IMG/VR virus record: IMGVR_UViG_3300028196_000006
Location: 1-64,000 of that record
Length of the DNA: 64,000 bases
Source: a virus
Reading direction: 5' to 3' (one strand)
The position numbers were made by a program, and so were the translations under genes. Positions within the stretch are counted from its first letter, which is position 1. The number at the start of each line of letters is the position of its first letter. The notes beneath the pieces were generated by a model. That model worked only from the letters and a program-made list of their open reading frames with translations, did not search any database and was not told the origin of the DNA. This document shows, piece by piece, positions 1 to 64,000 of this stretch.

Positions 1-2320
1 AAATTTAATTCCTGATGTAACTGGAACTTATGATATAGGTTCTAATGGTCAACGTTGGGGAAACATGAATGTACAATCCATGTTAGGGTTGAATGATATC
101 ACCATCGATAACACAATTTCTTTATCGGGTGTTGCTGTTAACTTGGGTATTCAAAACAAATGGTATGTGAGTACAAATGGTACAGATCAACTGGCAGGTA
201 ATCACCCTAACTTTGCGTTTGGAACAATACGTCATGCATTGGCATACATTGAAGAAAGCACAGCAGGTCCACATGAATTACACATTTTACCTGGCACATA
301 CACAGAACAATTTCCATTAGAAGTGCCAGCAAATACCACAGTAAAAGGTTCAGGCATACGTTCAGTTACAATCAAACCAGATGTTCCAGGAAGATATCAA
401 GATGCATTTTTATTAAATGATGCATCAGTTGTAACAGATTTAACTGTCAAAGATTTCCATTATGATGCAAACACTGATCGTGGATACGGTTTTAGATTTG
501 CACCAAATGCCGGTATTGTTACAAAATCACCATACATACAAAATGTTTCAGTGGTAACACAAGGAGACACACGCACAGCAACTGACCCAAGAGGTTTCGA
601 TTCAGGTGACGCTGGTAGAGGTGCATTGGTAGATGGAGATGCATTAGACTCAGCATCACCAAGAGCATCAATGTTATTCAATGCTGTTACATTTATTACT
701 CCGGGTGCAGACGGTATTACTTGTAAAAATGATTCAAGAACAGAGATCATAAACTGCTTCACATATTTTGCAGACACAGGAATTAAATTATTAAGCGGAT
801 CAGAATCTAGAATTATAGGTTCTGCAAACGTATATGGTAACAAAGGTATCACAGCAGATGGTGTTGACACAAAAGCATATGCTATATCACACAACTTTGC
901 TTATATAGGCGCAGGCGGAGATGTAGAAAATGACGAGTCGTTATTGGATCAAACTAAAGAAACAGAACAATCCAACAGCGGTAGAGTTTATTTTGTCAGT
1001 CAAGATCAGAGTGGAGATTTTAGAGTTGGTGATAATTTTATTGTTGATTTAGGAAAAGGAACAACAAGTATAGATGTTGCTGACGGTGACTTGGGTGCGT
1101 CAACATTATCCGTTGGTGTTGCAGGCACAACCACATTGGTTGATGCTACAAAAATAGATGTACCAAATTTTAGAATTTCAAACAACACAATTCAAACATT
1201 AAACAACAGTTTATCGATAGGTGCTGTTGGATCATCCAATGCTGTAAATTTAACTGCAAATGTTTTGATGCCTAAAGTTGATATCACAGGCAATGCCACA
1301 ATAGGTGGATCAGGATTAAATTTTGGAAATGACGCTGGAGACACTGTGAATTTTGCAATGGATTTTGAACAAGATTTATTACCAAGTCAAGACACGCAGA
1401 GCAATATAGGTAGTGCAACAAAAAATTGGCGTACTACAAATTCAGCAAGAATAACTTTAGATAATATTGATATTCATAACAACACAATTCAAACCACAGA
1501 CACAAATTCACAATTAGAATTAAGAGCAAATGGCACAGGTGTAGTTAATTTAGGCACTGTTAGATTCAAAACAAATATATCATCTGCATCAGGAGATGTT
1601 GCATTTAGTGGAGGAACAGACAGCACATCAATCAACTCAACAAGTCATATGTTGCTACCATCAGGAACTTCAGCACAAAATCCTAATCAAGGAAATGCTA
1701 TAAGATTTGATTCAAGTATATCTGAGTTTGAATTATTTTCAACAGGTAAAATAGCACTGAATGGAATCAAAGATGGTGACCGAGACACTCAAATTGATTT
1801 AAGCAGTAACAAATTTACTTTTTACACAGCCAATGGATATGCAGGTGAAATAGACGGTTCGGGTAATTTAGTTGTGCCTAATTTTTCTAGCCAAGATCAA
1901 ATTGCCATCAATGGCAACACAATAGGTGTGGGCAGTGCCTCAAATCCTCAAGCAGGTTTCACAGCAAACGGGACTGGAAAAGTGGTGCTAGACACTGCTA
2001 ATCTTCAAATTTCTGGATCAGTTATTGAGAACAAATTAGTCAACCAAGATATCACATTCACAGGAACAGGGTTAAAACAAAACAGAACCATAGAGTTTAA
2101 TTCAACCAACGGATATATAGGACCATTTGGAACAACTGCACAACGTGATGCCACAGTTCCTAGACAAGGAGCAATATGGTGGAACTCAGACAGTGGTCTT
2201 TTAGAAGTGTATGCTGGAGCAGTAGATGGGTGGGTTAGTTCCATTGGTGTACAAGCAATCACCGTGACAGACGAAATTGCGGCTGAACTCAATGTGGTGT
2301 ACAACCTTATATTAAACTAG
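1..2320 (+). CDS. Virion structural/tail-fibre protein with beta-helix (pectin-lyase-like) region; 5'-truncated; paralog of 2496..6227
   Basis: Frame is open from base 2 (NLIPDVTGTYDIGSNGQRWGNM), so the true start lies upstream of the window. Shares YVxTNGxD...PGTYTExFPL, SPYIxN and DxxGDFRVGD blocks with the next gene. Confidence 0.7.
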   Translation, partial: NLIPDVTGTYDIGSNGQRWGNMNVQSMLGLNDITIDNTISLSGVAVNLGIQNKWYVSTNGTDQLAGNHPNFAFGTIRHALAYIEESTAGPHELHILPGTYTEQFPLEVPANTTVKGSGIRSVTIKPDVPGRYQDAFLLNDASVVTDLTVKDFHYDANTDRGYGFRFAPNAGIVTKSPYIQNVSVVTQGDTRTATDPRGFDSGDAGRGALVDGDALDSASPRASMLFNAVTFITPGADGITCKNDSRTEIINCFTYFADTGIKLLSGSESRIIGSANVYGNKGITADGVDTKAYAISHNFAYIGAGGDVENDESLLDQTKETEQSNSGRVYFVSQDQSGDFRVGDNFIVDLGKGTTSIDVADGDLGASTLSVGVAGTTTLVDATKIDVPNFRISNNTIQTLNNSLSIGAVGSSNAVNLTANVLMPKVDITGNATIGGSGLNFGNDAGDTVNFAMDFEQDLLPSQDTQSNIGSATKNWRTTNSARITLDNIDIHNNTIQTTDTNSQLELRANGTGVVNLGTVRFKTNISSASGDVAFSGGTDSTSINSTSHMLLPSGTSAQNPNQGNAIRFDSSISEFELFSTGKIALNGIKDGDRDTQIDLSSNKFTFYTANGYAGEIDGSGNLVVPNFSSQDQIAINGNTIGVGSASNPQAGFTANGTGKVVLDTANLQISGSVIENKLVNQDITFTGTGLKQNRTIEFNSTNGYIGPFGTTAQRDATVPRQGAIWWNSDSGLLEVYAGAVDGWVSSIGVQAITVTDEIAAELNVVYNLILN

Positions 2321-2357
2321 TATAAATTAACCTTGTACAATATAATACCAAAAGCAC

Positions 2358-2365
2358 GATAAATA
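2358..2365 (+). promoter_or_regulatory. T4-type late promoter (GATAAATA)
   Basis: Variant of TATAAATA; the same xxTAAATA core recurs before most structural genes in the window. Confidence 0.65.
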
Positions 2366-2372
2366 ATACTAA

Positions 2373-2489
2373 TGCAGAGTCCGACCAGATTCAGCAGGAC
2401 AAACCGTGGTACAACCGGCGAAGAACTTATGAATAACGTAAGGTGAAAATTAGGTTGGTGGGACAAGATCCCCGTGCTATAAAGGAGCA
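2373..2489 (+). ncRNA. Putative structured 5'-leader RNA (four hairpins plus pseudoknot)
   Basis: GC-richer island in AT-rich intergenic DNA. Hand-folded stems at 2373-2396, 2405-2420, 2426-2442 and 2460-2472; loop CCGACC (2381-2386) is complementary to GGTTGG (2453-2458). Confidence 0.5.
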
Positions 2490-2495
2490 AAAACA

Positions 2496-5400
2496 ATGGC
2501 TGTAGGTCGAATATCAGGTCAGCTCTTGAAGTCCAATCTTCTGCGTAATGGAGCAGATTTGGCGTTCGAGACGAACTTGTTATACATTGATGTTAATAAC
2601 AACAGGATTGGTGTTAAGACCAGCACTCCTCAATATCCGCTAGATATAAACGGAACAGCACGTACAACAAATGCAGAAGTTACTGGACAAGCAGTCGTAG
2701 GCAATATCACAGTAACTGGCAACACAATTTCAACAACACAATCAGCACTAAATTTTTCAGCCGCAGACGGCATTGTGTACAACAACGAAATTCATGTAGA
2801 TGATCTTGTAATCACTAACAACACCATTAGAGCAACTGACACCAATCAAAATTTTGAGATTGTAACCAGTGGAACAGGCGTTGTAGATATTATAGGTAAC
2901 ACAGAAGTACAAGGTAACATACACGCAACAGGAAACATCAGAGCAGACGGTAACATAACTATTGGTGATTCTGATACAGATTCTATCACAATCAATGCTG
3001 ATATTACGTCAAACATTATACCTGATGCTTCAGACACATACAGTTTAGGAACACCAACAAAACGTTGGAATAATGCATATGCTAACAATTTGACTGTGGA
3101 CAATTTAGCACTGTCTGGAAACATATCGGTACAAGGGTTAGATTTAACAGCACGTCCAGGCAAAGTGTTGTATGTAGCAACCAACGGTGATGATTCTAAT
3201 TCTGGAACACACCAAAATGATCCTTATGCTTCAATAGAACAAGCATTGTCAGTGGCTGTTGCCGGAGATCATGTTTACATTTATCCAGGCACATACACAG
3301 AAGATTTTCCATTAACTATTCCCACAGGAGTTAGTATTAGAGGTGATGGAATTAGAGCAGTAACAGTTCAACCAAGTGTGACCACAAACAGTAATGATGC
3401 TTTTATATTGAACGGTGAAACAACAGTTGAAGATTTAACTATTACAGGTTTTTATTACAACAGTGGAACAAACACAGGACATGCATTTAGATTTAATCCA
3501 ACAGGTGCAGACGATTCAACAGGATTTCAAGTAACATCAAGATCACCTTACATTAGAAACACCACTGTAATTACATCAGGTTCAGTTACAACAGCAAATG
3601 ATCCTAGAGGATTTGGATCTGCTGATGCTGGAAAAGGTGCATTATTGGATGGTTCTGTGGCAACACCGGCATCCAACGAAGCAGGTTGTTTATTTCAAAA
3701 TGCAACATTTATTACTCCAGGTGTTGATGCGATCACACTTACAAACGGTGTAAGAATAGAATGGTTAAACAGTTTCACATATTTTGCGGCAAGAAGTATC
3801 TATGCTGTTGACGGTGCAACTGGATTGGCTGACGATGGTAAAACACAATTAAGACTTTCAGGTTTTGCAGGAACGCCAATTGCGGCAGGACAGGTTATAT
3901 CATACTACGACACAGACAATGTAACTCAACTGGCATCAGGCACTGTTGAATCTGTAGATGGAGATAAAATTATAATTGATGGGAAATCAACAGGATTTGC
4001 AATGCCACCAGAAACAACAGGCAAACAGATCACTGCTAACGGTGATGCAAAACTAGATACGTCTGTTAAAAAGTTTGGACAATCCAGTTTGCTTTTAGAT
4101 GGTGTAGGAGACAGTGCATCTATTTCAACAACAGCAGATTTTGGATTTGGTACAGGAGATTTTACAATAGAATTTTGGGCATATCCAACACAACTCCAAT
4201 CAACAACACTATTTGATTTTAGAAACAATGCATCAATTGAGTATTCATTGATGTTGTACATGACCAACAACGGTCCAAAACTTTATATTAATGGAGCAAA
4301 TATAATCATAGGAAGTCAAGGTTTCAATCTTAATGTTTGGACACATTTCTCGTTAGTAAGAAGCAGTAACACTGTGACAATGTATGTTGCGGGACAAAAT
4401 GTTGGAACGGCAACAGTTGCAAATGATTTAGGTGCGGCGAAACCACTTGTGATGGGTAACAACTATGATGCCAATAATGGTTTTATTGGAAACATGGACG
4501 ACTTCATAATTTATAAAGGTTCAGCAATACGTTCAGGAAACTTTACTCCGCCAACAACAGAAGTAATTGGAAATCCTGACACTGTGTTAGTAAGTAGATT
4601 TAATGGTCCAAACTTAACAACTAAATTTTTAGACACAAACATAGCAATTCAAGACATTAGAACATCAGCAGGAGCAACAGCAACAAACTTTACTCTGGTT
4701 GATTATACAGACTTTGGAGCAGAAGTAAGATCAATTGCATCTGCATCTATCTACGGAACATACGGTGCTGTGGGTGATGGTGTTGGTGTAAAAATGTATT
4801 TGATTTCACACAACTTTGCTTACATTGGAAATGATTACGAAGTTGATAACGATGCAACAACAGTGATTCAAGCCAACGAAGTTATCACAAACAATAACGC
4901 AAAAATTTATTATTCATCAGTTGACCATAAAGGTGACTTTAGAGTTGGTGATCAATTTTATGTTAATCAAGAAACAGGACAAGTTGCGTTTACATCAGCA
5001 TCACTTAACATAGATGTTGATCAAGCATTAACATTTACATCAGGACCCAATGTTACAGTTATATCAGGAGATAAAATTGAAACAGGAAATGTTCAAATAT
5101 CTGGAAATAATATCACAACGACATCAGGAGATTTAAATATTGATTCATTTAACAATCAAATTAATTTTGTTGATGATGTAAACATTACTGGAAATTTAGA
5201 TATTACAGGAGATATCACAATAGGTGGAAATGTTACAATAGGTGACGAAACAACAGATTCAATTAACATCACAGCAGGTATTAGTTCTGATATTGTTCCT
5301 GCACAGGATAATATTTACAATGTTGGTTCATCTACAAAAAGATGGAACACAATATTTGCCAATGAAGCACAAATAGACAGTGTTAACATTAAAGGAAATT

Positions 5401-6227
5401 TAATTCAAAGTAATAATACAAATGCTGATTTAGATTTAAGATCAAGTGGAACTGGTGGAGTAAGAGTTGAAAACTTCTCAGTATCAGGAGATACAATGAC
5501 AAACGATTCAGGAGACTTCATAGTTAATCCTGCTTCGGGTGTGTTTAGAGTTGACGGTACTGGATCTGTTAGAATTCCAACAGGTACAACTGCCCAAAGA
5601 CCAGGTTCTGCATCAGCAGGTATGATGAGATACAACACAGATGATTCAGTGTTTGAAGGATACAACGGAACAAACTGGTTGGCATTGTCTGGTGTTTATG
5701 ACCTTGACAAAGACACATACATCACTGCTGAGGCTACACCAGGTGCAGATGATGACACAATCAGATTTTATGCTGGCGGAGTTTTGGTAGCAAATGTTAA
5801 TCCAACAAGGTTCGATGTCACATCTTTACAAGTAGATGACATAACAATCAGTGGAAATACTGTAACAACCACAGGAACTGACCAAGATTTGATCCTGAAT
5901 GCTCAAGGAAATGGTAGCATTAGAATTGAAGACTTCAAGTTTGAAGGAAATGCGATAACTAATATTATATCTAGTCCGATTGTATTAAAAACAACTGGAA
6001 CGGGATATATTGATGTGTCAGATTCTGGTGGGTTTGTACTTCCGGTTGGAACAACAGCAAACAGACCGTTTACGCCTTTAGTAGGTATGATACGTTACAA
6101 CACCGCAGATCAACGTGTTGAATTGTATGATGGTAGTTCATGGGGTTCAATCGCAGGTTCATCAGGTGCTGTAAGTATTATTGACGCAACAGAAATAGCA
6201 GTGGAATACGCACTGGCATTAGGATAG
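2496..6227 (+). CDS. Virion structural/tail-fibre protein, 1243 aa, with beta-helix and inserted LamG/concanavalin-A-like lectin domain
   Basis: AAGGAG SD. LamG-like segment (FGTGDFTIEFWAY...WTHFSLVR...FIGNMDDFIIY) at ~4030-4610; PxGTTAxRP...GMxRYN fibre motifs; ends YALALG. Confidence 0.75.
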   Translation: MAVGRISGQLLKSNLLRNGADLAFETNLLYIDVNNNRIGVKTSTPQYPLDINGTARTTNAEVTGQAVVGNITVTGNTISTTQSALNFSAADGIVYNNEIHVDDLVITNNTIRATDTNQNFEIVTSGTGVVDIIGNTEVQGNIHATGNIRADGNITIGDSDTDSITINADITSNIIPDASDTYSLGTPTKRWNNAYANNLTVDNLALSGNISVQGLDLTARPGKVLYVATNGDDSNSGTHQNDPYASIEQALSVAVAGDHVYIYPGTYTEDFPLTIPTGVSIRGDGIRAVTVQPSVTTNSNDAFILNGETTVEDLTITGFYYNSGTNTGHAFRFNPTGADDSTGFQVTSRSPYIRNTTVITSGSVTTANDPRGFGSADAGKGALLDGSVATPASNEAGCLFQNATFITPGVDAITLTNGVRIEWLNSFTYFAARSIYAVDGATGLADDGKTQLRLSGFAGTPIAAGQVISYYDTDNVTQLASGTVESVDGDKIIIDGKSTGFAMPPETTGKQITANGDAKLDTSVKKFGQSSLLLDGVGDSASISTTADFGFGTGDFTIEFWAYPTQLQSTTLFDFRNNASIEYSLMLYMTNNGPKLYINGANIIIGSQGFNLNVWTHFSLVRSSNTVTMYVAGQNVGTATVANDLGAAKPLVMGNNYDANNGFIGNMDDFIIYKGSAIRSGNFTPPTTEVIGNPDTVLVSRFNGPNLTTKFLDTNIAIQDIRTSAGATATNFTLVDYTDFGAEVRSIASASIYGTYGAVGDGVGVKMYLISHNFAYIGNDYEVDNDATTVIQANEVITNNNAKIYYSSVDHKGDFRVGDQFYVNQETGQVAFTSASLNIDVDQALTFTSGPNVTVISGDKIETGNVQISGNNITTTSGDLNIDSFNNQINFVDDVNITGNLDITGDITIGGNVTIGDETTDSINITAGISSDIVPAQDNIYNVGSSTKRWNTIFANEAQIDSVNIKGNLIQSNNTNADLDLRSSGTGGVRVENFSVSGDTMTNDSGDFIVNPASGVFRVDGTGSVRIPTGTTAQRPGSASAGMMRYNTDDSVFEGYNGTNWLALSGVYDLDKDTYITAEATPGADDDTIRFYAGGVLVANVNPTRFDVTSLQVDDITISGNTVTTTGTDQDLILNAQGNGSIRIEDFKFEGNAITNIISSPIVLKTTGTGYIDVSDSGGFVLPVGTTANRPFTPLVGMIRYNTADQRVELYDGSSWGSIAGSSGAVSIIDATEIAVEYALALG

Positions 6228-6234
6228 GAAAAAT

Positions 6235-6567
6235 ATGGCAACAAATTTTAGAAACTCTGTAACAAAAAGTATAGGAACTGTGACTGCGGCTGTTTATGAA
6301 GCCTCACCAGGATCATACACAACAATCATTGGAATGGTTTTAGCAAACTTAACAGAATCAGTTGTGGAAGCCAGTGTAACATTAACAGCAACTCCAGATT
6401 CAGTTACAGGATTTATTGTAAAAGATGTTTTGATTGCACCAAACTCTAGTTTACGTGTGTTAAACTCAGGAGAAAAATTAATTGTGGCAAGTCAAAACAG
6501 TTTAAATGTAAAATCAAACATCAACGACTCATTAGATTGTGTGTTGAGTTATGTGGAGATAACATAA
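6235..6567 (+). CDS. Small virion protein, 110 aa; distant paralog of 19314..19634
   Basis: Follows a fibre gene directly; beta-rich pattern (VYxxxxxxxTxxxxxxxxN...L.V.S...S.xE) shared with 19314..19634. Confidence 0.6.
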   Translation: MATNFRNSVTKSIGTVTAAVYEASPGSYTTIIGMVLANLTESVVEASVTLTATPDSVTGFIVKDVLIAPNSSLRVLNSGEKLIVASQNSLNVKSNINDSLDCVLSYVEIT

Positions 6568-6568
6568 G

Positions 6569-7030
6569 ATGTCAAACACAGTTGGACAGGATACTTCCGT
6601 ATATCTTCAAAATGGTATCAAAGACAGATACTTTTATGGATTACGAAGAACCGATGAGGGAACATTATTCATTGGTAAAGTTGACCAATTGGCGGCAAAC
6701 GATCCTGTGGCAATAAACAATCCAGGAAATATTGATGACAACTTTAAAGAGTTTGATCAAGGTTATGATTTTTATGAAGGCAGAGATTTGAACCACGCAA
6801 AACCATTTAAAAATTTAAGATACGAACAATTTAGATGGGATGATGTAAATCTAAATTATTATATTAATCCAGAGGGTGAACTGGTAGTTAGAATTAACAG
6901 TAATGTCGCTGACGGAGAAATTACATATCCGCAAACTGATGAAACTGTGATTGTAGAACAAACTGTATTCACTTTAGATAAAACAAATTACTTAATGGAC
7001 AGTAATGAAATAACATTCGATAGAGGATAA
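6569..7030 (+). CDS. Hypothetical virion-associated protein; paralog of 8339..8713
   Basis: Both contain RYFYGLRRTD, PGNIDxN, DFxEGRD, NLxYEQxxWD and YYxNxEGELV. Confidence 0.65.
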   Translation: MSNTVGQDTSVYLQNGIKDRYFYGLRRTDEGTLFIGKVDQLAANDPVAINNPGNIDDNFKEFDQGYDFYEGRDLNHAKPFKNLRYEQFRWDDVNLNYYINPEGELVVRINSNVADGEITYPQTDETVIVEQTVFTLDKTNYLMDSNEITFDRG

Positions 7031-7045
7031 AGTAGGAGAAAACAT

Positions 7046-8332
7046 ATGACAAGACAACTTATAAACACTGGTATTATTCCAAATGACGGTCAAGGTGATT
7101 CGTTAAGAGATGCTGGTGGAAAAATGAATAACAATTTTCAAGAATTGTACACAGCTCTTGGAAACGGAACAGCCTTAACAATAGTCAATAATAATTTGAT
7201 TACTGCCACAGGTGCAAACAAAATAACTTTTTTATATCAAACTCTAGCAGATTTACCAGATGCGGCAACGTATCATGGAATGTTTGCTCATGTACACGGT
7301 GAGAATGCTTCCTACTATGCTCACTCAGGTGCCTGGGTAAAAATTGCAGATGCAAATAAATCTATCGGAATGTTTTCAGATGTCGATTTTTCGGCGGCGG
7401 CGACTAACGGACAAGCATTAATTTATGATTCAGGTTCACAAACTTGGAAACCAGGTGATGTTTCAGCAGGTGGCGGTGGAGGAGGAGGTGCAACTTCATT
7501 TCTTGGATTAACAGACACTCCAGTAACATACTCTGGACTAGCAGGCGGCTTTTTACAAGTTAATGGTACGGCTGATGGATTACAAATTGTTGCGGCATTT
7601 TCAATTGACAAACTTTCAGATGTTGACACAACAACAACTACTCCAACTTCAGGACAAGTATTAAAATGGAATGGAACAAAATGGGTACCAGGTGATGATG
7701 CAACCAGTGGCGGTGGTGGAACTGATGCTGACACATTGGACGGATTAGATAGTACATATTATTTAAATTACAATAACTTGAACAACAAACCAAGTGTTCC
7801 AACATCAATATTAACATTAACAGACACTCCAGCAACTTTTTCAGGTTCAGCAGGAAGAACTGTTAAAGTAAACGCAGGTGGAACTGCTTTAGAATTTGTA
7901 GCAGACGCAGGTGGCGGAGCAAGTACTCTTAACGACTTAACTGATGTAACAATATCAACACCAGCTCAAGGTGATGTGTTGTATTACAACGGTACAGGTT
8001 GGGTTAAACAAAACGGTCCAACAATGAGATGGGACGTTGGAGCCGCAGGTTCATCTAATTACACGTTCACAGGTCCAGGATTTGCAAGTGCAACAAACGA
8101 TCCTGTGTTATATTTGATGAGAGGACACACTTATATTTTTGTAAATGGAACAGGTTCTAGTCATCCATTTGAATTTAGAGTATCAAACGGTGGTGCAGAA
8201 TATTCATCAGGAGTGAGTGGAAGCAAAACAGGAACGCAGGTTTTAGAAGTTCCTATGGATGCTCCAAGCACACTTTATTATCAATGTACAATTCATTCAG
8301 CAATGGGTAACACAATCAACATAGTGAGTTAA
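7046..8332 (+). CDS. Baseplate/fibre protein with T4 gp9/gp10-like N-terminus, LxDV repeats and C-terminal cupredoxin-like domain
   Basis: N-terminal INTGxxPNDGxGDSLRxAGxKxNxNFxELY; repeats LxDVxxxxxxxGQxLxWxGxxW; C-terminal HPF...YYQCTIHSAMG. Confidence 0.7.
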   Translation: MTRQLINTGIIPNDGQGDSLRDAGGKMNNNFQELYTALGNGTALTIVNNNLITATGANKITFLYQTLADLPDAATYHGMFAHVHGENASYYAHSGAWVKIADANKSIGMFSDVDFSAAATNGQALIYDSGSQTWKPGDVSAGGGGGGGATSFLGLTDTPVTYSGLAGGFLQVNGTADGLQIVAAFSIDKLSDVDTTTTTPTSGQVLKWNGTKWVPGDDATSGGGGTDADTLDGLDSTYYLNYNNLNNKPSVPTSILTLTDTPATFSGSAGRTVKVNAGGTALEFVADAGGGASTLNDLTDVTISTPAQGDVLYYNGTGWVKQNGPTMRWDVGAAGSSNYTFTGPGFASATNDPVLYLMRGHTYIFVNGTGSSHPFEFRVSNGGAEYSSGVSGSKTGTQVLEVPMDAPSTLYYQCTIHSAMGNTINIVS

Positions 8333-8338
8333 TAGAAC

Positions 8339-8713
8339 ATGGCACAAGTATTTGGCGTAGGCATAGACGAATTACAGAAGACACTGGCAAACAATAGATA
8401 TTTCTATGGGTTGCGTAGAACAGATGTAGGCGATTTGTACATGGTGAAATCAGATTTATTAAAACTAGAAGATGGAGTTCAATTGAATAGACCAGGAAAT
8501 ATTGATGAAAACTACAATAATTGGAGTAGAGGAGAAGACTTTTTTGAAGGTAGAGATCAACAACACAGAAAAAATTATCCAAATTTGGTGTACGAACAGT
8601 ACAAATGGGATGGTAGAAACCTGTTTTATTATGTGAATAGTGAAGGTGAATTAGTATTAAAAGTTAACGAGGCTCATACATATCTAGGATATGTAGAACC
8701 TTATAATGGTTAA
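8339..8713 (+). CDS. Hypothetical virion-associated protein; paralog of 6569..7030
   Basis: Shares the motifs listed for 6569..7030. Confidence 0.65.
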   Translation: MAQVFGVGIDELQKTLANNRYFYGLRRTDVGDLYMVKSDLLKLEDGVQLNRPGNIDENYNNWSRGEDFFEGRDQQHRKNYPNLVYEQYKWDGRNLFYYVNSEGELVLKVNEAHTYLGYVEPYNG

Positions 8714-8716
8714 GGA

Positions 8717-8724
8717 AATAAATA
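8717..8724 (+). promoter_or_regulatory. Late promoter (AATAAATA)
   Basis: ATAAATA core upstream of 8742. Confidence 0.55.
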
Positions 8725-8741
8725 CATATAGGAATTAGTCA

Positions 8742-11700
8742 ATGGCAGATTTTCGAATAGATAGAATTAGATTTAGATGGAGAGGTGATTGGTCAGCCAA
8801 TACTCTTTATGTAAAAGATGATGTACTAAGATACGGTGCAAAAGTATTTGTATGTGTTAACGTACACACATCAGACACAAACTTTTACAACGACTTAAAC
8901 AACTCGACTCCAAAATGGTCTCAGATGATGGATGGCCAAAGTTGGACTGGTGCGTGGACACCTTCAACATTTTACAAAATTGGTGAACTGGTTAAAGTTG
9001 GTGGATTAATTTATAAATGTATTGAAGGTCACATTTCAAATGCATCTGTTTCAAATGGTGTACTAGGAGATGAATTAAAATGGGTTTACTTTGCTCGTGG
9101 AGAAGATTGGCAAAGTATTTGGACACCTGCTACACTTTACAATGTTGACCAAACAGTAATTTACGGTGGATCAATTTGGAAATGTAACACAGCACACACT
9201 TCAGGAAGTGCTGATGATGGATTACAATTCAATGCGTCATACTGGGATCAATATTCTAGATCAGATAACTTTAGAAGCGACTGGACAGCAAACACTTTGT
9301 ACTATCCAGATGATGTTGTGTACTACGGTGGTACAGTTTACAGATGTACAACAGGACACAGATCAGCCACTTCAAACAAATTTATAAATCCTACTAATGC
9401 ATACGGTGGTGCGTCAGGAACAGGATTCCAATTCTTTATTTTCAAAGTTGGCGCAACATATAATATTCAAATCACAAACGGTGGATCAACTTATCTTGCT
9501 TCAGAAACTTTCACAATTTTAGGAACAGCACTGGGTGGAGCAACACCAGCCAATGATGTGTCCATGATTATTAACACAGTGGACGGTGGTGGTGCAATAA
9601 CATCAGTAGGAGTAAACGGTGTAGCCAACGATTCCAACGATGGTTTAGAAGCAAACAATGGACAATGGGAAACTGTGTTCACAGGAATTAGATACAGAGG
9701 CGATTACACTGTTGGAGAAAGATATTCAGCAGGAGAACTAGTAAGATGGTCTCCTGGTATGTGGCAAGTAACCACAGGACACTGGGCAACAAGTGCCACT
9801 ATGGTTGAAAGTAATTTCAATTTATGGGTACCTGGTTTAGAATTTGAATCAATATGGAATATTTCTCAATACTATCAACAAGGTGATGTTGTTCTCTACG
9901 GAGGTTACACATATGTTGCACTATTAAGTAACGTTGGTGTTACACCTGCTGTTACAGACGGAACAAACACTTGGGAATTACAAGTTGTTGGATATACATT
10001 CCAAGGTGAATGGAAATCAACTTATCTAGTTAATGATGCTGTTGAACCTTTTCCATACAAAACTGGTGATGTTGTAAGAGCTGGCGGTGATTTATATATT
10101 GCTGTTAAAGATAATGCAAGTGTAGATCCAAGCACAAGAGTTGTGTACGACGAAGGAACTGATTCTCCATTCCCATGGCAATTATTGGTAACAGGTAATG
10201 CATTCAAAGGACCTTGGAAAGAAACTAATCTAGGTGGTGTATCAGGCGAACAAACATATTTCCCTGGAGACGTTGTTACAGTTGCAGGCACACTTTACAA
10301 ATGTATTTTAAAACATGAAGCAAATTCATCAGATGCTAAACCACCATTAGATTTTGAATCAGAAAATGTTGGACCTTACTGGATATTAGTAGCAACAGGA
10401 CACACTCCTAATGTGTTAGAATATCCTGGAGATATCAAAACACAAAATGATGATTCAACAAGATTAAGAATTGGTTTAGGATCATCAGGACAAGTATTAA
10501 AAGTAGGGTCAAACAATATTCCTTTCTGGGAAGATTTTGATGTAACACCAAAAGTTTATTATGTATCACCAGACGGTATAGACGATCAAACAAAAGGAAC
10601 ACAGTTAGCGGCTCCTTTTAAAACGATTAAATTTGCTTGTGATTTTATCAATAGCGATTTAGCCGCAAGATCACCTGCAACAGTCTTTATTAAAACAGGT
10701 TTATATCAAGAAATTTTACCTATCACTGTGCCAAGAGACACTGCACTAGTTGGAGATGAACTACGAAGCACAGAAGTTAAACCGGCGGCTGGTTATGAAA
10801 CATCAAATATGTTTTATGTTAACAATGGTTCAGGTATTAGAAATATGTCATTGAGTGGATTATCTGGAACATTAGGACCAATCAATGAATACGGCACAAA
10901 AAGACCAACAGGCGGAGCATTTGTTTCGTTAAATCCTGGTTCGGGGGCGTCAGATGCGGCGGCTTGGATAACAACACGATCTTGTTATGTACAAAATGTA
11001 TCAACATTTGGAACAGGATGTGTAGGTTTAAAAGTAGATGGTGATCTTCACAATGGTGGTAACAGATCAATTGTTGCCAATGACTTTACACAGGTTATCG
11101 ATCAAGGTATTGGTTTCTGGGTTAATGGTGAAGGTAAATCAGAACTTGTATCTGTATTCACATATTATTGTCACATAGGATATCTAGCAACTTCTGGTGG
11201 TAAAGTTAGAGCAACAAACGGAAACAACTCTTATGGAGATTGGGGTTCAGTTGCAGAAGGTGTAACACCTACTGAAACACCTATCACAGCAAAATTCAAT
11301 AACAGAACACAAGAAGCTCAAGTGGATGCAGTTTATAATGATGAAAACGAAATATTTGCTTTTGCTTATGATCATGCAGGACAAGATTACACATCTGCTA
11401 ATATTACAATAGCAGGTTCAGGTCAAGGTGCAACAGCATCAATTAATTATGAAAACACTAGAGACGGTGCCGTAAATAAAATTAGAATATTAGGTCCTGG
11501 AGATTCAACACCAGCAGGAGGTGCCGGATACACAAGTAAATCAGGACCAGCCATATCAGGTACTGCTACCAGCATAAAATTGAATGCACAATTCCAAGGA
11601 ACTTCGGCCCAAACAGTTGGACAAAGAATTTATATTTGGGAAGGTACTGGCAGAGGACAATACGGAATCATTGATTCTTTTAATGAATTAACAAAAGAAT

Positions 11701-13895
11701 GCACAGTTAAAAAAGAATTTGATAACACACCAGGATGGCAACATTTTTTAGGTGGATTTGCAATTGAAACAGCATTAGATCCATCAACAAAATATTTTAT
11801 TGAGCCAAGAATACAATTCAGTGAACCACCATACAGTACTTCATCAGCATCAATTCCATTAAATGGAAATTATTTATTAGGTGCTTCAAGAAGAGTTTCA
11901 AACACAAACGTAACTATTTTATTAGGCAACGGTAGAGGTTTAAGATCAGTAGATTCAAGCAACTGGACTGTTGCAAACGGTATACCGACACAGAACTGGA
12001 ACAGTTTAGTAGGCGGAAAGAATAACTTTATGGCAACTTCTAGCACAGGTGGTCTAGCAAGATCTCAAGACGGTGCTAACTGGAGTGACTTGTCAGGCAA
12101 CATTGGAGCAGACATATTTAAAGGTTGTGCATGGGAAGACGTATCTTCACAATGGGTTGTAGTTTCATCAACAGGTGTTGTTTACATATCAGGTGATGAA
12201 GGTAACACATGGTCATCTCAACAAGTTGAACCGTACGATGGATCAACAGCAGTGTTTTCAAAAATTGCGGCAGGTAACGGTTTAATTGTTATAAGCAACG
12301 ACTATGGACAAACTTGGGAATCAGTAGACGGTGGTACAACTTGGGAGTTAGCGGCTAACATAGGTGGTGACAGATATATAGTACAGCACTTGTCGTTCAC
12401 TGGAGATAAATTTATAGCATCAGTACAAGATTCACCATTTGATGATTCAACATCAGTGAATAAATTTTTTGTATCAAATGCAAATGCGGCACAAAGTTCA
12501 ACAAGTGCTATCACAGTTTGGACAGAATCAGAAACACCTCCACACACAGGACCATACACAGCAGTAACAAGTTCTCAAGGAACTTTTTTAGCGATTACTG
12601 TGAATGGCGAAGTGGCTTACTCATATGATGCAGTAAGTTGGAAACAATTAACAACATTATCAGGAACTTACTCGGGTATTGTAGGTGGCAGATTTAACGG
12701 TGGTTATTTTGTTCCATTAAAAGATACTACAATGTCAGATGTGACTGTTCTTAAAAAAGGTTCTCCACCTTTAGCAAGAGTTATAACAAATGCAGGAAAA
12801 GTTTCTAAAGTACAACTGTTAGACACAGGATCAGGATATGCAACAGCACCGACAGTTACAATCACAGACAATGTGAACATAACAGATGTGGCTGTTGAAG
12901 CAAGAATAGCCAGCGGAGTATTGAGTCAACCAACATTCACCAACAGAGGTACAGGATTTATCAATGTAAGTGCCACAATCGATGGTGATGGATTTGCTGA
13001 TGAATTCCAATTAGGAAAAGTTGTACAAATAAAAGAATTATCAAGAGAACCTGGACCAGGCGACTTGTTGTACATTAACGGCATTGAAGATCAAATTTAT
13101 AGAGTAACACAGATTACAAAAGTTACAGGTTCAGTTCCAAATCTTACAGCACAATTTAGAATTTCACCAAGTTTGAAATCTAACGAATCTCCAGGGCATG
13201 ACACAACAATAACAATTAGACAACAGTATTCACAAGTTAGATTAACTGGTCATGATTTCTTAGATATTGGAACTGGTGGAGTAACAACAACAAACTATCC
13301 AGAACTTTATACCAATGCTGGATTCACAGAAGGTTATGAATACCAAGCAAACAGAGAAACTTCCAATAATGGCGGTGGTAGAGTATTCTACACATCAACT
13401 GACCAGAATGGTAACTTCCGTGTTGGAGAATTGTTTATTGTTGAACAGGCAACTGGTATTGTAACACTTAATGCAGATTTATTTAATTTACAAGGACTAT
13501 CAGAATTAGCACTAGGTGGTGTTGTACTAGGTGGAACAGAAGTTGTTATTAGAGAATTTTCTACAGATCCTACAATGGCGGCAAATTCAGATAATGTTGT
13601 CCCAACACAAAAAGCAATTCTTACATATATTGGATCAAGAGTTTCTGGTGGTGGTGCTAACTTGAATGTTTCAGGTTTTAGAGCAGGTCAAATTAAAGTA
13701 AGAAATAAAGAAATATTTAATGAAGCATTTCCAGAAACAGGACAAATTGTTATAGATAGAATTGCTAATTTAAATGGTGGATTTTCAGGCTCATTGTTAG
13801 CATTGAACTTTTTCACTGGTGGTACAGCAAGTACAGAATTAAATGAAGGAGATCCGGCTAGTGCTATTGATAGTTCTAACGGATATGGCGAATAA
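8742..13895 (+). CDS. Giant virion/tail-fibre protein, 1717 aa: CBM5/12-like repeats, beta-helix, BNR-type propeller
   Basis: Tandem WxxxTxYxxxDVVxYGGxxYxCxxxHTS repeats; Asp-box-like SxDGxxW motifs (SQDGANW, SGDEGNTW, SVDGGTTW, SYDAVSW); paralog of 13931..19300. Confidence 0.75.
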   Translation: MADFRIDRIRFRWRGDWSANTLYVKDDVLRYGAKVFVCVNVHTSDTNFYNDLNNSTPKWSQMMDGQSWTGAWTPSTFYKIGELVKVGGLIYKCIEGHISNASVSNGVLGDELKWVYFARGEDWQSIWTPATLYNVDQTVIYGGSIWKCNTAHTSGSADDGLQFNASYWDQYSRSDNFRSDWTANTLYYPDDVVYYGGTVYRCTTGHRSATSNKFINPTNAYGGASGTGFQFFIFKVGATYNIQITNGGSTYLASETFTILGTALGGATPANDVSMIINTVDGGGAITSVGVNGVANDSNDGLEANNGQWETVFTGIRYRGDYTVGERYSAGELVRWSPGMWQVTTGHWATSATMVESNFNLWVPGLEFESIWNISQYYQQGDVVLYGGYTYVALLSNVGVTPAVTDGTNTWELQVVGYTFQGEWKSTYLVNDAVEPFPYKTGDVVRAGGDLYIAVKDNASVDPSTRVVYDEGTDSPFPWQLLVTGNAFKGPWKETNLGGVSGEQTYFPGDVVTVAGTLYKCILKHEANSSDAKPPLDFESENVGPYWILVATGHTPNVLEYPGDIKTQNDDSTRLRIGLGSSGQVLKVGSNNIPFWEDFDVTPKVYYVSPDGIDDQTKGTQLAAPFKTIKFACDFINSDLAARSPATVFIKTGLYQEILPITVPRDTALVGDELRSTEVKPAAGYETSNMFYVNNGSGIRNMSLSGLSGTLGPINEYGTKRPTGGAFVSLNPGSGASDAAAWITTRSCYVQNVSTFGTGCVGLKVDGDLHNGGNRSIVANDFTQVIDQGIGFWVNGEGKSELVSVFTYYCHIGYLATSGGKVRATNGNNSYGDWGSVAEGVTPTETPITAKFNNRTQEAQVDAVYNDENEIFAFAYDHAGQDYTSANITIAGSGQGATASINYENTRDGAVNKIRILGPGDSTPAGGAGYTSKSGPAISGTATSIKLNAQFQGTSAQTVGQRIYIWEGTGRGQYGIIDSFNELTKECTVKKEFDNTPGWQHFLGGFAIETALDPSTKYFIEPRIQFSEPPYSTSSASIPLNGNYLLGASRRVSNTNVTILLGNGRGLRSVDSSNWTVANGIPTQNWNSLVGGKNNFMATSSTGGLARSQDGANWSDLSGNIGADIFKGCAWEDVSSQWVVVSSTGVVYISGDEGNTWSSQQVEPYDGSTAVFSKIAAGNGLIVISNDYGQTWESVDGGTTWELAANIGGDRYIVQHLSFTGDKFIASVQDSPFDDSTSVNKFFVSNANAAQSSTSAITVWTESETPPHTGPYTAVTSSQGTFLAITVNGEVAYSYDAVSWKQLTTLSGTYSGIVGGRFNGGYFVPLKDTTMSDVTVLKKGSPPLARVITNAGKVSKVQLLDTGSGYATAPTVTITDNVNITDVAVEARIASGVLSQPTFTNRGTGFINVSATIDGDGFADEFQLGKVVQIKELSREPGPGDLLYINGIEDQIYRVTQITKVTGSVPNLTAQFRISPSLKSNESPGHDTTITIRQQYSQVRLTGHDFLDIGTGGVTTTNYPELYTNAGFTEGYEYQANRETSNNGGGRVFYTSTDQNGNFRVGELFIVEQATGIVTLNADLFNLQGLSELALGGVVLGGTEVVIREFSTDPTMAANSDNVVPTQKAILTYIGSRVSGGGANLNVSGFRAGQIKVRNKEIFNEAFPETGQIVIDRIANLNGGFSGSLLALNFFTGGTASTELNEGDPASAIDSSNGYGE

Positions 13896-13896
13896 T

Positions 13897-13904
13897 GATA
13901 AATA
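13897..13904 (+). promoter_or_regulatory. Late promoter (GATAAATA)
   Basis: Upstream of 13931, with a GAGG SD between. Confidence 0.6.
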
Positions 13905-13930
13905 ACTGTAATAAGAGGATATATTAACCC

Positions 13931-16900
13931 ATGGCTGAGTTTAAATTAGGTAGAATACGTTTCGTTTGGAAAGGTGCTTGGTACACAAGTGCCCTTTATT
14001 CAGTAGATGATGTTGTAAGATATGGTGGTAGAACTTACATCTGTATCGTAAACCACACTTCTGCGACAGAGTTTCAAGATGACTTAACAGCGGCAAATTG
14101 GGCATTGATGTCCGATGGGCAAGAATGGAAAGGCGACTGGGGAGTAAACACAACATACAAACCAAATGACGTTGTAAAATACGGTGGTTACATTTATATT
14201 TGTAACACAGGTCATGCCTCAAATGCAGATGTTAACATTGGACTAGAAGGCGACATTGCAAAATGGGATCTTTTCATTGAAGGTTTTGATTACAAAACAG
14301 ACTGGGCTATTGCAACAAGATACAAAGTAAACGATTTAGTAAGATACGGTGCAACTGTATATCTTTGTGTAACAGAACACACTTCAGCGGCAACATTGGC
14401 TGATGGATTAGAATTAGATATTGCAAAATGGGAAGTTTTTGCAAAAGGATTTAACTGGTTAAACACTTGGGCAATAAGCACAAGATACAAACCAAATGAC
14501 ACAGTAAGATATGGTGGACAACTTTATGTTTGTATCACTGGACACACATCAGCAGGAACAGTAGCATTAGGTTTAGAAAATGATCAAGCAAAATGGCAAT
14601 ACCTACACAAAGGTATTGAATATTTAGGTGCTTGGGTTACAGCAACAAGATACAAAGTAAACGATGTTGTTAAGTATGGTGCTAACTTATGGATTGCAAC
14701 AGCATCTCATACAGCAGGCGCATCATTGGCGGCTGACGAAGCCAACTGGGACATTTTTATTCCAGGTTTAGAATTTGAAGATTCGTGGAGTTCATCTACA
14801 CAATACCAACCAGGTGACATTGTTACTTACGGAGGTTACCAATACGTTGGATTAAGAAACAACTTAAACAAAGTTCCATCAACAGAAACTGCTGATTGGG
14901 ATTTATTTGTTACAGGTTTCAGTTTAAAAGGTGACTACAACAACGCAACTGCTTACAAAACAGGTGATGTTGTTAGAGTTGGTGGTACAACTTACATTGC
15001 TATTGCCGACACAACAGGAAACAGACCACCAAGTGTACTACACTGGGATAAACTAAACGAAGGTTTATACTGGAAAGGTGTTTGGAGCAATGCGGCTGTT
15101 TTTGACAAAGGCGATATTGTGAGAGGATCTATAAACACAGACACTTCTTACATTTGTATTACAGCACACACTTCAAACAATGTTGGACCAGCAACAATCA
15201 ATCAACCAGATTACGCACCAGGGGCTGGTGTTGATACATCTGTTTGGCAATTGTTAGCAGGTGGTCCAGAAAATGATGTATTAGAATCAGAAGGTGACAT
15301 TTTAATTTATGGTGCTTCAGGACCAGCAAGATTACCGATTGGTGCTTCAGGACAAGCACTTGTTGTTAACGGTGCAGGTACATTACCTCAATGGGGTTTT
15401 GTTGGACAAGTAGATCAAGTTTACTATGTAGGTCCAAGCGGTGTTGATACACCGGCTCCTAATGCTGGTGTTACACTAGATAGTCCGTTTAAAACTGTAA
15501 GATATGCACTGCATCAAATTGATTTAGGACCAAGAAATCCACAAGGTGTAAACTTATTAACTAGAAACAAAGCATTCATACAAGACGAAATTATTGCTTG
15601 GATCAATGTTCAAATTGCAGGTAATATTTCACCATTCACAAGTGCTTTCACTTATGATGCTGTGAAATGCAGAAGAGATATTGGTATAATTGTTGATGCC
15701 ACTATTAACGATTTACGTAAAGGCGGAAATGTCAGATCAAGAGAAGCGGCATTAAGTTACTTTACAGACTTAGGTGCTAGTTACGTTGCAGGACAAGAAG
15801 CACAAACTGCCGCGGCAATTGTGAGAGCGGCATACATTGCTCAACAAGTGGTTGTGAATTCATCAGGATACACACCATCACAAGGTACAACACTTCAAGT
15901 AACAGATTTAACTAAGATAGCAGAATCAACAGTGGTTGCAGATATAAACACATTAATGACAGTGCCATCAGATGCAATTACGGCTGGCAACATCAACAGT
16001 GTTCCTGCAAAATTATCACCTCAAATCACATTAAATGTTAAAACAGGTACATACTACGAAATTTTACCAATGAGTGTTCCAGCAAATTGTGCAGTGGTTG
16101 GAGACGAATTGAGATCAACCAACATCAGACCAGCAGGCTCATTAGTTGCTGGCGGTGATGTTCAGTATTCTTTACAAGGTATTCAACGTTTAGAAGCAAT
16201 CATTTCAGATGTTATTCAAAACAATGCTGTTTCAGTAACACCATCAGGTGGTATAATAACAGTTCCAACTGGTGCAAGTTTAGGTTATCAAGGTGCTGGT
16301 TTAATTGAAGGTACAGGAACAGTTAACACAACAGCCTCTGGATCAGGATCAGGTGCTACATTTACATTGACAACAAACGCATTTGGTTTCGTTACAGGAT
16401 TAACTGTGTTGGCTCCAGGACAAAATTATGTGGTAGGTGAAACAATCACTATTCCATCAACAGAAACAATTAACAATCCAAGTACTGGTGACACAGCGAT
16501 AGGTGAAACAATCACCTTCCAAGTGTTAACAGTAACAACAGGAAACACAATTACACAAAACGTGGCAGTGCCAGCAGGTTCAAGTACGGCAGGTACAGCG
16601 GCGGCGGCAATTGCAGACAATATTGAAAAATACATTGACTTCAAAATTAATGCAGTTGGTTCAGATGTTGCAGTTACAGGTTCAAACACAGCAAACGTAG
16701 ATGTTGGTTACACAGATGCACGTTTAAGATTATTAGCCAACAGAGACTTTATGGCTAAAGAGTGTGCAGAATTTGTGAAAAGAGCAAACCCAGGTTATGT
16801 GTTTGGTCAAAATGATTGTGAAGACGATATTAAAGATTACATAGACGGAATTATTTACGATTTACAGTATACAGGAAACTATATGTCACTGAAAGGTGCT

Positions 16901-19300
16901 AAATGGTATGTGAATGCTGTTGGTGGTTCGACAACTTCAGACATGTTCTACATGAGAAATGCAACAGGTTTAAGAAACTGTACAGTACAAGGTTTATCAG
17001 GTTCATTGGGAGCGGCAAACAGTTATGGAACGAAACGTCCATCAGCAGGTGCTTTTCTTTCTCTTGATCCAGGATATGGCACAGCAGACGAAAGTGTCTG
17101 GATTGGTGCACTGAATGGTGCAGGTGGAAGATCACCTTACATTCAAAATGTTACAACATTTGGAACAGGTGCTGTAGGACAAAAAATTGATGGAGATTTA
17201 CACGCAGGTGGTAATGACTCTATGGTATCAAATGACTTTACGCAGGTAATATCAGATGGTATTGGTGCATGGATCACAAATTTAGGAAGAGCAGAACTTG
17301 TATCTGTGTTCTCATACTATGGACACATTGGATACCTTGCAGAAACAGGTGGAAAAATACGTGCTACAAACGGTAACTCATCATATGGTGATTTTGGTTG
17401 TGTGGCAGAAGGTGTTGATCCAACTGAAGTTCCTGTAACAGGTAAAGTTAACAACAGATCTACTGATGCAGTAGTTGACAGTGTGTTTACAGATGGTAAT
17501 CAAATACTTGCACTTGAATATGGCAACGCAGGTAGAGAATATTCAAATGCTACTGTAACTATCACAGGCGACGGTTTTGGATTAAATGGTGTTGTGGCAA
17601 CTTACAACACAGGCGGAGTGTACAAAATTAGATTAACAGAAACTCCTGCTTCTGATCCATCAGATTTAGGTGGTAAAGGTTTTGTAACTACCACAAACTC
17701 AGGACAAACGGGTACAACAACAAATATCACATTGGCGGCGGCAGATTCGGCGGCAAGTGGAGTTTATGTTGGGATGGCATTGTTTATTACTGAAGGTAAA
17801 GGTGCTGGACAGTACGGTTACATTGACACTTACAATTCATCTAGCAAAATTGCCGCAATTAAAAAATTCTCAGACAGCTCAGCAGGTTGGGACACATTGG
17901 GTGGCAAAGCAGTTGAGACAACACTGGATTCAACAACAATCTACGAAATCACTCCAAGAGTGGTTATAGGTGCTCCAAGTAATGATGGTTCAACAACTCC
18001 TAGACAGGCAGTTGCTAGAGCAGTTGTTACAGGAGAAGTTATTTCAAGTGTTAAAATATTAGATTGTGGTGCTTCTTATACAAGTGCACCAACAGTAACA
18101 TTCACAGATCCAAACAACACTACAGAAGCGCCTGTACAAGCATACATTGGCGATGGTGTATTAGGTCAACCAACATTTGTTGCAAGAGGTTCTGATTATG
18201 TAACTGCTTCTGCTGGAATCACAGAACAAGGTGTACAAGCAACTGTAACAGGAATTACACAGGCTACAACAGCAGTGATCACAACATCAGCGGCACACAA
18301 CTTTAATACAAACGATAAAGTTAAGTTTGACGGAATACTTGGAATGGTCGAATTAAACACTGGTGTGTTCTACTATGTTAAAGTTTTAACAACAGACACA
18401 TTTGAAATTTATGCAGACTACGAACTAACAACTCCAATTAATTCAACTGGCTACACAGCATATGCAAGTGCCGGAACAGCAGAAACATTTGGTGGATTTA
18501 GAGATGACTATCAAACAGGAAAATATATTGCTGTTGAAAATTTAACATCAATTCCAAGAGCAGGATCAAACATTGAGTTTGGTCACTTACCAGGACAATA
18601 TTTCAAACTGGTTGCTGTTAATCAACAACTTGGAACACAAACTCCTTTCACAGGTCTATTACAAGTTTCACCAGATATAAAATCTTATGAATCACCAGAA
18701 CATGGACAGTCCATAGAAATGAGAATTAGATACTCACAAGTTAGATTAACTGGTCACGATTTCCTAGACATAGGTACTGGTAATTTTACAAACACAAATT
18801 ATCCAGGGTTACCTTTACAAAATCCAATACCAGCAAACGAAACTGTTGAAGGTGGTGGAGGAAGAGTATTCTTTACTTCTACAGACCAAGACGGTAACTT
18901 TAGAGTAGGAGATTTATTCTCAGTAGAACAAGCAACTGGTATTGCTTCATTGAACGCAGATGCATTCAACATATCAGGACTACAAGAATTACAGTTGGGT
19001 GACTTAGCATTAGGTGGAACAAGTGCTTCTATCAATGAATTCTCAACTGATGGTACAATGGCGGCTAATTCAGACGCAATTGTTCCGACTCAGAGAGCAA
19101 TAAGAACTTATATCGCTTCACAAATTGGTGGTGGTGCTAGTTCGCTCAATGTTAACTTGATTACTGCGGGATTAGTGGTAATTACTGGTAATACGATAAG
19201 TACAAGTAACAATGTAGGAATCAATTTCCAAAGCGTCACTAACTTCACAAAAGGAGTTACTGGTGTACCGATTGCGATGAACTACTTAATACATAGTTAA
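13931..19300 (+). CDS. Giant virion/tail-fibre protein, 1789 aa; paralog of 8742..13895
   Basis: Same N-terminus (MAxFxxxRIRFxWxGxW), CBM-like repeats, and shared C-terminal YSQVRLTGHDFLDIGTG / TSTDQxGNFRVG. Confidence 0.75.
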   Translation: MAEFKLGRIRFVWKGAWYTSALYSVDDVVRYGGRTYICIVNHTSATEFQDDLTAANWALMSDGQEWKGDWGVNTTYKPNDVVKYGGYIYICNTGHASNADVNIGLEGDIAKWDLFIEGFDYKTDWAIATRYKVNDLVRYGATVYLCVTEHTSAATLADGLELDIAKWEVFAKGFNWLNTWAISTRYKPNDTVRYGGQLYVCITGHTSAGTVALGLENDQAKWQYLHKGIEYLGAWVTATRYKVNDVVKYGANLWIATASHTAGASLAADEANWDIFIPGLEFEDSWSSSTQYQPGDIVTYGGYQYVGLRNNLNKVPSTETADWDLFVTGFSLKGDYNNATAYKTGDVVRVGGTTYIAIADTTGNRPPSVLHWDKLNEGLYWKGVWSNAAVFDKGDIVRGSINTDTSYICITAHTSNNVGPATINQPDYAPGAGVDTSVWQLLAGGPENDVLESEGDILIYGASGPARLPIGASGQALVVNGAGTLPQWGFVGQVDQVYYVGPSGVDTPAPNAGVTLDSPFKTVRYALHQIDLGPRNPQGVNLLTRNKAFIQDEIIAWINVQIAGNISPFTSAFTYDAVKCRRDIGIIVDATINDLRKGGNVRSREAALSYFTDLGASYVAGQEAQTAAAIVRAAYIAQQVVVNSSGYTPSQGTTLQVTDLTKIAESTVVADINTLMTVPSDAITAGNINSVPAKLSPQITLNVKTGTYYEILPMSVPANCAVVGDELRSTNIRPAGSLVAGGDVQYSLQGIQRLEAIISDVIQNNAVSVTPSGGIITVPTGASLGYQGAGLIEGTGTVNTTASGSGSGATFTLTTNAFGFVTGLTVLAPGQNYVVGETITIPSTETINNPSTGDTAIGETITFQVLTVTTGNTITQNVAVPAGSSTAGTAAAAIADNIEKYIDFKINAVGSDVAVTGSNTANVDVGYTDARLRLLANRDFMAKECAEFVKRANPGYVFGQNDCEDDIKDYIDGIIYDLQYTGNYMSLKGAKWYVNAVGGSTTSDMFYMRNATGLRNCTVQGLSGSLGAANSYGTKRPSAGAFLSLDPGYGTADESVWIGALNGAGGRSPYIQNVTTFGTGAVGQKIDGDLHAGGNDSMVSNDFTQVISDGIGAWITNLGRAELVSVFSYYGHIGYLAETGGKIRATNGNSSYGDFGCVAEGVDPTEVPVTGKVNNRSTDAVVDSVFTDGNQILALEYGNAGREYSNATVTITGDGFGLNGVVATYNTGGVYKIRLTETPASDPSDLGGKGFVTTTNSGQTGTTTNITLAAADSAASGVYVGMALFITEGKGAGQYGYIDTYNSSSKIAAIKKFSDSSAGWDTLGGKAVETTLDSTTIYEITPRVVIGAPSNDGSTTPRQAVARAVVTGEVISSVKILDCGASYTSAPTVTFTDPNNTTEAPVQAYIGDGVLGQPTFVARGSDYVTASAGITEQGVQATVTGITQATTAVITTSAAHNFNTNDKVKFDGILGMVELNTGVFYYVKVLTTDTFEIYADYELTTPINSTGYTAYASAGTAETFGGFRDDYQTGKYIAVENLTSIPRAGSNIEFGHLPGQYFKLVAVNQQLGTQTPFTGLLQVSPDIKSYESPEHGQSIEMRIRYSQVRLTGHDFLDIGTGNFTNTNYPGLPLQNPIPANETVEGGGGRVFFTSTDQDGNFRVGDLFSVEQATGIASLNADAFNISGLQELQLGDLALGGTSASINEFSTDGTMAANSDAIVPTQRAIRTYIASQIGGGASSLNVNLITAGLVVITGNTISTSNNVGINFQSVTNFTKGVTGVPIAMNYLIHS

Positions 19301-19313
19301 AGGAGAAAAAACA

Positions 19314-19634
19314 ATGGCTTCAGGAAGAATAGGAAAAGCAGATCTTTTAGCCGCTACACTTACGACTATCTACACAACACCTGCTGACACTTTTACAGTG
19401 GCAACAGTATCGTTTTGTAACAGAGGTAACCAAGCAGTTACAGTAAGGTTAGCAGTGGCAGATTCGGCTACACCGGACGCATCAGAATATCTTGAGTACG
19501 AAACAGAGATTTTGAGTCATGGTGTGTTGGAAAGAACTGGTTTAGTACTGTCTGCAACGCAATTATTGGTAGCATATTCAAGTGCCGCTAATGTAAGTGC
19601 AGTTGTAAGCGGTATTGAAACAAGTACAGCATAA
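19314..19634 (+). CDS. Small virion protein, 106 aa
   Basis: AAGGAG SD; pattern similar to 6235..6567; follows a giant fibre gene. Confidence 0.6.
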   Translation: MASGRIGKADLLAATLTTIYTTPADTFTVATVSFCNRGNQAVTVRLAVADSATPDASEYLEYETEILSHGVLERTGLVLSATQLLVAYSSAANVSAVVSGIETSTA

Positions 19635-19649
19635 TTTTAAGGTAAATTA

Positions 19650-19657
19650 TATAAATA
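19650..19657 (+). promoter_or_regulatory. Canonical T4 late promoter TATAAATA heading the Cys-rich cassette
   Basis: Exact TATAAATA. Confidence 0.7.
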
Positions 19658-19691
19658 GTATAAAAGAGTACTAATAAAGGAAACAAAGACA

Positions 19692-20024
19692 ATGGGAAGA
19701 TACATATCAACAACTGGAACTGCTGGCGTAGTCACTAAACAAGTGGCAACAACTTACCAAGCAGTGGTAAATGATAGAATCTTAGCAGATAGTGCCGGTG
19801 GTACTTTCACAATCACGTTACCTCTTAATGCTTCTTTGTTGATTAATGACACAATTCAGATCATTGATGCAACATCGAACTTTGGAACTAACGCGGTTAC
19901 AGTTGCTAGGAATGGTTCACTAATTCAAGGTTCAGCAGACGACTTAACAATGGACTTAAATGGTGCAATCGCAACTTTGATTTACACTGGTCCAACTTAT
20001 GGTTGGATAATTGGTGCTGTATAA
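19692..20024 (+). CDS. Stand-alone tail-fibre/baseplate adaptor-type domain, 110 aa
   Basis: DSAGGTFTITLP...DTIQIID...NAVTVARNG...LIYTG..YGW, a module usually seen inside T4-like fibre proteins. Confidence 0.55.
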   Translation: MGRYISTTGTAGVVTKQVATTYQAVVNDRILADSAGGTFTITLPLNASLLINDTIQIIDATSNFGTNAVTVARNGSLIQGSADDLTMDLNGAIATLIYTGPTYGWIIGAV

Positions 20025-20082
20025 TTTTTTATAATATTTTATATTAAATTTACATCATTAAACACTTGGAGAAACAAAAACA

Positions 20083-21045
20083 ATGGCTAGTTTAAAATCA
20101 TTACTTGGAACAAAACAGGACGCATTCGTCTCGGTTGAGGAATCTAATTTAGAGAAAGGACGTATTTACGTTTATACTCCTGGAACTAACTATTCTAGAT
20201 TATGGTGCGGATTTTGTTTCCACCCAGAAGTGGCAGGTACTGCCATAATAGAAATTTGGGGAGCAGGTGGATCGGGTGGTGAGATGTGCTGTTGTGGTTT
20301 TGGTTTACCAGGCAATGCAGGTGCATATGTCAAAAAACAAATTTCAATGTCTCCAGGAGATTATATATGTGGATGTGCAGGACTAAGTTGTGGTAACTCG
20401 GGTTCTTTATGTTTTAGAGGTTGTTCAGAAGCCTCTCATGCAAGATTTTGTATAGCAAGTTCAGAGACTTGTGCTTGTGCAGAAGGTGGAAAGGGTGGAG
20501 TAACTTATTGTTCTACTAACTCATCTTTTTATTGTTGTTACAGAGCAAATGGCTTTTGTGTAACAAGAACAGACAACGACAACTGCGGTATTATTTGTAA
20601 CCAATGTGATGGTTCATGGTGTGCTCAAGCATTCGGTGGACAAGAAAATAAATGTGGAAGAATTTCATGTGTATCAGCATTTGGCTGTTATCCATCATGT
20701 ATTTGTATGTTCCATCATCATATACCTACTCCAGCAGGAATGGGTTCTAAAGAAGGTAGAATGATCACTTACACTAATGATGACGGTAGCGGAGTATCAA
20801 ACTGGTCAGGTCAAGGACACTATCACCACTTGGCAAACATGGGTTCAGGCAGATTTCCAACAGGCGGTGTGCCTTGGGCAAGTTGTTGGGACGGTGGTCT
20901 TGCTTGTGGTTGTTATGAGAATGATGGTTGTATACCTCAGATGCCGATTGGTACAGGAGGAAGAGGACCTAACCCATGTCCGGGAGTTAGAGATCACGCA
21001 ATCAGAGGTGGACACGGAGGAGTACGAATTAAATTCGTAAGTTAA
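20083..21045 (+). CDS. Cys-rich, Gly-rich-domain protein 1 (putative fibre tip/adhesin)
   Basis: IEIWGAGGSG, MCCCG, C-terminal RGGHGGVRIKF; 31 Cys in 320 aa by hand count. Confidence 0.65.
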   Translation: MASLKSLLGTKQDAFVSVEESNLEKGRIYVYTPGTNYSRLWCGFCFHPEVAGTAIIEIWGAGGSGGEMCCCGFGLPGNAGAYVKKQISMSPGDYICGCAGLSCGNSGSLCFRGCSEASHARFCIASSETCACAEGGKGGVTYCSTNSSFYCCYRANGFCVTRTDNDNCGIICNQCDGSWCAQAFGGQENKCGRISCVSAFGCYPSCICMFHHHIPTPAGMGSKEGRMITYTNDDGSGVSNWSGQGHYHHLANMGSGRFPTGGVPWASCWDGGLACGCYENDGCIPQMPIGTGGRGPNPCPGVRDHAIRGGHGGVRIKFVS

Positions 21046-21049
21046 TTTT

Positions 21050-22066
21050 ATGGCTAGTCTAACAACATTACTTCAATCCAAATATGATTTTTCAGTAGGA
21101 AATGAAACTAACCTTGAAAAAGGTAGAATTTATCAATATTATCCAGGTACATCAAGAGGCACAAACTTTAGATGTCACATATGTTTTATAGCACCATCAG
21201 ACGGTACTGCCACAATAGAAGTTTGGGGAGCAGGTGGATCAGGTGCAAAAATGTGTTGTTGCGGTGGAGGAATTCCAGGTAACCCAGGTGCATATTCTAA
21301 GAAAACAATTACAATGGCAGATGGTTGTTACATTTGTGCAATTATCGGTATGTCATGTGGTAACTCAGACACACTATGTTTTAGAGGTTGTTCTGAACCA
21401 ACTCAGGTATGTTGGTTTGGTAATGGCGGATCAGACGGATGTGTATGTGCTCAGGGTGGAATTGGTGGAGCAAGTTGGTGTTCAACTGGTAACTCAATTT
21501 ACTGTTGTGCAGTAGCGTCGGGTTTCTGCAATACACAAGGCGGTGACTCATATTGTGGTATCATTTGTAACTTTATGGATTCAGCGGCTTGTCCTCAATT
21601 TTGTGCTTTTGCATACGGTGGAGATGTAAACTGTTATGGTGGATTTAGTTGTCATTACTTTAGAGGATGTCAACCAAACTGTAACTGTAGACAAGTTCCA
21701 GTTAATAGATTCCCTCCAGGAATGATTTCAACATTGGGTGGTGAAGTACACTACACAATGGATTCAGACAACGGAAGATCACAATGGTCAGGAATGGGCG
21801 GATGGATGAATGCTTCACATGGTTTCAATTTAGCAACACGTAATCCTACAACAGGCGGTCCTTACACTGGTTGTTGGGAAGGTAACAGATCGTGTGGTTG
21901 TTATGAACAACAAGGTTGTAACACTTTCTATCCAGCAGGTATTGGTGGACAAGGTCCAACACCTTGTGATGGTGTTAGAGATCACGCTCACAGAGGCGGA
22001 CATGGATTAGTTAGAATTAAGTTTGTATCAACAACCGACGATTACGAAATAGACTCAACTCCATAG
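21050..22066 (+). CDS. Cys-rich, Gly-rich-domain protein 2
   Basis: Collinear paralog; 31 Cys in 338 aa by hand count. Confidence 0.65.
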   Translation: MASLTTLLQSKYDFSVGNETNLEKGRIYQYYPGTSRGTNFRCHICFIAPSDGTATIEVWGAGGSGAKMCCCGGGIPGNPGAYSKKTITMADGCYICAIIGMSCGNSDTLCFRGCSEPTQVCWFGNGGSDGCVCAQGGIGGASWCSTGNSIYCCAVASGFCNTQGGDSYCGIICNFMDSAACPQFCAFAYGGDVNCYGGFSCHYFRGCQPNCNCRQVPVNRFPPGMISTLGGEVHYTMDSDNGRSQWSGMGGWMNASHGFNLATRNPTTGGPYTGCWEGNRSCGCYEQQGCNTFYPAGIGGQGPTPCDGVRDHAHRGGHGLVRIKFVSTTDDYEIDSTP

Positions 22067-22093
22067 GTTAACAAATAGAGGTAAATAAAGTAT

Positions 22094-23068
22094 ATGGCAA
22101 GTTTAAAAGGATTATTAACTACTAGAAACCCAGCAGAGATGATTGAAAACAATCTCGAAACTGGTTACATTTATTCTTATACTTCAGGTACAAATTACAC
22201 AAAATTTTGCAATGGTATTTGTTGGACAGCAAACGTTGATGGCACAGCCGAAATAGAAGTTTGGGGTGCAGGCGGATCAGGTGCAAGAATGTGCTGTTGT
22301 GGAGACGGATTACCAGGTAACGCAGGTGCATATGTGAAAAAGTCAATCACAGTAGCGGCAGGCGACACAATGACAGGTCAAACAGGACACAGTTGTTATG
22401 CTCATGATTTATGTTTTTCAGGATGTTCAGAACAATCAGAAGTTTGTTGGATCACAGCCGCAAACGGTAATGGCTGTATATGTTCAAGAGGTGGATTTGG
22501 TGGGAAATCTATGTGTACAACAGGATCATCATTATTTTGTTGTTTTAGAGCACAAGGTTTCTGTTACACAAAATGCAACAACAACGACTGCGGAACAATA
22601 TGTAACGTGTGTAATGGACAATGGTGTTCATTAGGATACGGTGGAGATACAGGCAAAAACTGTTGCGGACAGTTTTCATGTGCTAGTTTCTTTGGATGTT
22701 GTCCACATTGTAAGTGTCAGTTTCAACAACACGTGGCTACACCAGCAGGATTATTTTCAGAAGACGGTGCATTGATCACGTTCCAAAAAGAATCAGATGG
22801 AACTCCAATGTCACAATGGTCAGGAAACCAATTATTTCAGTGGTATGCGGCACTTAACTTGGCAACAAAAACACCAAGACAAGGTACTCCGGATGCACAC
22901 TGTTGGAGATCAACAAGATCTTGCGGATGTTACGAGATGCAAGGTTGTAACAATTATCTACCTGTGGGAGCAGGTGGGCTATCACCTAACCCATGTCCAG
23001 ACGTAAGGGATCATGGAATAAGAGGTGGATTTGGTGGAGTAAGAATCAAGTTTGTTCCGTCAAGTTAA
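22094..23068 (+). CDS. Cys-rich, Gly-rich-domain protein 3
   Basis: Collinear paralog; 32 Cys in 324 aa by hand count; own promoter GGTAAATA at 22080-22087. Confidence 0.65.
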   Translation: MASLKGLLTTRNPAEMIENNLETGYIYSYTSGTNYTKFCNGICWTANVDGTAEIEVWGAGGSGARMCCCGDGLPGNAGAYVKKSITVAAGDTMTGQTGHSCYAHDLCFSGCSEQSEVCWITAANGNGCICSRGGFGGKSMCTTGSSLFCCFRAQGFCYTKCNNNDCGTICNVCNGQWCSLGYGGDTGKNCCGQFSCASFFGCCPHCKCQFQQHVATPAGLFSEDGALITFQKESDGTPMSQWSGNQLFQWYAALNLATKTPRQGTPDAHCWRSTRSCGCYEMQGCNNYLPVGAGGLSPNPCPDVRDHGIRGGFGGVRIKFVPSS

Positions 23069-23107
23069 ACATAGTTTGATAAATAAAAGTATAACAGGAT
23101 AAAAACA

Positions 23108-23761
23108 ATGGCAATAGAAAAAGCATTTACAATAGCAGTACCAAATGAACCATACGTTAACGACTTCAGTGACGGTATAACACAAGCGGCAACGTACAAT
23201 GGTGATAGATATATTAAGTTTCAATACCATGCGACTACAGGATTTATTGCTGGAGTTATTGGAAATGGCGACACTGAAGAATTAATGGTTGCCAATGAAG
23301 GTCCTTTAATGGAAGGTCATCTTCCAGCAATTATAGATGCAGATGCGGATCCTTTACATGCGGCAATGATCACAGAATGGTACACTTCAGGAGAAAAAGC
23401 AAACTACTCAGAAGACTTAGGCACAACAGATGCTGACGGCAAAGCAGAAACTTGGGAACATCAGTGGAGCGATGAACAGATCCTGGCTCAGATTTGGAAG
23501 TTAGACACAATTAAATATGTGAACAACGCCATAGTGGATCCAGAATTTATGACACACGGTATGACTGCAGAACAATTTACAGACAGTATCACAAGTCAAA
23601 TAGCATCTTGTACAACAGAACTAGCAAGAGCGGATGTGTACACTGACGAAGAAGCGACAGCAATCACCGCACACAAAACTATGTTGGAAGGTATGTCAAC
23701 AAAGTATGATGGTGTATCGTTTTGGAAAATTCCTTTCCCAACACAACCAAACTTTAAGTAA
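23108..23761 (+). CDS. Hypothetical protein, possibly a fibre-assembly chaperone; paralog of 23810..24475
   Basis: PNEPYVxxFSxGIT...YxGDRYxKF shared with the next gene; C-terminal helices then WKxxxPxxP; late promoter GATAAATA at 23078-23085. Confidence 0.5.
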   Translation: MAIEKAFTIAVPNEPYVNDFSDGITQAATYNGDRYIKFQYHATTGFIAGVIGNGDTEELMVANEGPLMEGHLPAIIDADADPLHAAMITEWYTSGEKANYSEDLGTTDADGKAETWEHQWSDEQILAQIWKLDTIKYVNNAIVDPEFMTHGMTAEQFTDSITSQIASCTTELARADVYTDEEATAITAHKTMLEGMSTKYDGVSFWKIPFPTQPNFK

Positions 23762-23809
23762 TCACTTTTAGTCGTTACTCAGATTAACTAGCAATAAATA
23801 ATTCTAGTT

Positions 23810-24475
23810 ATGACAGACCAACGAGAAATCTTAAATCAATACAAGTTCGAAATGGAAATACCCAACGAACCGTATGTAGATAATTTCAGTCAAGGTATCA
23901 CACACACAGCATATTATGCCGGTGATAGATATTTAAAATTTGCTGTCAACGATGACACTGGAATAATTGGAGAATGTTTACATAGAGCACCAACTAAAGA
24001 ATTACTTGAAACAAGAATTTCTCATCTTGAACCAGGACATACTGCACTAATAATAGATGGTGCAAAAAATCCATGGGAAGCATCATATTTGACAAGAGTA
24101 TACAATCATGAACCAGTACCGTACTACCAAGAAGATGTAGGACAACTGGACGATGACGGGAATTCTATATCATGGGAATACAATTGGGGCCATGTGCTGA
24201 ATCAGATATATTATAATCAAGAATTAAAATACATCAACGGTGAATTTGTGAAGCCACGATTTAGGGTACATCAACACACCAACGAAAAAGTTCATCAAAC
24301 AGTGCTAGATCACATCGAAATGTGTGATAACGAATTGTCAAGATTAGTGTATAATGAATCCCAACGACAAGCCATTGAAAAATGTAAAGCAGGTTGGATC
24401 AACATAAGAGATAATTTTCAACACGTGCACCATTGGAAACTAAAATACCCAGACATGCCATTAATAAAACCATAG
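23810..24475 (+). CDS. Hypothetical protein, possibly a fibre-assembly chaperone; paralog of 23108..23761
   Basis: Shared motifs as above; late promoter AATAAATA at 23793-23800. Confidence 0.5.
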   Translation: MTDQREILNQYKFEMEIPNEPYVDNFSQGITHTAYYAGDRYLKFAVNDDTGIIGECLHRAPTKELLETRISHLEPGHTALIIDGAKNPWEASYLTRVYNHEPVPYYQEDVGQLDDDGNSISWEYNWGHVLNQIYYNQELKYINGEFVKPRFRVHQHTNEKVHQTVLDHIEMCDNELSRLVYNESQRQAIEKCKAGWINIRDNFQHVHHWKLKYPDMPLIKP

Positions 24476-24525
24476 AATCACTATTATAATCACATAAAAA
24501 ATTAATCTATAAATATTTGTATCAA

Positions 24526-25479
24526 ATGAGCACAGAACAAAAAAGACCTAAAGCATTTTTACTCAATGGCGGAATGGGTAGAATTATATCTGCTATACCT
24601 GCCTTAGAAAAATATCAAGAAGAAGGAAATGATCCAGATTTCATTATTGTGATCGAAGGTGTTTGTGATATTCTAAAAGGACATCCAACGTTGGATTCAA
24701 AAACATATGATATGTATCACAAAAATTTATTCCATACAAAGTTAGTTAACATGGATATTGTAAGTCCTGAACCATACAGAGTGCATGAATATTTCAATCA
24801 AAAATGTAATATTGCTCAAGCATTTGATGTGTTAATCAACAACAAAGGAATTAGAGACTTACCTAAATCAACACTGATATTAAGCAAAGAAGAATTACTT
24901 GCTGGAAAAAAAGCAATAGATGAAGTTAAAGAGAAATTAAAAAAAGAAAAAGTTGTAGTGATTCAACCTTTCGGAAGAGCAATACAACAGATAGACGGAT
25001 CGTTTGTTGATAAAACTAATAGAAGTATTGAGTTTTTTAATTTAAAGAGCATTATTAAAAAATTACAGGAGAAAGATTTTGCAGTTATGTTGATGAGTGA
25101 ATTTGGCATAGACTTTAAAGATGCTGGATTTCCAGATGAAGTAGCAATGCCAGAAAAAGTAGAATTAAGACAATGGGCGGCAATTATAAAATATGCTGAT
25201 CAGTTTTTAGGTTGCGATTCTTTAGGACAACATCTTGCTTACAGTTTAGATACACCAGCAAGTGTTGTGTTTGGTGCAACATATCCTGAAAACACTTCAT
25301 ATGCTAAATCAGAAAATCTTAAACACATAGATCTAGGTCAAATGACACGTGAATATGATCCAATAAGAATAACAATGGATGAAAGAATTAGTAGAAAACA
25401 AGAACAAATAATGGCAATGACACCTGAAATAGAAGACTATGTAGTTTCTGCAGTTAATGGTGAATCAATAGAGGACTAA
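24526..25479 (+). CDS. GT9-like (ADP-heptose:heptosyltransferase-like, GT-B) glycosyltransferase 1
   Basis: GGMGRIISAIPAL, VVIQPFG, LRQWAAII, FLGCDSLGQHLAYSLDTPASVVFGATYP (GT9 consensus GxDSGxxHLAxAxxxPxxxxFGxT). ATG 24526 preferred; TATAAATA at 24508-24515. Confidence 0.7.
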   Translation: MSTEQKRPKAFLLNGGMGRIISAIPALEKYQEEGNDPDFIIVIEGVCDILKGHPTLDSKTYDMYHKNLFHTKLVNMDIVSPEPYRVHEYFNQKCNIAQAFDVLINNKGIRDLPKSTLILSKEELLAGKKAIDEVKEKLKKEKVVVIQPFGRAIQQIDGSFVDKTNRSIEFFNLKSIIKKLQEKDFAVMLMSEFGIDFKDAGFPDEVAMPEKVELRQWAAIIKYADQFLGCDSLGQHLAYSLDTPASVVFGATYPENTSYAKSENLKHIDLGQMTREYDPIRITMDERISRKQEQIMAMTPEIEDYVVSAVNGESIED

Positions 25480-25481
25480 CA

Positions 25482-27311
25482 ATGGATGATATAGAAAAAT
25501 ACAATAAAACAGGATATATTGCCGCAATAGCCAGAGGGCATAATGCAGGTGTTTGTCTTTTAAAAGACGGTGAAGTGGTTTTTTCAATAGAGGAAGAACG
25601 TTTATCTAGAAGAAAATATGATGGTGGACCATATGCATCAATGGTAGAAATATTGAAGTATACAGATAAAATTGATTATCTAGTTGTTGCTCACACACAA
25701 AGTTTAGATGATAGATCAACAGGTAGAGTAGATTATTCAGGAGATGATGTTTACACAGGTATGGCAAGGAAATTAGGATTAATTGACAGATATGTGCAAG
25801 AACAAAAACATCCTCAAGTAATAGATTTATCACACATTCATCACAAATTACATGCCGCTTGTGCTTTTTATAGATCAGGATTTGACAAAGCAGTAGCAGT
25901 GATAGTTGACGGTGCTGGAACTTTTATTCCAGTTAAGAACAGTATCTCTGGTGAAACAACTGTGTTTGAAGTTGAAAGTATTTTCAGTTGTGATTATCCC
26001 AATGATATTTTCGCACTGTACAAACATTATGGTACGGGAGAAGCAAGTCCAGGAGCATTTTATCCAGACTTTGCTTCTGATTCCATAGGTGAACCTGGTA
26101 AGACACACCAAGCACTGTTCACAGACAAAGCAGGAATTGTAAAAGTTTACGAAGCAGTTACACAGTATTGTGGATTCTCGGCAATTGAAGCAGGCAAAAC
26201 AATGGGATTATTTCCATATGGTAAACCAAATGACATGGTTCCTAAACTTTTTAAGAAAGAAGGATACTATTCTTTATCAGATAGAAATTTTATTATACCA
26301 ACATATCCCAATGCCTCAATAGTTAACAGTGGACTTTATCCTTTCATCGATGAAAATCCTGCATCAGATAAAAAAGAAGATTGGACAACATTACAAAATA
26401 GAAGAGATCTAGCATACGCAGTTCAAAAAGAATCACAAAAAGAATGTTTGGATTTAATCTACAAAGCAGTACAACTGAGTGGTTGTAAAAACGTTGTATT
26501 TTCAGGAGGATACGGACTTAACTGTGTTGCCAATTATTATTATTTAGAACACTTAAAGAAAGACGGCATAAACTTTTATGCTGAGCCAGTTTCAAACGAT
26601 GCTGGAACGGCAATGGGTGCGGCAATGTTGTTTTATTACAGTCTTACACAGTCTAAAGAAAAGAAAGTAGACGAACCAACGTTATACCTTGGACCAAAAA
26701 GAACATATTCAGCAGAACAGATTGAAATAGCATGTAATCAAGAAGGTGTTGAACTTACAGATGCAACCAATGAAGAAGTTGTAAAAATTATTACTGACAA
26801 GAATATTGTTTCAGTGTTCCAAGGAGCCAGTGAAAACGGACCTAGAGCATTGGGTAATAGATCAATATTATACGATCCAAGAGATCCAGATGGTAAAGAT
26901 CATGTTAACAAAGTTAAACACAGAGAATACTTTAGACCTTTTGCTGGAACTATATTGCACGAATACGTGCATGAATGGTTTGATTTAAGAGGAATGGACG
27001 AAACACCTCACATGATGTATGCAGTAAATTGTCAACCAGGAATTGGAGAAAAAATACCTAGTATTATTCACGTTGACGGAACTTGTAGAATACAATCTGT
27101 AAAAAGAGAACAAAATCCGTTGTATTATGATTTAATAAAAGAGTTTCATAAACAAACAGAATGTCCTATAATTTTCAATACGTCATTTAATTTAGGCGGT
27201 GAACCATTAGTAGAAACATTGGATGATGCTGTAAGAACATTAGTAAACAGTGAAATAGAATACTTGTTTTTACCCGAATACGGAAAACTGATAAAGGTAG
27301 CAAACAAATGA
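25482..27311 (+). CDS. O-carbamoyltransferase, NodU/CmcH/TobZ family
   Basis: EEERLSRRK, HHKLHA, VDGAG, GKTMGL, GGYGLNCVAN, DAGTAMG, GPRALGNRSIL, REYFRPFA, HVDGTCRIQ, NTSFNLGGEP. Confidence 0.92.
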   Translation: MDDIEKYNKTGYIAAIARGHNAGVCLLKDGEVVFSIEEERLSRRKYDGGPYASMVEILKYTDKIDYLVVAHTQSLDDRSTGRVDYSGDDVYTGMARKLGLIDRYVQEQKHPQVIDLSHIHHKLHAACAFYRSGFDKAVAVIVDGAGTFIPVKNSISGETTVFEVESIFSCDYPNDIFALYKHYGTGEASPGAFYPDFASDSIGEPGKTHQALFTDKAGIVKVYEAVTQYCGFSAIEAGKTMGLFPYGKPNDMVPKLFKKEGYYSLSDRNFIIPTYPNASIVNSGLYPFIDENPASDKKEDWTTLQNRRDLAYAVQKESQKECLDLIYKAVQLSGCKNVVFSGGYGLNCVANYYYLEHLKKDGINFYAEPVSNDAGTAMGAAMLFYYSLTQSKEKKVDEPTLYLGPKRTYSAEQIEIACNQEGVELTDATNEEVVKIITDKNIVSVFQGASENGPRALGNRSILYDPRDPDGKDHVNKVKHREYFRPFAGTILHEYVHEWFDLRGMDETPHMMYAVNCQPGIGEKIPSIIHVDGTCRIQSVKREQNPLYYDLIKEFHKQTECPIIFNTSFNLGGEPLVETLDDAVRTLVNSEIEYLFLPEYGKLIKVANK

Positions 27312-28288
27312 GTAAAAAAACAGCAATATTTTTAAACGGCGGTGCTGGCAGAATGATCAGTTCTATTCCAGCAGTGGAAAAATACCTCGAAGAAAATCCT
27401 GAAAAAGATCCTATATTAGTTTGCGAAGGTGGAACTGATGCTTTTAAAGGTCATCCTAAACTGTATTTTAAAGCATACGACAGTTGGCACAAAAACCTAT
27501 TTCAAGAGTTGCTTAAAGATCGAGAATTAATTAGTCCTGAACCATACAGAATTTGGGAATATTATAATCAAAAATGTAGTCTTGCTCAAGCATACGATAT
27601 TGCCATCAACAACAAAGGCATTAGAGATTTACCCAAACCAACTATAAGATTAAGCAAAGAAGAATTACTTATGGCAAGAAAAATGATTGCTGAAGTAAAA
27701 GACAAAACAGGCAAAGACAAAATTGTTGTGGTCCAGCCATTTGGAAGAAGTGCTCATCCTGAAAATTTAACTGAAAAACAGATGAAAGAAGACAAACAGC
27801 CAGACATCGCAGATGTTACTGGTAGAAGTATAGAACTAAAAAATGTTTGGAGCATTGTAAGAAAACTATCTAAAAAGTATGGAGTTATGATGATGAGTGA
27901 ATTCCCATTGGAATTTAAAAAACACATGTCGTCTCCCGTGGCAACACCAATGAATGTACACATAAGAATATGGATGGCTGTCATAAAACAAGCAAATCAC
28001 TTTGTTGGTTGTGACTCGGTTGGACAACACATTGCATATGCATTCAACGGAACTTCCACAGTATTAATAGGTTCTACATATCCCGTAAACACATCATTTC
28101 CTGATTCAGATAATGTTGACATTATTGACCTTGGATTAGAAGATAGAGTATATTCGCCTATAAGAATCACTTCAGATGAGTTCAGTGACAGAACAAACGA
28201 AGGGATTATGGCTATGGATGATCAATCAGAAGACAAAGTTATCAAGTCTGTAGAAAAGATGCTTAAACACAGTAAAAACAAGCAGTAA
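27308..28288 (+). CDS. GT9-like glycosyltransferase 2; paralog of 24526..25479
   Basis: GGAGRMISSIPA, SPEPYR, VVVQPFGR, FVGCDSVGQHIAYA; ATGA overlap with the carbamoyltransferase. Confidence 0.7.
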   Translation: MSKKTAIFLNGGAGRMISSIPAVEKYLEENPEKDPILVCEGGTDAFKGHPKLYFKAYDSWHKNLFQELLKDRELISPEPYRIWEYYNQKCSLAQAYDIAINNKGIRDLPKPTIRLSKEELLMARKMIAEVKDKTGKDKIVVVQPFGRSAHPENLTEKQMKEDKQPDIADVTGRSIELKNVWSIVRKLSKKYGVMMMSEFPLEFKKHMSSPVATPMNVHIRIWMAVIKQANHFVGCDSVGQHIAYAFNGTSTVLIGSTYPVNTSFPDSDNVDIIDLGLEDRVYSPIRITSDEFSDRTNEGIMAMDDQSEDKVIKSVEKMLKHSKNKQ

Positions 28289-28357
28289 TACCCAAAATAC
28301 AGTAATAATACAATAGTTCTAGATTAGGTAAATACACTATAATAAGGATTATTCTAT

Positions 28358-28792
28358 ATGTTTGATGTATCAAGATTTTTTGGAAAAGGTGACAGAAATA
28401 CTCTGTTAATGAAGAACGGGTTAAACCTGTCTTACAATGGTCCATATTCAGTAGTTGAAGAAGGGTTGATTTTAGACCAATGGCATGTGAATACGTTCGC
28501 AACAGCAGAATACACAATCAGTGTGGATTACGACACAAACAATAAAGAAGTTTTAAAAGTGCTTGTATCAGCAAGTCCAAATCAAAGCAGTCTATCAATA
28601 TATGGTAGATCAAATCTAGGCAATAAATTAATCAAGATCGATAGTGAAGTTAACAATTCATATGTTAGAATCAAAATAAATCCAGAAGATAAAAGTGCCA
28701 CAGAGAAATATACTGGTTCTAAAATTATTTTTGGTGCAACATATTTTGCTACACTGAATGCTTTAGTTGGAGGCTCACAAGTAACAGAATAA
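28358..28792 (+). CDS. Hypothetical virion protein, 144 aa
   Basis: Late promoter GGTAAATA at 28327-28334; beta-rich; structural-gene context. Confidence 0.5.
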   Translation: MFDVSRFFGKGDRNTLLMKNGLNLSYNGPYSVVEEGLILDQWHVNTFATAEYTISVDYDTNNKEVLKVLVSASPNQSSLSIYGRSNLGNKLIKIDSEVNNSYVRIKINPEDKSATEKYTGSKIIFGATYFATLNALVGGSQVTE

Positions 28793-28811
28793 TAAACATG
28801 GATATAGCACA

Positions 28812-30674
28812 ATGGCAGTAGTTTTTAAACCTTTTGAAACAGATTACGGATATTCATCACCAGGATTCACGGTTGATGTAAACGGAAATGTCACAGTACG
28901 TACTATCACAAATACATACACTCCTCCAGTTATTCCACCTGCACCAGATTTTAACATAAATGAAACTGCGGGTGAATTTACAATTTTAAACAAAGGAGTT
29001 GCAGTTGCCGGAGATAATCCAGTTATTACTGTAGAAAGAGGAACAACTTATACATTTGTTATAGATACATCCAGTCTTGCTTTTAACATTTACAAACCAG
29101 ATGTTGCTAATACTGCCATTCCAGGACAGTTATATAATGAAGGGTTATCTCATACCAACACAGTTACAGGATTAAATTTACAATCAAGCACGTTAACTTT
29201 TCCTCAGACTTGGGAACAAGAGCAAACAGGGTACAATAGAACTGCTCAAGTAGTAGTACCTATCACAACAGGTACACCACTAGAAGGTAAAAAAATTCCA
29301 GTTGTAATTTCATTACATGATAAAGGATTTACTCAAGCAAACGGTATTACAAATGTAAACTTTATCTCAGACAAAATTTTAATTGCTCCACAAGGATACA
29401 GCAATGAATGGAATGTGGGTTATCAAACGTCAAAAGCAGATGACATTGCGTTAATTGATTCTATAATTTCTAGTTTTAGTCAATACGACAATGTGGACAC
29501 AAGAGATATCACAATAATAGGGTATGGTAATGGAGCACAATTGGCATTACAATATACAAACTATTCACAAAATGCATCAGTGAAAAATATTATTACATTT
29601 AATGGATTATTAAATAGTGATCAATACCTTTCAACAGATCATACTTTTTACAATTACACATTAGATCCTCAAAACCAAGACAATTCAACTGTTATAAATT
29701 GGACAAGTGTCACACCACTAGGTAGTAAAAATATATTAATGTTTAATGGTAAAGATGATTTACAATTTCTTTTCAATGGTGGAACTATCGATGGACAAGA
29801 ATTTTACAGTGCAGAAGATACTGTGTATGGAATGGCTCAAGCAGATAGCACAATTGAAACTAAACTACTAGCAGGAACCACAGAAGCAGATGGAAGCCTA
29901 AGTTATTCTTATGATAATAATTCAATAAGAATGTATGCTTTCACAGGAGTTGCCAGCAATTTTACAACATATCAAAACTCTATTAGACAAAGAATTAACA
30001 CATCTATTGCTACAAGCTCATATTTAAATATTCCAGTTGCAACAACTTTAACAGAAGCAGAAGCTCAAGGAAAACAATCAGGAACGTTAACTTATGCTGT
30101 TCCTATTGATGCTCCAGATTCAATTTTTTATGCAGACTCAGATGGTACTCCTTATGGTACACTTACTGTGGCCCAGCCAAGTATTATTGGAGCAGGTGTT
30201 TTCAGTTCGATATTAGATACTGGCGATTTATTAGCAGAAGGCGTCAATGCAGAAATAAGATTAAAACCTACTGGAACAGGCACAGTCACTATAAATCCTG
30301 CCACAGTAGGAACAATCACCAACATGAACATCAATGCACAAAATTTATCAACCAGTGGTCAGGTTAGTTTAACACCCAATGCTGACGTAACATTGAGTCC
30401 ACAAGCAGGTGGAACGCTCACAGTAAGACCAACAGACGTTGGTGTTGTAGACAATGTTACAATAGGGTCTGTAATACCAGGAAATGGAACCTTTTCGACA
30501 TTGAATTCTTCGCAAGGAACGTTAAATAACACTACAATAGGATTAACATCTGCAACGTCGGCGGCATTTACACAAGCAACCGTGACAAACAATCCGACAA
30601 GTGCAAATGATGTTACTAAAAAGCAGTATGTCGATAACACAGCCACAGTGTTAGCGATAGCATTAGGAGTATAG
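28812..30674 (+). CDS. Virion protein with a nested, degenerate alpha/beta-hydrolase (PHB-depolymerase/LpqC-like) domain
   Basis: PVVISLH, LIAPQG, DDIALID, IIGYGNGAQLA and MFNGKDD, flanked by the two halves of a cupredoxin-like module; ends ANDVTKKQYVD...AIALGV. Confidence 0.6.
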   Translation: MAVVFKPFETDYGYSSPGFTVDVNGNVTVRTITNTYTPPVIPPAPDFNINETAGEFTILNKGVAVAGDNPVITVERGTTYTFVIDTSSLAFNIYKPDVANTAIPGQLYNEGLSHTNTVTGLNLQSSTLTFPQTWEQEQTGYNRTAQVVVPITTGTPLEGKKIPVVISLHDKGFTQANGITNVNFISDKILIAPQGYSNEWNVGYQTSKADDIALIDSIISSFSQYDNVDTRDITIIGYGNGAQLALQYTNYSQNASVKNIITFNGLLNSDQYLSTDHTFYNYTLDPQNQDNSTVINWTSVTPLGSKNILMFNGKDDLQFLFNGGTIDGQEFYSAEDTVYGMAQADSTIETKLLAGTTEADGSLSYSYDNNSIRMYAFTGVASNFTTYQNSIRQRINTSIATSSYLNIPVATTLTEAEAQGKQSGTLTYAVPIDAPDSIFYADSDGTPYGTLTVAQPSIIGAGVFSSILDTGDLLAEGVNAEIRLKPTGTGTVTINPATVGTITNMNINAQNLSTSGQVSLTPNADVTLSPQAGGTLTVRPTDVGVVDNVTIGSVIPGNGTFSTLNSSQGTLNNTTIGLTSATSAAFTQATVTNNPTSANDVTKKQYVDNTATVLAIALGV

Positions 30675-30680
30675 AAAAGA

Positions 30681-33600
30681 ATGGCAAAAAAACGTATTAA
30701 CACATACAAATTTACACCAGGAATACCACAATCTGGAAACCTTTATCCCAATGCATGGGCACAAATCAATGCCAACAAAGAATGGTTAAAAGATGAATCC
30801 AATGCTTTCTTAGATTTTAAAATTACTGAAGACACAGCGGCAAATTTATATCCAAATGCAACATTAAGATATCTTAACAACAGAGAATATGTAAAAGCAG
30901 AAGTGGCGGCATGGGTGGCTGTACAAGTTGCTGGAAACATTGCACCGTTTGCCGGTTACACTGCCACAGCAACACAAATTAAAAATGATTTAGAAAAAGT
31001 TTTACAATCAGCATATCTTGATATGAGATATGGTGGTAATGAAAATATTAGAACACAATCACAAACTTATTATGTAGACGGAGTACTTCAACTGGCATCT
31101 GCTGGTGAACCTGAATTAGCATATTGGACAAAAGCCAAACAAATTATAGATTTATATATTTTCACAGGATTAGCATACGGCACAATTAATGGAGATGGAT
31201 TATCACAAAACTCCACAGGATCAAATGCAGAAACAAATGGTAAAACATCATTTGCGGCAAACATGGCTGTGATCGATAATGTTGTGGATAACGGCATTTT
31301 AAATTTACCAGCACTATCAAGTTCCGTGTATGCGTTTGCCAATTTTACTTATGACAGTGCTCTATGTGAAAGAGACATGGGCTATAACATTGATGGTATA
31401 TTAACAGACATAAGATATGGTGGAAATCAACAATCAAGATTTAATGCATCAACTTATTGGGTTGGTACAGTATCAGTTTTGAGTGGTGACAAACAACCTG
31501 AATTACAGGTAAAAAATGAAATAAAAAATATCATTAATAATTATGTGATACCAGGTGTTGCTTTTACGTCAAAACAATCACCGGTGGTAACACAACAAAC
31601 AATATTAGGTACACCAGGTGAAGCAGGAGCCACTGCAAGAGTGACTACTTTGTTTGGAATAATTACAGATGTAATTGAAAACGGATTAGATAATTTACCA
31701 ACACAGATCAACAATGGAATTTCAAGTGTAAAAATTCCTGAAAGAGTGGAATTAGCAGAACTATTATTGATCACAAATGCTACATCGAATGCAGTTTTAT
31801 ACACATTCAATGATCCAGCAAAAGGCGCCACAACTTTTTACAGAAGAGAATTTACTACAAACACATCAAACCCAACAGCATTTGTTGATCCAGATTTTCC
31901 TAAAGCATTTCATGGCAATGACACAATCACAACAATATTTTTAAATGCAGATACATCTGCAGATGATGTAACAGACCAATTACAAATTTTTGTTGAAGAT
32001 GATGAAATAAGAACTCGTCCATATGACTTTGGAACAGATGCAATTGAAAGAATGAGAGTTGCACAACCTGAGTCAATGCTTGACGCTGACTTTGAATATG
32101 GTCTTCAGCCAACCAAGTGGCAAGCAATTGCGACACAAAGAGGTTATCCTTCAATTTATGAAGTTCCAGGAACTGACTATGATTTAGCGTCAGTGGCATC
32201 AGATGCTTCAGCAGGAACATCAGGTATTGGTTCATCTTTGATCACAATAACAACAATTGGACCACATGGTTTTGAGCCTGGACAACCGTTTACAATAACA
32301 GGATTTGATAACTCAGTTGCAGGTGCAAGTAGAGCCGCAGGTTCGTTTGTGGTTAACACAGTGCCATCATCAACAGTTTTTAACTATTATGGAAAAGCAA
32401 AAGTTGGAACAGTAAATCCTACAACAATTTCTACAAATTTCACTCAGTTGAGAAAAGGTGATTTTTACACAGGTGCATCAATTGGATTTCCGTCATTCAG
32501 TATACAATCAAATGGATCATCAGGAAATTTTGTAACCAGTTTAGCAACACTATCAGGTTCTACAATTTTACCGTACACAGGTGTTCAACCTGAAATAGGA
32601 GCACCACTTACAGGAACAGGAATTCAGACAGGTACACAGATTACAGCAGTTAATGGAACTGGTGGAGCATTAGCATCTCCCACAGTGACAGGAGATTATT
32701 CATCAGGTGCAACATCAATTACTGTGGCAGATTCTGCAGGAATTATTCAAAACTCTGTGATTGACAGAGGTGACGGATTTGCAGTAACAATTATCAATGT
32801 TGTAGGAAACGAATTAACATTGAGTGCACCATTAAATCAAAACTTGATTGGTGATGTTACTCAGTACACAAATTTAGCAGGTGTAAATTACACTCCAGCA
32901 GGACAGTTGGGAAGATTCGACATATTCAGAGTTGGTGGAGCATACTCTGTATCATTAGTGACTAATGGACAAGTAGGTACAGGACAAGATTATGCTGTAG
33001 GTGATGTTGTTGTTGTAAGTGGTACTATTTTAGGCGGAGCAACACCAGCCAATGATGCTTTTGTAACTGTAGAATCAGTAGACACTGGCGGAGAAATTTT
33101 AACAGCATCCATCACAGGTACATCATTCACAGGCGAAGGCACAGCATCAGCAGTGTCACCAGTGTTCCAAGGTGGTGCAGGAACAGGTGCTCAAATAAAT
33201 GTAACAAAAAATGCATCAACATACACAGTGGCATTGAACAGTCCTTCATACACAGACGTGGCTACATCAGCATACGCAGGAGGATCTGGTATTGGTGCAA
33301 TTTTTGATATAGATGTAGACGGAGCGACATACACTGTAACAGTTGACACAGCAGGAACAGGATACATTGCCAACGATGTTATAAGAATAGCAGGTTCTAC
33401 ATTTGGTGGAACAGGCACAAATAATTTAGACATCAGAGTAACTGCTGTAGGCGGTTCAGGAGAAATTCAAACAATCAATGTGGCAGGAACAGCACCAGAT
33501 CAAACGGTGAATTATGTTTCACCAACATACACAACAGCAAGTGCTGGAGGTGTAACAGCAAACTTCACAGTAACTAGAACAGGCACGGCATACTCTGCTG

Positions 33601-36600
33601 TGGTAACAACAATTGGTTCAGGATATTCAGGGGCAGAAACTCTTGTGTTTGCAGGAACACAACTTGGCGGAGCAACACCAGCCAATGATGCAACATTAAC
33701 TATTGGATCTGTTGATGGTAATGGTGGAATTTTAACTTTCACAATAGCAGGAACATCAGTAAACACACAAACATATCCAAATCAAAACACAGGTTCAAAC
33801 ATTGTAGGATCAAATGCTAGTTTTGATGTGGCAATTTCAGGAACTGGTTACACAGTAACTTTAAACACTGCTGGTGACAACTACGGTGTTGGACAAACAC
33901 TTACAATTCTAGGAACAAGTTTAGGTGGAGCAACACCAACCAATGATGTGTCAATCGCAATTGATACAGTTACAGGCGCAGGTGCCAGTGCAATTGCAAC
34001 AATTACAGCAACAGGTACAGCGGCATTGGAAGGTACATCAGGATACGCAATAGGAGATCAATTGTTTGTTAGTGGATCTGACTTAGGCGGAGCAACACCA
34101 ACCAATGATGCATATGTGTCGATTGCAACAGTTAATGGCAATGGCGGAATTACAAGTTTAGCAATCAGTGGAACACGCACAGATGCCAATGTAGATTACA
34201 CATCAGTAACTTGGAGCACTACAGGCTCAGGAACAGGTGCAGTGATTGACATTAACAGAACAGGTACAACATACACAGCAACATTCACAAACACTGGTGC
34301 CTCATTTGCAGGATCAGACACAATTACAGTTTTAGGAACAGCACTGGGTGGATTAACGCCAGCCAATGATGTAACAATCGCAGTTGATACAGTTACAGGA
34401 GGTGCAATAGCCACGTACACTGTGACAGGAACAGCAGTGAATACTCAAACATTCACAAATGTAAACAAATCAAACAGAACACCTTCAGGATTATTAATGA
34501 ACGTGACACTGAATTCAGGTACATACACATTGGCAGTTGCTAATGGTGGTAGCGGACATGCACCAGACCAAGTATTCAAAATATTAGGTACATCGGTTTT
34601 TGGATCTTCTCCTACAAATGATTTAACATTCACAATTGCAGGTATAGATGCTGTGTCAACAGGTTCAGTTACTTCTGTATCAGGAGCAACAGGAACAGCA
34701 AACACAGGAACAGGTAATGCATTAAATGTTGCAGGCACAAACAGAACTCCAATAGGAGTTGGTGCTCAATTCAGTATCACAAGAACTAATGATACAGATT
34801 CATCAACTGCTTACACAGAATGCCAAGTGATTCAAGAAGGTTCAGACTATGGTGTGGGTGATAAAGTTATAATTTCAGGATCAAGTTTAGGCGGAACAAC
34901 ACCAGCCAATGACGTAACTGTTCAAATACAATCAGTATCTTCATTTGGTGGTGCATTATCTAATACACACTCAGGAACAGCAGTTGGAGGAACAGGATTA
35001 AGTGTTTATTCATCAGTAACCATTTCAGATCCAGTTTCACAAGCAATTCCATTAAGTTCAACAATTTCTTATTCAGCATTGGCAACAATGAGAGTTAATT
35101 TCACAACACCACATGGACTTGTTCCAGGTAATGCATTCTTGGTTGTAATACAATCAGATGACGGTTCAAACAATCACATACTTGCATCAGGACCGTTCTT
35201 GGCAACTTCTATTCCATCTACAACAAGTTTAACATATCAAGTGAGATCACCAGGCGCTATTACAGATGCTGGTTGGCAAGGATCGATATATGGTAGACCA
35301 GATTCATTCTTTGTACACAGACCATTCGATGGTGGTGTTCAATTAGGAACAGGTGGTCCGGCACACGGTGCTCAAGCAATACGTCAATCTAAAAAATATA
35401 TTAGATATCAATCAGGTAAAGGTTGTATGTACACAACTGGTGCTCTATTTGCTCCAAGTTATGACATTCTAAACATTACTGCTGATGGAATTAATGCAGG
35501 TTCAACAATATCAGTAACAACAGATGATGTTGACCACAACTTACAAGTTGGTGCTGTTGTGAGATTAGTAGGTGTAGCAACATCAGGGTATGATGGACAA
35601 TACACAATAACGGCAGTTACAAATGAAAGAACATTCACAGTGATTGCACAAATCACTTTGGGAGGAACAACTCCTGAATTTACAGATCAACCACAAGTAT
35701 CATTGTATCAATGGAATGGTGCAACAGTTAGATCAGGTATATTTGATGATCAAAACGGAATTTTCTGGGAGTATGATGGACAAAACACAAATGCTGTACA
35801 AAGAACTGCCACAAGACAATTGGCTGGTACAGTCACAGTTACACCTAATTCAAATGCTGTAACAGGTGTGGGAACAAGATTTAGAGAACAAATTAAAGCA
35901 GGTGACAGAGTTGTAGTCAGAGGTATGACACACGTGGTATCAAGTGTTACAGATAACACAACGATGAGTATTACTCCAGATTACAGAGGTGTTAACATAT
36001 CAGCAGGTGTTAAAATGTGTGCTGTGGTTGATAAAAAAGCAAAACAATCAGAATTTAACAAAGACGTGTTGGACGGAACAGGACCAAGTGGATACAACTG
36101 GGACGTGTCTAAAATGCAGATGATTGGGATACAATTTTCATGGTATGGTGCTGGGTTTATTGACTGGATGACTAGAGGTCAAAAAGGTAATTTCATATTT
36201 GTTCACAGAATGAGAAACTCAAACGTAAACACAGAAGCATTTATGAGAACAGGTAACCAACCTGTGCGTTATGAAGTAACCAACGAAGGACCAGGTGCAA
36301 AATTAATTGAAAATATGGATTCAACACAAACCACACTTACTGTGGAAGATGCTTCATTCTTACCGCAAACAGGTGGTACAGTTTATATTGATAACGAAGT
36401 TATAACATTTACAGGTATTACAGGCGACACATTAACAGGATGTACAAGAGCGGCACAACTTACAAACTTTGCGGCAGGTGCCACAAGAAATTATTCAGCA
36501 GGTGCGGCGGCGGCTCACTTCAGAAACACTGGAGTTGTGTTGATATCCAACACAGCATCTCCGATCATATCACACTGGGGTTCAGCATATCTAACAGATG

Positions 36601-37715
36601 GTAATTTTGATGAAGACAGAGGATACCTATTCAGTTACTCAGGTACTGGATTAAATCTATCCACAATTAGACAAACAGTATTCTTAATGAGACTGGCTCC
36701 TTCAGTATCCAATGCCTTAACTGGTGATTTGGGAGACAGAGACTTATTGAACAGAGCCCAGTTGCTACTAGATGGTATTGAAATTACTACAGAACCAATC
36801 TCAGGTGGTGGTACACAAGGTCAGTTGGTTATTCAGGGAATTATTAACCCACAAAACTATCCAATTGATCCAGCAGATATAGGTTGGACAGGACTGCAAG
36901 GAACAGCACAAGGTGGACAACCAAGTTTTGCGGAGATTGCTCCGGGTGGTTCAGTTAACTGGAACGGTGGTGCTAGTACTACACAAGCAACAGCAACCAC
37001 TCAAGCAGAAATGACATCTACATCCAATCACTGGTTTAACCTAGGTGGTAACAGAGATTATGCTTACTTCTTGGAAGCAGAATGGGAAAACAAAGGACAT
37101 GTGGTGGGTATGCGTGTTACTTCTGCTCAATTCCCTTCCAACACTGTGGTAACACAGATTCAGAATAATGGATCTTACTATTTTGTGAGATTTTCAAATA
37201 GACACACAGGTATATCGGGCGGACAGGCTGTAACTTTTGCATACGGTGGTGATCAACTAAACAGTAACTTCTTGTTCTTTGATCCAACATCATGGGAAGC
37301 CGCTGGTGCTGTGAGTGGTACAGAAGTTGACACAGCAACAACAACTGAATTTCCACCAGGATCAACTGTGCAAAGTGTACAGGCTAAAACTGTATTTGGA
37401 TCAACTGAATATTATAGAGTTGATTTTAACCAATCATTTACTGGCACAATTGCCGCGGCAAGTGACGTATCATTTTCTTTTGGACAACCTCCTTATGCAC
37501 AACCTGGAGAAACTATTTTCTCTTTCGTTGCACAACCTGGAGAAAGAGCGACATTAGGATTAGACAAAATCAAAGCATTAACCAACACCACTTTGGGTGG
37601 TAGAGGTACGTTCCCGAATGGTCCAGACGTGTTGGCCATCAACGTATTTAGAACTGCTGGTACAGGTAATGTATCATCTACAATTACGTTACGTTGGTCT
37701 GAAGCACAGGCTTAA
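30681..37715 (+). CDS. Giant virion protein, 2344 aa, with ~8 GxTPxND repeats
   Basis: Thr/Gly-rich; repeats LGGATPAND; DADFEYGLQPTKW and RQSKKYIRYQSGKG blocks of the kind seen in T4-like virion proteins. Confidence 0.7.
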   Translation: MAKKRINTYKFTPGIPQSGNLYPNAWAQINANKEWLKDESNAFLDFKITEDTAANLYPNATLRYLNNREYVKAEVAAWVAVQVAGNIAPFAGYTATATQIKNDLEKVLQSAYLDMRYGGNENIRTQSQTYYVDGVLQLASAGEPELAYWTKAKQIIDLYIFTGLAYGTINGDGLSQNSTGSNAETNGKTSFAANMAVIDNVVDNGILNLPALSSSVYAFANFTYDSALCERDMGYNIDGILTDIRYGGNQQSRFNASTYWVGTVSVLSGDKQPELQVKNEIKNIINNYVIPGVAFTSKQSPVVTQQTILGTPGEAGATARVTTLFGIITDVIENGLDNLPTQINNGISSVKIPERVELAELLLITNATSNAVLYTFNDPAKGATTFYRREFTTNTSNPTAFVDPDFPKAFHGNDTITTIFLNADTSADDVTDQLQIFVEDDEIRTRPYDFGTDAIERMRVAQPESMLDADFEYGLQPTKWQAIATQRGYPSIYEVPGTDYDLASVASDASAGTSGIGSSLITITTIGPHGFEPGQPFTITGFDNSVAGASRAAGSFVVNTVPSSTVFNYYGKAKVGTVNPTTISTNFTQLRKGDFYTGASIGFPSFSIQSNGSSGNFVTSLATLSGSTILPYTGVQPEIGAPLTGTGIQTGTQITAVNGTGGALASPTVTGDYSSGATSITVADSAGIIQNSVIDRGDGFAVTIINVVGNELTLSAPLNQNLIGDVTQYTNLAGVNYTPAGQLGRFDIFRVGGAYSVSLVTNGQVGTGQDYAVGDVVVVSGTILGGATPANDAFVTVESVDTGGEILTASITGTSFTGEGTASAVSPVFQGGAGTGAQINVTKNASTYTVALNSPSYTDVATSAYAGGSGIGAIFDIDVDGATYTVTVDTAGTGYIANDVIRIAGSTFGGTGTNNLDIRVTAVGGSGEIQTINVAGTAPDQTVNYVSPTYTTASAGGVTANFTVTRTGTAYSAVVTTIGSGYSGAETLVFAGTQLGGATPANDATLTIGSVDGNGGILTFTIAGTSVNTQTYPNQNTGSNIVGSNASFDVAISGTGYTVTLNTAGDNYGVGQTLTILGTSLGGATPTNDVSIAIDTVTGAGASAIATITATGTAALEGTSGYAIGDQLFVSGSDLGGATPTNDAYVSIATVNGNGGITSLAISGTRTDANVDYTSVTWSTTGSGTGAVIDINRTGTTYTATFTNTGASFAGSDTITVLGTALGGLTPANDVTIAVDTVTGGAIATYTVTGTAVNTQTFTNVNKSNRTPSGLLMNVTLNSGTYTLAVANGGSGHAPDQVFKILGTSVFGSSPTNDLTFTIAGIDAVSTGSVTSVSGATGTANTGTGNALNVAGTNRTPIGVGAQFSITRTNDTDSSTAYTECQVIQEGSDYGVGDKVIISGSSLGGTTPANDVTVQIQSVSSFGGALSNTHSGTAVGGTGLSVYSSVTISDPVSQAIPLSSTISYSALATMRVNFTTPHGLVPGNAFLVVIQSDDGSNNHILASGPFLATSIPSTTSLTYQVRSPGAITDAGWQGSIYGRPDSFFVHRPFDGGVQLGTGGPAHGAQAIRQSKKYIRYQSGKGCMYTTGALFAPSYDILNITADGINAGSTISVTTDDVDHNLQVGAVVRLVGVATSGYDGQYTITAVTNERTFTVIAQITLGGTTPEFTDQPQVSLYQWNGATVRSGIFDDQNGIFWEYDGQNTNAVQRTATRQLAGTVTVTPNSNAVTGVGTRFREQIKAGDRVVVRGMTHVVSSVTDNTTMSITPDYRGVNISAGVKMCAVVDKKAKQSEFNKDVLDGTGPSGYNWDVSKMQMIGIQFSWYGAGFIDWMTRGQKGNFIFVHRMRNSNVNTEAFMRTGNQPVRYEVTNEGPGAKLIENMDSTQTTLTVEDASFLPQTGGTVYIDNEVITFTGITGDTLTGCTRAAQLTNFAAGATRNYSAGAAAAHFRNTGVVLISNTASPIISHWGSAYLTDGNFDEDRGYLFSYSGTGLNLSTIRQTVFLMRLAPSVSNALTGDLGDRDLLNRAQLLLDGIEITTEPISGGGTQGQLVIQGIINPQNYPIDPADIGWTGLQGTAQGGQPSFAEIAPGGSVNWNGGASTTQATATTQAEMTSTSNHWFNLGGNRDYAYFLEAEWENKGHVVGMRVTSAQFPSNTVVTQIQNNGSYYFVRFSNRHTGISGGQAVTFAYGGDQLNSNFLFFDPTSWEAAGAVSGTEVDTATTTEFPPGSTVQSVQAKTVFGSTEYYRVDFNQSFTGTIAAASDVSFSFGQPPYAQPGETIFSFVAQPGERATLGLDKIKALTNTTLGGRGTFPNGPDVLAINVFRTAGTGNVSSTITLRWSEAQA
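33025..34925 (+). repeat. Intragenic repeat array (ggYggagcaacaccaRccaatgatg core)
   Basis: Near-identical cores at ~33033, 33666, 33924, 34086, 34346 and 34890, plus two degenerate copies; one further copy at ~9534 in another gene. Confidence 0.75.
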
Positions 37716-37837
37716 TGGACCAACAGATCAAACATATATGCGAGACGTGTGGGTGTGAACAACACTGCAAAAAATCGTGTGGAGAATGTCTAGATTGTCC
37801 AGACTGTGGTTGTAAGGAATGTATTAACAAAGACTGA
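37715..37837 (+). CDS. Metallothionein-like peptide, 40 aa (missed by the ORF track)
   Basis: MDQQIKHICETCGCEQHCKKSCGECLDCPDCGCKECINKD; 10 Cys and 2 His; ATG overlaps the upstream stop (TAATG). Confidence 0.7.
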   Translation: MDQQIKHICETCGCEQHCKKSCGECLDCPDCGCKECINKD

Positions 37838-37841
37838 TAAG

Positions 37842-38429
37842 ATGAATTATAATAGGCTTCGTGTACTGGAAAGAGAAAACCCACACAAAGAACCTGAACG
37901 ATGTTTTGTTTTACAAAAATTAATTAAAAAACACAATTTAAAAAAAGGCGCTGAACTAGGAGTTAGAAGCGGCGAACTTTATTATTTTTTATTATCTCAT
38001 TGTCCTGAACTTACCCTGATTGGTGTAGATTTGTACGAAAGTCAACCAAATGGAAGTACTGATCCTCAACGAAAAAGAACATATGATCAACCTCATATGG
38101 GGTTTAGTTATGATCACTCACTGTATTACAATTTCATAAAAGAGTTACAAAATGAATTTGGAACAAGAGCTCAATTTATAAAAGATTGGACTTCAAATGC
38201 GTCTTTATTAATTGAAGATAATTCATTAGATTTTGTGTTTTTAGATGCTGATCATGGATTTGATGGATGTTCGCAAGATATTGAAAAATGGACACCAAAA
38301 GTTAAATCTGGTGGATTTATAACAGGACACGACTTCTGGTTGTCAGGAGTAAAAAAAGCAGTACAAAAATATTTTGGCAACGATTATAAGAAACACCCAG
38401 ATCACGTCTGGATACATCAAAAAAAATAA
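37842..38429 (+). CDS. Class I SAM-dependent methyltransferase (Methyltransf_24-like)
   Basis: GAELGVRSG, IGVD, LDFVFLDADH, GGFITGHD; ATG 37842 follows the peptide stop. Confidence 0.8.
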   Translation: MNYNRLRVLERENPHKEPERCFVLQKLIKKHNLKKGAELGVRSGELYYFLLSHCPELTLIGVDLYESQPNGSTDPQRKRTYDQPHMGFSYDHSLYYNFIKELQNEFGTRAQFIKDWTSNASLLIEDNSLDFVFLDADHGFDGCSQDIEKWTPKVKSGGFITGHDFWLSGVKKAVQKYFGNDYKKHPDHVWIHQKK

Positions 38430-38430
38430 A

Positions 38431-38808
38431 TTATTTTTCTTCTATTTTTTGTGAATCGCCAGGAATGATTCTATAATTGTCTTCTGGATCGTCAGCAGTG
38501 CTCACTTCAGTGATGCTACCTCGATCAGTTAAACATTGAACTTGATGTGGCATTAGAGGTAAATTTCTCCATGTTTCACCTTCTTTAAGTTCTTTTGTTA
38601 ACAGAGATGCAGTTTGAGTATCTATCCAACTTAAAAGGAATTTTCCTTCGTTCACAAACCAAGTTTCATCTTTGGTTTTGTGAAAATGCATTGAGAATTT
38701 AGCACCTTTGCGTTCAAACACCATGATTTTTCCACAGTACTTGTCATTGGAAGCCCAAATTAATTCGTATCCCCAACCTTTATCTACTTTTCCTTCTTTA
38801 TTAATCAT
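38431..38808 (-). CDS. Cupin, sugar isomerase-like
   Basis: KGWGYE, SMHFHKTKDETW, PHQ, EVST. Confidence 0.75.
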   Translation of the reverse strand: MINKEGKVDKGWGYELIWASNDKYCGKIMVFERKGAKFSMHFHKTKDETWFVNEGKFLLSWIDTQTASLLTKELKEGETWRNLPLMPHQVQCLTDRGSITEVSTADDPEDNYRIIPGDSQKIEEK

Positions 38809-39616
38809 TTAAATATTGCTCAACTGTTTTATAATTTATTGTAACATTTTTATTTAATTCAGTTAAATCTGCACAGGTGTAAGACTGATATTGTCCTGTG
38901 AGTTGTTGAGGCATTGGTATTGTTTGTATTTTGGCATTGTATTTTTTAGCCACAGAATCTGCTACACTTTGAAATGATGTTGCTGTGCCTGTGCCAACAT
39001 TGTAAATACCGCTTACATCGTGTTGTAGCATTTGACAGTGTACGTTACACACATCATCCACACACACAAAATCTCTAAGATATTGATCACTATTTTCGAA
39101 TAATTTTATTATGCCACTTTCTTTTGCTTGTTTTGAAAATTTAGTTACTGGAGATGCTTGATCTCCTTTGTGTTCTTCATGATCTCCATACACATTAAAA
39201 TATCTAAATCCTTGAACTAATATTTTAAATTCTCCCATGGCTTGTTGAACAAATCTATCAAACAAATACTTGCTCCAAGCATAGGGTGATTGAGGATATA
39301 TTGGTCCGTTTTCTACAAAACTGTTTGTGTTACCATACACACTGGCAGAACTAGAATATTGAAAATTTACTCCCATTGTGTCACACATTTGTAATAATTT
39401 TAAACTGTATTCATAGTTTTGATCCATGATTAATTCTACATTTCTTTCTGTTGTAGAACTAATTGCTCCAAGGTGTATTACCCAATCATACATACTGGGA
39501 TCAGGAAAACTATTCATTGCATATTCAAATTTTGTTACTTCGTGGTTCATACTATCTAGATGTTTGCACAAATTTTTTCCTATAAATCCTTCAGCACCCG
39601 TTACACAAATTTTCAT
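38801..39616 (-). CDS. hldD: ADP-L-glycero-D-manno-heptose 6-epimerase
   Basis: VTGAEGFIG, HLGAISSTTE, YSSSASVYG, YAWSK, FRYFNVYG, RDFVCVDD, YQSYTCAD. Confidence 0.88.
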   Translation of the reverse strand: MKICVTGAEGFIGKNLCKHLDSMNHEVTKFEYAMNSFPDPSMYDWVIHLGAISSTTERNVELIMDQNYEYSLKLLQMCDTMGVNFQYSSSASVYGNTNSFVENGPIYPQSPYAWSKYLFDRFVQQAMGEFKILVQGFRYFNVYGDHEEHKGDQASPVTKFSKQAKESGIIKLFENSDQYLRDFVCVDDVCNVHCQMLQHDVSGIYNVGTGTATSFQSVADSVAKKYNAKIQTIPMPQQLTGQYQSYTCADLTELNKNVTINYKTVEQYLND

Positions 39617-40215
39617 ATCTTACACCATAGTTTATTAATTGATTCTGATCCTTGTGGCGAAATAGGTTTTAATAATTGATTATTCCAATCAGCAACGAAA
39701 TTAATATTAATATTAACTCTACATCTTTCATCAGAACAAGTACTTCCGGTGTGTTCCATGTGGCTGGGGAATATTACCATGGAGTTAGCAACACTTGGAA
39801 CTTTATCGCCATCTTTAAATTCTGTAAAACCATTGTTGGTGTTACAATAAAATATTGCTGTATAACTCAGTGGCACACTTACGTCACAGTGCATGCCGTG
39901 AGTCACAATTGTTTCTCTTCCAGGTATATTGTTTGCTTTTACTCTTAAAAAAGTGTGAGGTTGAAGCACAGCAAAAATAGGAAAACACATGTTCCATATT
40001 TCAGGACTTGTGGCTATGTTACTGTTTTCGTGAAATTTATGCACAAACTGTATTTGATATTTTTCTTCTGTATTGGATTGATGTGAATGTACAACATGGT
40101 TTTGATAAAACCAAGGAAATTTATCACTCATGATTATATCCGTTAACTGTTTAAAATGTTCATCACTTAAAACATTTTTTAATGTTATTTTGTTATTTTT
40201 TATCTGTTGTTCCAT
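39613..40215 (-). CDS. 2OG-Fe(II) oxygenase, phage type
   Basis: HxD (MHCD), TAIFY.NTNNG.T.F, distal HTG and RVNININF. Confidence 0.7.
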   Translation of the reverse strand: MEQQIKNNKITLKNVLSDEHFKQLTDIIMSDKFPWFYQNHVVHSHQSNTEEKYQIQFVHKFHENSNIATSPEIWNMCFPIFAVLQPHTFLRVKANNIPGRETIVTHGMHCDVSVPLSYTAIFYCNTNNGFTEFKDGDKVPSVANSMVIFPSHMEHTGSTCSDERCRVNININFVADWNNQLLKPISPQGSESINKLWCKI

Positions 40216-41452
40216 TAACTTTGTTTAATAAATTTGTTGTTGAAAAACCTTTGACAGTTGGAAAAATTTTCACATCTGCCATTTCATTACCTACAGTGGT
40301 TTCCACACTGTAATCTCCACCTTTAACTATAACATCAGGTGTATATTTTTTAATTGATTCTAGTGGTGTATCTTCATTGAACACAACAACCTGATCTACC
40401 CAAGGCAACTCCATTAATTGTTGTTGTCTTGCTGACATACTATTGTAAGGACGGTCATTGCCTTTTAGTCTTTTAACACTATCATCTGAATTAATACCTA
40501 CAATCAATTTGTCTCCTTGATTTTTGGCAAATTTTAATAATTCTAAATGTCCTTGATGTAAAATATCAAAAACTCCATTAGTCCAAACTATTGTGTCTTC
40601 TATATCACTAATCTTAACAACAGTGACGCCTCTGTGTTGTACAACACTACTTGCACCTTTTAAAGCAAGAGAACAAGCATCTGTCATACTATGTCCTTGT
40701 TCAACATATTTTACAATAATTGCTAACACTGTATCTCCTGCACCACTGACGTCTGCCAATTCAACAGCGTCACCAGTGATGTGTTTGTATTCATTATTGC
40801 CAACAACATGAATGCCGTTGCCTCCATCAGTTACAACCAACCAATTCCAATTGAATTGAGTTCTGTATTGATCAGCATTTTCAGGATTAAATTTTCCAAA
40901 CCATTGTTCATACTCTTTCATATTAGGCTTAACCAGATATGCATCTTTATAGCAGTCAGGATTTTGTTTGGGATCTACATAAACTCTTTTTACCAAATGA
41001 ACAATATCACTCACAAGGGTGTTAGTAATTACACCTTTGTTGTAATCACTCACTAAAACAACATCATCCTTTTGTAAATTTTTTAATAAATTTTGTTTGG
41101 GCTGAGATTCGGTGTATGGTTCTTCACGATCCAGTCTTAATAGGTGCTGTCCGTCTGGTCCAATCATACGTGTTTTCACAGTGCTGGTTACAGCATCATT
41201 ACTGATGTATGATGTGATATTGTTTTTAAGCAGTATTTCTTGTATTCTGTGACCTGGGGCATCGTTGCCCACCGAACTGTAAAGATGTGTGTCTACGCCG
41301 AGATTTGATAGGTTTAAAGCGAGATTTCCTGCTCCTCCTATGTTGTAATTTCGAGAGTTTTCTTTCAGTACAAGAGTGGATGCTTCTGGAGATACTTTGG
41401 TACAATCACCCTGTACCCAAACGTCCAACATTACATCTCCAATTATTTTCAT
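40193..41452 (-). CDS. hldE: Bifunctional heptose-7-phosphate kinase / heptose-1-phosphate nucleotidyltransferase
   Basis: IGDVMLD, SPEA, GGAGN, SDYNKG, VDPK, PNMKE, DVSGAGDT (PfkB); TNGVFDILHQGH, GINSDDSV, VKGGDY, GFSTT. Confidence 0.92.
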   Translation of the reverse strand: MKIIGDVMLDVWVQGDCTKVSPEASTLVLKENSRNYNIGGAGNLALNLSNLGVDTHLYSSVGNDAPGHRIQEILLKNNITSYISNDAVTSTVKTRMIGPDGQHLLRLDREEPYTESQPKQNLLKNLQKDDVVLVSDYNKGVITNTLVSDIVHLVKRVYVDPKQNPDCYKDAYLVKPNMKEYEQWFGKFNPENADQYRTQFNWNWLVVTDGGNGIHVVGNNEYKHITGDAVELADVSGAGDTVLAIIVKYVEQGHSMTDACSLALKGASSVVQHRGVTVVKISDIEDTIVWTNGVFDILHQGHLELLKFAKNQGDKLIVGINSDDSVKRLKGNDRPYNSMSARQQQLMELPWVDQVVVFNEDTPLESIKKYTPDVIVKGGDYSVETTVGNEMADVKIFPTVKGFSTTNLLNKVNGTTDKK

Positions 41453-41883
41453 TTGATCAATTTTAACATTTTAAACACAGTATCCAATTTAATTTGATTC
41501 GTTTTATTTTGGAATGTTTTACGTAATCCTTGGTGTAATGGCTTGGGCCAGTTACCAAAAGTTACCCATGCATATCCATCATGTTCTGTGTTTAATATTG
41601 GAATAAATTCTTTTTCTACCACACACAAATAAGTATGATACAAAAAATTTTCATCATTGCTGACGAATGTTTCCATTGGAATAGTTTTTTTAATTGATTG
41701 TTCGCCTATTTCTTCTTTAATTTCTCTTTGAAGACCGTCCCATAAATTTTTATCTGAAGTTGTAGTACCACCGACCAATCCCCAAACATTATTTTGTTTA
41801 CTTTGAGTTCTGTGTAGTAATAAAAATCTTTTTGTATCTAGTGTATAGAAGAGTGCTCCACACCCTACAATTTTACTGTTCAT
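41449..41883 (-). CDS. NUDIX hydrolase
   Basis: WGLVGG...LQREIKEEIG, EHDGYAW; start set at ATG 41883 behind promoter-like CATAATTA (41889-41896). Confidence 0.8.
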   Translation of the reverse strand: MNSKIVGCGALFYTLDTKRFLLLHRTQSKQNNVWGLVGGTTTSDKNLWDGLQREIKEEIGEQSIKKTIPMETFVSNDENFLYHTYLCVVEKEFIPILNTEHDGYAWVTFGNWPKPLHQGLRKTFQNKTNQIKLDTVFKMLKLIK

Positions 41884-41899
41884 ACAATTAATTATGTGA

Positions 41900-43327
41900 C
41901 TAAGAGATCTTCCAAGTGCCTTTACGATATTCACCTTCGAAAGACAACAACCATTCTGTACCATTCCATTTATACTGTACACCAGTGTTTAAATTGGTAA
42001 CAAATGATTCTGTGAAATTGGCAACGGTGCTAGGATTAGCACTGGCATCAAAAATGACTTGCCAATTTGTTCCGTTCCATTCCACAATGTCATTGGCTCC
42101 TGCAACTAAATCTATATTGCTGTCACCTTTCCATGCATCTGCTCCGTCTTCGTTGTTGGAATCGCCAATGCCTTTCAATAATAGTAATCTTTTACCATTT
42201 TGTTTCACACTGGATGGATCAAACGATGCAGGATCAACAATAAAATCTACTGAACCACTGGTCGTAACTGGTCCAACAATAACAGTGTCAGTTGGAATTG
42301 TGTCTTCATCCCAATCAATTAAAAGTTGGTGTGGATTTGCTTCATTCACTGCCACAGTACCAACCACTTGAGCATCAATACCTTGTCTATTTAAATAAAT
42401 TTTGCTCAATCCATTTTTATAGTTTGGTATGGTTAACACATTGCCTGTCCATACTTCTCCACCTATAACACCTTTAGTTATAATTTGAGCAACACTGTTC
42501 AACACATATATGTCAACATTGATACCTGTTGTGCCTTGCACAGAATCTGTATCTTTTCTTATTGCTCGTCCTTTATCATCTAACTTGATGCTGTTTTCAT
42601 ATCCATCTTGATATGCTTTTAATTCAGGCATTGTTTGACTTAGATCTATATTACCTGATTGTTCGTTAAAAATACTTGTAATAATATGAGTAATCACTCC
42701 TAATTTTTTTACTTTTGTTGGTGGTGATATGAATATTGGTGTCGTGAATCCCAGTGTGGCAACATCAACTTCTGATTCTGTACCTAATGGAATTGTTCTT
42801 GATGAAAAATTAATATTTGACAATTCGACAACACTTAAACTGGTCCAGTCAATATAGTTGTCTGTGGTTTGAATTTCAAGTGATGGATTAAACAACATCA
42901 TTATTTGTTCCATTATTTGTAACTTTTGTTCTGTGTTTGATGTCCAAATATCTGCATTCATTGTTAATGTGTAAGGCGTTGGCATCAATCTTTCAACAGT
43001 GACATTTTTGCCTTGTGTGTTTAGATATTCATTATTGTTGGCATCGTATGCTCTTTCTCTAACGTGTACTTTAGAAATAAAAGATGCATCTGCTAATCTG
43101 TTTCTATCCATTTCTAATCCAGTAACATATATTCCCATTCTTGGCACTGAAGGTAATTTGTTTTCTGAATTATCTCTTATGATATGTCCAACTTGTCTGC
43201 TGATATCTCCGTACATAACCGGTATAGTTTTTAATCCATCACTACCGTCTTTGTAAGAAAAATTACTCAGTAATCTAATAATTTGAGTAATGTATCTTCT
43301 AATCTGTCCGTCGTAAAAATGTTGCAT
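41900..43327 (-). CDS. Tail terminator / sheath stabiliser, T4 gp15-like, with C-terminal extension
   Basis: HFYDGQIRRY, IPVMYG, PRM, PTPYTL, QIMEQIMMLFNP; adjacent to neck genes. Confidence 0.7.
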   Translation of the reverse strand: MQHFYDGQIRRYITQIIRLLSNFSYKDGSDGLKTIPVMYGDISRQVGHIIRDNSENKLPSVPRMGIYVTGLEMDRNRLADASFISKVHVRERAYDANNNEYLNTQGKNVTVERLMPTPYTLTMNADIWTSNTEQKLQIMEQIMMLFNPSLEIQTTDNYIDWTSLSVVELSNINFSSRTIPLGTESEVDVATLGFTTPIFISPPTKVKKLGVITHIITSIFNEQSGNIDLSQTMPELKAYQDGYENSIKLDDKGRAIRKDTDSVQGTTGINVDIYVLNSVAQIITKGVIGGEVWTGNVLTIPNYKNGLSKIYLNRQGIDAQVVGTVAVNEANPHQLLIDWDEDTIPTDTVIVGPVTTSGSVDFIVDPASFDPSSVKQNGKRLLLLKGIGDSNNEDGADAWKGDSNIDLVAGANDIVEWNGTNWQVIFDASANPSTVANFTESFVTNLNTGVQYKWNGTEWLLSFEGEYRKGTWKIS

Positions 43328-44484
43328 TAACTATCCGCCTTTGGTTTCAGTGCTGTAGATAAACTTTGTCTTTCAGTTACTGATTCACCAGCAATTGTTG
43401 AAGTTTTAGTATTATTAACAAATGTTCCTTTTTGAGTACTTCTTGTGTCAGTGTTAGTTAGTGTCATACGCACATTGTCTTCCATTTTCACCCAACGTCC
43501 GCCATCGCTTCTAAATAATCTATTAGGTAAGAAATCTGTGCGTAAAAAATAATCTCCTTTGTCTGACTGTGCTGGAAAACTTATACCAAAGCCAAACTGT
43601 TCACCATTGGGTGCAATTCCATCTCCTAACAAATATCCATTGTAACCTTCTTTAGACGGAGTTTGGGTTACCCTGTCTGCTAAAGTATTTTGTGTTGATG
43701 TGTCCAATGTCGATGTATCAGTTGTGACTAATTCTGGTTTTCCTTGACTATCTACTTGTAAAGTATAAAAATGTGCTATGTCGTATCCTGACTTGGGTGC
43801 ATCTGCTTCTGCTTGTTGAATCACAGCATTATTAATTTGCATTTCTTGTTCATATGTAGACAGTACGTCTCTTAATGTTTGTCCTGTACCTGCTCCTGCA
43901 TCCTTGTCTAATATCTCTTTAAATTCTTGTGAGTCGTATATCTGTTTTAATTTAACTCTGTAAAGGTGTGGATACCAAGTTTGACTAAATCCTTCTGCCG
44001 CTCTACTAATATCTTCCACAACATAAAATCTTTTAAGTGCTACATTGAAATCATTCAGTGCATATTCGTCTTTCAGATGAGGTAATTCAAACACATCACC
44101 CGGCATAACTTTTCTGCCCAATGTTTTAACACTGCTGGTGATAGGAATTGTCATAAACAATGTGTCGTTTTGTAAGAACAATCCAAATTGACTCATGTCA
44201 AAGTCAATATCTTGCACATTGTATATGCCTCTTAAACTGTACACATCTGTGTCGTATTTTCTGTCTCTATTTTCTAGAAATAACATATCTTGTATGTTGG
44301 TTTCTTTCACAGCATTGTATCTTGGCTGGCTTGGAGTGGCATCTGCTTCGTCTGTATTCTTAGGTCCTAGGTATTTGTGTACAAAAACATCGGTACCGCC
44401 CACAGTGAACATTTCCACCACGGTGTTGTCTAAGAATGTGTAGTCATTTCCCTTTTCTGGTTTATAAAGACTTAATCTTGGCAT
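43327..44484 (-). CDS. Neck protein, T4 gp14-like
   Basis: SQFGLFL, PGDVFELPH; divergent from gp13-like and upstream of gp15-like; start MPRLSLYK. Confidence 0.65.
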   Translation of the reverse strand: MPRLSLYKPEKGNDYTFLDNTVVEMFTVGGTDVFVHKYLGPKNTDEADATPSQPRYNAVKETNIQDMLFLENRDRKYDTDVYSLRGIYNVQDIDFDMSQFGLFLQNDTLFMTIPITSSVKTLGRKVMPGDVFELPHLKDEYALNDFNVALKRFYVVEDISRAAEGFSQTWYPHLYRVKLKQIYDSQEFKEILDKDAGAGTGQTLRDVLSTYEQEMQINNAVIQQAEADAPKSGYDIAHFYTLQVDSQGKPELVTTDTSTLDTSTQNTLADRVTQTPSKEGYNGYLLGDGIAPNGEQFGFGISFPAQSDKGDYFLRTDFLPNRLFRSDGGRWVKMEDNVRMTLTNTDTRSTQKGTFVNNTKTSTIAGESVTERQSLSTALKPKADS

Positions 44485-44517
44485 ATACATATATTTATCG
44501 GACGATAAATATGTATA
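44484..44517. promoter_or_regulatory. Back-to-back divergent late promoters in a near-perfect inverted repeat
   Basis: tatacatatatttatcg-ga-cgataaatatgtata; TATTTATC at 44492-44499 (minus) and GATAAATA at 44504-44511 (plus). Confidence 0.7.
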
Positions 44518-44528
44518 AGGAAAACTGT

Positions 44529-45287
44529 ATGAGCGATTTAACAACACAGAAACAAGAAGTATATGACTATGTTTATACCAGCCTAGGTGGCGGTATGGTA
44601 GACGTAGAATTAGACCCTAATCACTACGAAACAGCCCTAACAGATGCATTAGATAGATTCCGTCAAAGATCGGACAACTCTGTGGAAGAAAGTTACATGT
44701 TTTTGCCTCTAGTACAGGATCAAAACGATTACACACTTCCAAATGAAGTGATAGAAGTAAGACAAATCTACAGAAGATCGATAGGCTCAAGATCAGGTGG
44801 AGGCGATGGTGGTACATTGTTCGAACCATTCAACCTAGCATACACAAACACTTATCTATTAGCAAGTTCCAACATGGGCGGTGTTGCAACTTATGATATG
44901 TTTGCTCAATACCAAGAATTAGTAGGAAGAATGTTTGGTTCTTTTATAGAATTTAAATGGAACACAACAACCAAAAAATTAACGATACTTCAAAGACCAA
45001 GACAAGGCGAAGAAGTGTTATTAGAGGCTTACAATTACAGACCAGATTCGGAATTGCTTAAAGATTATTTGGCAAAAAAATGGTTAAAAGATTACACACT
45101 TGCAAAATGTAAGTATATGCTGGGTGAAGCAAGAAGTAAATTTAACACAATAGCAGGTCCACAAGGCGGAACATCACTGAATGGTGATGCTTTAAAACAA
45201 GAAGCCATAGCAGAAATGGAAAGACTTGAAATAGAAGTTAAAACACAAACTAGCGGTGGTCAAGGATATTCATTCGCAATTGGTTAA
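44529..45287 (+). CDS. Neck protein / head-tail adaptor, T4 gp13-like
   Basis: LGGGMVDVEL, WLKDYTLAKCK..LG..RSKF, GG..LNGD.LKQEA; AAGGA SD. Confidence 0.75.
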   Translation: MSDLTTQKQEVYDYVYTSLGGGMVDVELDPNHYETALTDALDRFRQRSDNSVEESYMFLPLVQDQNDYTLPNEVIEVRQIYRRSIGSRSGGGDGGTLFEPFNLAYTNTYLLASSNMGGVATYDMFAQYQELVGRMFGSFIEFKWNTTTKKLTILQRPRQGEEVLLEAYNYRPDSELLKDYLAKKWLKDYTLAKCKYMLGEARSKFNTIAGPQGGTSLNGDALKQEAIAEMERLEIEVKTQTSGGQGYSFAIG

Positions 45288-45294
45288 GTCTTAG

Positions 45295-45323
45295 TTGACA
45301 ATTTACTAAACATATAGTAATAT
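45295..45323 (+). promoter_or_regulatory. Sigma70-type promoter
   Basis: TTGACA-17 nt-TAATAT, with the ATG 7 nt downstream. Confidence 0.65.
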
Positions 45324-45330
45324 ACACTAT

Positions 45331-45969
45331 ATGAAACATCATCTTACTCCTTTATTTTCGGTACCGTTATATCAAACAGTTTTGGATCCCTTAGATCCTA
45401 TTGAAGAATCATGGATTAAAAATTTAGAATTTCCTTCACAAAGTGTTGGGCTGTACAAAGCAGAAAACGAAGAACCAAAAAATGCAGGAATGCAAGTGTT
45501 GAATCAACCTCAATTAAAAAATCTTAGACAACAGATATTAAAAGTGATGAAACATTTTGTTAGCGATGTATTAGATATTGAACAAGATTTTGAACTGACA
45601 ACAAGTTGGGTAAACAAAAATGGAAAAGGTGATCATATTATTCAACATTCACACCCAAATGCAATGATCAGTGGAGTGTATTATGTTGAAAGTGATGACA
45701 CATCTGCTCCGATCATATTTAACAAGCCTTATTTTTACACAAATCTTTTTCACGACACAGTCAAACCAACTTTTAAAAATAAAAATAATAATCAATTCAA
45801 TTTAGACTATTACGGTTTAAAGCCTAAAAAAAATGATCTGTATATGTTTCCATCTTGGTTGGAACACACAGTGCCGCCGCAAGATGCAGACAAAGATAGA
45901 TTAAGTCTAGCATTTAATTTCTTTGTTAAAGGCAAGGTAGGAGTAGGAACAACACAATTACAATTATGA
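45331..45969 (+). CDS. Putative 2OG-Fe(II) oxygenase (TIGR02466-like)
   Basis: LFSVP, SWVN, HSHPNAMISGVYY, FPSWLEHTV, RLSLAFN. Confidence 0.8.
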   Translation: MKHHLTPLFSVPLYQTVLDPLDPIEESWIKNLEFPSQSVGLYKAENEEPKNAGMQVLNQPQLKNLRQQILKVMKHFVSDVLDIEQDFELTTSWVNKNGKGDHIIQHSHPNAMISGVYYVESDDTSAPIIFNKPYFYTNLFHDTVKPTFKNKNNNQFNLDYYGLKPKKNDLYMFPSWLEHTVPPQDADKDRLSLAFNFFVKGKVGVGTTQLQL

Positions 45970-46592
45970 TTATAGGAATATGCGGACTGATAGGTTCAGG
46001 CAAAGATACCATCGCTGATTTTTTAGTAAAAGAAAAGAACTTTCAAAAATTATCATTTGCTGACAAATTAAAAGACAGTGTGGCTGAAATGTTTGATTGG
46101 GATAGACAACTGTTGGACGGAAAAACAGATGAAAGTAGAGCATGGCGTGAAAAATCTGATGAATTTTGGAGCAAAGAAATGGGTAAAGATATTACTCCCA
46201 GACATGTGCTTCAAGTGTTTGGCACAGAATGTATGCGTGATGGGTTTTATAATGGTGTGTGGGTAAGTTTAGCAAAAAAGAAAGTTTTAGATAATCCAAA
46301 CATCAACTGGGTAATACCCGATGTGCGTTTTGAAAATGAAGCCACAATGATTAAAGAAATTAACGGAGAAGTATGGTGGGTAAAAAGAGGACAACTGCCA
46401 TTATGGTTTAAAATGTATCAGGACATTGGAAAAGAACCCAAAGATGTACATCCTTCTGAATGGGCATGGGCAAACACAAATTTTAATACAGAATTATCTA
46501 ATAATGGCACCATTGCTGAACTTAAAAATCAGGTACAAGATCGCCTTGTTGCCAACGGATTCCTTCAAGGTGCAACGATCTCTGGCAGTTAG
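45966..46592 (+). CDS. Deoxynucleoside monophosphate kinase, T4 gp1-like
   Basis: IIGICGLIGSGKDT, SFADKLK, TPRHVLQVFGTE, IPDVRFENE, HPSE. Confidence 0.9.
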   Translation: MIIGICGLIGSGKDTIADFLVKEKNFQKLSFADKLKDSVAEMFDWDRQLLDGKTDESRAWREKSDEFWSKEMGKDITPRHVLQVFGTECMRDGFYNGVWVSLAKKKVLDNPNINWVIPDVRFENEATMIKEINGEVWWVKRGQLPLWFKMYQDIGKEPKDVHPSEWAWANTNFNTELSNNGTIAELKNQVQDRLVANGFLQGATISGS

Positions 46593-46863
46593 CACACACT
46601 GTTTTTAAATTATTAAACTTACAATTATTAAGATTACTGTCCACATGAAACACGTTAAATTGTTGTTTATACTTGCTGGAGTGTCCACATTTATCACACT
46701 TTGTTTTAGTTCTATATCCAGCAATATACCATTTGGGTTGATAACCGCTGGGTCCTCCATGCTTCAAACACATCTCACATTGCTTTCTATAATAAGTCTT
46801 ATTGCCTTTTTTATAGTTCACAGCACAAGGTCTTTGGTTACATTTAGTGCATAATGGTCTCAT
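46522..46863 (-). CDS. Zn-finger / HNH-like protein
   Basis: Four CxxC pairs; HVDSNLNN...NL.TVCANC; late promoter GGTAAATA (minus, 46871-46878). Confidence 0.65.
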   Translation of the reverse strand: MRPLCTKCNQRPCAVNYKKGNKTYYRKQCEMCLKHGGPSGYQPKWYIAGYRTKTKCDKCGHSSKYKQQFNVFHVDSNLNNCKFNNLKTVCANCQRSLHLEGIRWQQGDLVPDF

Positions 46864-46984
46864 ACGAATGTATTTACCTGCCCTTTTTAACCCCTTTTTT
46901 AATAACACTTAATACGGCTTGATTTGACACATTGTCATAAATACTAGCAATATAAAGTTTTACACTTTAATAGGAGATAAAAAG

Positions 46985-49900
46985 ATGGCATTAGTTTCAC
47001 CAGGAGTACAAGTTAGTGTAATAGACGAAAGTTTCTACACACCAGCAGAACCGGGCACAGTCCCTATGATTTTCGTTGCTTCGGCAACAGACAAAACAAG
47101 CAGTTCCGGAACAGGAATAGCACAAGGTACAACAGCCGCTAACGCAGGCAAAGTGTACTTGATGACTTCTCAAAGAGAATTAGCAGAAACATTTGGTGAT
47201 CCAATATTTAAAACAGATGCCAATAATAATCCTATCAATGGTGGTGAAACAAACGAATACGGATTACAAGCGGCTTACAGTTATTTAGGTGTTGCCAACA
47301 GAGCATACGTTGTGAGAGCAGATGTTGATCTAGGTCAATTAGAAGCAACAGCAACAGCACCAGCGGCAAATCCAGAATCTGGAACTTATTGGTTTGACAC
47401 AGCAGTTTCAAAATTTGGAATATTTGAATGGAATAGTGCTTCAGCATCAACAACAGGTGGACAAACTTTTAGCAACAAAATTCCTCACGTAATTACAAGT
47501 GCAACACTTTTAAATGCAGGTGTTCCAAAAACTTCATTTGGACAAGCAGGTGATTATGCAATCGTGGCAACAACAGATGCCAACGAAATGTTTTACAAAA
47601 AATACGATGGTAGTTGGGTAGGCGTAGGTTCAACGGCTTGGGTTGCATCAAATCCAACTGTGTTAGGATCAACAGCAACAGCAGGTTACACAGGAACTAT
47701 TGGTTCAGGAACAACTTTCACAATCACTATTAACGGTGGTGCAACAACAATCACAACATCAGGTACAACAGCAACAGCAGTGGCTTCAGATATTTCAGGT
47801 GCAGGTGTTTCAGGTTTATCAGCAAGAGTAGTAGGCGGAATATTAGCAATCTATTATGATGGATCTAATGACCAAGACATTCAACTTGGATCAGGTACAT
47901 TAGACATAGCAATAGGTTTAGGTATTGCAACAGGAACATATTACGTTCCAAAACTAACAACTGCCCCACACACTTCTGTACCAGCATACAAAACTGGTGA
48001 CGCAGAATCAAGACCAACAGGTTCTTTATGGGTTAAAACAACAACACCTAACTCAGGTGCGAAATGGTCAGTTAAAAAATTCAACGGTACAACAAAGTTA
48101 TGGGAAGACATAACAGCACCAATTTATTCAGATGCCGAAACAGCTCTATACAATCTAGATAGAACAGGTGGTGGAGTAAATCTTGCTGTAGGCAATTTAT
48201 ACATTGACCATTACACTGGAACAAATGCTCTAGAGCAAACAATTTTTAGAAGAGAATCTACAGGTTCAACAAAAATCACAGGTACAGCAATCACATCAGG
48301 TATCACAGCAGGTAGCAAAACATTTACTATTGCTGAATCAATTGTAGGACAACTAGCATTGAACTCAGCAGTAACAGTTAGTGTAACTCCAACAGGAGCG
48401 GCAACTGATGCTGATTTAATAGCAGGTGCTATTAACGGTTCAGGATTCACAAACATTGTGGCAAGTGTTGATTCACAGAACAGAGTTTCAATCGAACACA
48501 ACGACGGTGGAGAATTTGACATTGTTGACACAAGCGGTACTTTGGGTGAAGCAGGTTTCACTGGTTACAACTATGTTACCAAGGCAGGTACAGCAAACTT
48601 GTACACAACAAGCACTGGATTCAGAGCAAGTAACTGGAAAATTTTATCATACACAGCAAGTGCCACAGCAGTTACAACAACTGCGGCAAATGGACAATTA
48701 TGGTACTCATCAATTGTTGATGAAGTAGACATAATGTATCACAACGGTACAGACTGGAAAGGTTACTCAGCAGTATCAAGTTCAGATCCAGCAGGTCCAC
48801 AAGTTAAATCAACTGCTCCAACTACACAATCAGATGGAACAGCACTTGTTGAAGGCGACTTATGGATTTCAACAGCAGACTTAGAAAATTATCCAACAAT
48901 TTACAAATGGAATGCAACTTCGTTAAAATGGATTCTAGTTGACAAAACAGATCAAACAACAGAAAATGGAATTCTATTTGCTGATGCTAGATACGGTACA
49001 ACAGGTGGTACGGCAACAGTTGCACCAACAGGTACTATTGTAGAATTATTAGCAAGTGACTTCTTAGACACTGATGCTCCAGATCCAGCACTATATCCAA
49101 AAGGTATGTTGTTATGGAACACAAGACGTTCAGGTTTCAATGTTAAGAAATTTACAAGAAATTATGTTGATGTTACAGCAAACAACACAAGAGGTTCAGA
49201 CAGCGGCAGTTCAATGGCGGCTTACTATCCACACAGATGGACAACTGAATCGGCTAACCAAGTAGATGGTTCAGGATCATTTGGTAGAATAGCACAGAAA
49301 AAAGTTGTTGTACAATCATTACAAGCAATGTTAAATTCTAATCAAGAAATCAGAGATGATGAGTCTAGATTGTTTAACATTATGGCAACACCAGGTTATC
49401 CAGAATTGATTGGCGAAATGATTTCGTTAAACAATGACAGAGGCTTGTCAGCATTTATAGTTGGTGACTCACCAATGAGATTAACACCAGATGCAACAAG
49501 TTTACAAAATTGGGCATCAAATGTTAACCTAGCAGTGGAAGACAATGATAACGGACTTGTAAGCACAGACGAATATCTTGGAGTATTTTATCCATCAGGA
49601 TTCACAAGTGATAACTTTGGAAACAATATAGTTGTTCCATCAAGTCACATGATGTTAAGAACTATTGCTTTAAGTGATCAAGTTTCTTTTCCATGGTTTG
49701 CTCCAGCAGGTACAAGACGTGGCGGAATCACAAACGCAAGTTCAACAGGTTACATTAGCAACGAAGGCGAATTTGTTTCAACAGCATTAAATGAAGGACA
49801 AAGAGATACATTGTATTCAAACAATGTTAACCCAATTACTTTCATAACAGGTGCTGGTTTAGTCAACTACGGACAAAAAACAAGATTTGCTGGAAGTTCT

Positions 49901-50224
49901 GCATTAGACAGAATTAACGTTGCTAGATTAGTAATTTACATGAGAAGTCAGTTAAACAAATTAGCGAGACCTTATGTTTTTGAGCCAAATGATAAAATTA
50001 CAAGAGATGAAATCAAAGCTCAAGCAGAAAGTTTATTACTTGAACTAGTTGGTAACAGAGCGATTTATGACTTCTTGGTTGTGTGTGACGAATCAAACAA
50101 CACACCTACTAGGATAGACAGAAACGAGTTGTACTTAGATATTGCTATTGAACCAGTCAAAGCAGTAGAGTTCATCTACGTACCATTAAGATTGAAAAAT
50201 ACTGGCGAAATAGCAGGATTATAA
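46985..50224 (+). CDS. Contractile tail sheath protein, gp18-like, 1079 aa
   Basis: MALVSPGVQVSVIDES, FGDP, PWFAPAGTRRG, RDTLYSNNVNPI, GQKT, ALDRINVARL, FEPND, PVKAVEFIY; promoter CATAAATA at 46936-46943. Confidence 0.95.
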   Translation: MALVSPGVQVSVIDESFYTPAEPGTVPMIFVASATDKTSSSGTGIAQGTTAANAGKVYLMTSQRELAETFGDPIFKTDANNNPINGGETNEYGLQAAYSYLGVANRAYVVRADVDLGQLEATATAPAANPESGTYWFDTAVSKFGIFEWNSASASTTGGQTFSNKIPHVITSATLLNAGVPKTSFGQAGDYAIVATTDANEMFYKKYDGSWVGVGSTAWVASNPTVLGSTATAGYTGTIGSGTTFTITINGGATTITTSGTTATAVASDISGAGVSGLSARVVGGILAIYYDGSNDQDIQLGSGTLDIAIGLGIATGTYYVPKLTTAPHTSVPAYKTGDAESRPTGSLWVKTTTPNSGAKWSVKKFNGTTKLWEDITAPIYSDAETALYNLDRTGGGVNLAVGNLYIDHYTGTNALEQTIFRRESTGSTKITGTAITSGITAGSKTFTIAESIVGQLALNSAVTVSVTPTGAATDADLIAGAINGSGFTNIVASVDSQNRVSIEHNDGGEFDIVDTSGTLGEAGFTGYNYVTKAGTANLYTTSTGFRASNWKILSYTASATAVTTTAANGQLWYSSIVDEVDIMYHNGTDWKGYSAVSSSDPAGPQVKSTAPTTQSDGTALVEGDLWISTADLENYPTIYKWNATSLKWILVDKTDQTTENGILFADARYGTTGGTATVAPTGTIVELLASDFLDTDAPDPALYPKGMLLWNTRRSGFNVKKFTRNYVDVTANNTRGSDSGSSMAAYYPHRWTTESANQVDGSGSFGRIAQKKVVVQSLQAMLNSNQEIRDDESRLFNIMATPGYPELIGEMISLNNDRGLSAFIVGDSPMRLTPDATSLQNWASNVNLAVEDNDNGLVSTDEYLGVFYPSGFTSDNFGNNIVVPSSHMMLRTIALSDQVSFPWFAPAGTRRGGITNASSTGYISNEGEFVSTALNEGQRDTLYSNNVNPITFITGAGLVNYGQKTRFAGSSALDRINVARLVIYMRSQLNKLARPYVFEPNDKITRDEIKAQAESLLLELVGNRAIYDFLVVCDESNNTPTRIDRNELYLDIAIEPVKAVEFIYVPLRLKNTGEIAGL

Positions 50225-50249
50225 TAGATAAATATTATAGGAGAAACAA

Positions 50250-50876
50250 ATGAGTATATCTACACTATCAAAAATTACAGTACCTTTAGACAGTAACCAA
50301 TCTGCTTCTAACCAAGGTCTGTTAATGCCAAAGTTACAGTATCGTTTTAGAGTATCACTAGAAAACTTTGGTGTATCTACACCAACTACTGAACTAACAA
50401 AGCAAGTTGTAGATATTACAAGACCTAATTTAAGTTTCGAAACAACTACTGTTGACGTGTATAACTCTAAAGTTTATCTAGCAGGTAAACACACATGGGA
50501 AACTGTTACACTTACATTAAGAGAAGATGTTAGCAACAACGTACAAAAACTTGTTGGCGAGCAACTACAGAAACAATTTGACTTCTTTGAAATGAGTGCG
50601 GCGGCATCAGGTGCTGATTACAAATTTGTTACTAGAATTGAAATATTAGATGGTGGTAACGGAGCAAACACTCCAAACACATTAGAAACATTTGAATTAT
50701 ACGGTTGCTATATTGAATCAGCAAACTATAATCAATTATCGTACAGTACAAGTGAACCAGTTACTGTAACGTTAGCATTAAGATACGACAATGCTATCCA
50801 AACTCCTCAAGGTTCGGGTGTAGGAACTGCTGTAGGCAGAACTGTAAACACTTTGATTACGGGTGGCGGAGCGTAA
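50250..50876 (+). CDS. Tail tube protein, gp19-like
   Basis: Follows the sheath; PKLQYRFRV, YLAGKHTW, L.YDNA; promoter GATAAATA at 50227-50234. Confidence 0.85.
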   Translation: MSISTLSKITVPLDSNQSASNQGLLMPKLQYRFRVSLENFGVSTPTTELTKQVVDITRPNLSFETTTVDVYNSKVYLAGKHTWETVTLTLREDVSNNVQKLVGEQLQKQFDFFEMSAAASGADYKFVTRIEILDGGNGANTPNTLETFELYGCYIESANYNQLSYSTSEPVTVTLALRYDNAIQTPQGSGVGTAVGRTVNTLITGGGA

Positions 50877-50908
50877 TTTTCGTAAGCATTTATAAATTTA
50901 AAGTATCG

Positions 50909-50936
50909 AAAAGGGGACTTTTTAAGTCCCTTTTTT
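50909..50936 (+). terminator. Rho-independent terminator, potentially bidirectional
   Basis: GGGACTT-TTT-AAGTCCC followed by T6 and preceded by an A-run. Confidence 0.85.
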
Positions 50937-50978
50937 GGTTTTTAACACATCACTTTTTACAGCACATAAATACTGTAC

Positions 50979-52109
50979 ATGGCAAATTTACTCAAAGGTT
51001 TTTTAGACAATGTTCTTAAAGGAACACTCAATCCTAAAGGAAATCTAGCAGATTTCAGCCATGCTTCTAGACTGTATGTAGATGACAGTTTTAGATTAGC
51101 ACCCAAGCAAAAATTTTTATACCATGTGGTTTTTAATATCAACCCAAAAGCGGCAATCACAGATCCGCCATTAAGTAATCATCAACGAGAATTGAACATG
51201 CTGGTGAAGGCGGTAGACTTACCACAATACACTGTGGATATGATTACTGCACAACAATACAACATAAAAAGAAAAATACAAACAAAAATTTCATATGATC
51301 CAATTAACATCACTTTTCATGACGACAACTATGGAGTAACAACTGCATTGTGGGAAACATATTATAGATACTATTTCAATGATGGAAATTATGCCAGTAA
51401 AGATACCCAAGGAAATCAATCCACTAGCACAGACAGAGCTTACAGTAAATCAAATGTATTAAAAGAGAAAAAAAATACCAAAAATAGATTTGGGTTAGAT
51501 TCGGATGCTAATATTCCATTTTTTACAAGTATTCAAATTTATCAAATGGCAAGAAAAACTTACACTTGTTACACATTAGTAAATCCAATTATACAGAGAT
51601 GGCAACACGATTCGATGAACAATCAAGAATCAGCACCAGTACAAAATCAGATGTCGGTTGAATATGAAGCAGTATTTTATTCTAGAGGTAAAGTACAAGC
51701 CAACGGTGCTCCTGCTGGCTTTGGAAAAGAACACTATGACAAAACTCCATCGCCTAACAGTTTATCAGGAGGAGGATCTACAAGTTTACTTGGAACTGGT
51801 GGCGTATTATCAGGATTGTTTGGAGCCAACGATGGCCCATACACATACATTGGTAGTCAACTAGGAGGAGGCAGACAAGGAATAACTCTTGGTTCAATAA
51901 TTAGAACAGCCAATAGATTAAAAAATGCAAAAAAATTATCTAAAGAAGGATTACGTCAAGAAGGATTCAACATCTTAACAGGAGCAATAGGCAGAATAGG
52001 AAATACTGCTGACCAGGCTTATGGTGTGCCAAATACTTTTATAGGCAGAAGTGCTTCTAATATAGGTGCAGGCTTTAAGGCTATAACAAAAGCAGTAATA
52101 AGGAAATAA
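50979..52109 (+). CDS. Tail-tube-fold baseplate protein (gp48/gp54-like)
   Basis: LVKAVDLP, YDPINITFHDD, L.NP.I, MSVEYE tube-like pattern; next to the tube gene. Confidence 0.55.
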   Translation: MANLLKGFLDNVLKGTLNPKGNLADFSHASRLYVDDSFRLAPKQKFLYHVVFNINPKAAITDPPLSNHQRELNMLVKAVDLPQYTVDMITAQQYNIKRKIQTKISYDPINITFHDDNYGVTTALWETYYRYYFNDGNYASKDTQGNQSTSTDRAYSKSNVLKEKKNTKNRFGLDSDANIPFFTSIQIYQMARKTYTCYTLVNPIIQRWQHDSMNNQESAPVQNQMSVEYEAVFYSRGKVQANGAPAGFGKEHYDKTPSPNSLSGGGSTSLLGTGGVLSGLFGANDGPYTYIGSQLGGGRQGITLGSIIRTANRLKNAKKLSKEGLRQEGFNILTGAIGRIGNTADQAYGVPNTFIGRSASNIGAGFKAITKAVIRK

Positions 52110-52472
52110 ATGTCAAACATACCAAAACAAAACAATGATAGTGGTGCACCAGTAAAAGAATTTTTCAATGAATATTTCAATGACACTGTTGCTTTCCCTA
52201 GCAACGATGTTGATGCTGTTGTGGGTTATTTTGAATCAAGAGGCTTTGATAGAACTGCCAGCATATCTACAGCAACAGTGATATTACAACAAGCAAAAAT
52301 AGACGGTGTTAAAGTTTTTGAATTAATAGATACTCTACAAGGTATGGACAAAGTACAATTAAGTTATATTGTTACTGAAATTTTAAATCATAACAGATCA
52401 AATACATCATCACTTGGTTATAAAGTTAAAACTGAAAACAGTCTTTCAGAAAAACGTAACATAGTAGTATAG
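52110..52472 (+). CDS. Hypothetical protein, 120 aa
   Basis: ORF tightly packed between structural genes. Confidence 0.55.
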   Translation: MSNIPKQNNDSGAPVKEFFNEYFNDTVAFPSNDVDAVVGYFESRGFDRTASISTATVILQQAKIDGVKVFELIDTLQGMDKVQLSYIVTEILNHNRSNTSSLGYKVKTENSLSEKRNIVV

Positions 52473-52476
52473 TCCA

Positions 52477-52911
52477 ATGGCGAAGTTCGCTCAAGGTAGA
52501 TATCAAATAAAAAATCCAGACAAATATATTGGGGGACGAACTCCTTTATATAGAAGCAGTTGGGAATTTGCTTTTATGAAGTTTTGTGACGAAAGTCCTA
52601 GCATACAAAAATGGGCTAATGAATCTATAAGGATTCCTTACAAACATCCTATGACAGGAAAGTTTACTATATATGTTCCAGATTTTTTTATTGCCTACAC
52701 AGACAAAAACGGAAGACCTCATGCAGAAGTAATAGAAATTAAACCTGAGAATCAAACATTAGTAGAAAAAGTTGGAAAGAACAGATACAATCAAGCACAA
52801 TTGATTATCAATAAAGCCAAATGGAGCAGTGCTCAAATGTGGTGTAAGAACAAAGGATTCCGTTTCAGAGTGATCAACGAAAAAGATATCTTCCATGGCG
52901 GTAAAAGGTGA
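52477..52911 (+). CDS. Head completion nuclease, T4 gp4-like (TnsA-like PD-(D/E)xK)
   Basis: KNPDKY.G, YRSSWE, W..E...IPY, YVPDF, IEIKP, NKAKW. Confidence 0.88.
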   Translation: MAKFAQGRYQIKNPDKYIGGRTPLYRSSWEFAFMKFCDESPSIQKWANESIRIPYKHPMTGKFTIYVPDFFIAYTDKNGRPHAEVIEIKPENQTLVEKVGKNRYNQAQLIINKAKWSSAQMWCKNKGFRFRVINEKDIFHGGKR

Positions 52912-53441
52912 GTGTTCGTAAAATAAAAGAATGGGCGTGGCCCTTCATTAAAAACTTCCGTACTTACATAGACATTGGTGCTCTCGACGGTGACACATCT
53001 GCTCCATTTGTAAAAGATTTCAAAAAAGTGATAGCATTCGAACCCAGTCCTTTAACATTTCCAAAAATTCCAGACACAGTTGAAAAATACAATGTTGCTT
53101 TAGGCAATCAACATGAGATAAAAACACTTAAAATTCCTGGCGGAACTGGAAATCCTGTTCATGGTAGTCTTGTAAGATATGGTAAAGGTATCATCGAACA
53201 CGAAGTTTCTGTAAAATGTTTAGACGATTACAATTTTGAAGACGTGGATTTTATAAAAATAGATGTGGAATGGTATGAATTAAAAGCATGTCAAGGTGCG
53301 GAAAACACAATTAAAAAATATATGCCTACCATAATGTTTGAAAACAAAAGAAATGAAGCAGATAACTGTATGAGATATTTGCAAACACTGGGATATCAAA
53401 TCAAAAAGTACAAGTCAGAGACCATAGCCTACACTAAATAA
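52908..53441 (+). CDS. FkbM-family methyltransferase
   Basis: IDIGALDG, AFEP, NVALG, LDDY, FIKIDVE; GTG start overlapping the upstream stop. Confidence 0.8.
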   Translation: MSVRKIKEWAWPFIKNFRTYIDIGALDGDTSAPFVKDFKKVIAFEPSPLTFPKIPDTVEKYNVALGNQHEIKTLKIPGGTGNPVHGSLVRYGKGIIEHEVSVKCLDDYNFEDVDFIKIDVEWYELKACQGAENTIKKYMPTIMFENKRNEADNCMRYLQTLGYQIKKYKSETIAYTK

Positions 53442-53454
53442 AAATACATATATT

Positions 53455-53985
53455 ATGACCAAAAAATTAGAAGAACTGCTCAACCTTCCAGAATCACAAG
53501 AGATAGTGAAAGAAGAACAAGAAAAAGCACAGGCAGAAGATAAAAAAACAGAAAAGAAAAGCAAAAGTATTGAACAACAACAAACCACAATGCGAGACAT
53601 TGCCGAGTTTGACAAAATTGCGGCGGCATTACCAAAAGTTGATGGCTTAGGAGAATTAGGAGATTCAGAACTGGATGATGTTGGCACACGTGCTATCACT
53701 GCCTATGAAGATCTCATGGATTTGGGTATGAATGTGGAGAGTAGATATTCTGCTCGTATATTTGAAGTGGCAGGCAATATGTTAAAGACCACATTGGATG
53801 CCAAGGTAGCGAAAATAGATAAAAAATTAAAAATGGTTGATTTACAACTTAAAAAACAAAAACAAGACCAAAAACAGGGCGATTCCGATGCAAATGTGGT
53901 ACAAGGAGAAGGATATGTAATATCTGATCGCAATAGTTTATTGGAGAAACTTAAAAACATGGATAAATACAACGATGACAAGTAA
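53455..53985 (+). CDS. Putative terminase small subunit (gp16-like)
   Basis: Helical; AR.FEVA..ML pattern; lies shortly upstream of the large terminase; promoter ACTAAATA at 53433-53440. Confidence 0.5.
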   Translation: MTKKLEELLNLPESQEIVKEEQEKAQAEDKKTEKKSKSIEQQQTTMRDIAEFDKIAAALPKVDGLGELGDSELDDVGTRAITAYEDLMDLGMNVESRYSARIFEVAGNMLKTTLDAKVAKIDKKLKMVDLQLKKQKQDQKQGDSDANVVQGEGYVISDRNSLLEKLKNMDKYNDDK

Positions 53986-54565
53986 ATTACAACAGTACCT
54001 AGCAGAAAGCACAAAAACATACCCTTTTAAAATAGGTGTAGCAGGCGATTTGCCAGAAGGTTTCGCTGACCATTTAGAATCAGCATTAGAAAAATTTGTA
54101 GTTGTTAAAATGAGCAACGGCAAAAAAACTCCAATACAACAAAGACCATTGGATTTTCCTGCTCTTGAAAATGAAAGAACAACATACTTTGACACAGAAT
54201 TACAATACCCAACAACACCACAAGTTTTACAACAGTTTATTAAAACTTACTGTAACATGCCAGAAAGTCATATCATAGTAAGAAATCCTAATGAGCCACA
54301 AGAAGCATATCAAGAAGAAAAATCAGATGCACCTTACGAAGCAAAATTAAACAGTGCATATGAAGATAGCAAAGACGAACAAAAAACAGTGGGCAATTCG
54401 AGAGTTATGGATTTATTAAAAGAATTAGAAAAAGCACGTAAAGAAAGAAATGCACCAGACGCCGCAGGCGAAATTAAAGCACCAAAAGATGGTGGAGCAA
54501 CTGAAAATGCAGGCGACAGCAAAAACAAAATGTCACCTATTTCAGGCAAGTCGAAAGGTAAATAG
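53975..54565 (+). CDS. Hypothetical late protein, 196 aa
   Basis: Own late promoter at 53962-53969; N-terminal LQQYLAES. Confidence 0.55.
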   Translation: MTSKLQQYLAESTKTYPFKIGVAGDLPEGFADHLESALEKFVVVKMSNGKKTPIQQRPLDFPALENERTTYFDTELQYPTTPQVLQQFIKTYCNMPESHIIVRNPNEPQEAYQEEKSDAPYEAKLNSAYEDSKDEQKTVGNSRVMDLLKELEKARKERNAPDAAGEIKAPKDGGATENAGDSKNKMSPISGKSKGK

Positions 54566-54569
54566 TAGC

Positions 54570-55037
54570 ATGGACATAAGAGATTTTTTAACAAAAATAG
54601 ATGCTATTCAAAGCAAAGAGCAAATGAAAGAAGATGTAAAAAAAATACATCTTAACGAAGCATCACAAGTAATGTTGTATGGAGATACTCCAGAAGACAT
54701 GAATGCTATTGCACAAATTTTTAAAAACGCAGGAGTAACTCCTCCAGCACCAGTTGAAGGTCCAACACCAGAACCAGAACCAGAAGCAGAAGCAGAAGTA
54801 AAAGCAGTTGAAGAAGTTCCTGGAAAAGCATCAACAACACCTGAGCCAGAGTATAAAGATACTCAATACATGACAAAAGATTTATCAGGCGGTATAAACA
54901 AGATCAAAAAAACATATCCTAAAGTTGCTGGTGGAGATAATCCAATGGCTCCAGTACAAAAAACTGAAGAAGAAGTACAATCATCTATCAAAGAAACTCT
55001 ACTTCAAGCATACCAAGACTTTAAGAAAAACGCATAG
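54570..55037 (+). CDS. Hypothetical late protein, acidic and Pro/Glu-rich (possible internal head protein)
   Basis: Start MDIRDFLTKID behind GGTAAATA (54557-54564). Confidence 0.5.
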   Translation: MDIRDFLTKIDAIQSKEQMKEDVKKIHLNEASQVMLYGDTPEDMNAIAQIFKNAGVTPPAPVEGPTPEPEPEAEAEVKAVEEVPGKASTTPEPEYKDTQYMTKDLSGGINKIKKTYPKVAGGDNPMAPVQKTEEEVQSSIKETLLQAYQDFKKNA

Positions 55038-55080
55038 TCAAAAAGCAATTCTCCATCAATTTTCAGCATAAGTATTGTAT

Positions 55081-56664
55081 ATGAGTAATAAAAGTTTAGA
55101 TGGTGTCCTTACCAAAAAAGCACACACAAGAGAAAAATTTACAGAAGAACAAATAGCAGATTTAGTGCATTGTTCAGATCCTAAAAAAGGATACGACTAT
55201 TTTGCAAAAAAATTTTTTTTTATACAACACCCTGTGAGAGGTAAATGTGTTTTTGAACCATTTGGATATCAAACAAAATTGTTGTCCAGTTATCATGATT
55301 TTAGATTTAACATAAACATGCTACCAAGACAGAGTGGTAAAACAACCACAGCCGCTTGTTATCTTTTATGGTATGCAATGTTCCATCCGGATCAAACAAT
55401 ACTAATTGCGGCACACAAATACACAGGTGCTCAAGAGATTATGCAACGTATTAGATACGGATATGAATTGTGTCCTGATTATATTAGAGCTGGTGTAACA
55501 AACTACAACAAAGGATCTATGGAATTTGAAAATGGATCAAGAATTGTATCCGCAACCACAACAGGAAACACTGGTAGAGGTATGTCAATATCTTTACTGT
55601 ATTGTGATGAGTTTGCATTTGTTAACCCCGGCATAGCACAAGAGTTTTGGACATCTATATCACCCACACTGGCAACGGGTGGACGTGCAATTATCACATC
55701 AACACCAAACTCAGATGAAGATGTGTTTGCAACAATTTGGCGTGAAAGTCAAAACAAATTTGATGAGCATGGTAACGAACAAGAATTAGGAATCAATGGA
55801 TTTCATGGATACACAGCATCATGGGACGAACATCCAGACAGAGATGAAGAATGGAAAAAAGAAGAATTAGGACGTATTGGTGAAGAAAGATTCAGACGTG
55901 AATATGGTTGTGAATTTTTGGTTTTTGACGAAACACTAGTAAACAGTCTTGTGTTGACCACATTGGAAGGAAAAGAACCCACACTCAATATGGGACAAAC
56001 ACGCTGGTATAAAAAATTAGACGCTCATGCAACTTATGTGGTGGCACTGGATCCAGCAATGGGAACAGGTGGCGACAATGCCGCAATTGAAGTGTTTGAA
56101 TTGCCTTCATACACACAGGTAGCAGAATGGAAACACAACACAACTCCTATTCCACAACAAATAAGAATCATGCGTGATATTTGCAATCACATAAAAGATG
56201 AAACAAAATCATCAGGCTCAAACATTTATTGGAGCGTGGAAAACAACTCAATAGGCGAATCTGCACTGTTGGTTATAAATGATTTTGGAGAAGATTCTAT
56301 CCCTGGATTGTTTGTTTCAGAGCCTATTAGAAAAGGTCACATAAGAAAGTTTAGAAAAGGATTTAATACCACACACAAAACAAAAATTACTGCATGTTCT
56401 AGATTAAAGAACATGATTGAAAAAGAAAAATTGAAAATATACAGTAAACCTTTGATAAGTGAATTGAAGAGTTTTATTGCTTCGGGTTCATCATTCAAAG
56501 CAAAATCAGGACAAACAGATGATCTGGTCAGTGCTACTTTGTTGATTATGCGTATAATCAGTGTGTTAAAAGATTGGGATCCAAAAATCTATGCATCATT
56601 CAGTCAAGCAGACGAAGATACAGCAGACAGAGTCATGCCAATGCCTATATTTGTAAGCCACTAA
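55081..56664 (+). CDS. Terminase large subunit, gp17-like
   Basis: PRQSGKTT, LLYCDEFAF, ITSTPN, FRREYGCEF, LDPAMGTGGD, ENNSIG, DDLVSA. Confidence 0.95.
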   Translation: MSNKSLDGVLTKKAHTREKFTEEQIADLVHCSDPKKGYDYFAKKFFFIQHPVRGKCVFEPFGYQTKLLSSYHDFRFNINMLPRQSGKTTTAACYLLWYAMFHPDQTILIAAHKYTGAQEIMQRIRYGYELCPDYIRAGVTNYNKGSMEFENGSRIVSATTTGNTGRGMSISLLYCDEFAFVNPGIAQEFWTSISPTLATGGRAIITSTPNSDEDVFATIWRESQNKFDEHGNEQELGINGFHGYTASWDEHPDRDEEWKKEELGRIGEERFRREYGCEFLVFDETLVNSLVLTTLEGKEPTLNMGQTRWYKKLDAHATYVVALDPAMGTGGDNAAIEVFELPSYTQVAEWKHNTTPIPQQIRIMRDICNHIKDETKSSGSNIYWSVENNSIGESALLVINDFGEDSIPGLFVSEPIRKGHIRKFRKGFNTTHKTKITACSRLKNMIEKEKLKIYSKPLISELKSFIASGSSFKAKSGQTDDLVSATLLIMRIISVLKDWDPKIYASFSQADEDTADRVMPMPIFVSH

Positions 56665-56680
56665 CAGATAAATATATTAT

Positions 56681-59134
56681 ATGAACTTAAATGTTATAGC
56701 AAAAGACCTTTTTAACAAGATCAGAGGACAATTTCCACAGGTTACATTGGGAAATTCAAATGGACAAGCAACCACTGAGCCCACTGAAGCAAGGTTCTTT
56801 GACTTTGATTTCAAAGAGAGCGGAAACACCCTAGGAAAGGTAAGTATTAGTATTAGTGAGGAAGATGGGCTGGTTGTAATGCACAGCAAAGACTTTGTTG
56901 AACAGTCAGATGAGCCATTAAAACACGGTTGGTACAACTTTTTAAAAGAATTAAGAAGTTTTGCTAAAGCAAGAGTGCTTGGGTTTGATACAAGAGATAT
57001 CACAAAAAGTAATCTTGAAAAAAGAGACTATGATTTTTTAGGACAAGGTAAAGAGGTAGAAACAGTGAGCGAATCAAATTTATACGGTACAACAAAAACA
57101 AGTTTTCAAACAGTTGGTGAAGCAAGACTAGTAATCAAACATTCAGCACCTGTGAATCCAGCAGTAGCAGGCGGACGTACTCACAGAATAGAATCTCTTT
57201 TTATAGAAAGCAACGCAGGCGAAAGATTCAAATATCCAATCAAACATTTGAACGGTGCTAGAGCAATGGCTCGTCACGTATCAGAAGGTGGAAATCCATT
57301 TGATGACTTTGGTAAACACATTTCAGAAATGAGTGCAGAGTTAAATCAATTAAGAAAATTCAAAACATACATGAACAGATCAAATGTTATGGCAGAAGGC
57401 TTAAAACAATATCAATCTGTTGTGGATGAAAGAATTGAAGAAATTAAATCAAGTTGTTTAAAATTACAAAAACAAAACAACTATAAAGAAACTTTTGAAA
57501 GTTATAGCAAATCAGAATTAGCAGAAGTTCCAGAAGATGTTAAAAAATCTTGGATTGATGAATTAACTATTAAAACATTTAACGAAGAATTACAAGATGT
57601 ATTTCCTTACATCTATAAATTGGTTTCAGAAAGAACAGCAATAGAAGAATTAGGACCAACATCATTTGAAGCACATGGATACCAAGGTGGTGTTGAACCA
57701 AGAACTTTAAAGTACGATCTAGTTGGTGACTTTGATCCTGAAAATCCAATTAGTGATATGGAAATAGACAATGTTCAAAATTTATTATCCAAAGCAGGTA
57801 TTTCAGCAGATGTACAATCTGATCCATCAAACTTTCAAGGTGTAGTTGTACACACAGATAATAATCCAGAAGAAATAGAAAAAGTATTGGGTGGTATGAT
57901 TGAAACTGTGGATAACTTTCATGAGTTTGAATCAGCAATGGACGATATTGTAAGAGAAGATAACGGATTGTTTTCACAAGATGCAGACGAACAAAATTTA
58001 GCACTAGAAAAATTAAACACACTAATGGCAAAACATTTTCCTGTAGGTGTTAATGGTACAAACGGAATTGAAAGTCTAGCAGGTATAATTGATGATCAAG
58101 AATTAAATGCTGAAATTGAAAAAGCGGCAAATGAAGATTCAGATGCTTGTATGCGTCCAATGATAATGGATTATATTTCACAAAAAGATCCTACACTGGT
58201 TTCAAAAATTGAAACAGGCGACATGAACAATGAGCCTAAAGAAGAAGAGGACGTTGCAGAAGGTCATTATCCACATATGAAAAGTTTTGATAAACTTTAT
58301 GGCATAAAGGATGTACAACAATACAAAGCCATGGCGGATGATGCACAATCAATGGACATGGAAGAATTCAAGGACACATACAACAGTACGATTGATATGG
58401 CTGGAGATTTTTATCAAGATCATCAAAAAAATGAAGCAATAACATTTGAAGACATTAAACCTTATGTGTCTATGTACAAAGGTGACGATGGTAAGATGGT
58501 GTATGATATTTTAGACAAAGATGAAAAATCTGTAACAAAATTTAATAATGCCAAAGACGCAATGGAATATCTAAGAAAAAATTTCGACAAATTAAAATCA
58601 AATGATTCAGAAATTAAAAACGAAAACGAAACAGATTACGAAGGTTCAATGGATTATGAATTATCTGGTGATGACGGAGAAGTGGCTCACGGCACAATAC
58701 ACTACAAAGCAATCAACGGTGTGGTTGATCCAAACTCGCTAGAAGGTAGTTATGAATATGATGGCAATCATAAAATTAATGATGACGTAGCAGATGAGAT
58801 GATCAAACCAGGTGGCGAGGAACATGAAGAAGCACTGAAAGCCGCTCAAGAAGATTATGAGTATGAAGCAGGACGTATGAAATCAAAATTTGGCATGGAA
58901 AATCAAGACGATAAAGAGTTAAGCAACAAAGAAGAAACTGTAGAAGATTTTGTTAAAAGTTTCTTTGACTACACATCAAATCAATTTCCTAAAGGTGAAA
59001 CAGCAGTATTAACTTCAGTAGAAAAGAAATTTGGCGACAATGCTGTGAAGACTGCACAGGAAACAATCCAAAACTTAATGGCAAATAAAGATCCCGAAAT
59101 TGCCAAAATCAAAAAACTAGCAGGCGTTCAATAA
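56681..59134 (+). CDS. Large acidic late protein, 817 aa (possible internal head protein)
   Basis: Late promoter at 56667-56674; Asp/Glu-rich C-terminal half; ends IKKLAGVQ. Confidence 0.5.
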   Translation: MNLNVIAKDLFNKIRGQFPQVTLGNSNGQATTEPTEARFFDFDFKESGNTLGKVSISISEEDGLVVMHSKDFVEQSDEPLKHGWYNFLKELRSFAKARVLGFDTRDITKSNLEKRDYDFLGQGKEVETVSESNLYGTTKTSFQTVGEARLVIKHSAPVNPAVAGGRTHRIESLFIESNAGERFKYPIKHLNGARAMARHVSEGGNPFDDFGKHISEMSAELNQLRKFKTYMNRSNVMAEGLKQYQSVVDERIEEIKSSCLKLQKQNNYKETFESYSKSELAEVPEDVKKSWIDELTIKTFNEELQDVFPYIYKLVSERTAIEELGPTSFEAHGYQGGVEPRTLKYDLVGDFDPENPISDMEIDNVQNLLSKAGISADVQSDPSNFQGVVVHTDNNPEEIEKVLGGMIETVDNFHEFESAMDDIVREDNGLFSQDADEQNLALEKLNTLMAKHFPVGVNGTNGIESLAGIIDDQELNAEIEKAANEDSDACMRPMIMDYISQKDPTLVSKIETGDMNNEPKEEEDVAEGHYPHMKSFDKLYGIKDVQQYKAMADDAQSMDMEEFKDTYNSTIDMAGDFYQDHQKNEAITFEDIKPYVSMYKGDDGKMVYDILDKDEKSVTKFNNAKDAMEYLRKNFDKLKSNDSEIKNENETDYEGSMDYELSGDDGEVAHGTIHYKAINGVVDPNSLEGSYEYDGNHKINDDVADEMIKPGGEEHEEALKAAQEDYEYEAGRMKSKFGMENQDDKELSNKEETVEDFVKSFFDYTSNQFPKGETAVLTSVEKKFGDNAVKTAQETIQNLMANKDPEIAKIKKLAGVQ

Positions 59135-59153
59135 AAAACTTTACCATTATCGG

Positions 59154-59182
59154 TTGACTAAATAGTAATATTAGTATATTAT
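59154..59182 (+). promoter_or_regulatory. Sigma70-type promoter overlapping a late-promoter-like ACTAAATA, upstream of gp32
   Basis: TTGACT-17 nt-TATTAT; ACTAAATA at 59157-59164. Confidence 0.6.
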
Positions 59183-59267
59183 TTGACTTAATGTTATTTG
59201 TATATACTAATATTTTAAAGGCACATAACATAATAAAAAACAGGCATAATAAAGGAGGCTTAAGATT

Positions 59268-60230
59268 ATGGCAACACTACAAGAGATAAGAGCAAAACTG
59301 AAAGAACAAGAAGTTAAATCAGGTAGCTCTAATACAAGAACAGGCGGAGACAACGCCATTTACCCATTTTGGAATCTAAAAGAAGGAGAGCAGGCAACTG
59401 TTCGTTTCTTGCCAGATGGCGATAAAGAAAACACTTTTTTCTGGAAAGAAAGGTTAATGATCAAATTACCTTTCGCAGGAATCAAAGGTGAAACAGATTC
59501 AAGACCAGTGCAAGTACAAGTTCCATGTATGGAAATGTACGGCGAGTCTTGTTCAATCTTATCCGAAGTAAGAGGATGGTTCAAAGATCCTAAATTAGAA
59601 GATTTAGGAAGAAAATATTGGAAGAAAAGAAGTTATATTTTCCAAGGTTTTGTAAAAGACGATCCAATCGGAGAAGAATCAACTCCAACGAATCCAATTA
59701 GAAGATTCATAATTGGTCCACAAATATTCCAAATAATTAAAGGAGCATTAATGGATCCAGATATGGAAGATCTTCCAACTGATTCAACAAGTGGTGTTGA
59801 TTTTAGAATTATCAAAACATCCAAAGGTGGATATGCTGATTATTCAACATCATCATGGTCTAGAAAATCAAGACCTTTAACAGAAGATGAAAACAAAGCG
59901 ATTGAGAGTAATACACTTTTCAATCTTAATGATTTCCTTCCAAAAAAACCTAGCGAAGTTGAAGTTAAGGTTATGAAGGAGATGTTTGAAGCATCTGTTG
60001 ACGGTGAAGCATATGATCAAGATAAATTTGGTCAATACTTTAGACCCGCAGGCTTGTCATCAAAAACAGGTGATCCAATAACTCCGAAAGCAGAAACTCC
60101 AGCACCAGCGGCTGAAGTGAAAGCAGAACCGGTTGTTGAAACACCGCAAGAAGCACCAAAGCCAACTGCTGAATCAAGCGGAAAAGCAGAGGACATCTTA
60201 GCAATGATAAGAGCAAGACAACAAAAATAA
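59268..60230 (+). CDS. Single-stranded DNA-binding protein, T4 gp32-like
   Basis: VRFLPDG, CMEMYGESCSI, RKYWKKRSY, DF.I.K..KGGYADYS.S; upstream of UvsX. Confidence 0.85.
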   Translation: MATLQEIRAKLKEQEVKSGSSNTRTGGDNAIYPFWNLKEGEQATVRFLPDGDKENTFFWKERLMIKLPFAGIKGETDSRPVQVQVPCMEMYGESCSILSEVRGWFKDPKLEDLGRKYWKKRSYIFQGFVKDDPIGEESTPTNPIRRFIIGPQIFQIIKGALMDPDMEDLPTDSTSGVDFRIIKTSKGGYADYSTSSWSRKSRPLTEDENKAIESNTLFNLNDFLPKKPSEVEVKVMKEMFEASVDGEAYDQDKFGQYFRPAGLSSKTGDPITPKAETPAPAAEVKAEPVVETPQEAPKPTAESSGKAEDILAMIRARQQK

Positions 60231-60243
60231 TAAAGTATATTGT

Positions 60244-60261
60244 TGGGGAGGCAACTCCCCA
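60244..60261 (+). other. GNRA-tetraloop hairpin without U-tract (mRNA stabiliser or processing site)
   Basis: TGGGGAG-GCAA-CTCCCCA between gp32 and uvsX. Confidence 0.65.
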
Positions 60262-60283
60262 CACAACTTGAAGGTAAAAAATT

Positions 60284-61351
60284 ATGGTGAAAGCATTTGA
60301 CGTTTCTAAGTTTCGTAAAAACTTAACTAAATCAATCACAGGCATGAGTAGTGGATTTAACGATCCTACTGATTGGATTAGTACAGGTAACTATGCCTTA
60401 AATTATCTTATTAGTGGTGACTTCAACAAAGGTGTTCCGCTAGGTAAGGTTACTGTGTTTGCAGGAGAATCTGGTGCAGGTAAGAGTTATATCTGTGCAG
60501 GTAACATTGTAAAAGCGGCACAAGAACAAGGTATCTTTGTAGTCTTAATTGACTCAGAGAACGCACTTGACGAGAGTTGGCTTAAAGCTCTTGAAGTTGA
60601 CACAGCAGAAGATAAACTTCTTAAACTAAACATGTCAATGATTGATGATGTTGCTAAAACTATTAGCACGTTCATGATTGACTACAAAACAATGCCAGAC
60701 GAAGAACGTCCTAAGATTTTGTTTGTAATTGACTCACTTGGTATGCTATTGACGCCTACTGATGTTGATCAGTTTAACAAAGGTGACATGAAAGGTGATA
60801 TGGGTCGTAAACCTAAAGCACTTACATCGTTGGTTAGAAATACTGTTAACATGATTGGTAGTTGTAACGTAGGATTAGTTTGTACTAATCACACATATGC
60901 ATCACAAGATATGTTTGATCCAGATGATAAGATATCAGGTGGACAAGGCTTTATCTATGCATCATCTATTGTAGTAGCAATGAAAAAATTGAAACTAAAA
61001 GAAGATGAAGACGGTAACAAGATATCAGAAGTACGTGGTATTAGAGCAGGTTGTAAAGTGATGAAAACTCGTTATGCAAAACCGTTTGAAGGTGTACAAG
61101 TTAAAATTCCATATGAAACAGGAATGAACCCATACAGCGGTCTTGTTGATCTTTTTGAGAAAAAAGGCTTGCTTGTTAAAGACGGAAACAGACTAAAATA
61201 TATTGATTCTAAAGGAGTAGAAAGCAAGGAATATCGTAAGGTATGGGAAAGTGGTGGAGAACCATTAGACAACATTATGAAAGAGTTTTCAGATGGTTCT
61301 AATTCTATAGAAGAAATTAAAGAAACAAACATTAGCACAGAAGAGGAATAA
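60284..61351 (+). CDS. uvsX: RecA-like recombinase UvsX
   Basis: AGESGAGKS, IDSENA, VIDSLG, TNHTY, ISGG, MKTRY. Confidence 0.92.
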   Translation: MVKAFDVSKFRKNLTKSITGMSSGFNDPTDWISTGNYALNYLISGDFNKGVPLGKVTVFAGESGAGKSYICAGNIVKAAQEQGIFVVLIDSENALDESWLKALEVDTAEDKLLKLNMSMIDDVAKTISTFMIDYKTMPDEERPKILFVIDSLGMLLTPTDVDQFNKGDMKGDMGRKPKALTSLVRNTVNMIGSCNVGLVCTNHTYASQDMFDPDDKISGGQGFIYASSIVVAMKKLKLKEDEDGNKISEVRGIRAGCKVMKTRYAKPFEGVQVKIPYETGMNPYSGLVDLFEKKGLLVKDGNRLKYIDSKGVESKEYRKVWESGGEPLDNIMKEFSDGSNSIEEIKETNISTEEE

Positions 61352-61354
61352 GAC

Positions 61355-61570
61355 ATGGAAGGAAGTCAGTTAGTTGAAATTTGGCAATTTTTTAAAGAAT
61401 ATCTCGACAGGAAACAACCTATTAAGGTAATTGCTGAAAAATTTGTAGATATAATGGCAGACTATGGTATCGGAGACGAAGAGTTTCGTGAGGCCTTGGG
61501 TGCAGATGATGATCTTGATAAAGCAATTCAATACTATTTGGATGCTGAATCTGAGGACGAGGACTTTTAA
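61355..61570 (+). CDS. Hypothetical acidic protein, 71 aa
   Basis: GAGG SD; TAATG overlap with uvsY. Confidence 0.6.
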   Translation: MEGSQLVEIWQFFKEYLDRKQPIKVIAEKFVDIMADYGIGDEEFREALGADDDLDKAIQYYLDAESEDEDF

Positions 61571-62028
61571 TGGCTGGTTGGTATCAGAAAATAGCAAGAG
61601 ATATTGGTGTTATTCCTGATGCCATCAGACACTATGAAGACGAACTAGAAGTAGCAAAGTCAGAAATTAGAATCAGAGGCAATCTTGAAAAAGCATCAGC
61701 AGATATGCCTGGGATTGTTGAACAAAGATTCAATCAATTACAAGAAATAGAAGCAGTCTTACAGTATATGAATATCGAACTACGTAGATTGCGTTCGTCA
61801 CATTTTAAAAAATATCTAGAAAACTATCAAAGAGCATTGTCCAGCAGAGATGTTGAAAAATATGTAGACGGTGAATCAGATGTGGTTGATTATGAAAAAA
61901 TAATTAACGAATTTGCACTGTTGAGAAACAAGTGGCTAGGTATTACCAAAGGACTCGATCAAAAACAATGGCAAATGACCAATATTGTTAAGTTAAGAGT
62001 GGCTGGCATGGAAGACGCTTCCATATAA
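61570..62028 (+). CDS. uvsY: Recombination mediator UvsY-like
   Basis: Helical; KKYLENY, DVEKYVDG, KGLD.K.WQ..NIVKLR.AG; next to uvsX. Confidence 0.75.
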   Translation: MAGWYQKIARDIGVIPDAIRHYEDELEVAKSEIRIRGNLEKASADMPGIVEQRFNQLQEIEAVLQYMNIELRRLRSSHFKKYLENYQRALSSRDVEKYVDGESDVVDYEKIINEFALLRNKWLGITKGLDQKQWQMTNIVKLRVAGMEDASI

Positions 62029-62063
62029 CACATTACCAAAAAACATTCCAATAAATATTCAAA

Positions 62064-62804
62064 ATGAACTTGAATATTCCATCATACATCATCACAATGC
62101 AAGGCAATCAAACAAGTGAATTGCTATCTCAACAATGTTTCGATTCTGCCAAAAAATTTAGTATAGAACCAAAAATTTTCCCTGCAATTCATGGCAAACA
62201 AATAGACATTGAATGGAAAAAACACAATTTGAAAGATTTTAAATTTAATCAAAGAATAAAAAAATTAAGTTTGGGCATGAAAGGGTGTACGTTATCACAT
62301 TTTTTATTATGGAAAAAAAGTATAGAAATAAACAAACCTATACTGATACTTGAACACGATGCATTAATAATCAGACCCATTCCTCACAGCATTGTTGCTA
62401 AATTTGACGAAGTGTGCAATCTTGATAGACTGAGTAGATTAACCACAGACTATGACAACAAAGTTCAAGAACATCGTGGAGAAGGTGTGACTGTGTTCAT
62501 GAAATCAAGACCAATGGCATCAGGATTAGAACTGTATAATAAAACACACATTAAAGGTGCTCATGGTTATATTGTTAAACCACAAGGTGCTCAAAGATTA
62601 GTGGATTGGGTATGGGCCTCTGGTGCATTGGCGTCAGATGTTTCCATCAACAGCATAAGTTGTGTGTTAACTTATTCAGATACCAGTTATTGTCGAATAA
62701 ATCCGCAGTTCTGGAACTCAAAACGAATGAAGGGCACCAATTCTTTTACCAGACCCAATAAACAAGATAAGAAATTAATGAGAGAGGCTAATAATGGAAT
62801 TTGA
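62064..62804 (+). CDS. GT25-family glycosyltransferase
   Basis: YIITM, GCTLSHFLLW, ILILEHDA, GAHGYIV.P.GA..L. Confidence 0.8.
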   Translation: MNLNIPSYIITMQGNQTSELLSQQCFDSAKKFSIEPKIFPAIHGKQIDIEWKKHNLKDFKFNQRIKKLSLGMKGCTLSHFLLWKKSIEINKPILILEHDALIIRPIPHSIVAKFDEVCNLDRLSRLTTDYDNKVQEHRGEGVTVFMKSRPMASGLELYNKTHIKGAHGYIVKPQGAQRLVDWVWASGALASDVSINSISCVLTYSDTSYCRINPQFWNSKRMKGTNSFTRPNKQDKKLMREANNGI

Positions 62805-63693
62805 CAAACTACACATTGGCGGAGACTTACCTATTAAAAAATCTCATGTGATATTCTTCAGTTGTGATCCTGCATACTGGGCAGAACATGGACAATACTT
62901 GGCAAGAAGTACACTGTCTTTAAACAAAAAGAATCTTATCCACATACATGTACATATGATCTACGAACACAATCAAACACACAACTTAGAAAATTTAATC
63001 CGAGACGAAAATATAACATACACCTATGAAACTCACAGCGAAGGATTTTATGATCAGTTTCAATTAGCAAAGGATCACCCAAAGTTTAGTAGAGGACCAG
63101 AGATATGTAACACAAAATCAGACGATGAACTAAAAAGAAAAATATATCTATCCAGTGCTAGATTTTTTTATTTTGATAGATTTTTTGAAAAATTCCAACA
63201 TGTTGTTCAACTGGATTCAGATGGTATTGCTAGAGAACGAATTCCTTTACACGAATTCAAACTGATTTCTTCATGGCCCGCGGCAATGCGTAAACCCAAA
63301 GATCCGAGTGTGTACATTGCTAGTTGTGTGACGCCTGGAATAGGTGAACCTGGCGATAAATTTAAAAAAGAATTATCACAAAACATGATTGAAGCATTTA
63401 AAAAACCAATTTATTGGTTTGTGGATCAACATGTATTAAAGAAATTATTAGATGCAAGAGAGTTTGTGTCTATACCTTATAAATGGAACAGTTGGGGACT
63501 TAAATCTGGTGGAGAAATATTCAGCACAGCAAAAGGCAATAAGAAATATGGATTTAGATACAAAGCATTAAAATATGCATGGTTCGATGACAAAGACAAA
63601 TTGAAATTTCATAAAAATATGTCGGACAAAATACAACTGGAAAAGATGCAACAAAAAATGGCAAAGAAAAATAGAAAAAATGACAAATCCTAA
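62794..63693 (+). CDS. Putative GT-A nucleotide-sugar transferase
   Basis: FFSCD..Y, ARF, LDSD (DxD), WFVDQHVL; flanked by GT25 genes. Confidence 0.55.
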   Translation: MEFDKLHIGGDLPIKKSHVIFFSCDPAYWAEHGQYLARSTLSLNKKNLIHIHVHMIYEHNQTHNLENLIRDENITYTYETHSEGFYDQFQLAKDHPKFSRGPEICNTKSDDELKRKIYLSSARFFYFDRFFEKFQHVVQLDSDGIARERIPLHEFKLISSWPAAMRKPKDPSVYIASCVTPGIGEPGDKFKKELSQNMIEAFKKPIYWFVDQHVLKKLLDAREFVSIPYKWNSWGLKSGGEIFSTAKGNKKYGFRYKALKYAWFDDKDKLKFHKNMSDKIQLEKMQQKMAKKNRKNDKS

Positions 63694-64000
63694 AGGATAC
63701 ATTATACATTTAAAAAATCATCAAAAATCTGTTGAATGGAGTAATCATGCACTTACAACAGGACAAAAATTTGGATGGAAACTAGAACTGTATGATGGTG
63801 TCGATGGCACAAAAGAAAAGTTAGAAGACTACAAAGTAAAAATTTACCCACACAATAAAAAATGTGTTAGACTGTTATCAAGACCCGGAACACAAGGATG
63901 TTTTCTCAGTCAATACAAATTATGGAAAAAATGTTTTAAAGAAAATAAGGAAATTTGTGTATTTGAACATGATGTTGTGTTTAAAAAACCTTTCAGCATT
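63680..64000 (+). CDS. Second GT25-family glycosyltransferase, 3'-truncated (not in the ORF track)
   Basis: MTNPKGYIIHLK...DGVDG...GCFLSQYKLWKKC...VFEHDVVF, open to the window end. Confidence 0.75.
   Translation, partial: MTNPKGYIIHLKNHQKSVEWSNHALTTGQKFGWKLELYDGVDGTKEKLEDYKVKIYPHNKKCVRLLSRPGTQGCFLSQYKLWKKCFKENKEICVFEHDVVFKKPFSI

Follow-up and report, generated by a model that had tools for sequence, protein, structure and literature searches.

Two glycosyltransferase-like proteins of an uncultured marine T4-like phage carry an arginine at the position where GT9 enzymes have their general-base aspartate, and the same replacement was found throughout a large viral clade. GT9 enzymes are the textbook example of base-assisted inverting transfer, but this clade keeps the donor site and fixes Arg at the base. 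The family probably puts a sugar on Cys-rich tail-fibre tip proteins. The material was a 64-kb window (the whole stretch of 64,000 nucleotides that was analysed) of the record IMGVR_UViG_3300028196_000006, in which the two genes flank a carbamoyltransferase gene.

24526..25479, plus strand: GT9-like protein A, 317 aa, an ORF with a phrog_8954 match (E 8.7e-125); key residues R19 (24580-24582), E82 (PEPY), E123, Q147-P-F-G, D162, R166, D231 and H236 (GCDSLGQH)
25482..27311, plus strand: NodU/NolO-type carbamoyltransferase, 609 aa (Carbam_trans_C, E 2.1e-58; Carbam_trans_N, E 1.5e-23)
27308..28288, plus strand: GT9-like protein B, 326 aa, phrog_8954 match (E 2.4e-132); key residues R15 (27350-27352), E78 (27539-27541), E119 (27662-27664), D169 (27812-27814), R173 (27824-27826), D236 (28013-28015) and H241 (28028-28030)

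The ATG at 24526 was taken as the start of protein A; the ORF listing gives TTG at 24517 as an alternative. The two proteins share 51% identity. Their N-terminal stretches are LLNGGMGRIISAIPAL in protein A and FLNGGAGRMISSIPAV in protein B (start ATG 27308), and the corresponding stretch of E. coli K-12 WaaC is KTSSMGDVLHTLPAL. The sequence was re-read at the sites from which the preliminary description had reported an Arg in the GG-x-G-R loop of both enzymes, and an AGA codon is present at each of them (R19 and R15). The GCDSxGQH motif reported for both is likewise present, with D231/H236 in protein A and D236/H241 in protein B.

The link to GT9 is visible only by profiles and folds. PF01075 matched protein A with 26.9 bits (cut-off 22), only at residues 210-267 in the C-terminal ~60 aa, and protein B with 15.9 bits, which is under the gathering cut-off of 22. 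A phmmer search of proteins A and B against the PDB sequences returned nothing relevant. When a family alignment (n=73) was compared by hhalign with E. coli WaaC/WaaF/WaaQ/WaaU, a probability of 97.2% (E 3.9e-11) was obtained over 260 columns. The structure prediction suggested earlier was made for protein B with AlphaFold (pLDDT 95.8), and the model was GT9-like: it matched 3tov (Z 23.9, rmsd 3.5, 284 aligned), WaaF (Z 22.2), TibC (Z 20.4) and WaaC (Z 19.3), and the GT9-like PnsB1 (Z 19.8) was also among the best structural matches. Every top match was either a GT9 enzyme or PnsB1, and the best match from another GT-B family had a Z of 12.9. The predicted fold of the phage proteins is GT-B, of the GT9-like type.

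For protein B and WaaC, hhalign paired R15 with D13, R173 with K192, D236 with D261 and H241 with H266. When the model was aligned structurally with WaaC and WaaF, its residue 3 corresponded to residue 1 of the chain, which is the same +2 offset. Because the hhalign columns and the structural offset agree, the pairing of the Arg with the catalytic Asp13 of WaaC, as originally claimed, goes beyond an alignment by eye. G-D stands at the base position in WaaC, WaaF, WaaQ, WaaU and 3tov, and likewise in all solved catalytic GT9 structures. The general-base Asp in the β1-α1 loop is described as strictly conserved in GT9 (bioRxiv 10.1101/2021.06.16.448588; PMC4358343), and the equivalent base of TibC is Asp110 (PMC4358343).

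The Arg-bearing family is essentially phage-only and abundant, with 2138 clusters found in public protein data. The invariance of the Arg across homologs, which had been left to be checked, was confirmed: 263 of 268 family sequences retain it (91 of 95 in the set thinned to 60% identity), and the exceptions have S, G, C or K, and never D, E or H. R173, D236, S237, H241 and the QPFG loop keep a conservation of 97-100% even among sequences with as little as 26% overall identity. The Asp five residues before the Arg (position 10) was considered as a displaced base and rejected; D is found there in only 53/94, and both window proteins have Asn.

Since the donor site is kept and the Arg is fixed, the family should use a different nucleophile or a relocated base, or else the fold has been repurposed. 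In the last case, the proteins would be non-catalytic chaperones or scaffolds of GT9 fold, nucleotide-sugar-bound or ligand-free, which assist adhesin folding or assembly or hold the carbamoyltransferase on its substrate. The loss of the canonical base fits this reading, as do the tight gene coupling to the carbamoyltransferase and the position of the gene directly after fibre genes, the usual spot of a fibre chaperone; in some loci, tail assembly chaperone genes adjoin the GT9-like gene. PnsB1, a subunit of the plant chloroplast NDH that is taken as structural, also has the GT9-like fold. However, such conservation of the donor-site residues at so low an identity is not expected in a pseudoenzyme, the co-travelling ADP-heptose genes would have no user in loci where the family member is the sole transferase, and the fusion of a GT8 transferase to one family member (P0229) suits an enzyme. 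We regard a non-catalytic role as unlikely; a heterodimer, the other role that the preliminary description had raised, is a possibility.

Both proteins belong to a phage-only GT9-derived GT-B clade, and in the reading that we favour they would be active enzymes that bind ADP-heptose. Base-assisted attack by a hydroxyl would not be used at the canonical position, because Arg cannot abstract a proton. Two chemistries can then be proposed. In one, a Cys thiolate, which needs no base, would be the nucleophile and would be stabilised by the guanidinium, and an S-linked heptose would result. In the other, a hydroxyl would be activated by a relocated base, and the Arg would bind the acceptor or the leaving phosphate; the likeliest base would be E78, an invariant residue of the PEPY loop that follows strand β4. 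In protein B, E78, E119 and D169 equal the Arg in invariance, are on loops expected to face the cleft, and could act as a relocated base. The family-invariant residues all lie directly after a predicted strand or at the start of a helix, sites that, judging from GT-B topology, would be cleft-facing loops. Within the favoured reading, we lean slightly to the thiolate.

S-glycosylation is rare, and the known cases are GT-A enzymes acting on bacteriocins. The glycocin S-glycosyltransferases SunS, ThuS and PalS put a sugar on a Cys thiol, a chemistry that the phage enzymes would have in common with them only if their own product is S-linked. The glycocin enzymes are of the GT-A (GT2) type, take UDP-hexoses as donors and small bacteriocin peptides as substrates, and have no kinship in fold or sequence with the phage proteins, of which the model is a GT-B and not a GT-A fold. 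The narrower proposal that the Arg clade consists of protein S-heptosyltransferases, acting on many adhesin Cys thiols with later carbamoylation of the heptose, is tentative, and we would sooner doubt it than accept it.

The operon and the possible source of its donor are described by the following features.

19650..19657, plus strand: T4-type late-promoter motif TATAAATA, upstream of a small fibre gene and the Cys-rich genes
24508..24515, plus strand: the same motif, 11 nt upstream of the gene for protein A
38431-38808, minus strand: cupin, in the ADP-heptose supply cluster (38431..41982)
38801-39616, minus strand: HldD epimerase (ADP-glyceromanno-heptose 6-epimerase match, E 2.6e-73)
39613-40215, minus strand: 200-aa protein with no function assigned, within the cluster
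40193-41452, minus strand: bifunctional HldE (E 5.1e-92)
41449-41982, minus strand: NUDIX protein, within the cluster

Only 2 exact copies of the late-promoter motif were counted in the window, where chance alone would give 5.1. Each stands in an intergenic region, a short way upstream of a gene start, and may function as a late promoter. The carbamoyltransferase gene starts 2 nt past the stop of protein A, and its own stop overlaps the start of protein B (ATGA). Related viral loci were collected with a subset alignment of the family, and the counts below are over 79 loci unless another total is given; a search with the single distant family protein P0191 gave no loci. In 59 of the 79, the gene that immediately follows the GT9-like gene downstream encodes a carbamoyltransferase homolog. 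Two GT9-like copies around it are rare, being found in this phage and in L096. In several loci the GT9-like gene is the sole glycosyltransferase in the cassette, and the family enzyme must therefore begin the glycan there. In 23-28 loci, ADP-heptose genes are located no more than 9 kb from the GT9-like gene, and in S-SSM7 and P-SSM2 the HldE and HldD genes immediately adjoin it. The 91.7-kb record, which is only ~26% complete, yielded no gmhA (SIS_2).

According to the favoured explanation, ADP-heptose would be made by the phage's own HldE and HldD, the transferases would be made late and would modify Cys-rich fibre-tip adhesins of the phage itself, encoded just upstream, and the carbamoyltransferase between the two would then carbamoylate the attached heptose. 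Heptose carbamoylation has a precedent in the core oligosaccharide of Pseudomonas (PMC8005017), in which GT9 heptosyltransferases likewise occur with a NodU-family enzyme, WapO (PA5005), responsible for 7-O-carbamoylation of HepII; that system differs as a cellular LPS pathway whose WaaC/WaaF have the canonical Asp. Taken as a whole, from late ADP-heptose transfer onto Cys-rich adhesins, with no base where GT9 enzymes normally have it, to the subsequent carbamoylation, the explanation has in our judgement an even chance of being correct.

Transfer of heptose onto a modified DNA base would be another use of the same donor, and phage GT-B enzymes have been reported to put one or two heptoses on 5-hydroxymethylcytosine (bioRxiv 10.1101/2023.12.21.572611). 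Those enzymes, however, resemble T4 β-glucosyltransferase and keep the catalytic Asp, whereas the fold here is GT9 and T4 β-glucosyltransferase is absent among the structural matches listed. No base-hydroxymethylation genes were found in the annotated part of the window, and the genes are in a late fibre module, not with replication genes. DNA hypermodification is highly improbable.

The candidate acceptors of the favoured explanation, three Cys-rich proteins, are encoded between the first promoter motif and the operon, followed by two Cys-poor proteins.

20083..23068, plus strand: three paralogous Cys-rich, Gly-rich proteins with 31-32 Cys (9-10%) each
23108..24475, plus strand: two nearly Cys-free paralogs of ~220 aa, encoded after the adhesins and before the transferase operon; the first is phrog_9740

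The model of a Cys-rich protein (pLDDT 73) matched the Pam3 fibre 7ypx (Z 14.9), the Bxb1 tail tip (Z 11.7) and the glycine-rich domain of ALK (Z 9.1). By this model, the Cys-rich proteins are predicted fibre-tip adhesins of the TNF-like plus glycine-rich-domain type. At the place equivalent to that of the two Cys-poor paralogs, proteins of 216-279 aa with 0% Cys are found in L091, L092, L094 and L096. RNA-library contigs over the region, from four runs in three studies, were deeper at 19000-23800 than at 24200-28300, which is a hint only; genes cannot be ranked by the depth of contigs, and RNA libraries may contain carried-over DNA.

The association of the two kinds of gene extends beyond this phage. 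Fibre-tip proteins with 5-12% Cys are encoded directly upstream of the GT9-like genes in most related loci. An ORF with at least 6% Cys was present within 6 kb upstream in 40 of 61 loci, versus 1 of 68 downstream, and the upstream pattern was repeated in 10 of 11 independent MAG loci. In a composition scan of the whole genomes of S-SSM7 and P-SSM2 and of this window, the only ORFs with at least 4% Cys were the fibre-tip proteins. ORFs with at least 9% Cys occurred only upstream of the GT9-like gene in 3/3 carriers and in 0/5 cyanomyoviruses without the gene, a small comparison that rests on the whole-genome composition scan and not on the Cys-rich profile. That profile misses the Cys-rich proteins already known from S-SSM7 and P-SSM2, so its negative result on five other cyanophages is uninformative. 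A tblastn search of the phage collection with one Cys-rich protein gave no matches. Next to distant homologs in Aeromonas and Vibrio phages, the adjoining fibre gene exceeds its near neighbours in Cys content.

Among 70 Cys-rich fibre proteins, no sequence motif around Cys was found, only clustering of Cys, and there was no bias to even counts. The fibres of cyanophage Pam3 are held by disulfides (PMC9942802). Disulfides are an ordinary explanation for Cys-richness, and this counts against the favoured explanation. The synteny may mean that an adhesin and its modifying enzyme are inherited together, and does not tell which atom is modified. The preliminary description had interpreted the Arg as the sign of an acceptor that needs no base, such as Cys thiolates of the neighbouring proteins; the Arg at the base position with an intact donor site holds family-wide, and the Cys-rich neighbours as target gain circumstantial support from synteny.

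Published accounts read such clusters as genes for LPS or host-surface modification (PMC3037559; PMC7029224), and an active heptosyltransferase could use a non-protein acceptor: a host envelope glycan or lipid, or a phosphate, sulfate-bearing sugar or carboxylate bound by the Arg. Sulfotransferase and APS-kinase genes are found with the cassette in 16-24 of the 79 loci, which makes an anionic glycan plausible, and the strong conservation of the N-domain motifs points to a single acceptor group that is small and does not vary. On the other hand, no flippase, polymerase, ligase or membrane protein was found in the cassettes examined, and the operon carries a late-promoter motif and is inside the fibre module. 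Such an acceptor also leaves the link to Cys-rich adhesins unexplained, and this link reaches unrelated Aeromonas and Vibrio phages without sugar genes. A non-protein acceptor seems to us quite unlikely.

The phage proteins share with WaaC (HepI) and WaaF (HepII) the GT-B fold (Z 19-22), the donor site (R173/D236/H241 for K192/D261/H266), the N-terminal G-loop with the 'xxxxPAL' helix and, from the co-located hldE and hldD, the probable ADP-heptose donor. They differ in having Arg for Asp13, a smaller N-domain without the basic Kdo2-lipid A loops and invariant motifs of their own (PEPY, YYNQ, AFD..IN), in being phage-only and in fibre modules, and in a sequence similarity that only profiles detect. 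For the decoration of a fibre protein, the best functional analogy would be TibC/AAH (BAHT), which has a GT9-like domain and heptosylates protein repeatedly from ADP-heptose. TibC, in contrast, keeps its Asp110, modifies Ser, assembles into dodecamers and has an N-terminal iron-finger extension of ~90 aa; the phage proteins have no such extension, and their alignment with TibC is confined to its residues 92-396.

In P-SSM2, S-SSM7 and S-CAM1, the cassette of T4-GC 302, 303 (carbamoyltransferase) and 304-308 (heptose) is orthologous, with gene order kept and Cys-rich proteins upstream. T4-GC 302 is an unannotated hypothetical in the records and the published account consulted, where neither its GT9 kinship nor the Arg replacement is mentioned, and the T4-GC 302-308 cassette was previously read as LPS genes or 'stuffer' DNA. 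In ocean cyanophage-like myoviruses, the family is part of the host-recognition cluster, beside the proteins that most likely make contact with the host. Should the adhesins prove to be heptosylated, major marine phages would bear on their host-range determinants a glycan for which no one has searched, and the cyanophage 'LPS genes' would need a new name. If the sugar is S-linked, S-glycosylation would be seen for the first time with a GT-B enzyme of this family and for the first time with heptose, and the virion decoration, widespread in ocean myoviruses, would be of a new kind. The question is directly testable in the cultured carriers S-SSM7, P-SSM2 and S-CAM1. Near-identical copies of the operon were found in marine metagenomes of at least 10 studies.

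The window belongs to a T4-like marine myovirus that has not been cultured. Its record (91.7 kb) is about 26% complete, and among cultured phages the virus is closest to cyanomyoviruses, for example S-SSM7, S-CAM1 and P-SSM2 (DNA identity 66–70%). Two GT9-like proteins, A and B, are 51% identical and are encoded in one operon, listed here together with features upstream of it.

19650–19657, intergenic: exact copy of the T4-type late-promoter motif TATAAATA, preceding the small-fibre and Cys-rich genes
20083–23068 (+): three Cys-rich paralogs, 31–32 Cys each
24508–24515, intergenic: second exact copy of TATAAATA, preceding the transferase operon at 11 nt from gene A
24526–25479: protein A, 317 aa, reading NGGMGRIISAIPAL, with AGA at 24580–24582
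between A and B: NodU-type carbamoyltransferase, 609 aa, starting 2 nt past the stop of A, its stop overlapping the start of B
27308–28288: protein B, 326 aa, reading NGGAGRMISSIPAV, with AGA at 27350–27352

The motif TATAAATA is under-represented in the 64 kb (two exact copies versus 5.1 expected from shuffles). Near-identical copies of the operon were found in marine metagenomes from many studies, and six metatranscriptome libraries contain the operon. In four metatranscriptome runs from three studies, compared across 19000–31000, the contig depth, a poor measure, was several-fold higher over 19000–23800 (small fibre and Cys-rich genes) than over 24200–28300 (operon), which would fit structural versus enzymatic dosage.

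The relationship to GT9 was barely visible from sequence searches alone. The Pfam profile PF01075 covered only about 60 C-terminal residues (A, 26.9 bits; B, 15.9; cut-off 22), phmmer against the PDB sequences gave no relevant match, and a 73-sequence family profile matched WaaF and WaaC weakly. Using hhalign against E. coli WaaC/WaaF/WaaQ/WaaU, the alignment extended over 260 columns (probability 97.2%, E 3.9e-11). The AlphaFold model of B (pLDDT 95.8, pTM 0.93) had its best structural matches in GT9 or GT9-like proteins, i.e., 3tov (Z 23.9), WaaF (22.2), TibC (20.4), chloroplast PnsB1 (19.8) and WaaC (19.3), and the next GT-B family followed at Z 12.9. By the profile alignment and this confident model, the fold is GT9-like over the full length.

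The preliminary description had placed an Arg of both proteins at the position of the catalytic Asp of WaaC. The AGA codons, both N-terminal loops, GCDSxGQH in A and B, and the loop SSMGDVLHTLPAL of E. coli WaaC were all present as described, and hhalign paired R15 of B with D13 of WaaC, together with R173/K192, D236/D261 and H241/H266. The same +2 offset opens the structural alignments of the model with WaaC and WaaF. G-D is read in WaaC, WaaF, WaaQ, WaaU and 3tov, and in TibC the equivalent residue, Asp110, is in use (PMC4358343). The Arg is retained among the homologs: 263 of 268 phage-family sequences keep it (91 of 95 once the set is thinned to 60% identity). The few others have S, G, C or K at this position, and none has an acidic residue or His there. 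Conserved to the same degree are G11, G12, G14, E78-P79-Y80, E119, Q143-P144-x-G146, D169, R173-S174, R220, D236-S237, H241, G255, T257, N261 and R286. Each of them follows a strand or begins a helix in the B model, and by GT-B topology they would sit on loops lining the inter-domain cleft. The core finding, that the donor site is preserved and the base is replaced, holds. A non-catalytic role as a chaperone or scaffold is unlikely, since it does not account for an invariant donor site. Position 18 of B, three residues past the Arg (GR-V-I-C-A-I-P), is Cys in 41 of 97 non-redundant homologs and Ser or Ala in the window proteins.

The family comprises 2138 clusters at E ≤ 0.001 in a 5.8-billion-protein set (383 representatives at 50% identity), and its Atlas clusters are 100% viral. 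A prokaryote scan with one genome per species gave only 11 loci, all of them MAG contigs with the same phage cassette. Cultured phages with the gene are cyanomyoviruses and, at 23–26% identity, 78–79-kb Vibrio and Aeromonas phages, whose distant copies retain GGLGR, PEPY and GCDSxGxH. Because the general-base Asp, one defining GT9 feature, is missing, we did not file the proteins as ordinary GT9 members; they are treated as GT9 relatives in structure and donor site, forming a phage-only, Arg-bearing GT9-like clade. The P-SSM2 and S-SSM7 orthologs (T4-GC 302) bear the annotation 'hypothetical protein', and the published discussion of their cassette is confined to LPS genes or stuffer DNA (PMC3037559). 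In a metagenomic homolog, P0229 (558 aa), a GT8 domain (47–212) is naturally fused to an Arg-bearing GT9-like domain (252–554).

To survey the gene neighbourhood, a profile built on a subset of the family was used, which recovered 79 loci from IMG/VR. The carbamoyltransferase lay directly downstream of the GT9-like gene in 59 loci, and nearby were an HldD-like epimerase (28), a cupin (26), HldE parts (23), a HAD-like protein (41), NUDIX (11), sulfotransferase (24) and APS kinase (16), as well as fibre proteins and T4 neck and gp15 genes. In several loci the GT9-like gene is the sole glycosyltransferase, and therefore its product would have to start the glycan. HldE and HldD are about 10 kb from the GT9-like genes in the window and adjoin the GT9-like gene in S-SSM7 and P-SSM2. 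DNA heptosylation is known for T4 beta-glucosyltransferase-like enzymes (bioRxiv 10.1101/2023.12.21.572611), but these differ in fold, and the genomic module of the GT9-like genes is a different one, so that this acceptor is very improbable here.

An unexpected result was the link to Cys-rich partners. BLAST with the Cys-rich proteins of the window gave no match in related loci; the link is seen in composition. An ORF with at least 6% Cys was present within 6 kb upstream in 40 of the 61 loci with sufficient upstream sequence, versus 1 of 68 downstream, and the Cys content was 4.0% upstream versus 1.0% downstream. Several of the remaining mapped loci have giant fibres with 5–6% Cys. Ten of the 11 MAG loci have upstream ORFs with 6–12% Cys, and one of them, L096, has the transferase-carbamoyltransferase-transferase order of the window. 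S-SSM7 and P-SSM2 encode three and two Cys-rich proteins, respectively, at the same place. In whole-sequence scans, limited to eight cyanophage sequences, no other ORF with at least 4% Cys was found in S-SSM7, P-SSM2 or the window, and none above 5.8% in five cyanomyoviruses lacking the gene (S-PM2, Syn9, P-SSM4, S-RSM4 and S-RIM44). Aeromonas phage HJ05 and Vibrio phage K479 lack the sugar genes; in both, the fibre gene next to the GT9-like gene exceeds its near neighbours in Cys content. The model of one Cys-rich protein of the window (pLDDT 73) matched the Pam3 fibre (Z 14.9), the Bxb1 tail tip (11.7) and the ALK glycine-rich domain (9.1), and on these matches the proteins are predicted fibre-tip adhesins. 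A host-surface acceptor other than a protein, possibly anionic, which corresponds to the published 'LPS gene' interpretation (PMC3037559, PMC7029224), is rather unlikely, because it leaves unexplained both the fibre link and the absence of export genes from the cassettes examined.

Giant fibre-like ORFs (1100–1460 aa, 118–148 Cys, about 10%) lie directly upstream of the GT9-like gene in the related loci L030, L040, L046 and L057–L063, and rank among the most Cys-rich large phage proteins that we have seen. In the five genomes lacking the gene, the only ORF of moderate Cys-richness is in Syn9 (NC_008296; 117343–118959 (−), 538 aa, 5.8% Cys).

We give about even credence to the explanation that the enzymes are active, would use ADP-heptose as the donor and would act late on the adjacent fibre-tip adhesins, after which the carbamoyltransferase would modify the attached heptose, by analogy with WapO, proposed to act on Pseudomonas HepII (PMC8005017). 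Since Arg is unable to take the proton, the nucleophile would either do without a base or be activated by one placed elsewhere. A Cys thiolate could be the nucleophile, with the guanidinium stabilising it, and the Cys-richness, the one property common to otherwise unalignable partner proteins, fits this chemistry. Alternatively, a relocated base may serve; E78 is the best candidate, because it follows strand β4, the neighbour of β1 in the Rossmann sheet, and E119 and D169 are the others. Within the adhesin explanation we slightly favour the thiolate, which overall is less likely than not. Against over-reading, no motif surrounds the Cys residues of the Cys-rich fibre proteins, and we know of no demonstration of a sugar on these virions. 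Disulfide-held fibres, known in cyanophage Pam3 (PMC9942802), also count against over-reading, and synteny of transferase and adhesin genes can stem from co-inheritance.

A small cupin gene (38431–38808 (−)) showed a weak mannose-6-phosphate-isomerase match, and in related loci (e.g., L030, L040 and L024) split HldE and HldD are accompanied by a cupin and a HAD-like protein of about 217 aa. No GmhA (SIS) gene turned up in the 91.7-kb, about 26% complete record. The roles of GmhA and GmhB may be filled by the cupin and the HAD protein, and the phage would then have a complete ADP-heptose pathway. Sulfotransferase and APS-kinase genes stand beside the GT9-like/carbamoyltransferase pair in L008, L022, L025, L039, L075 and other loci, and the glycan of these phages may bear sulfate in addition to the carbamoyl group.
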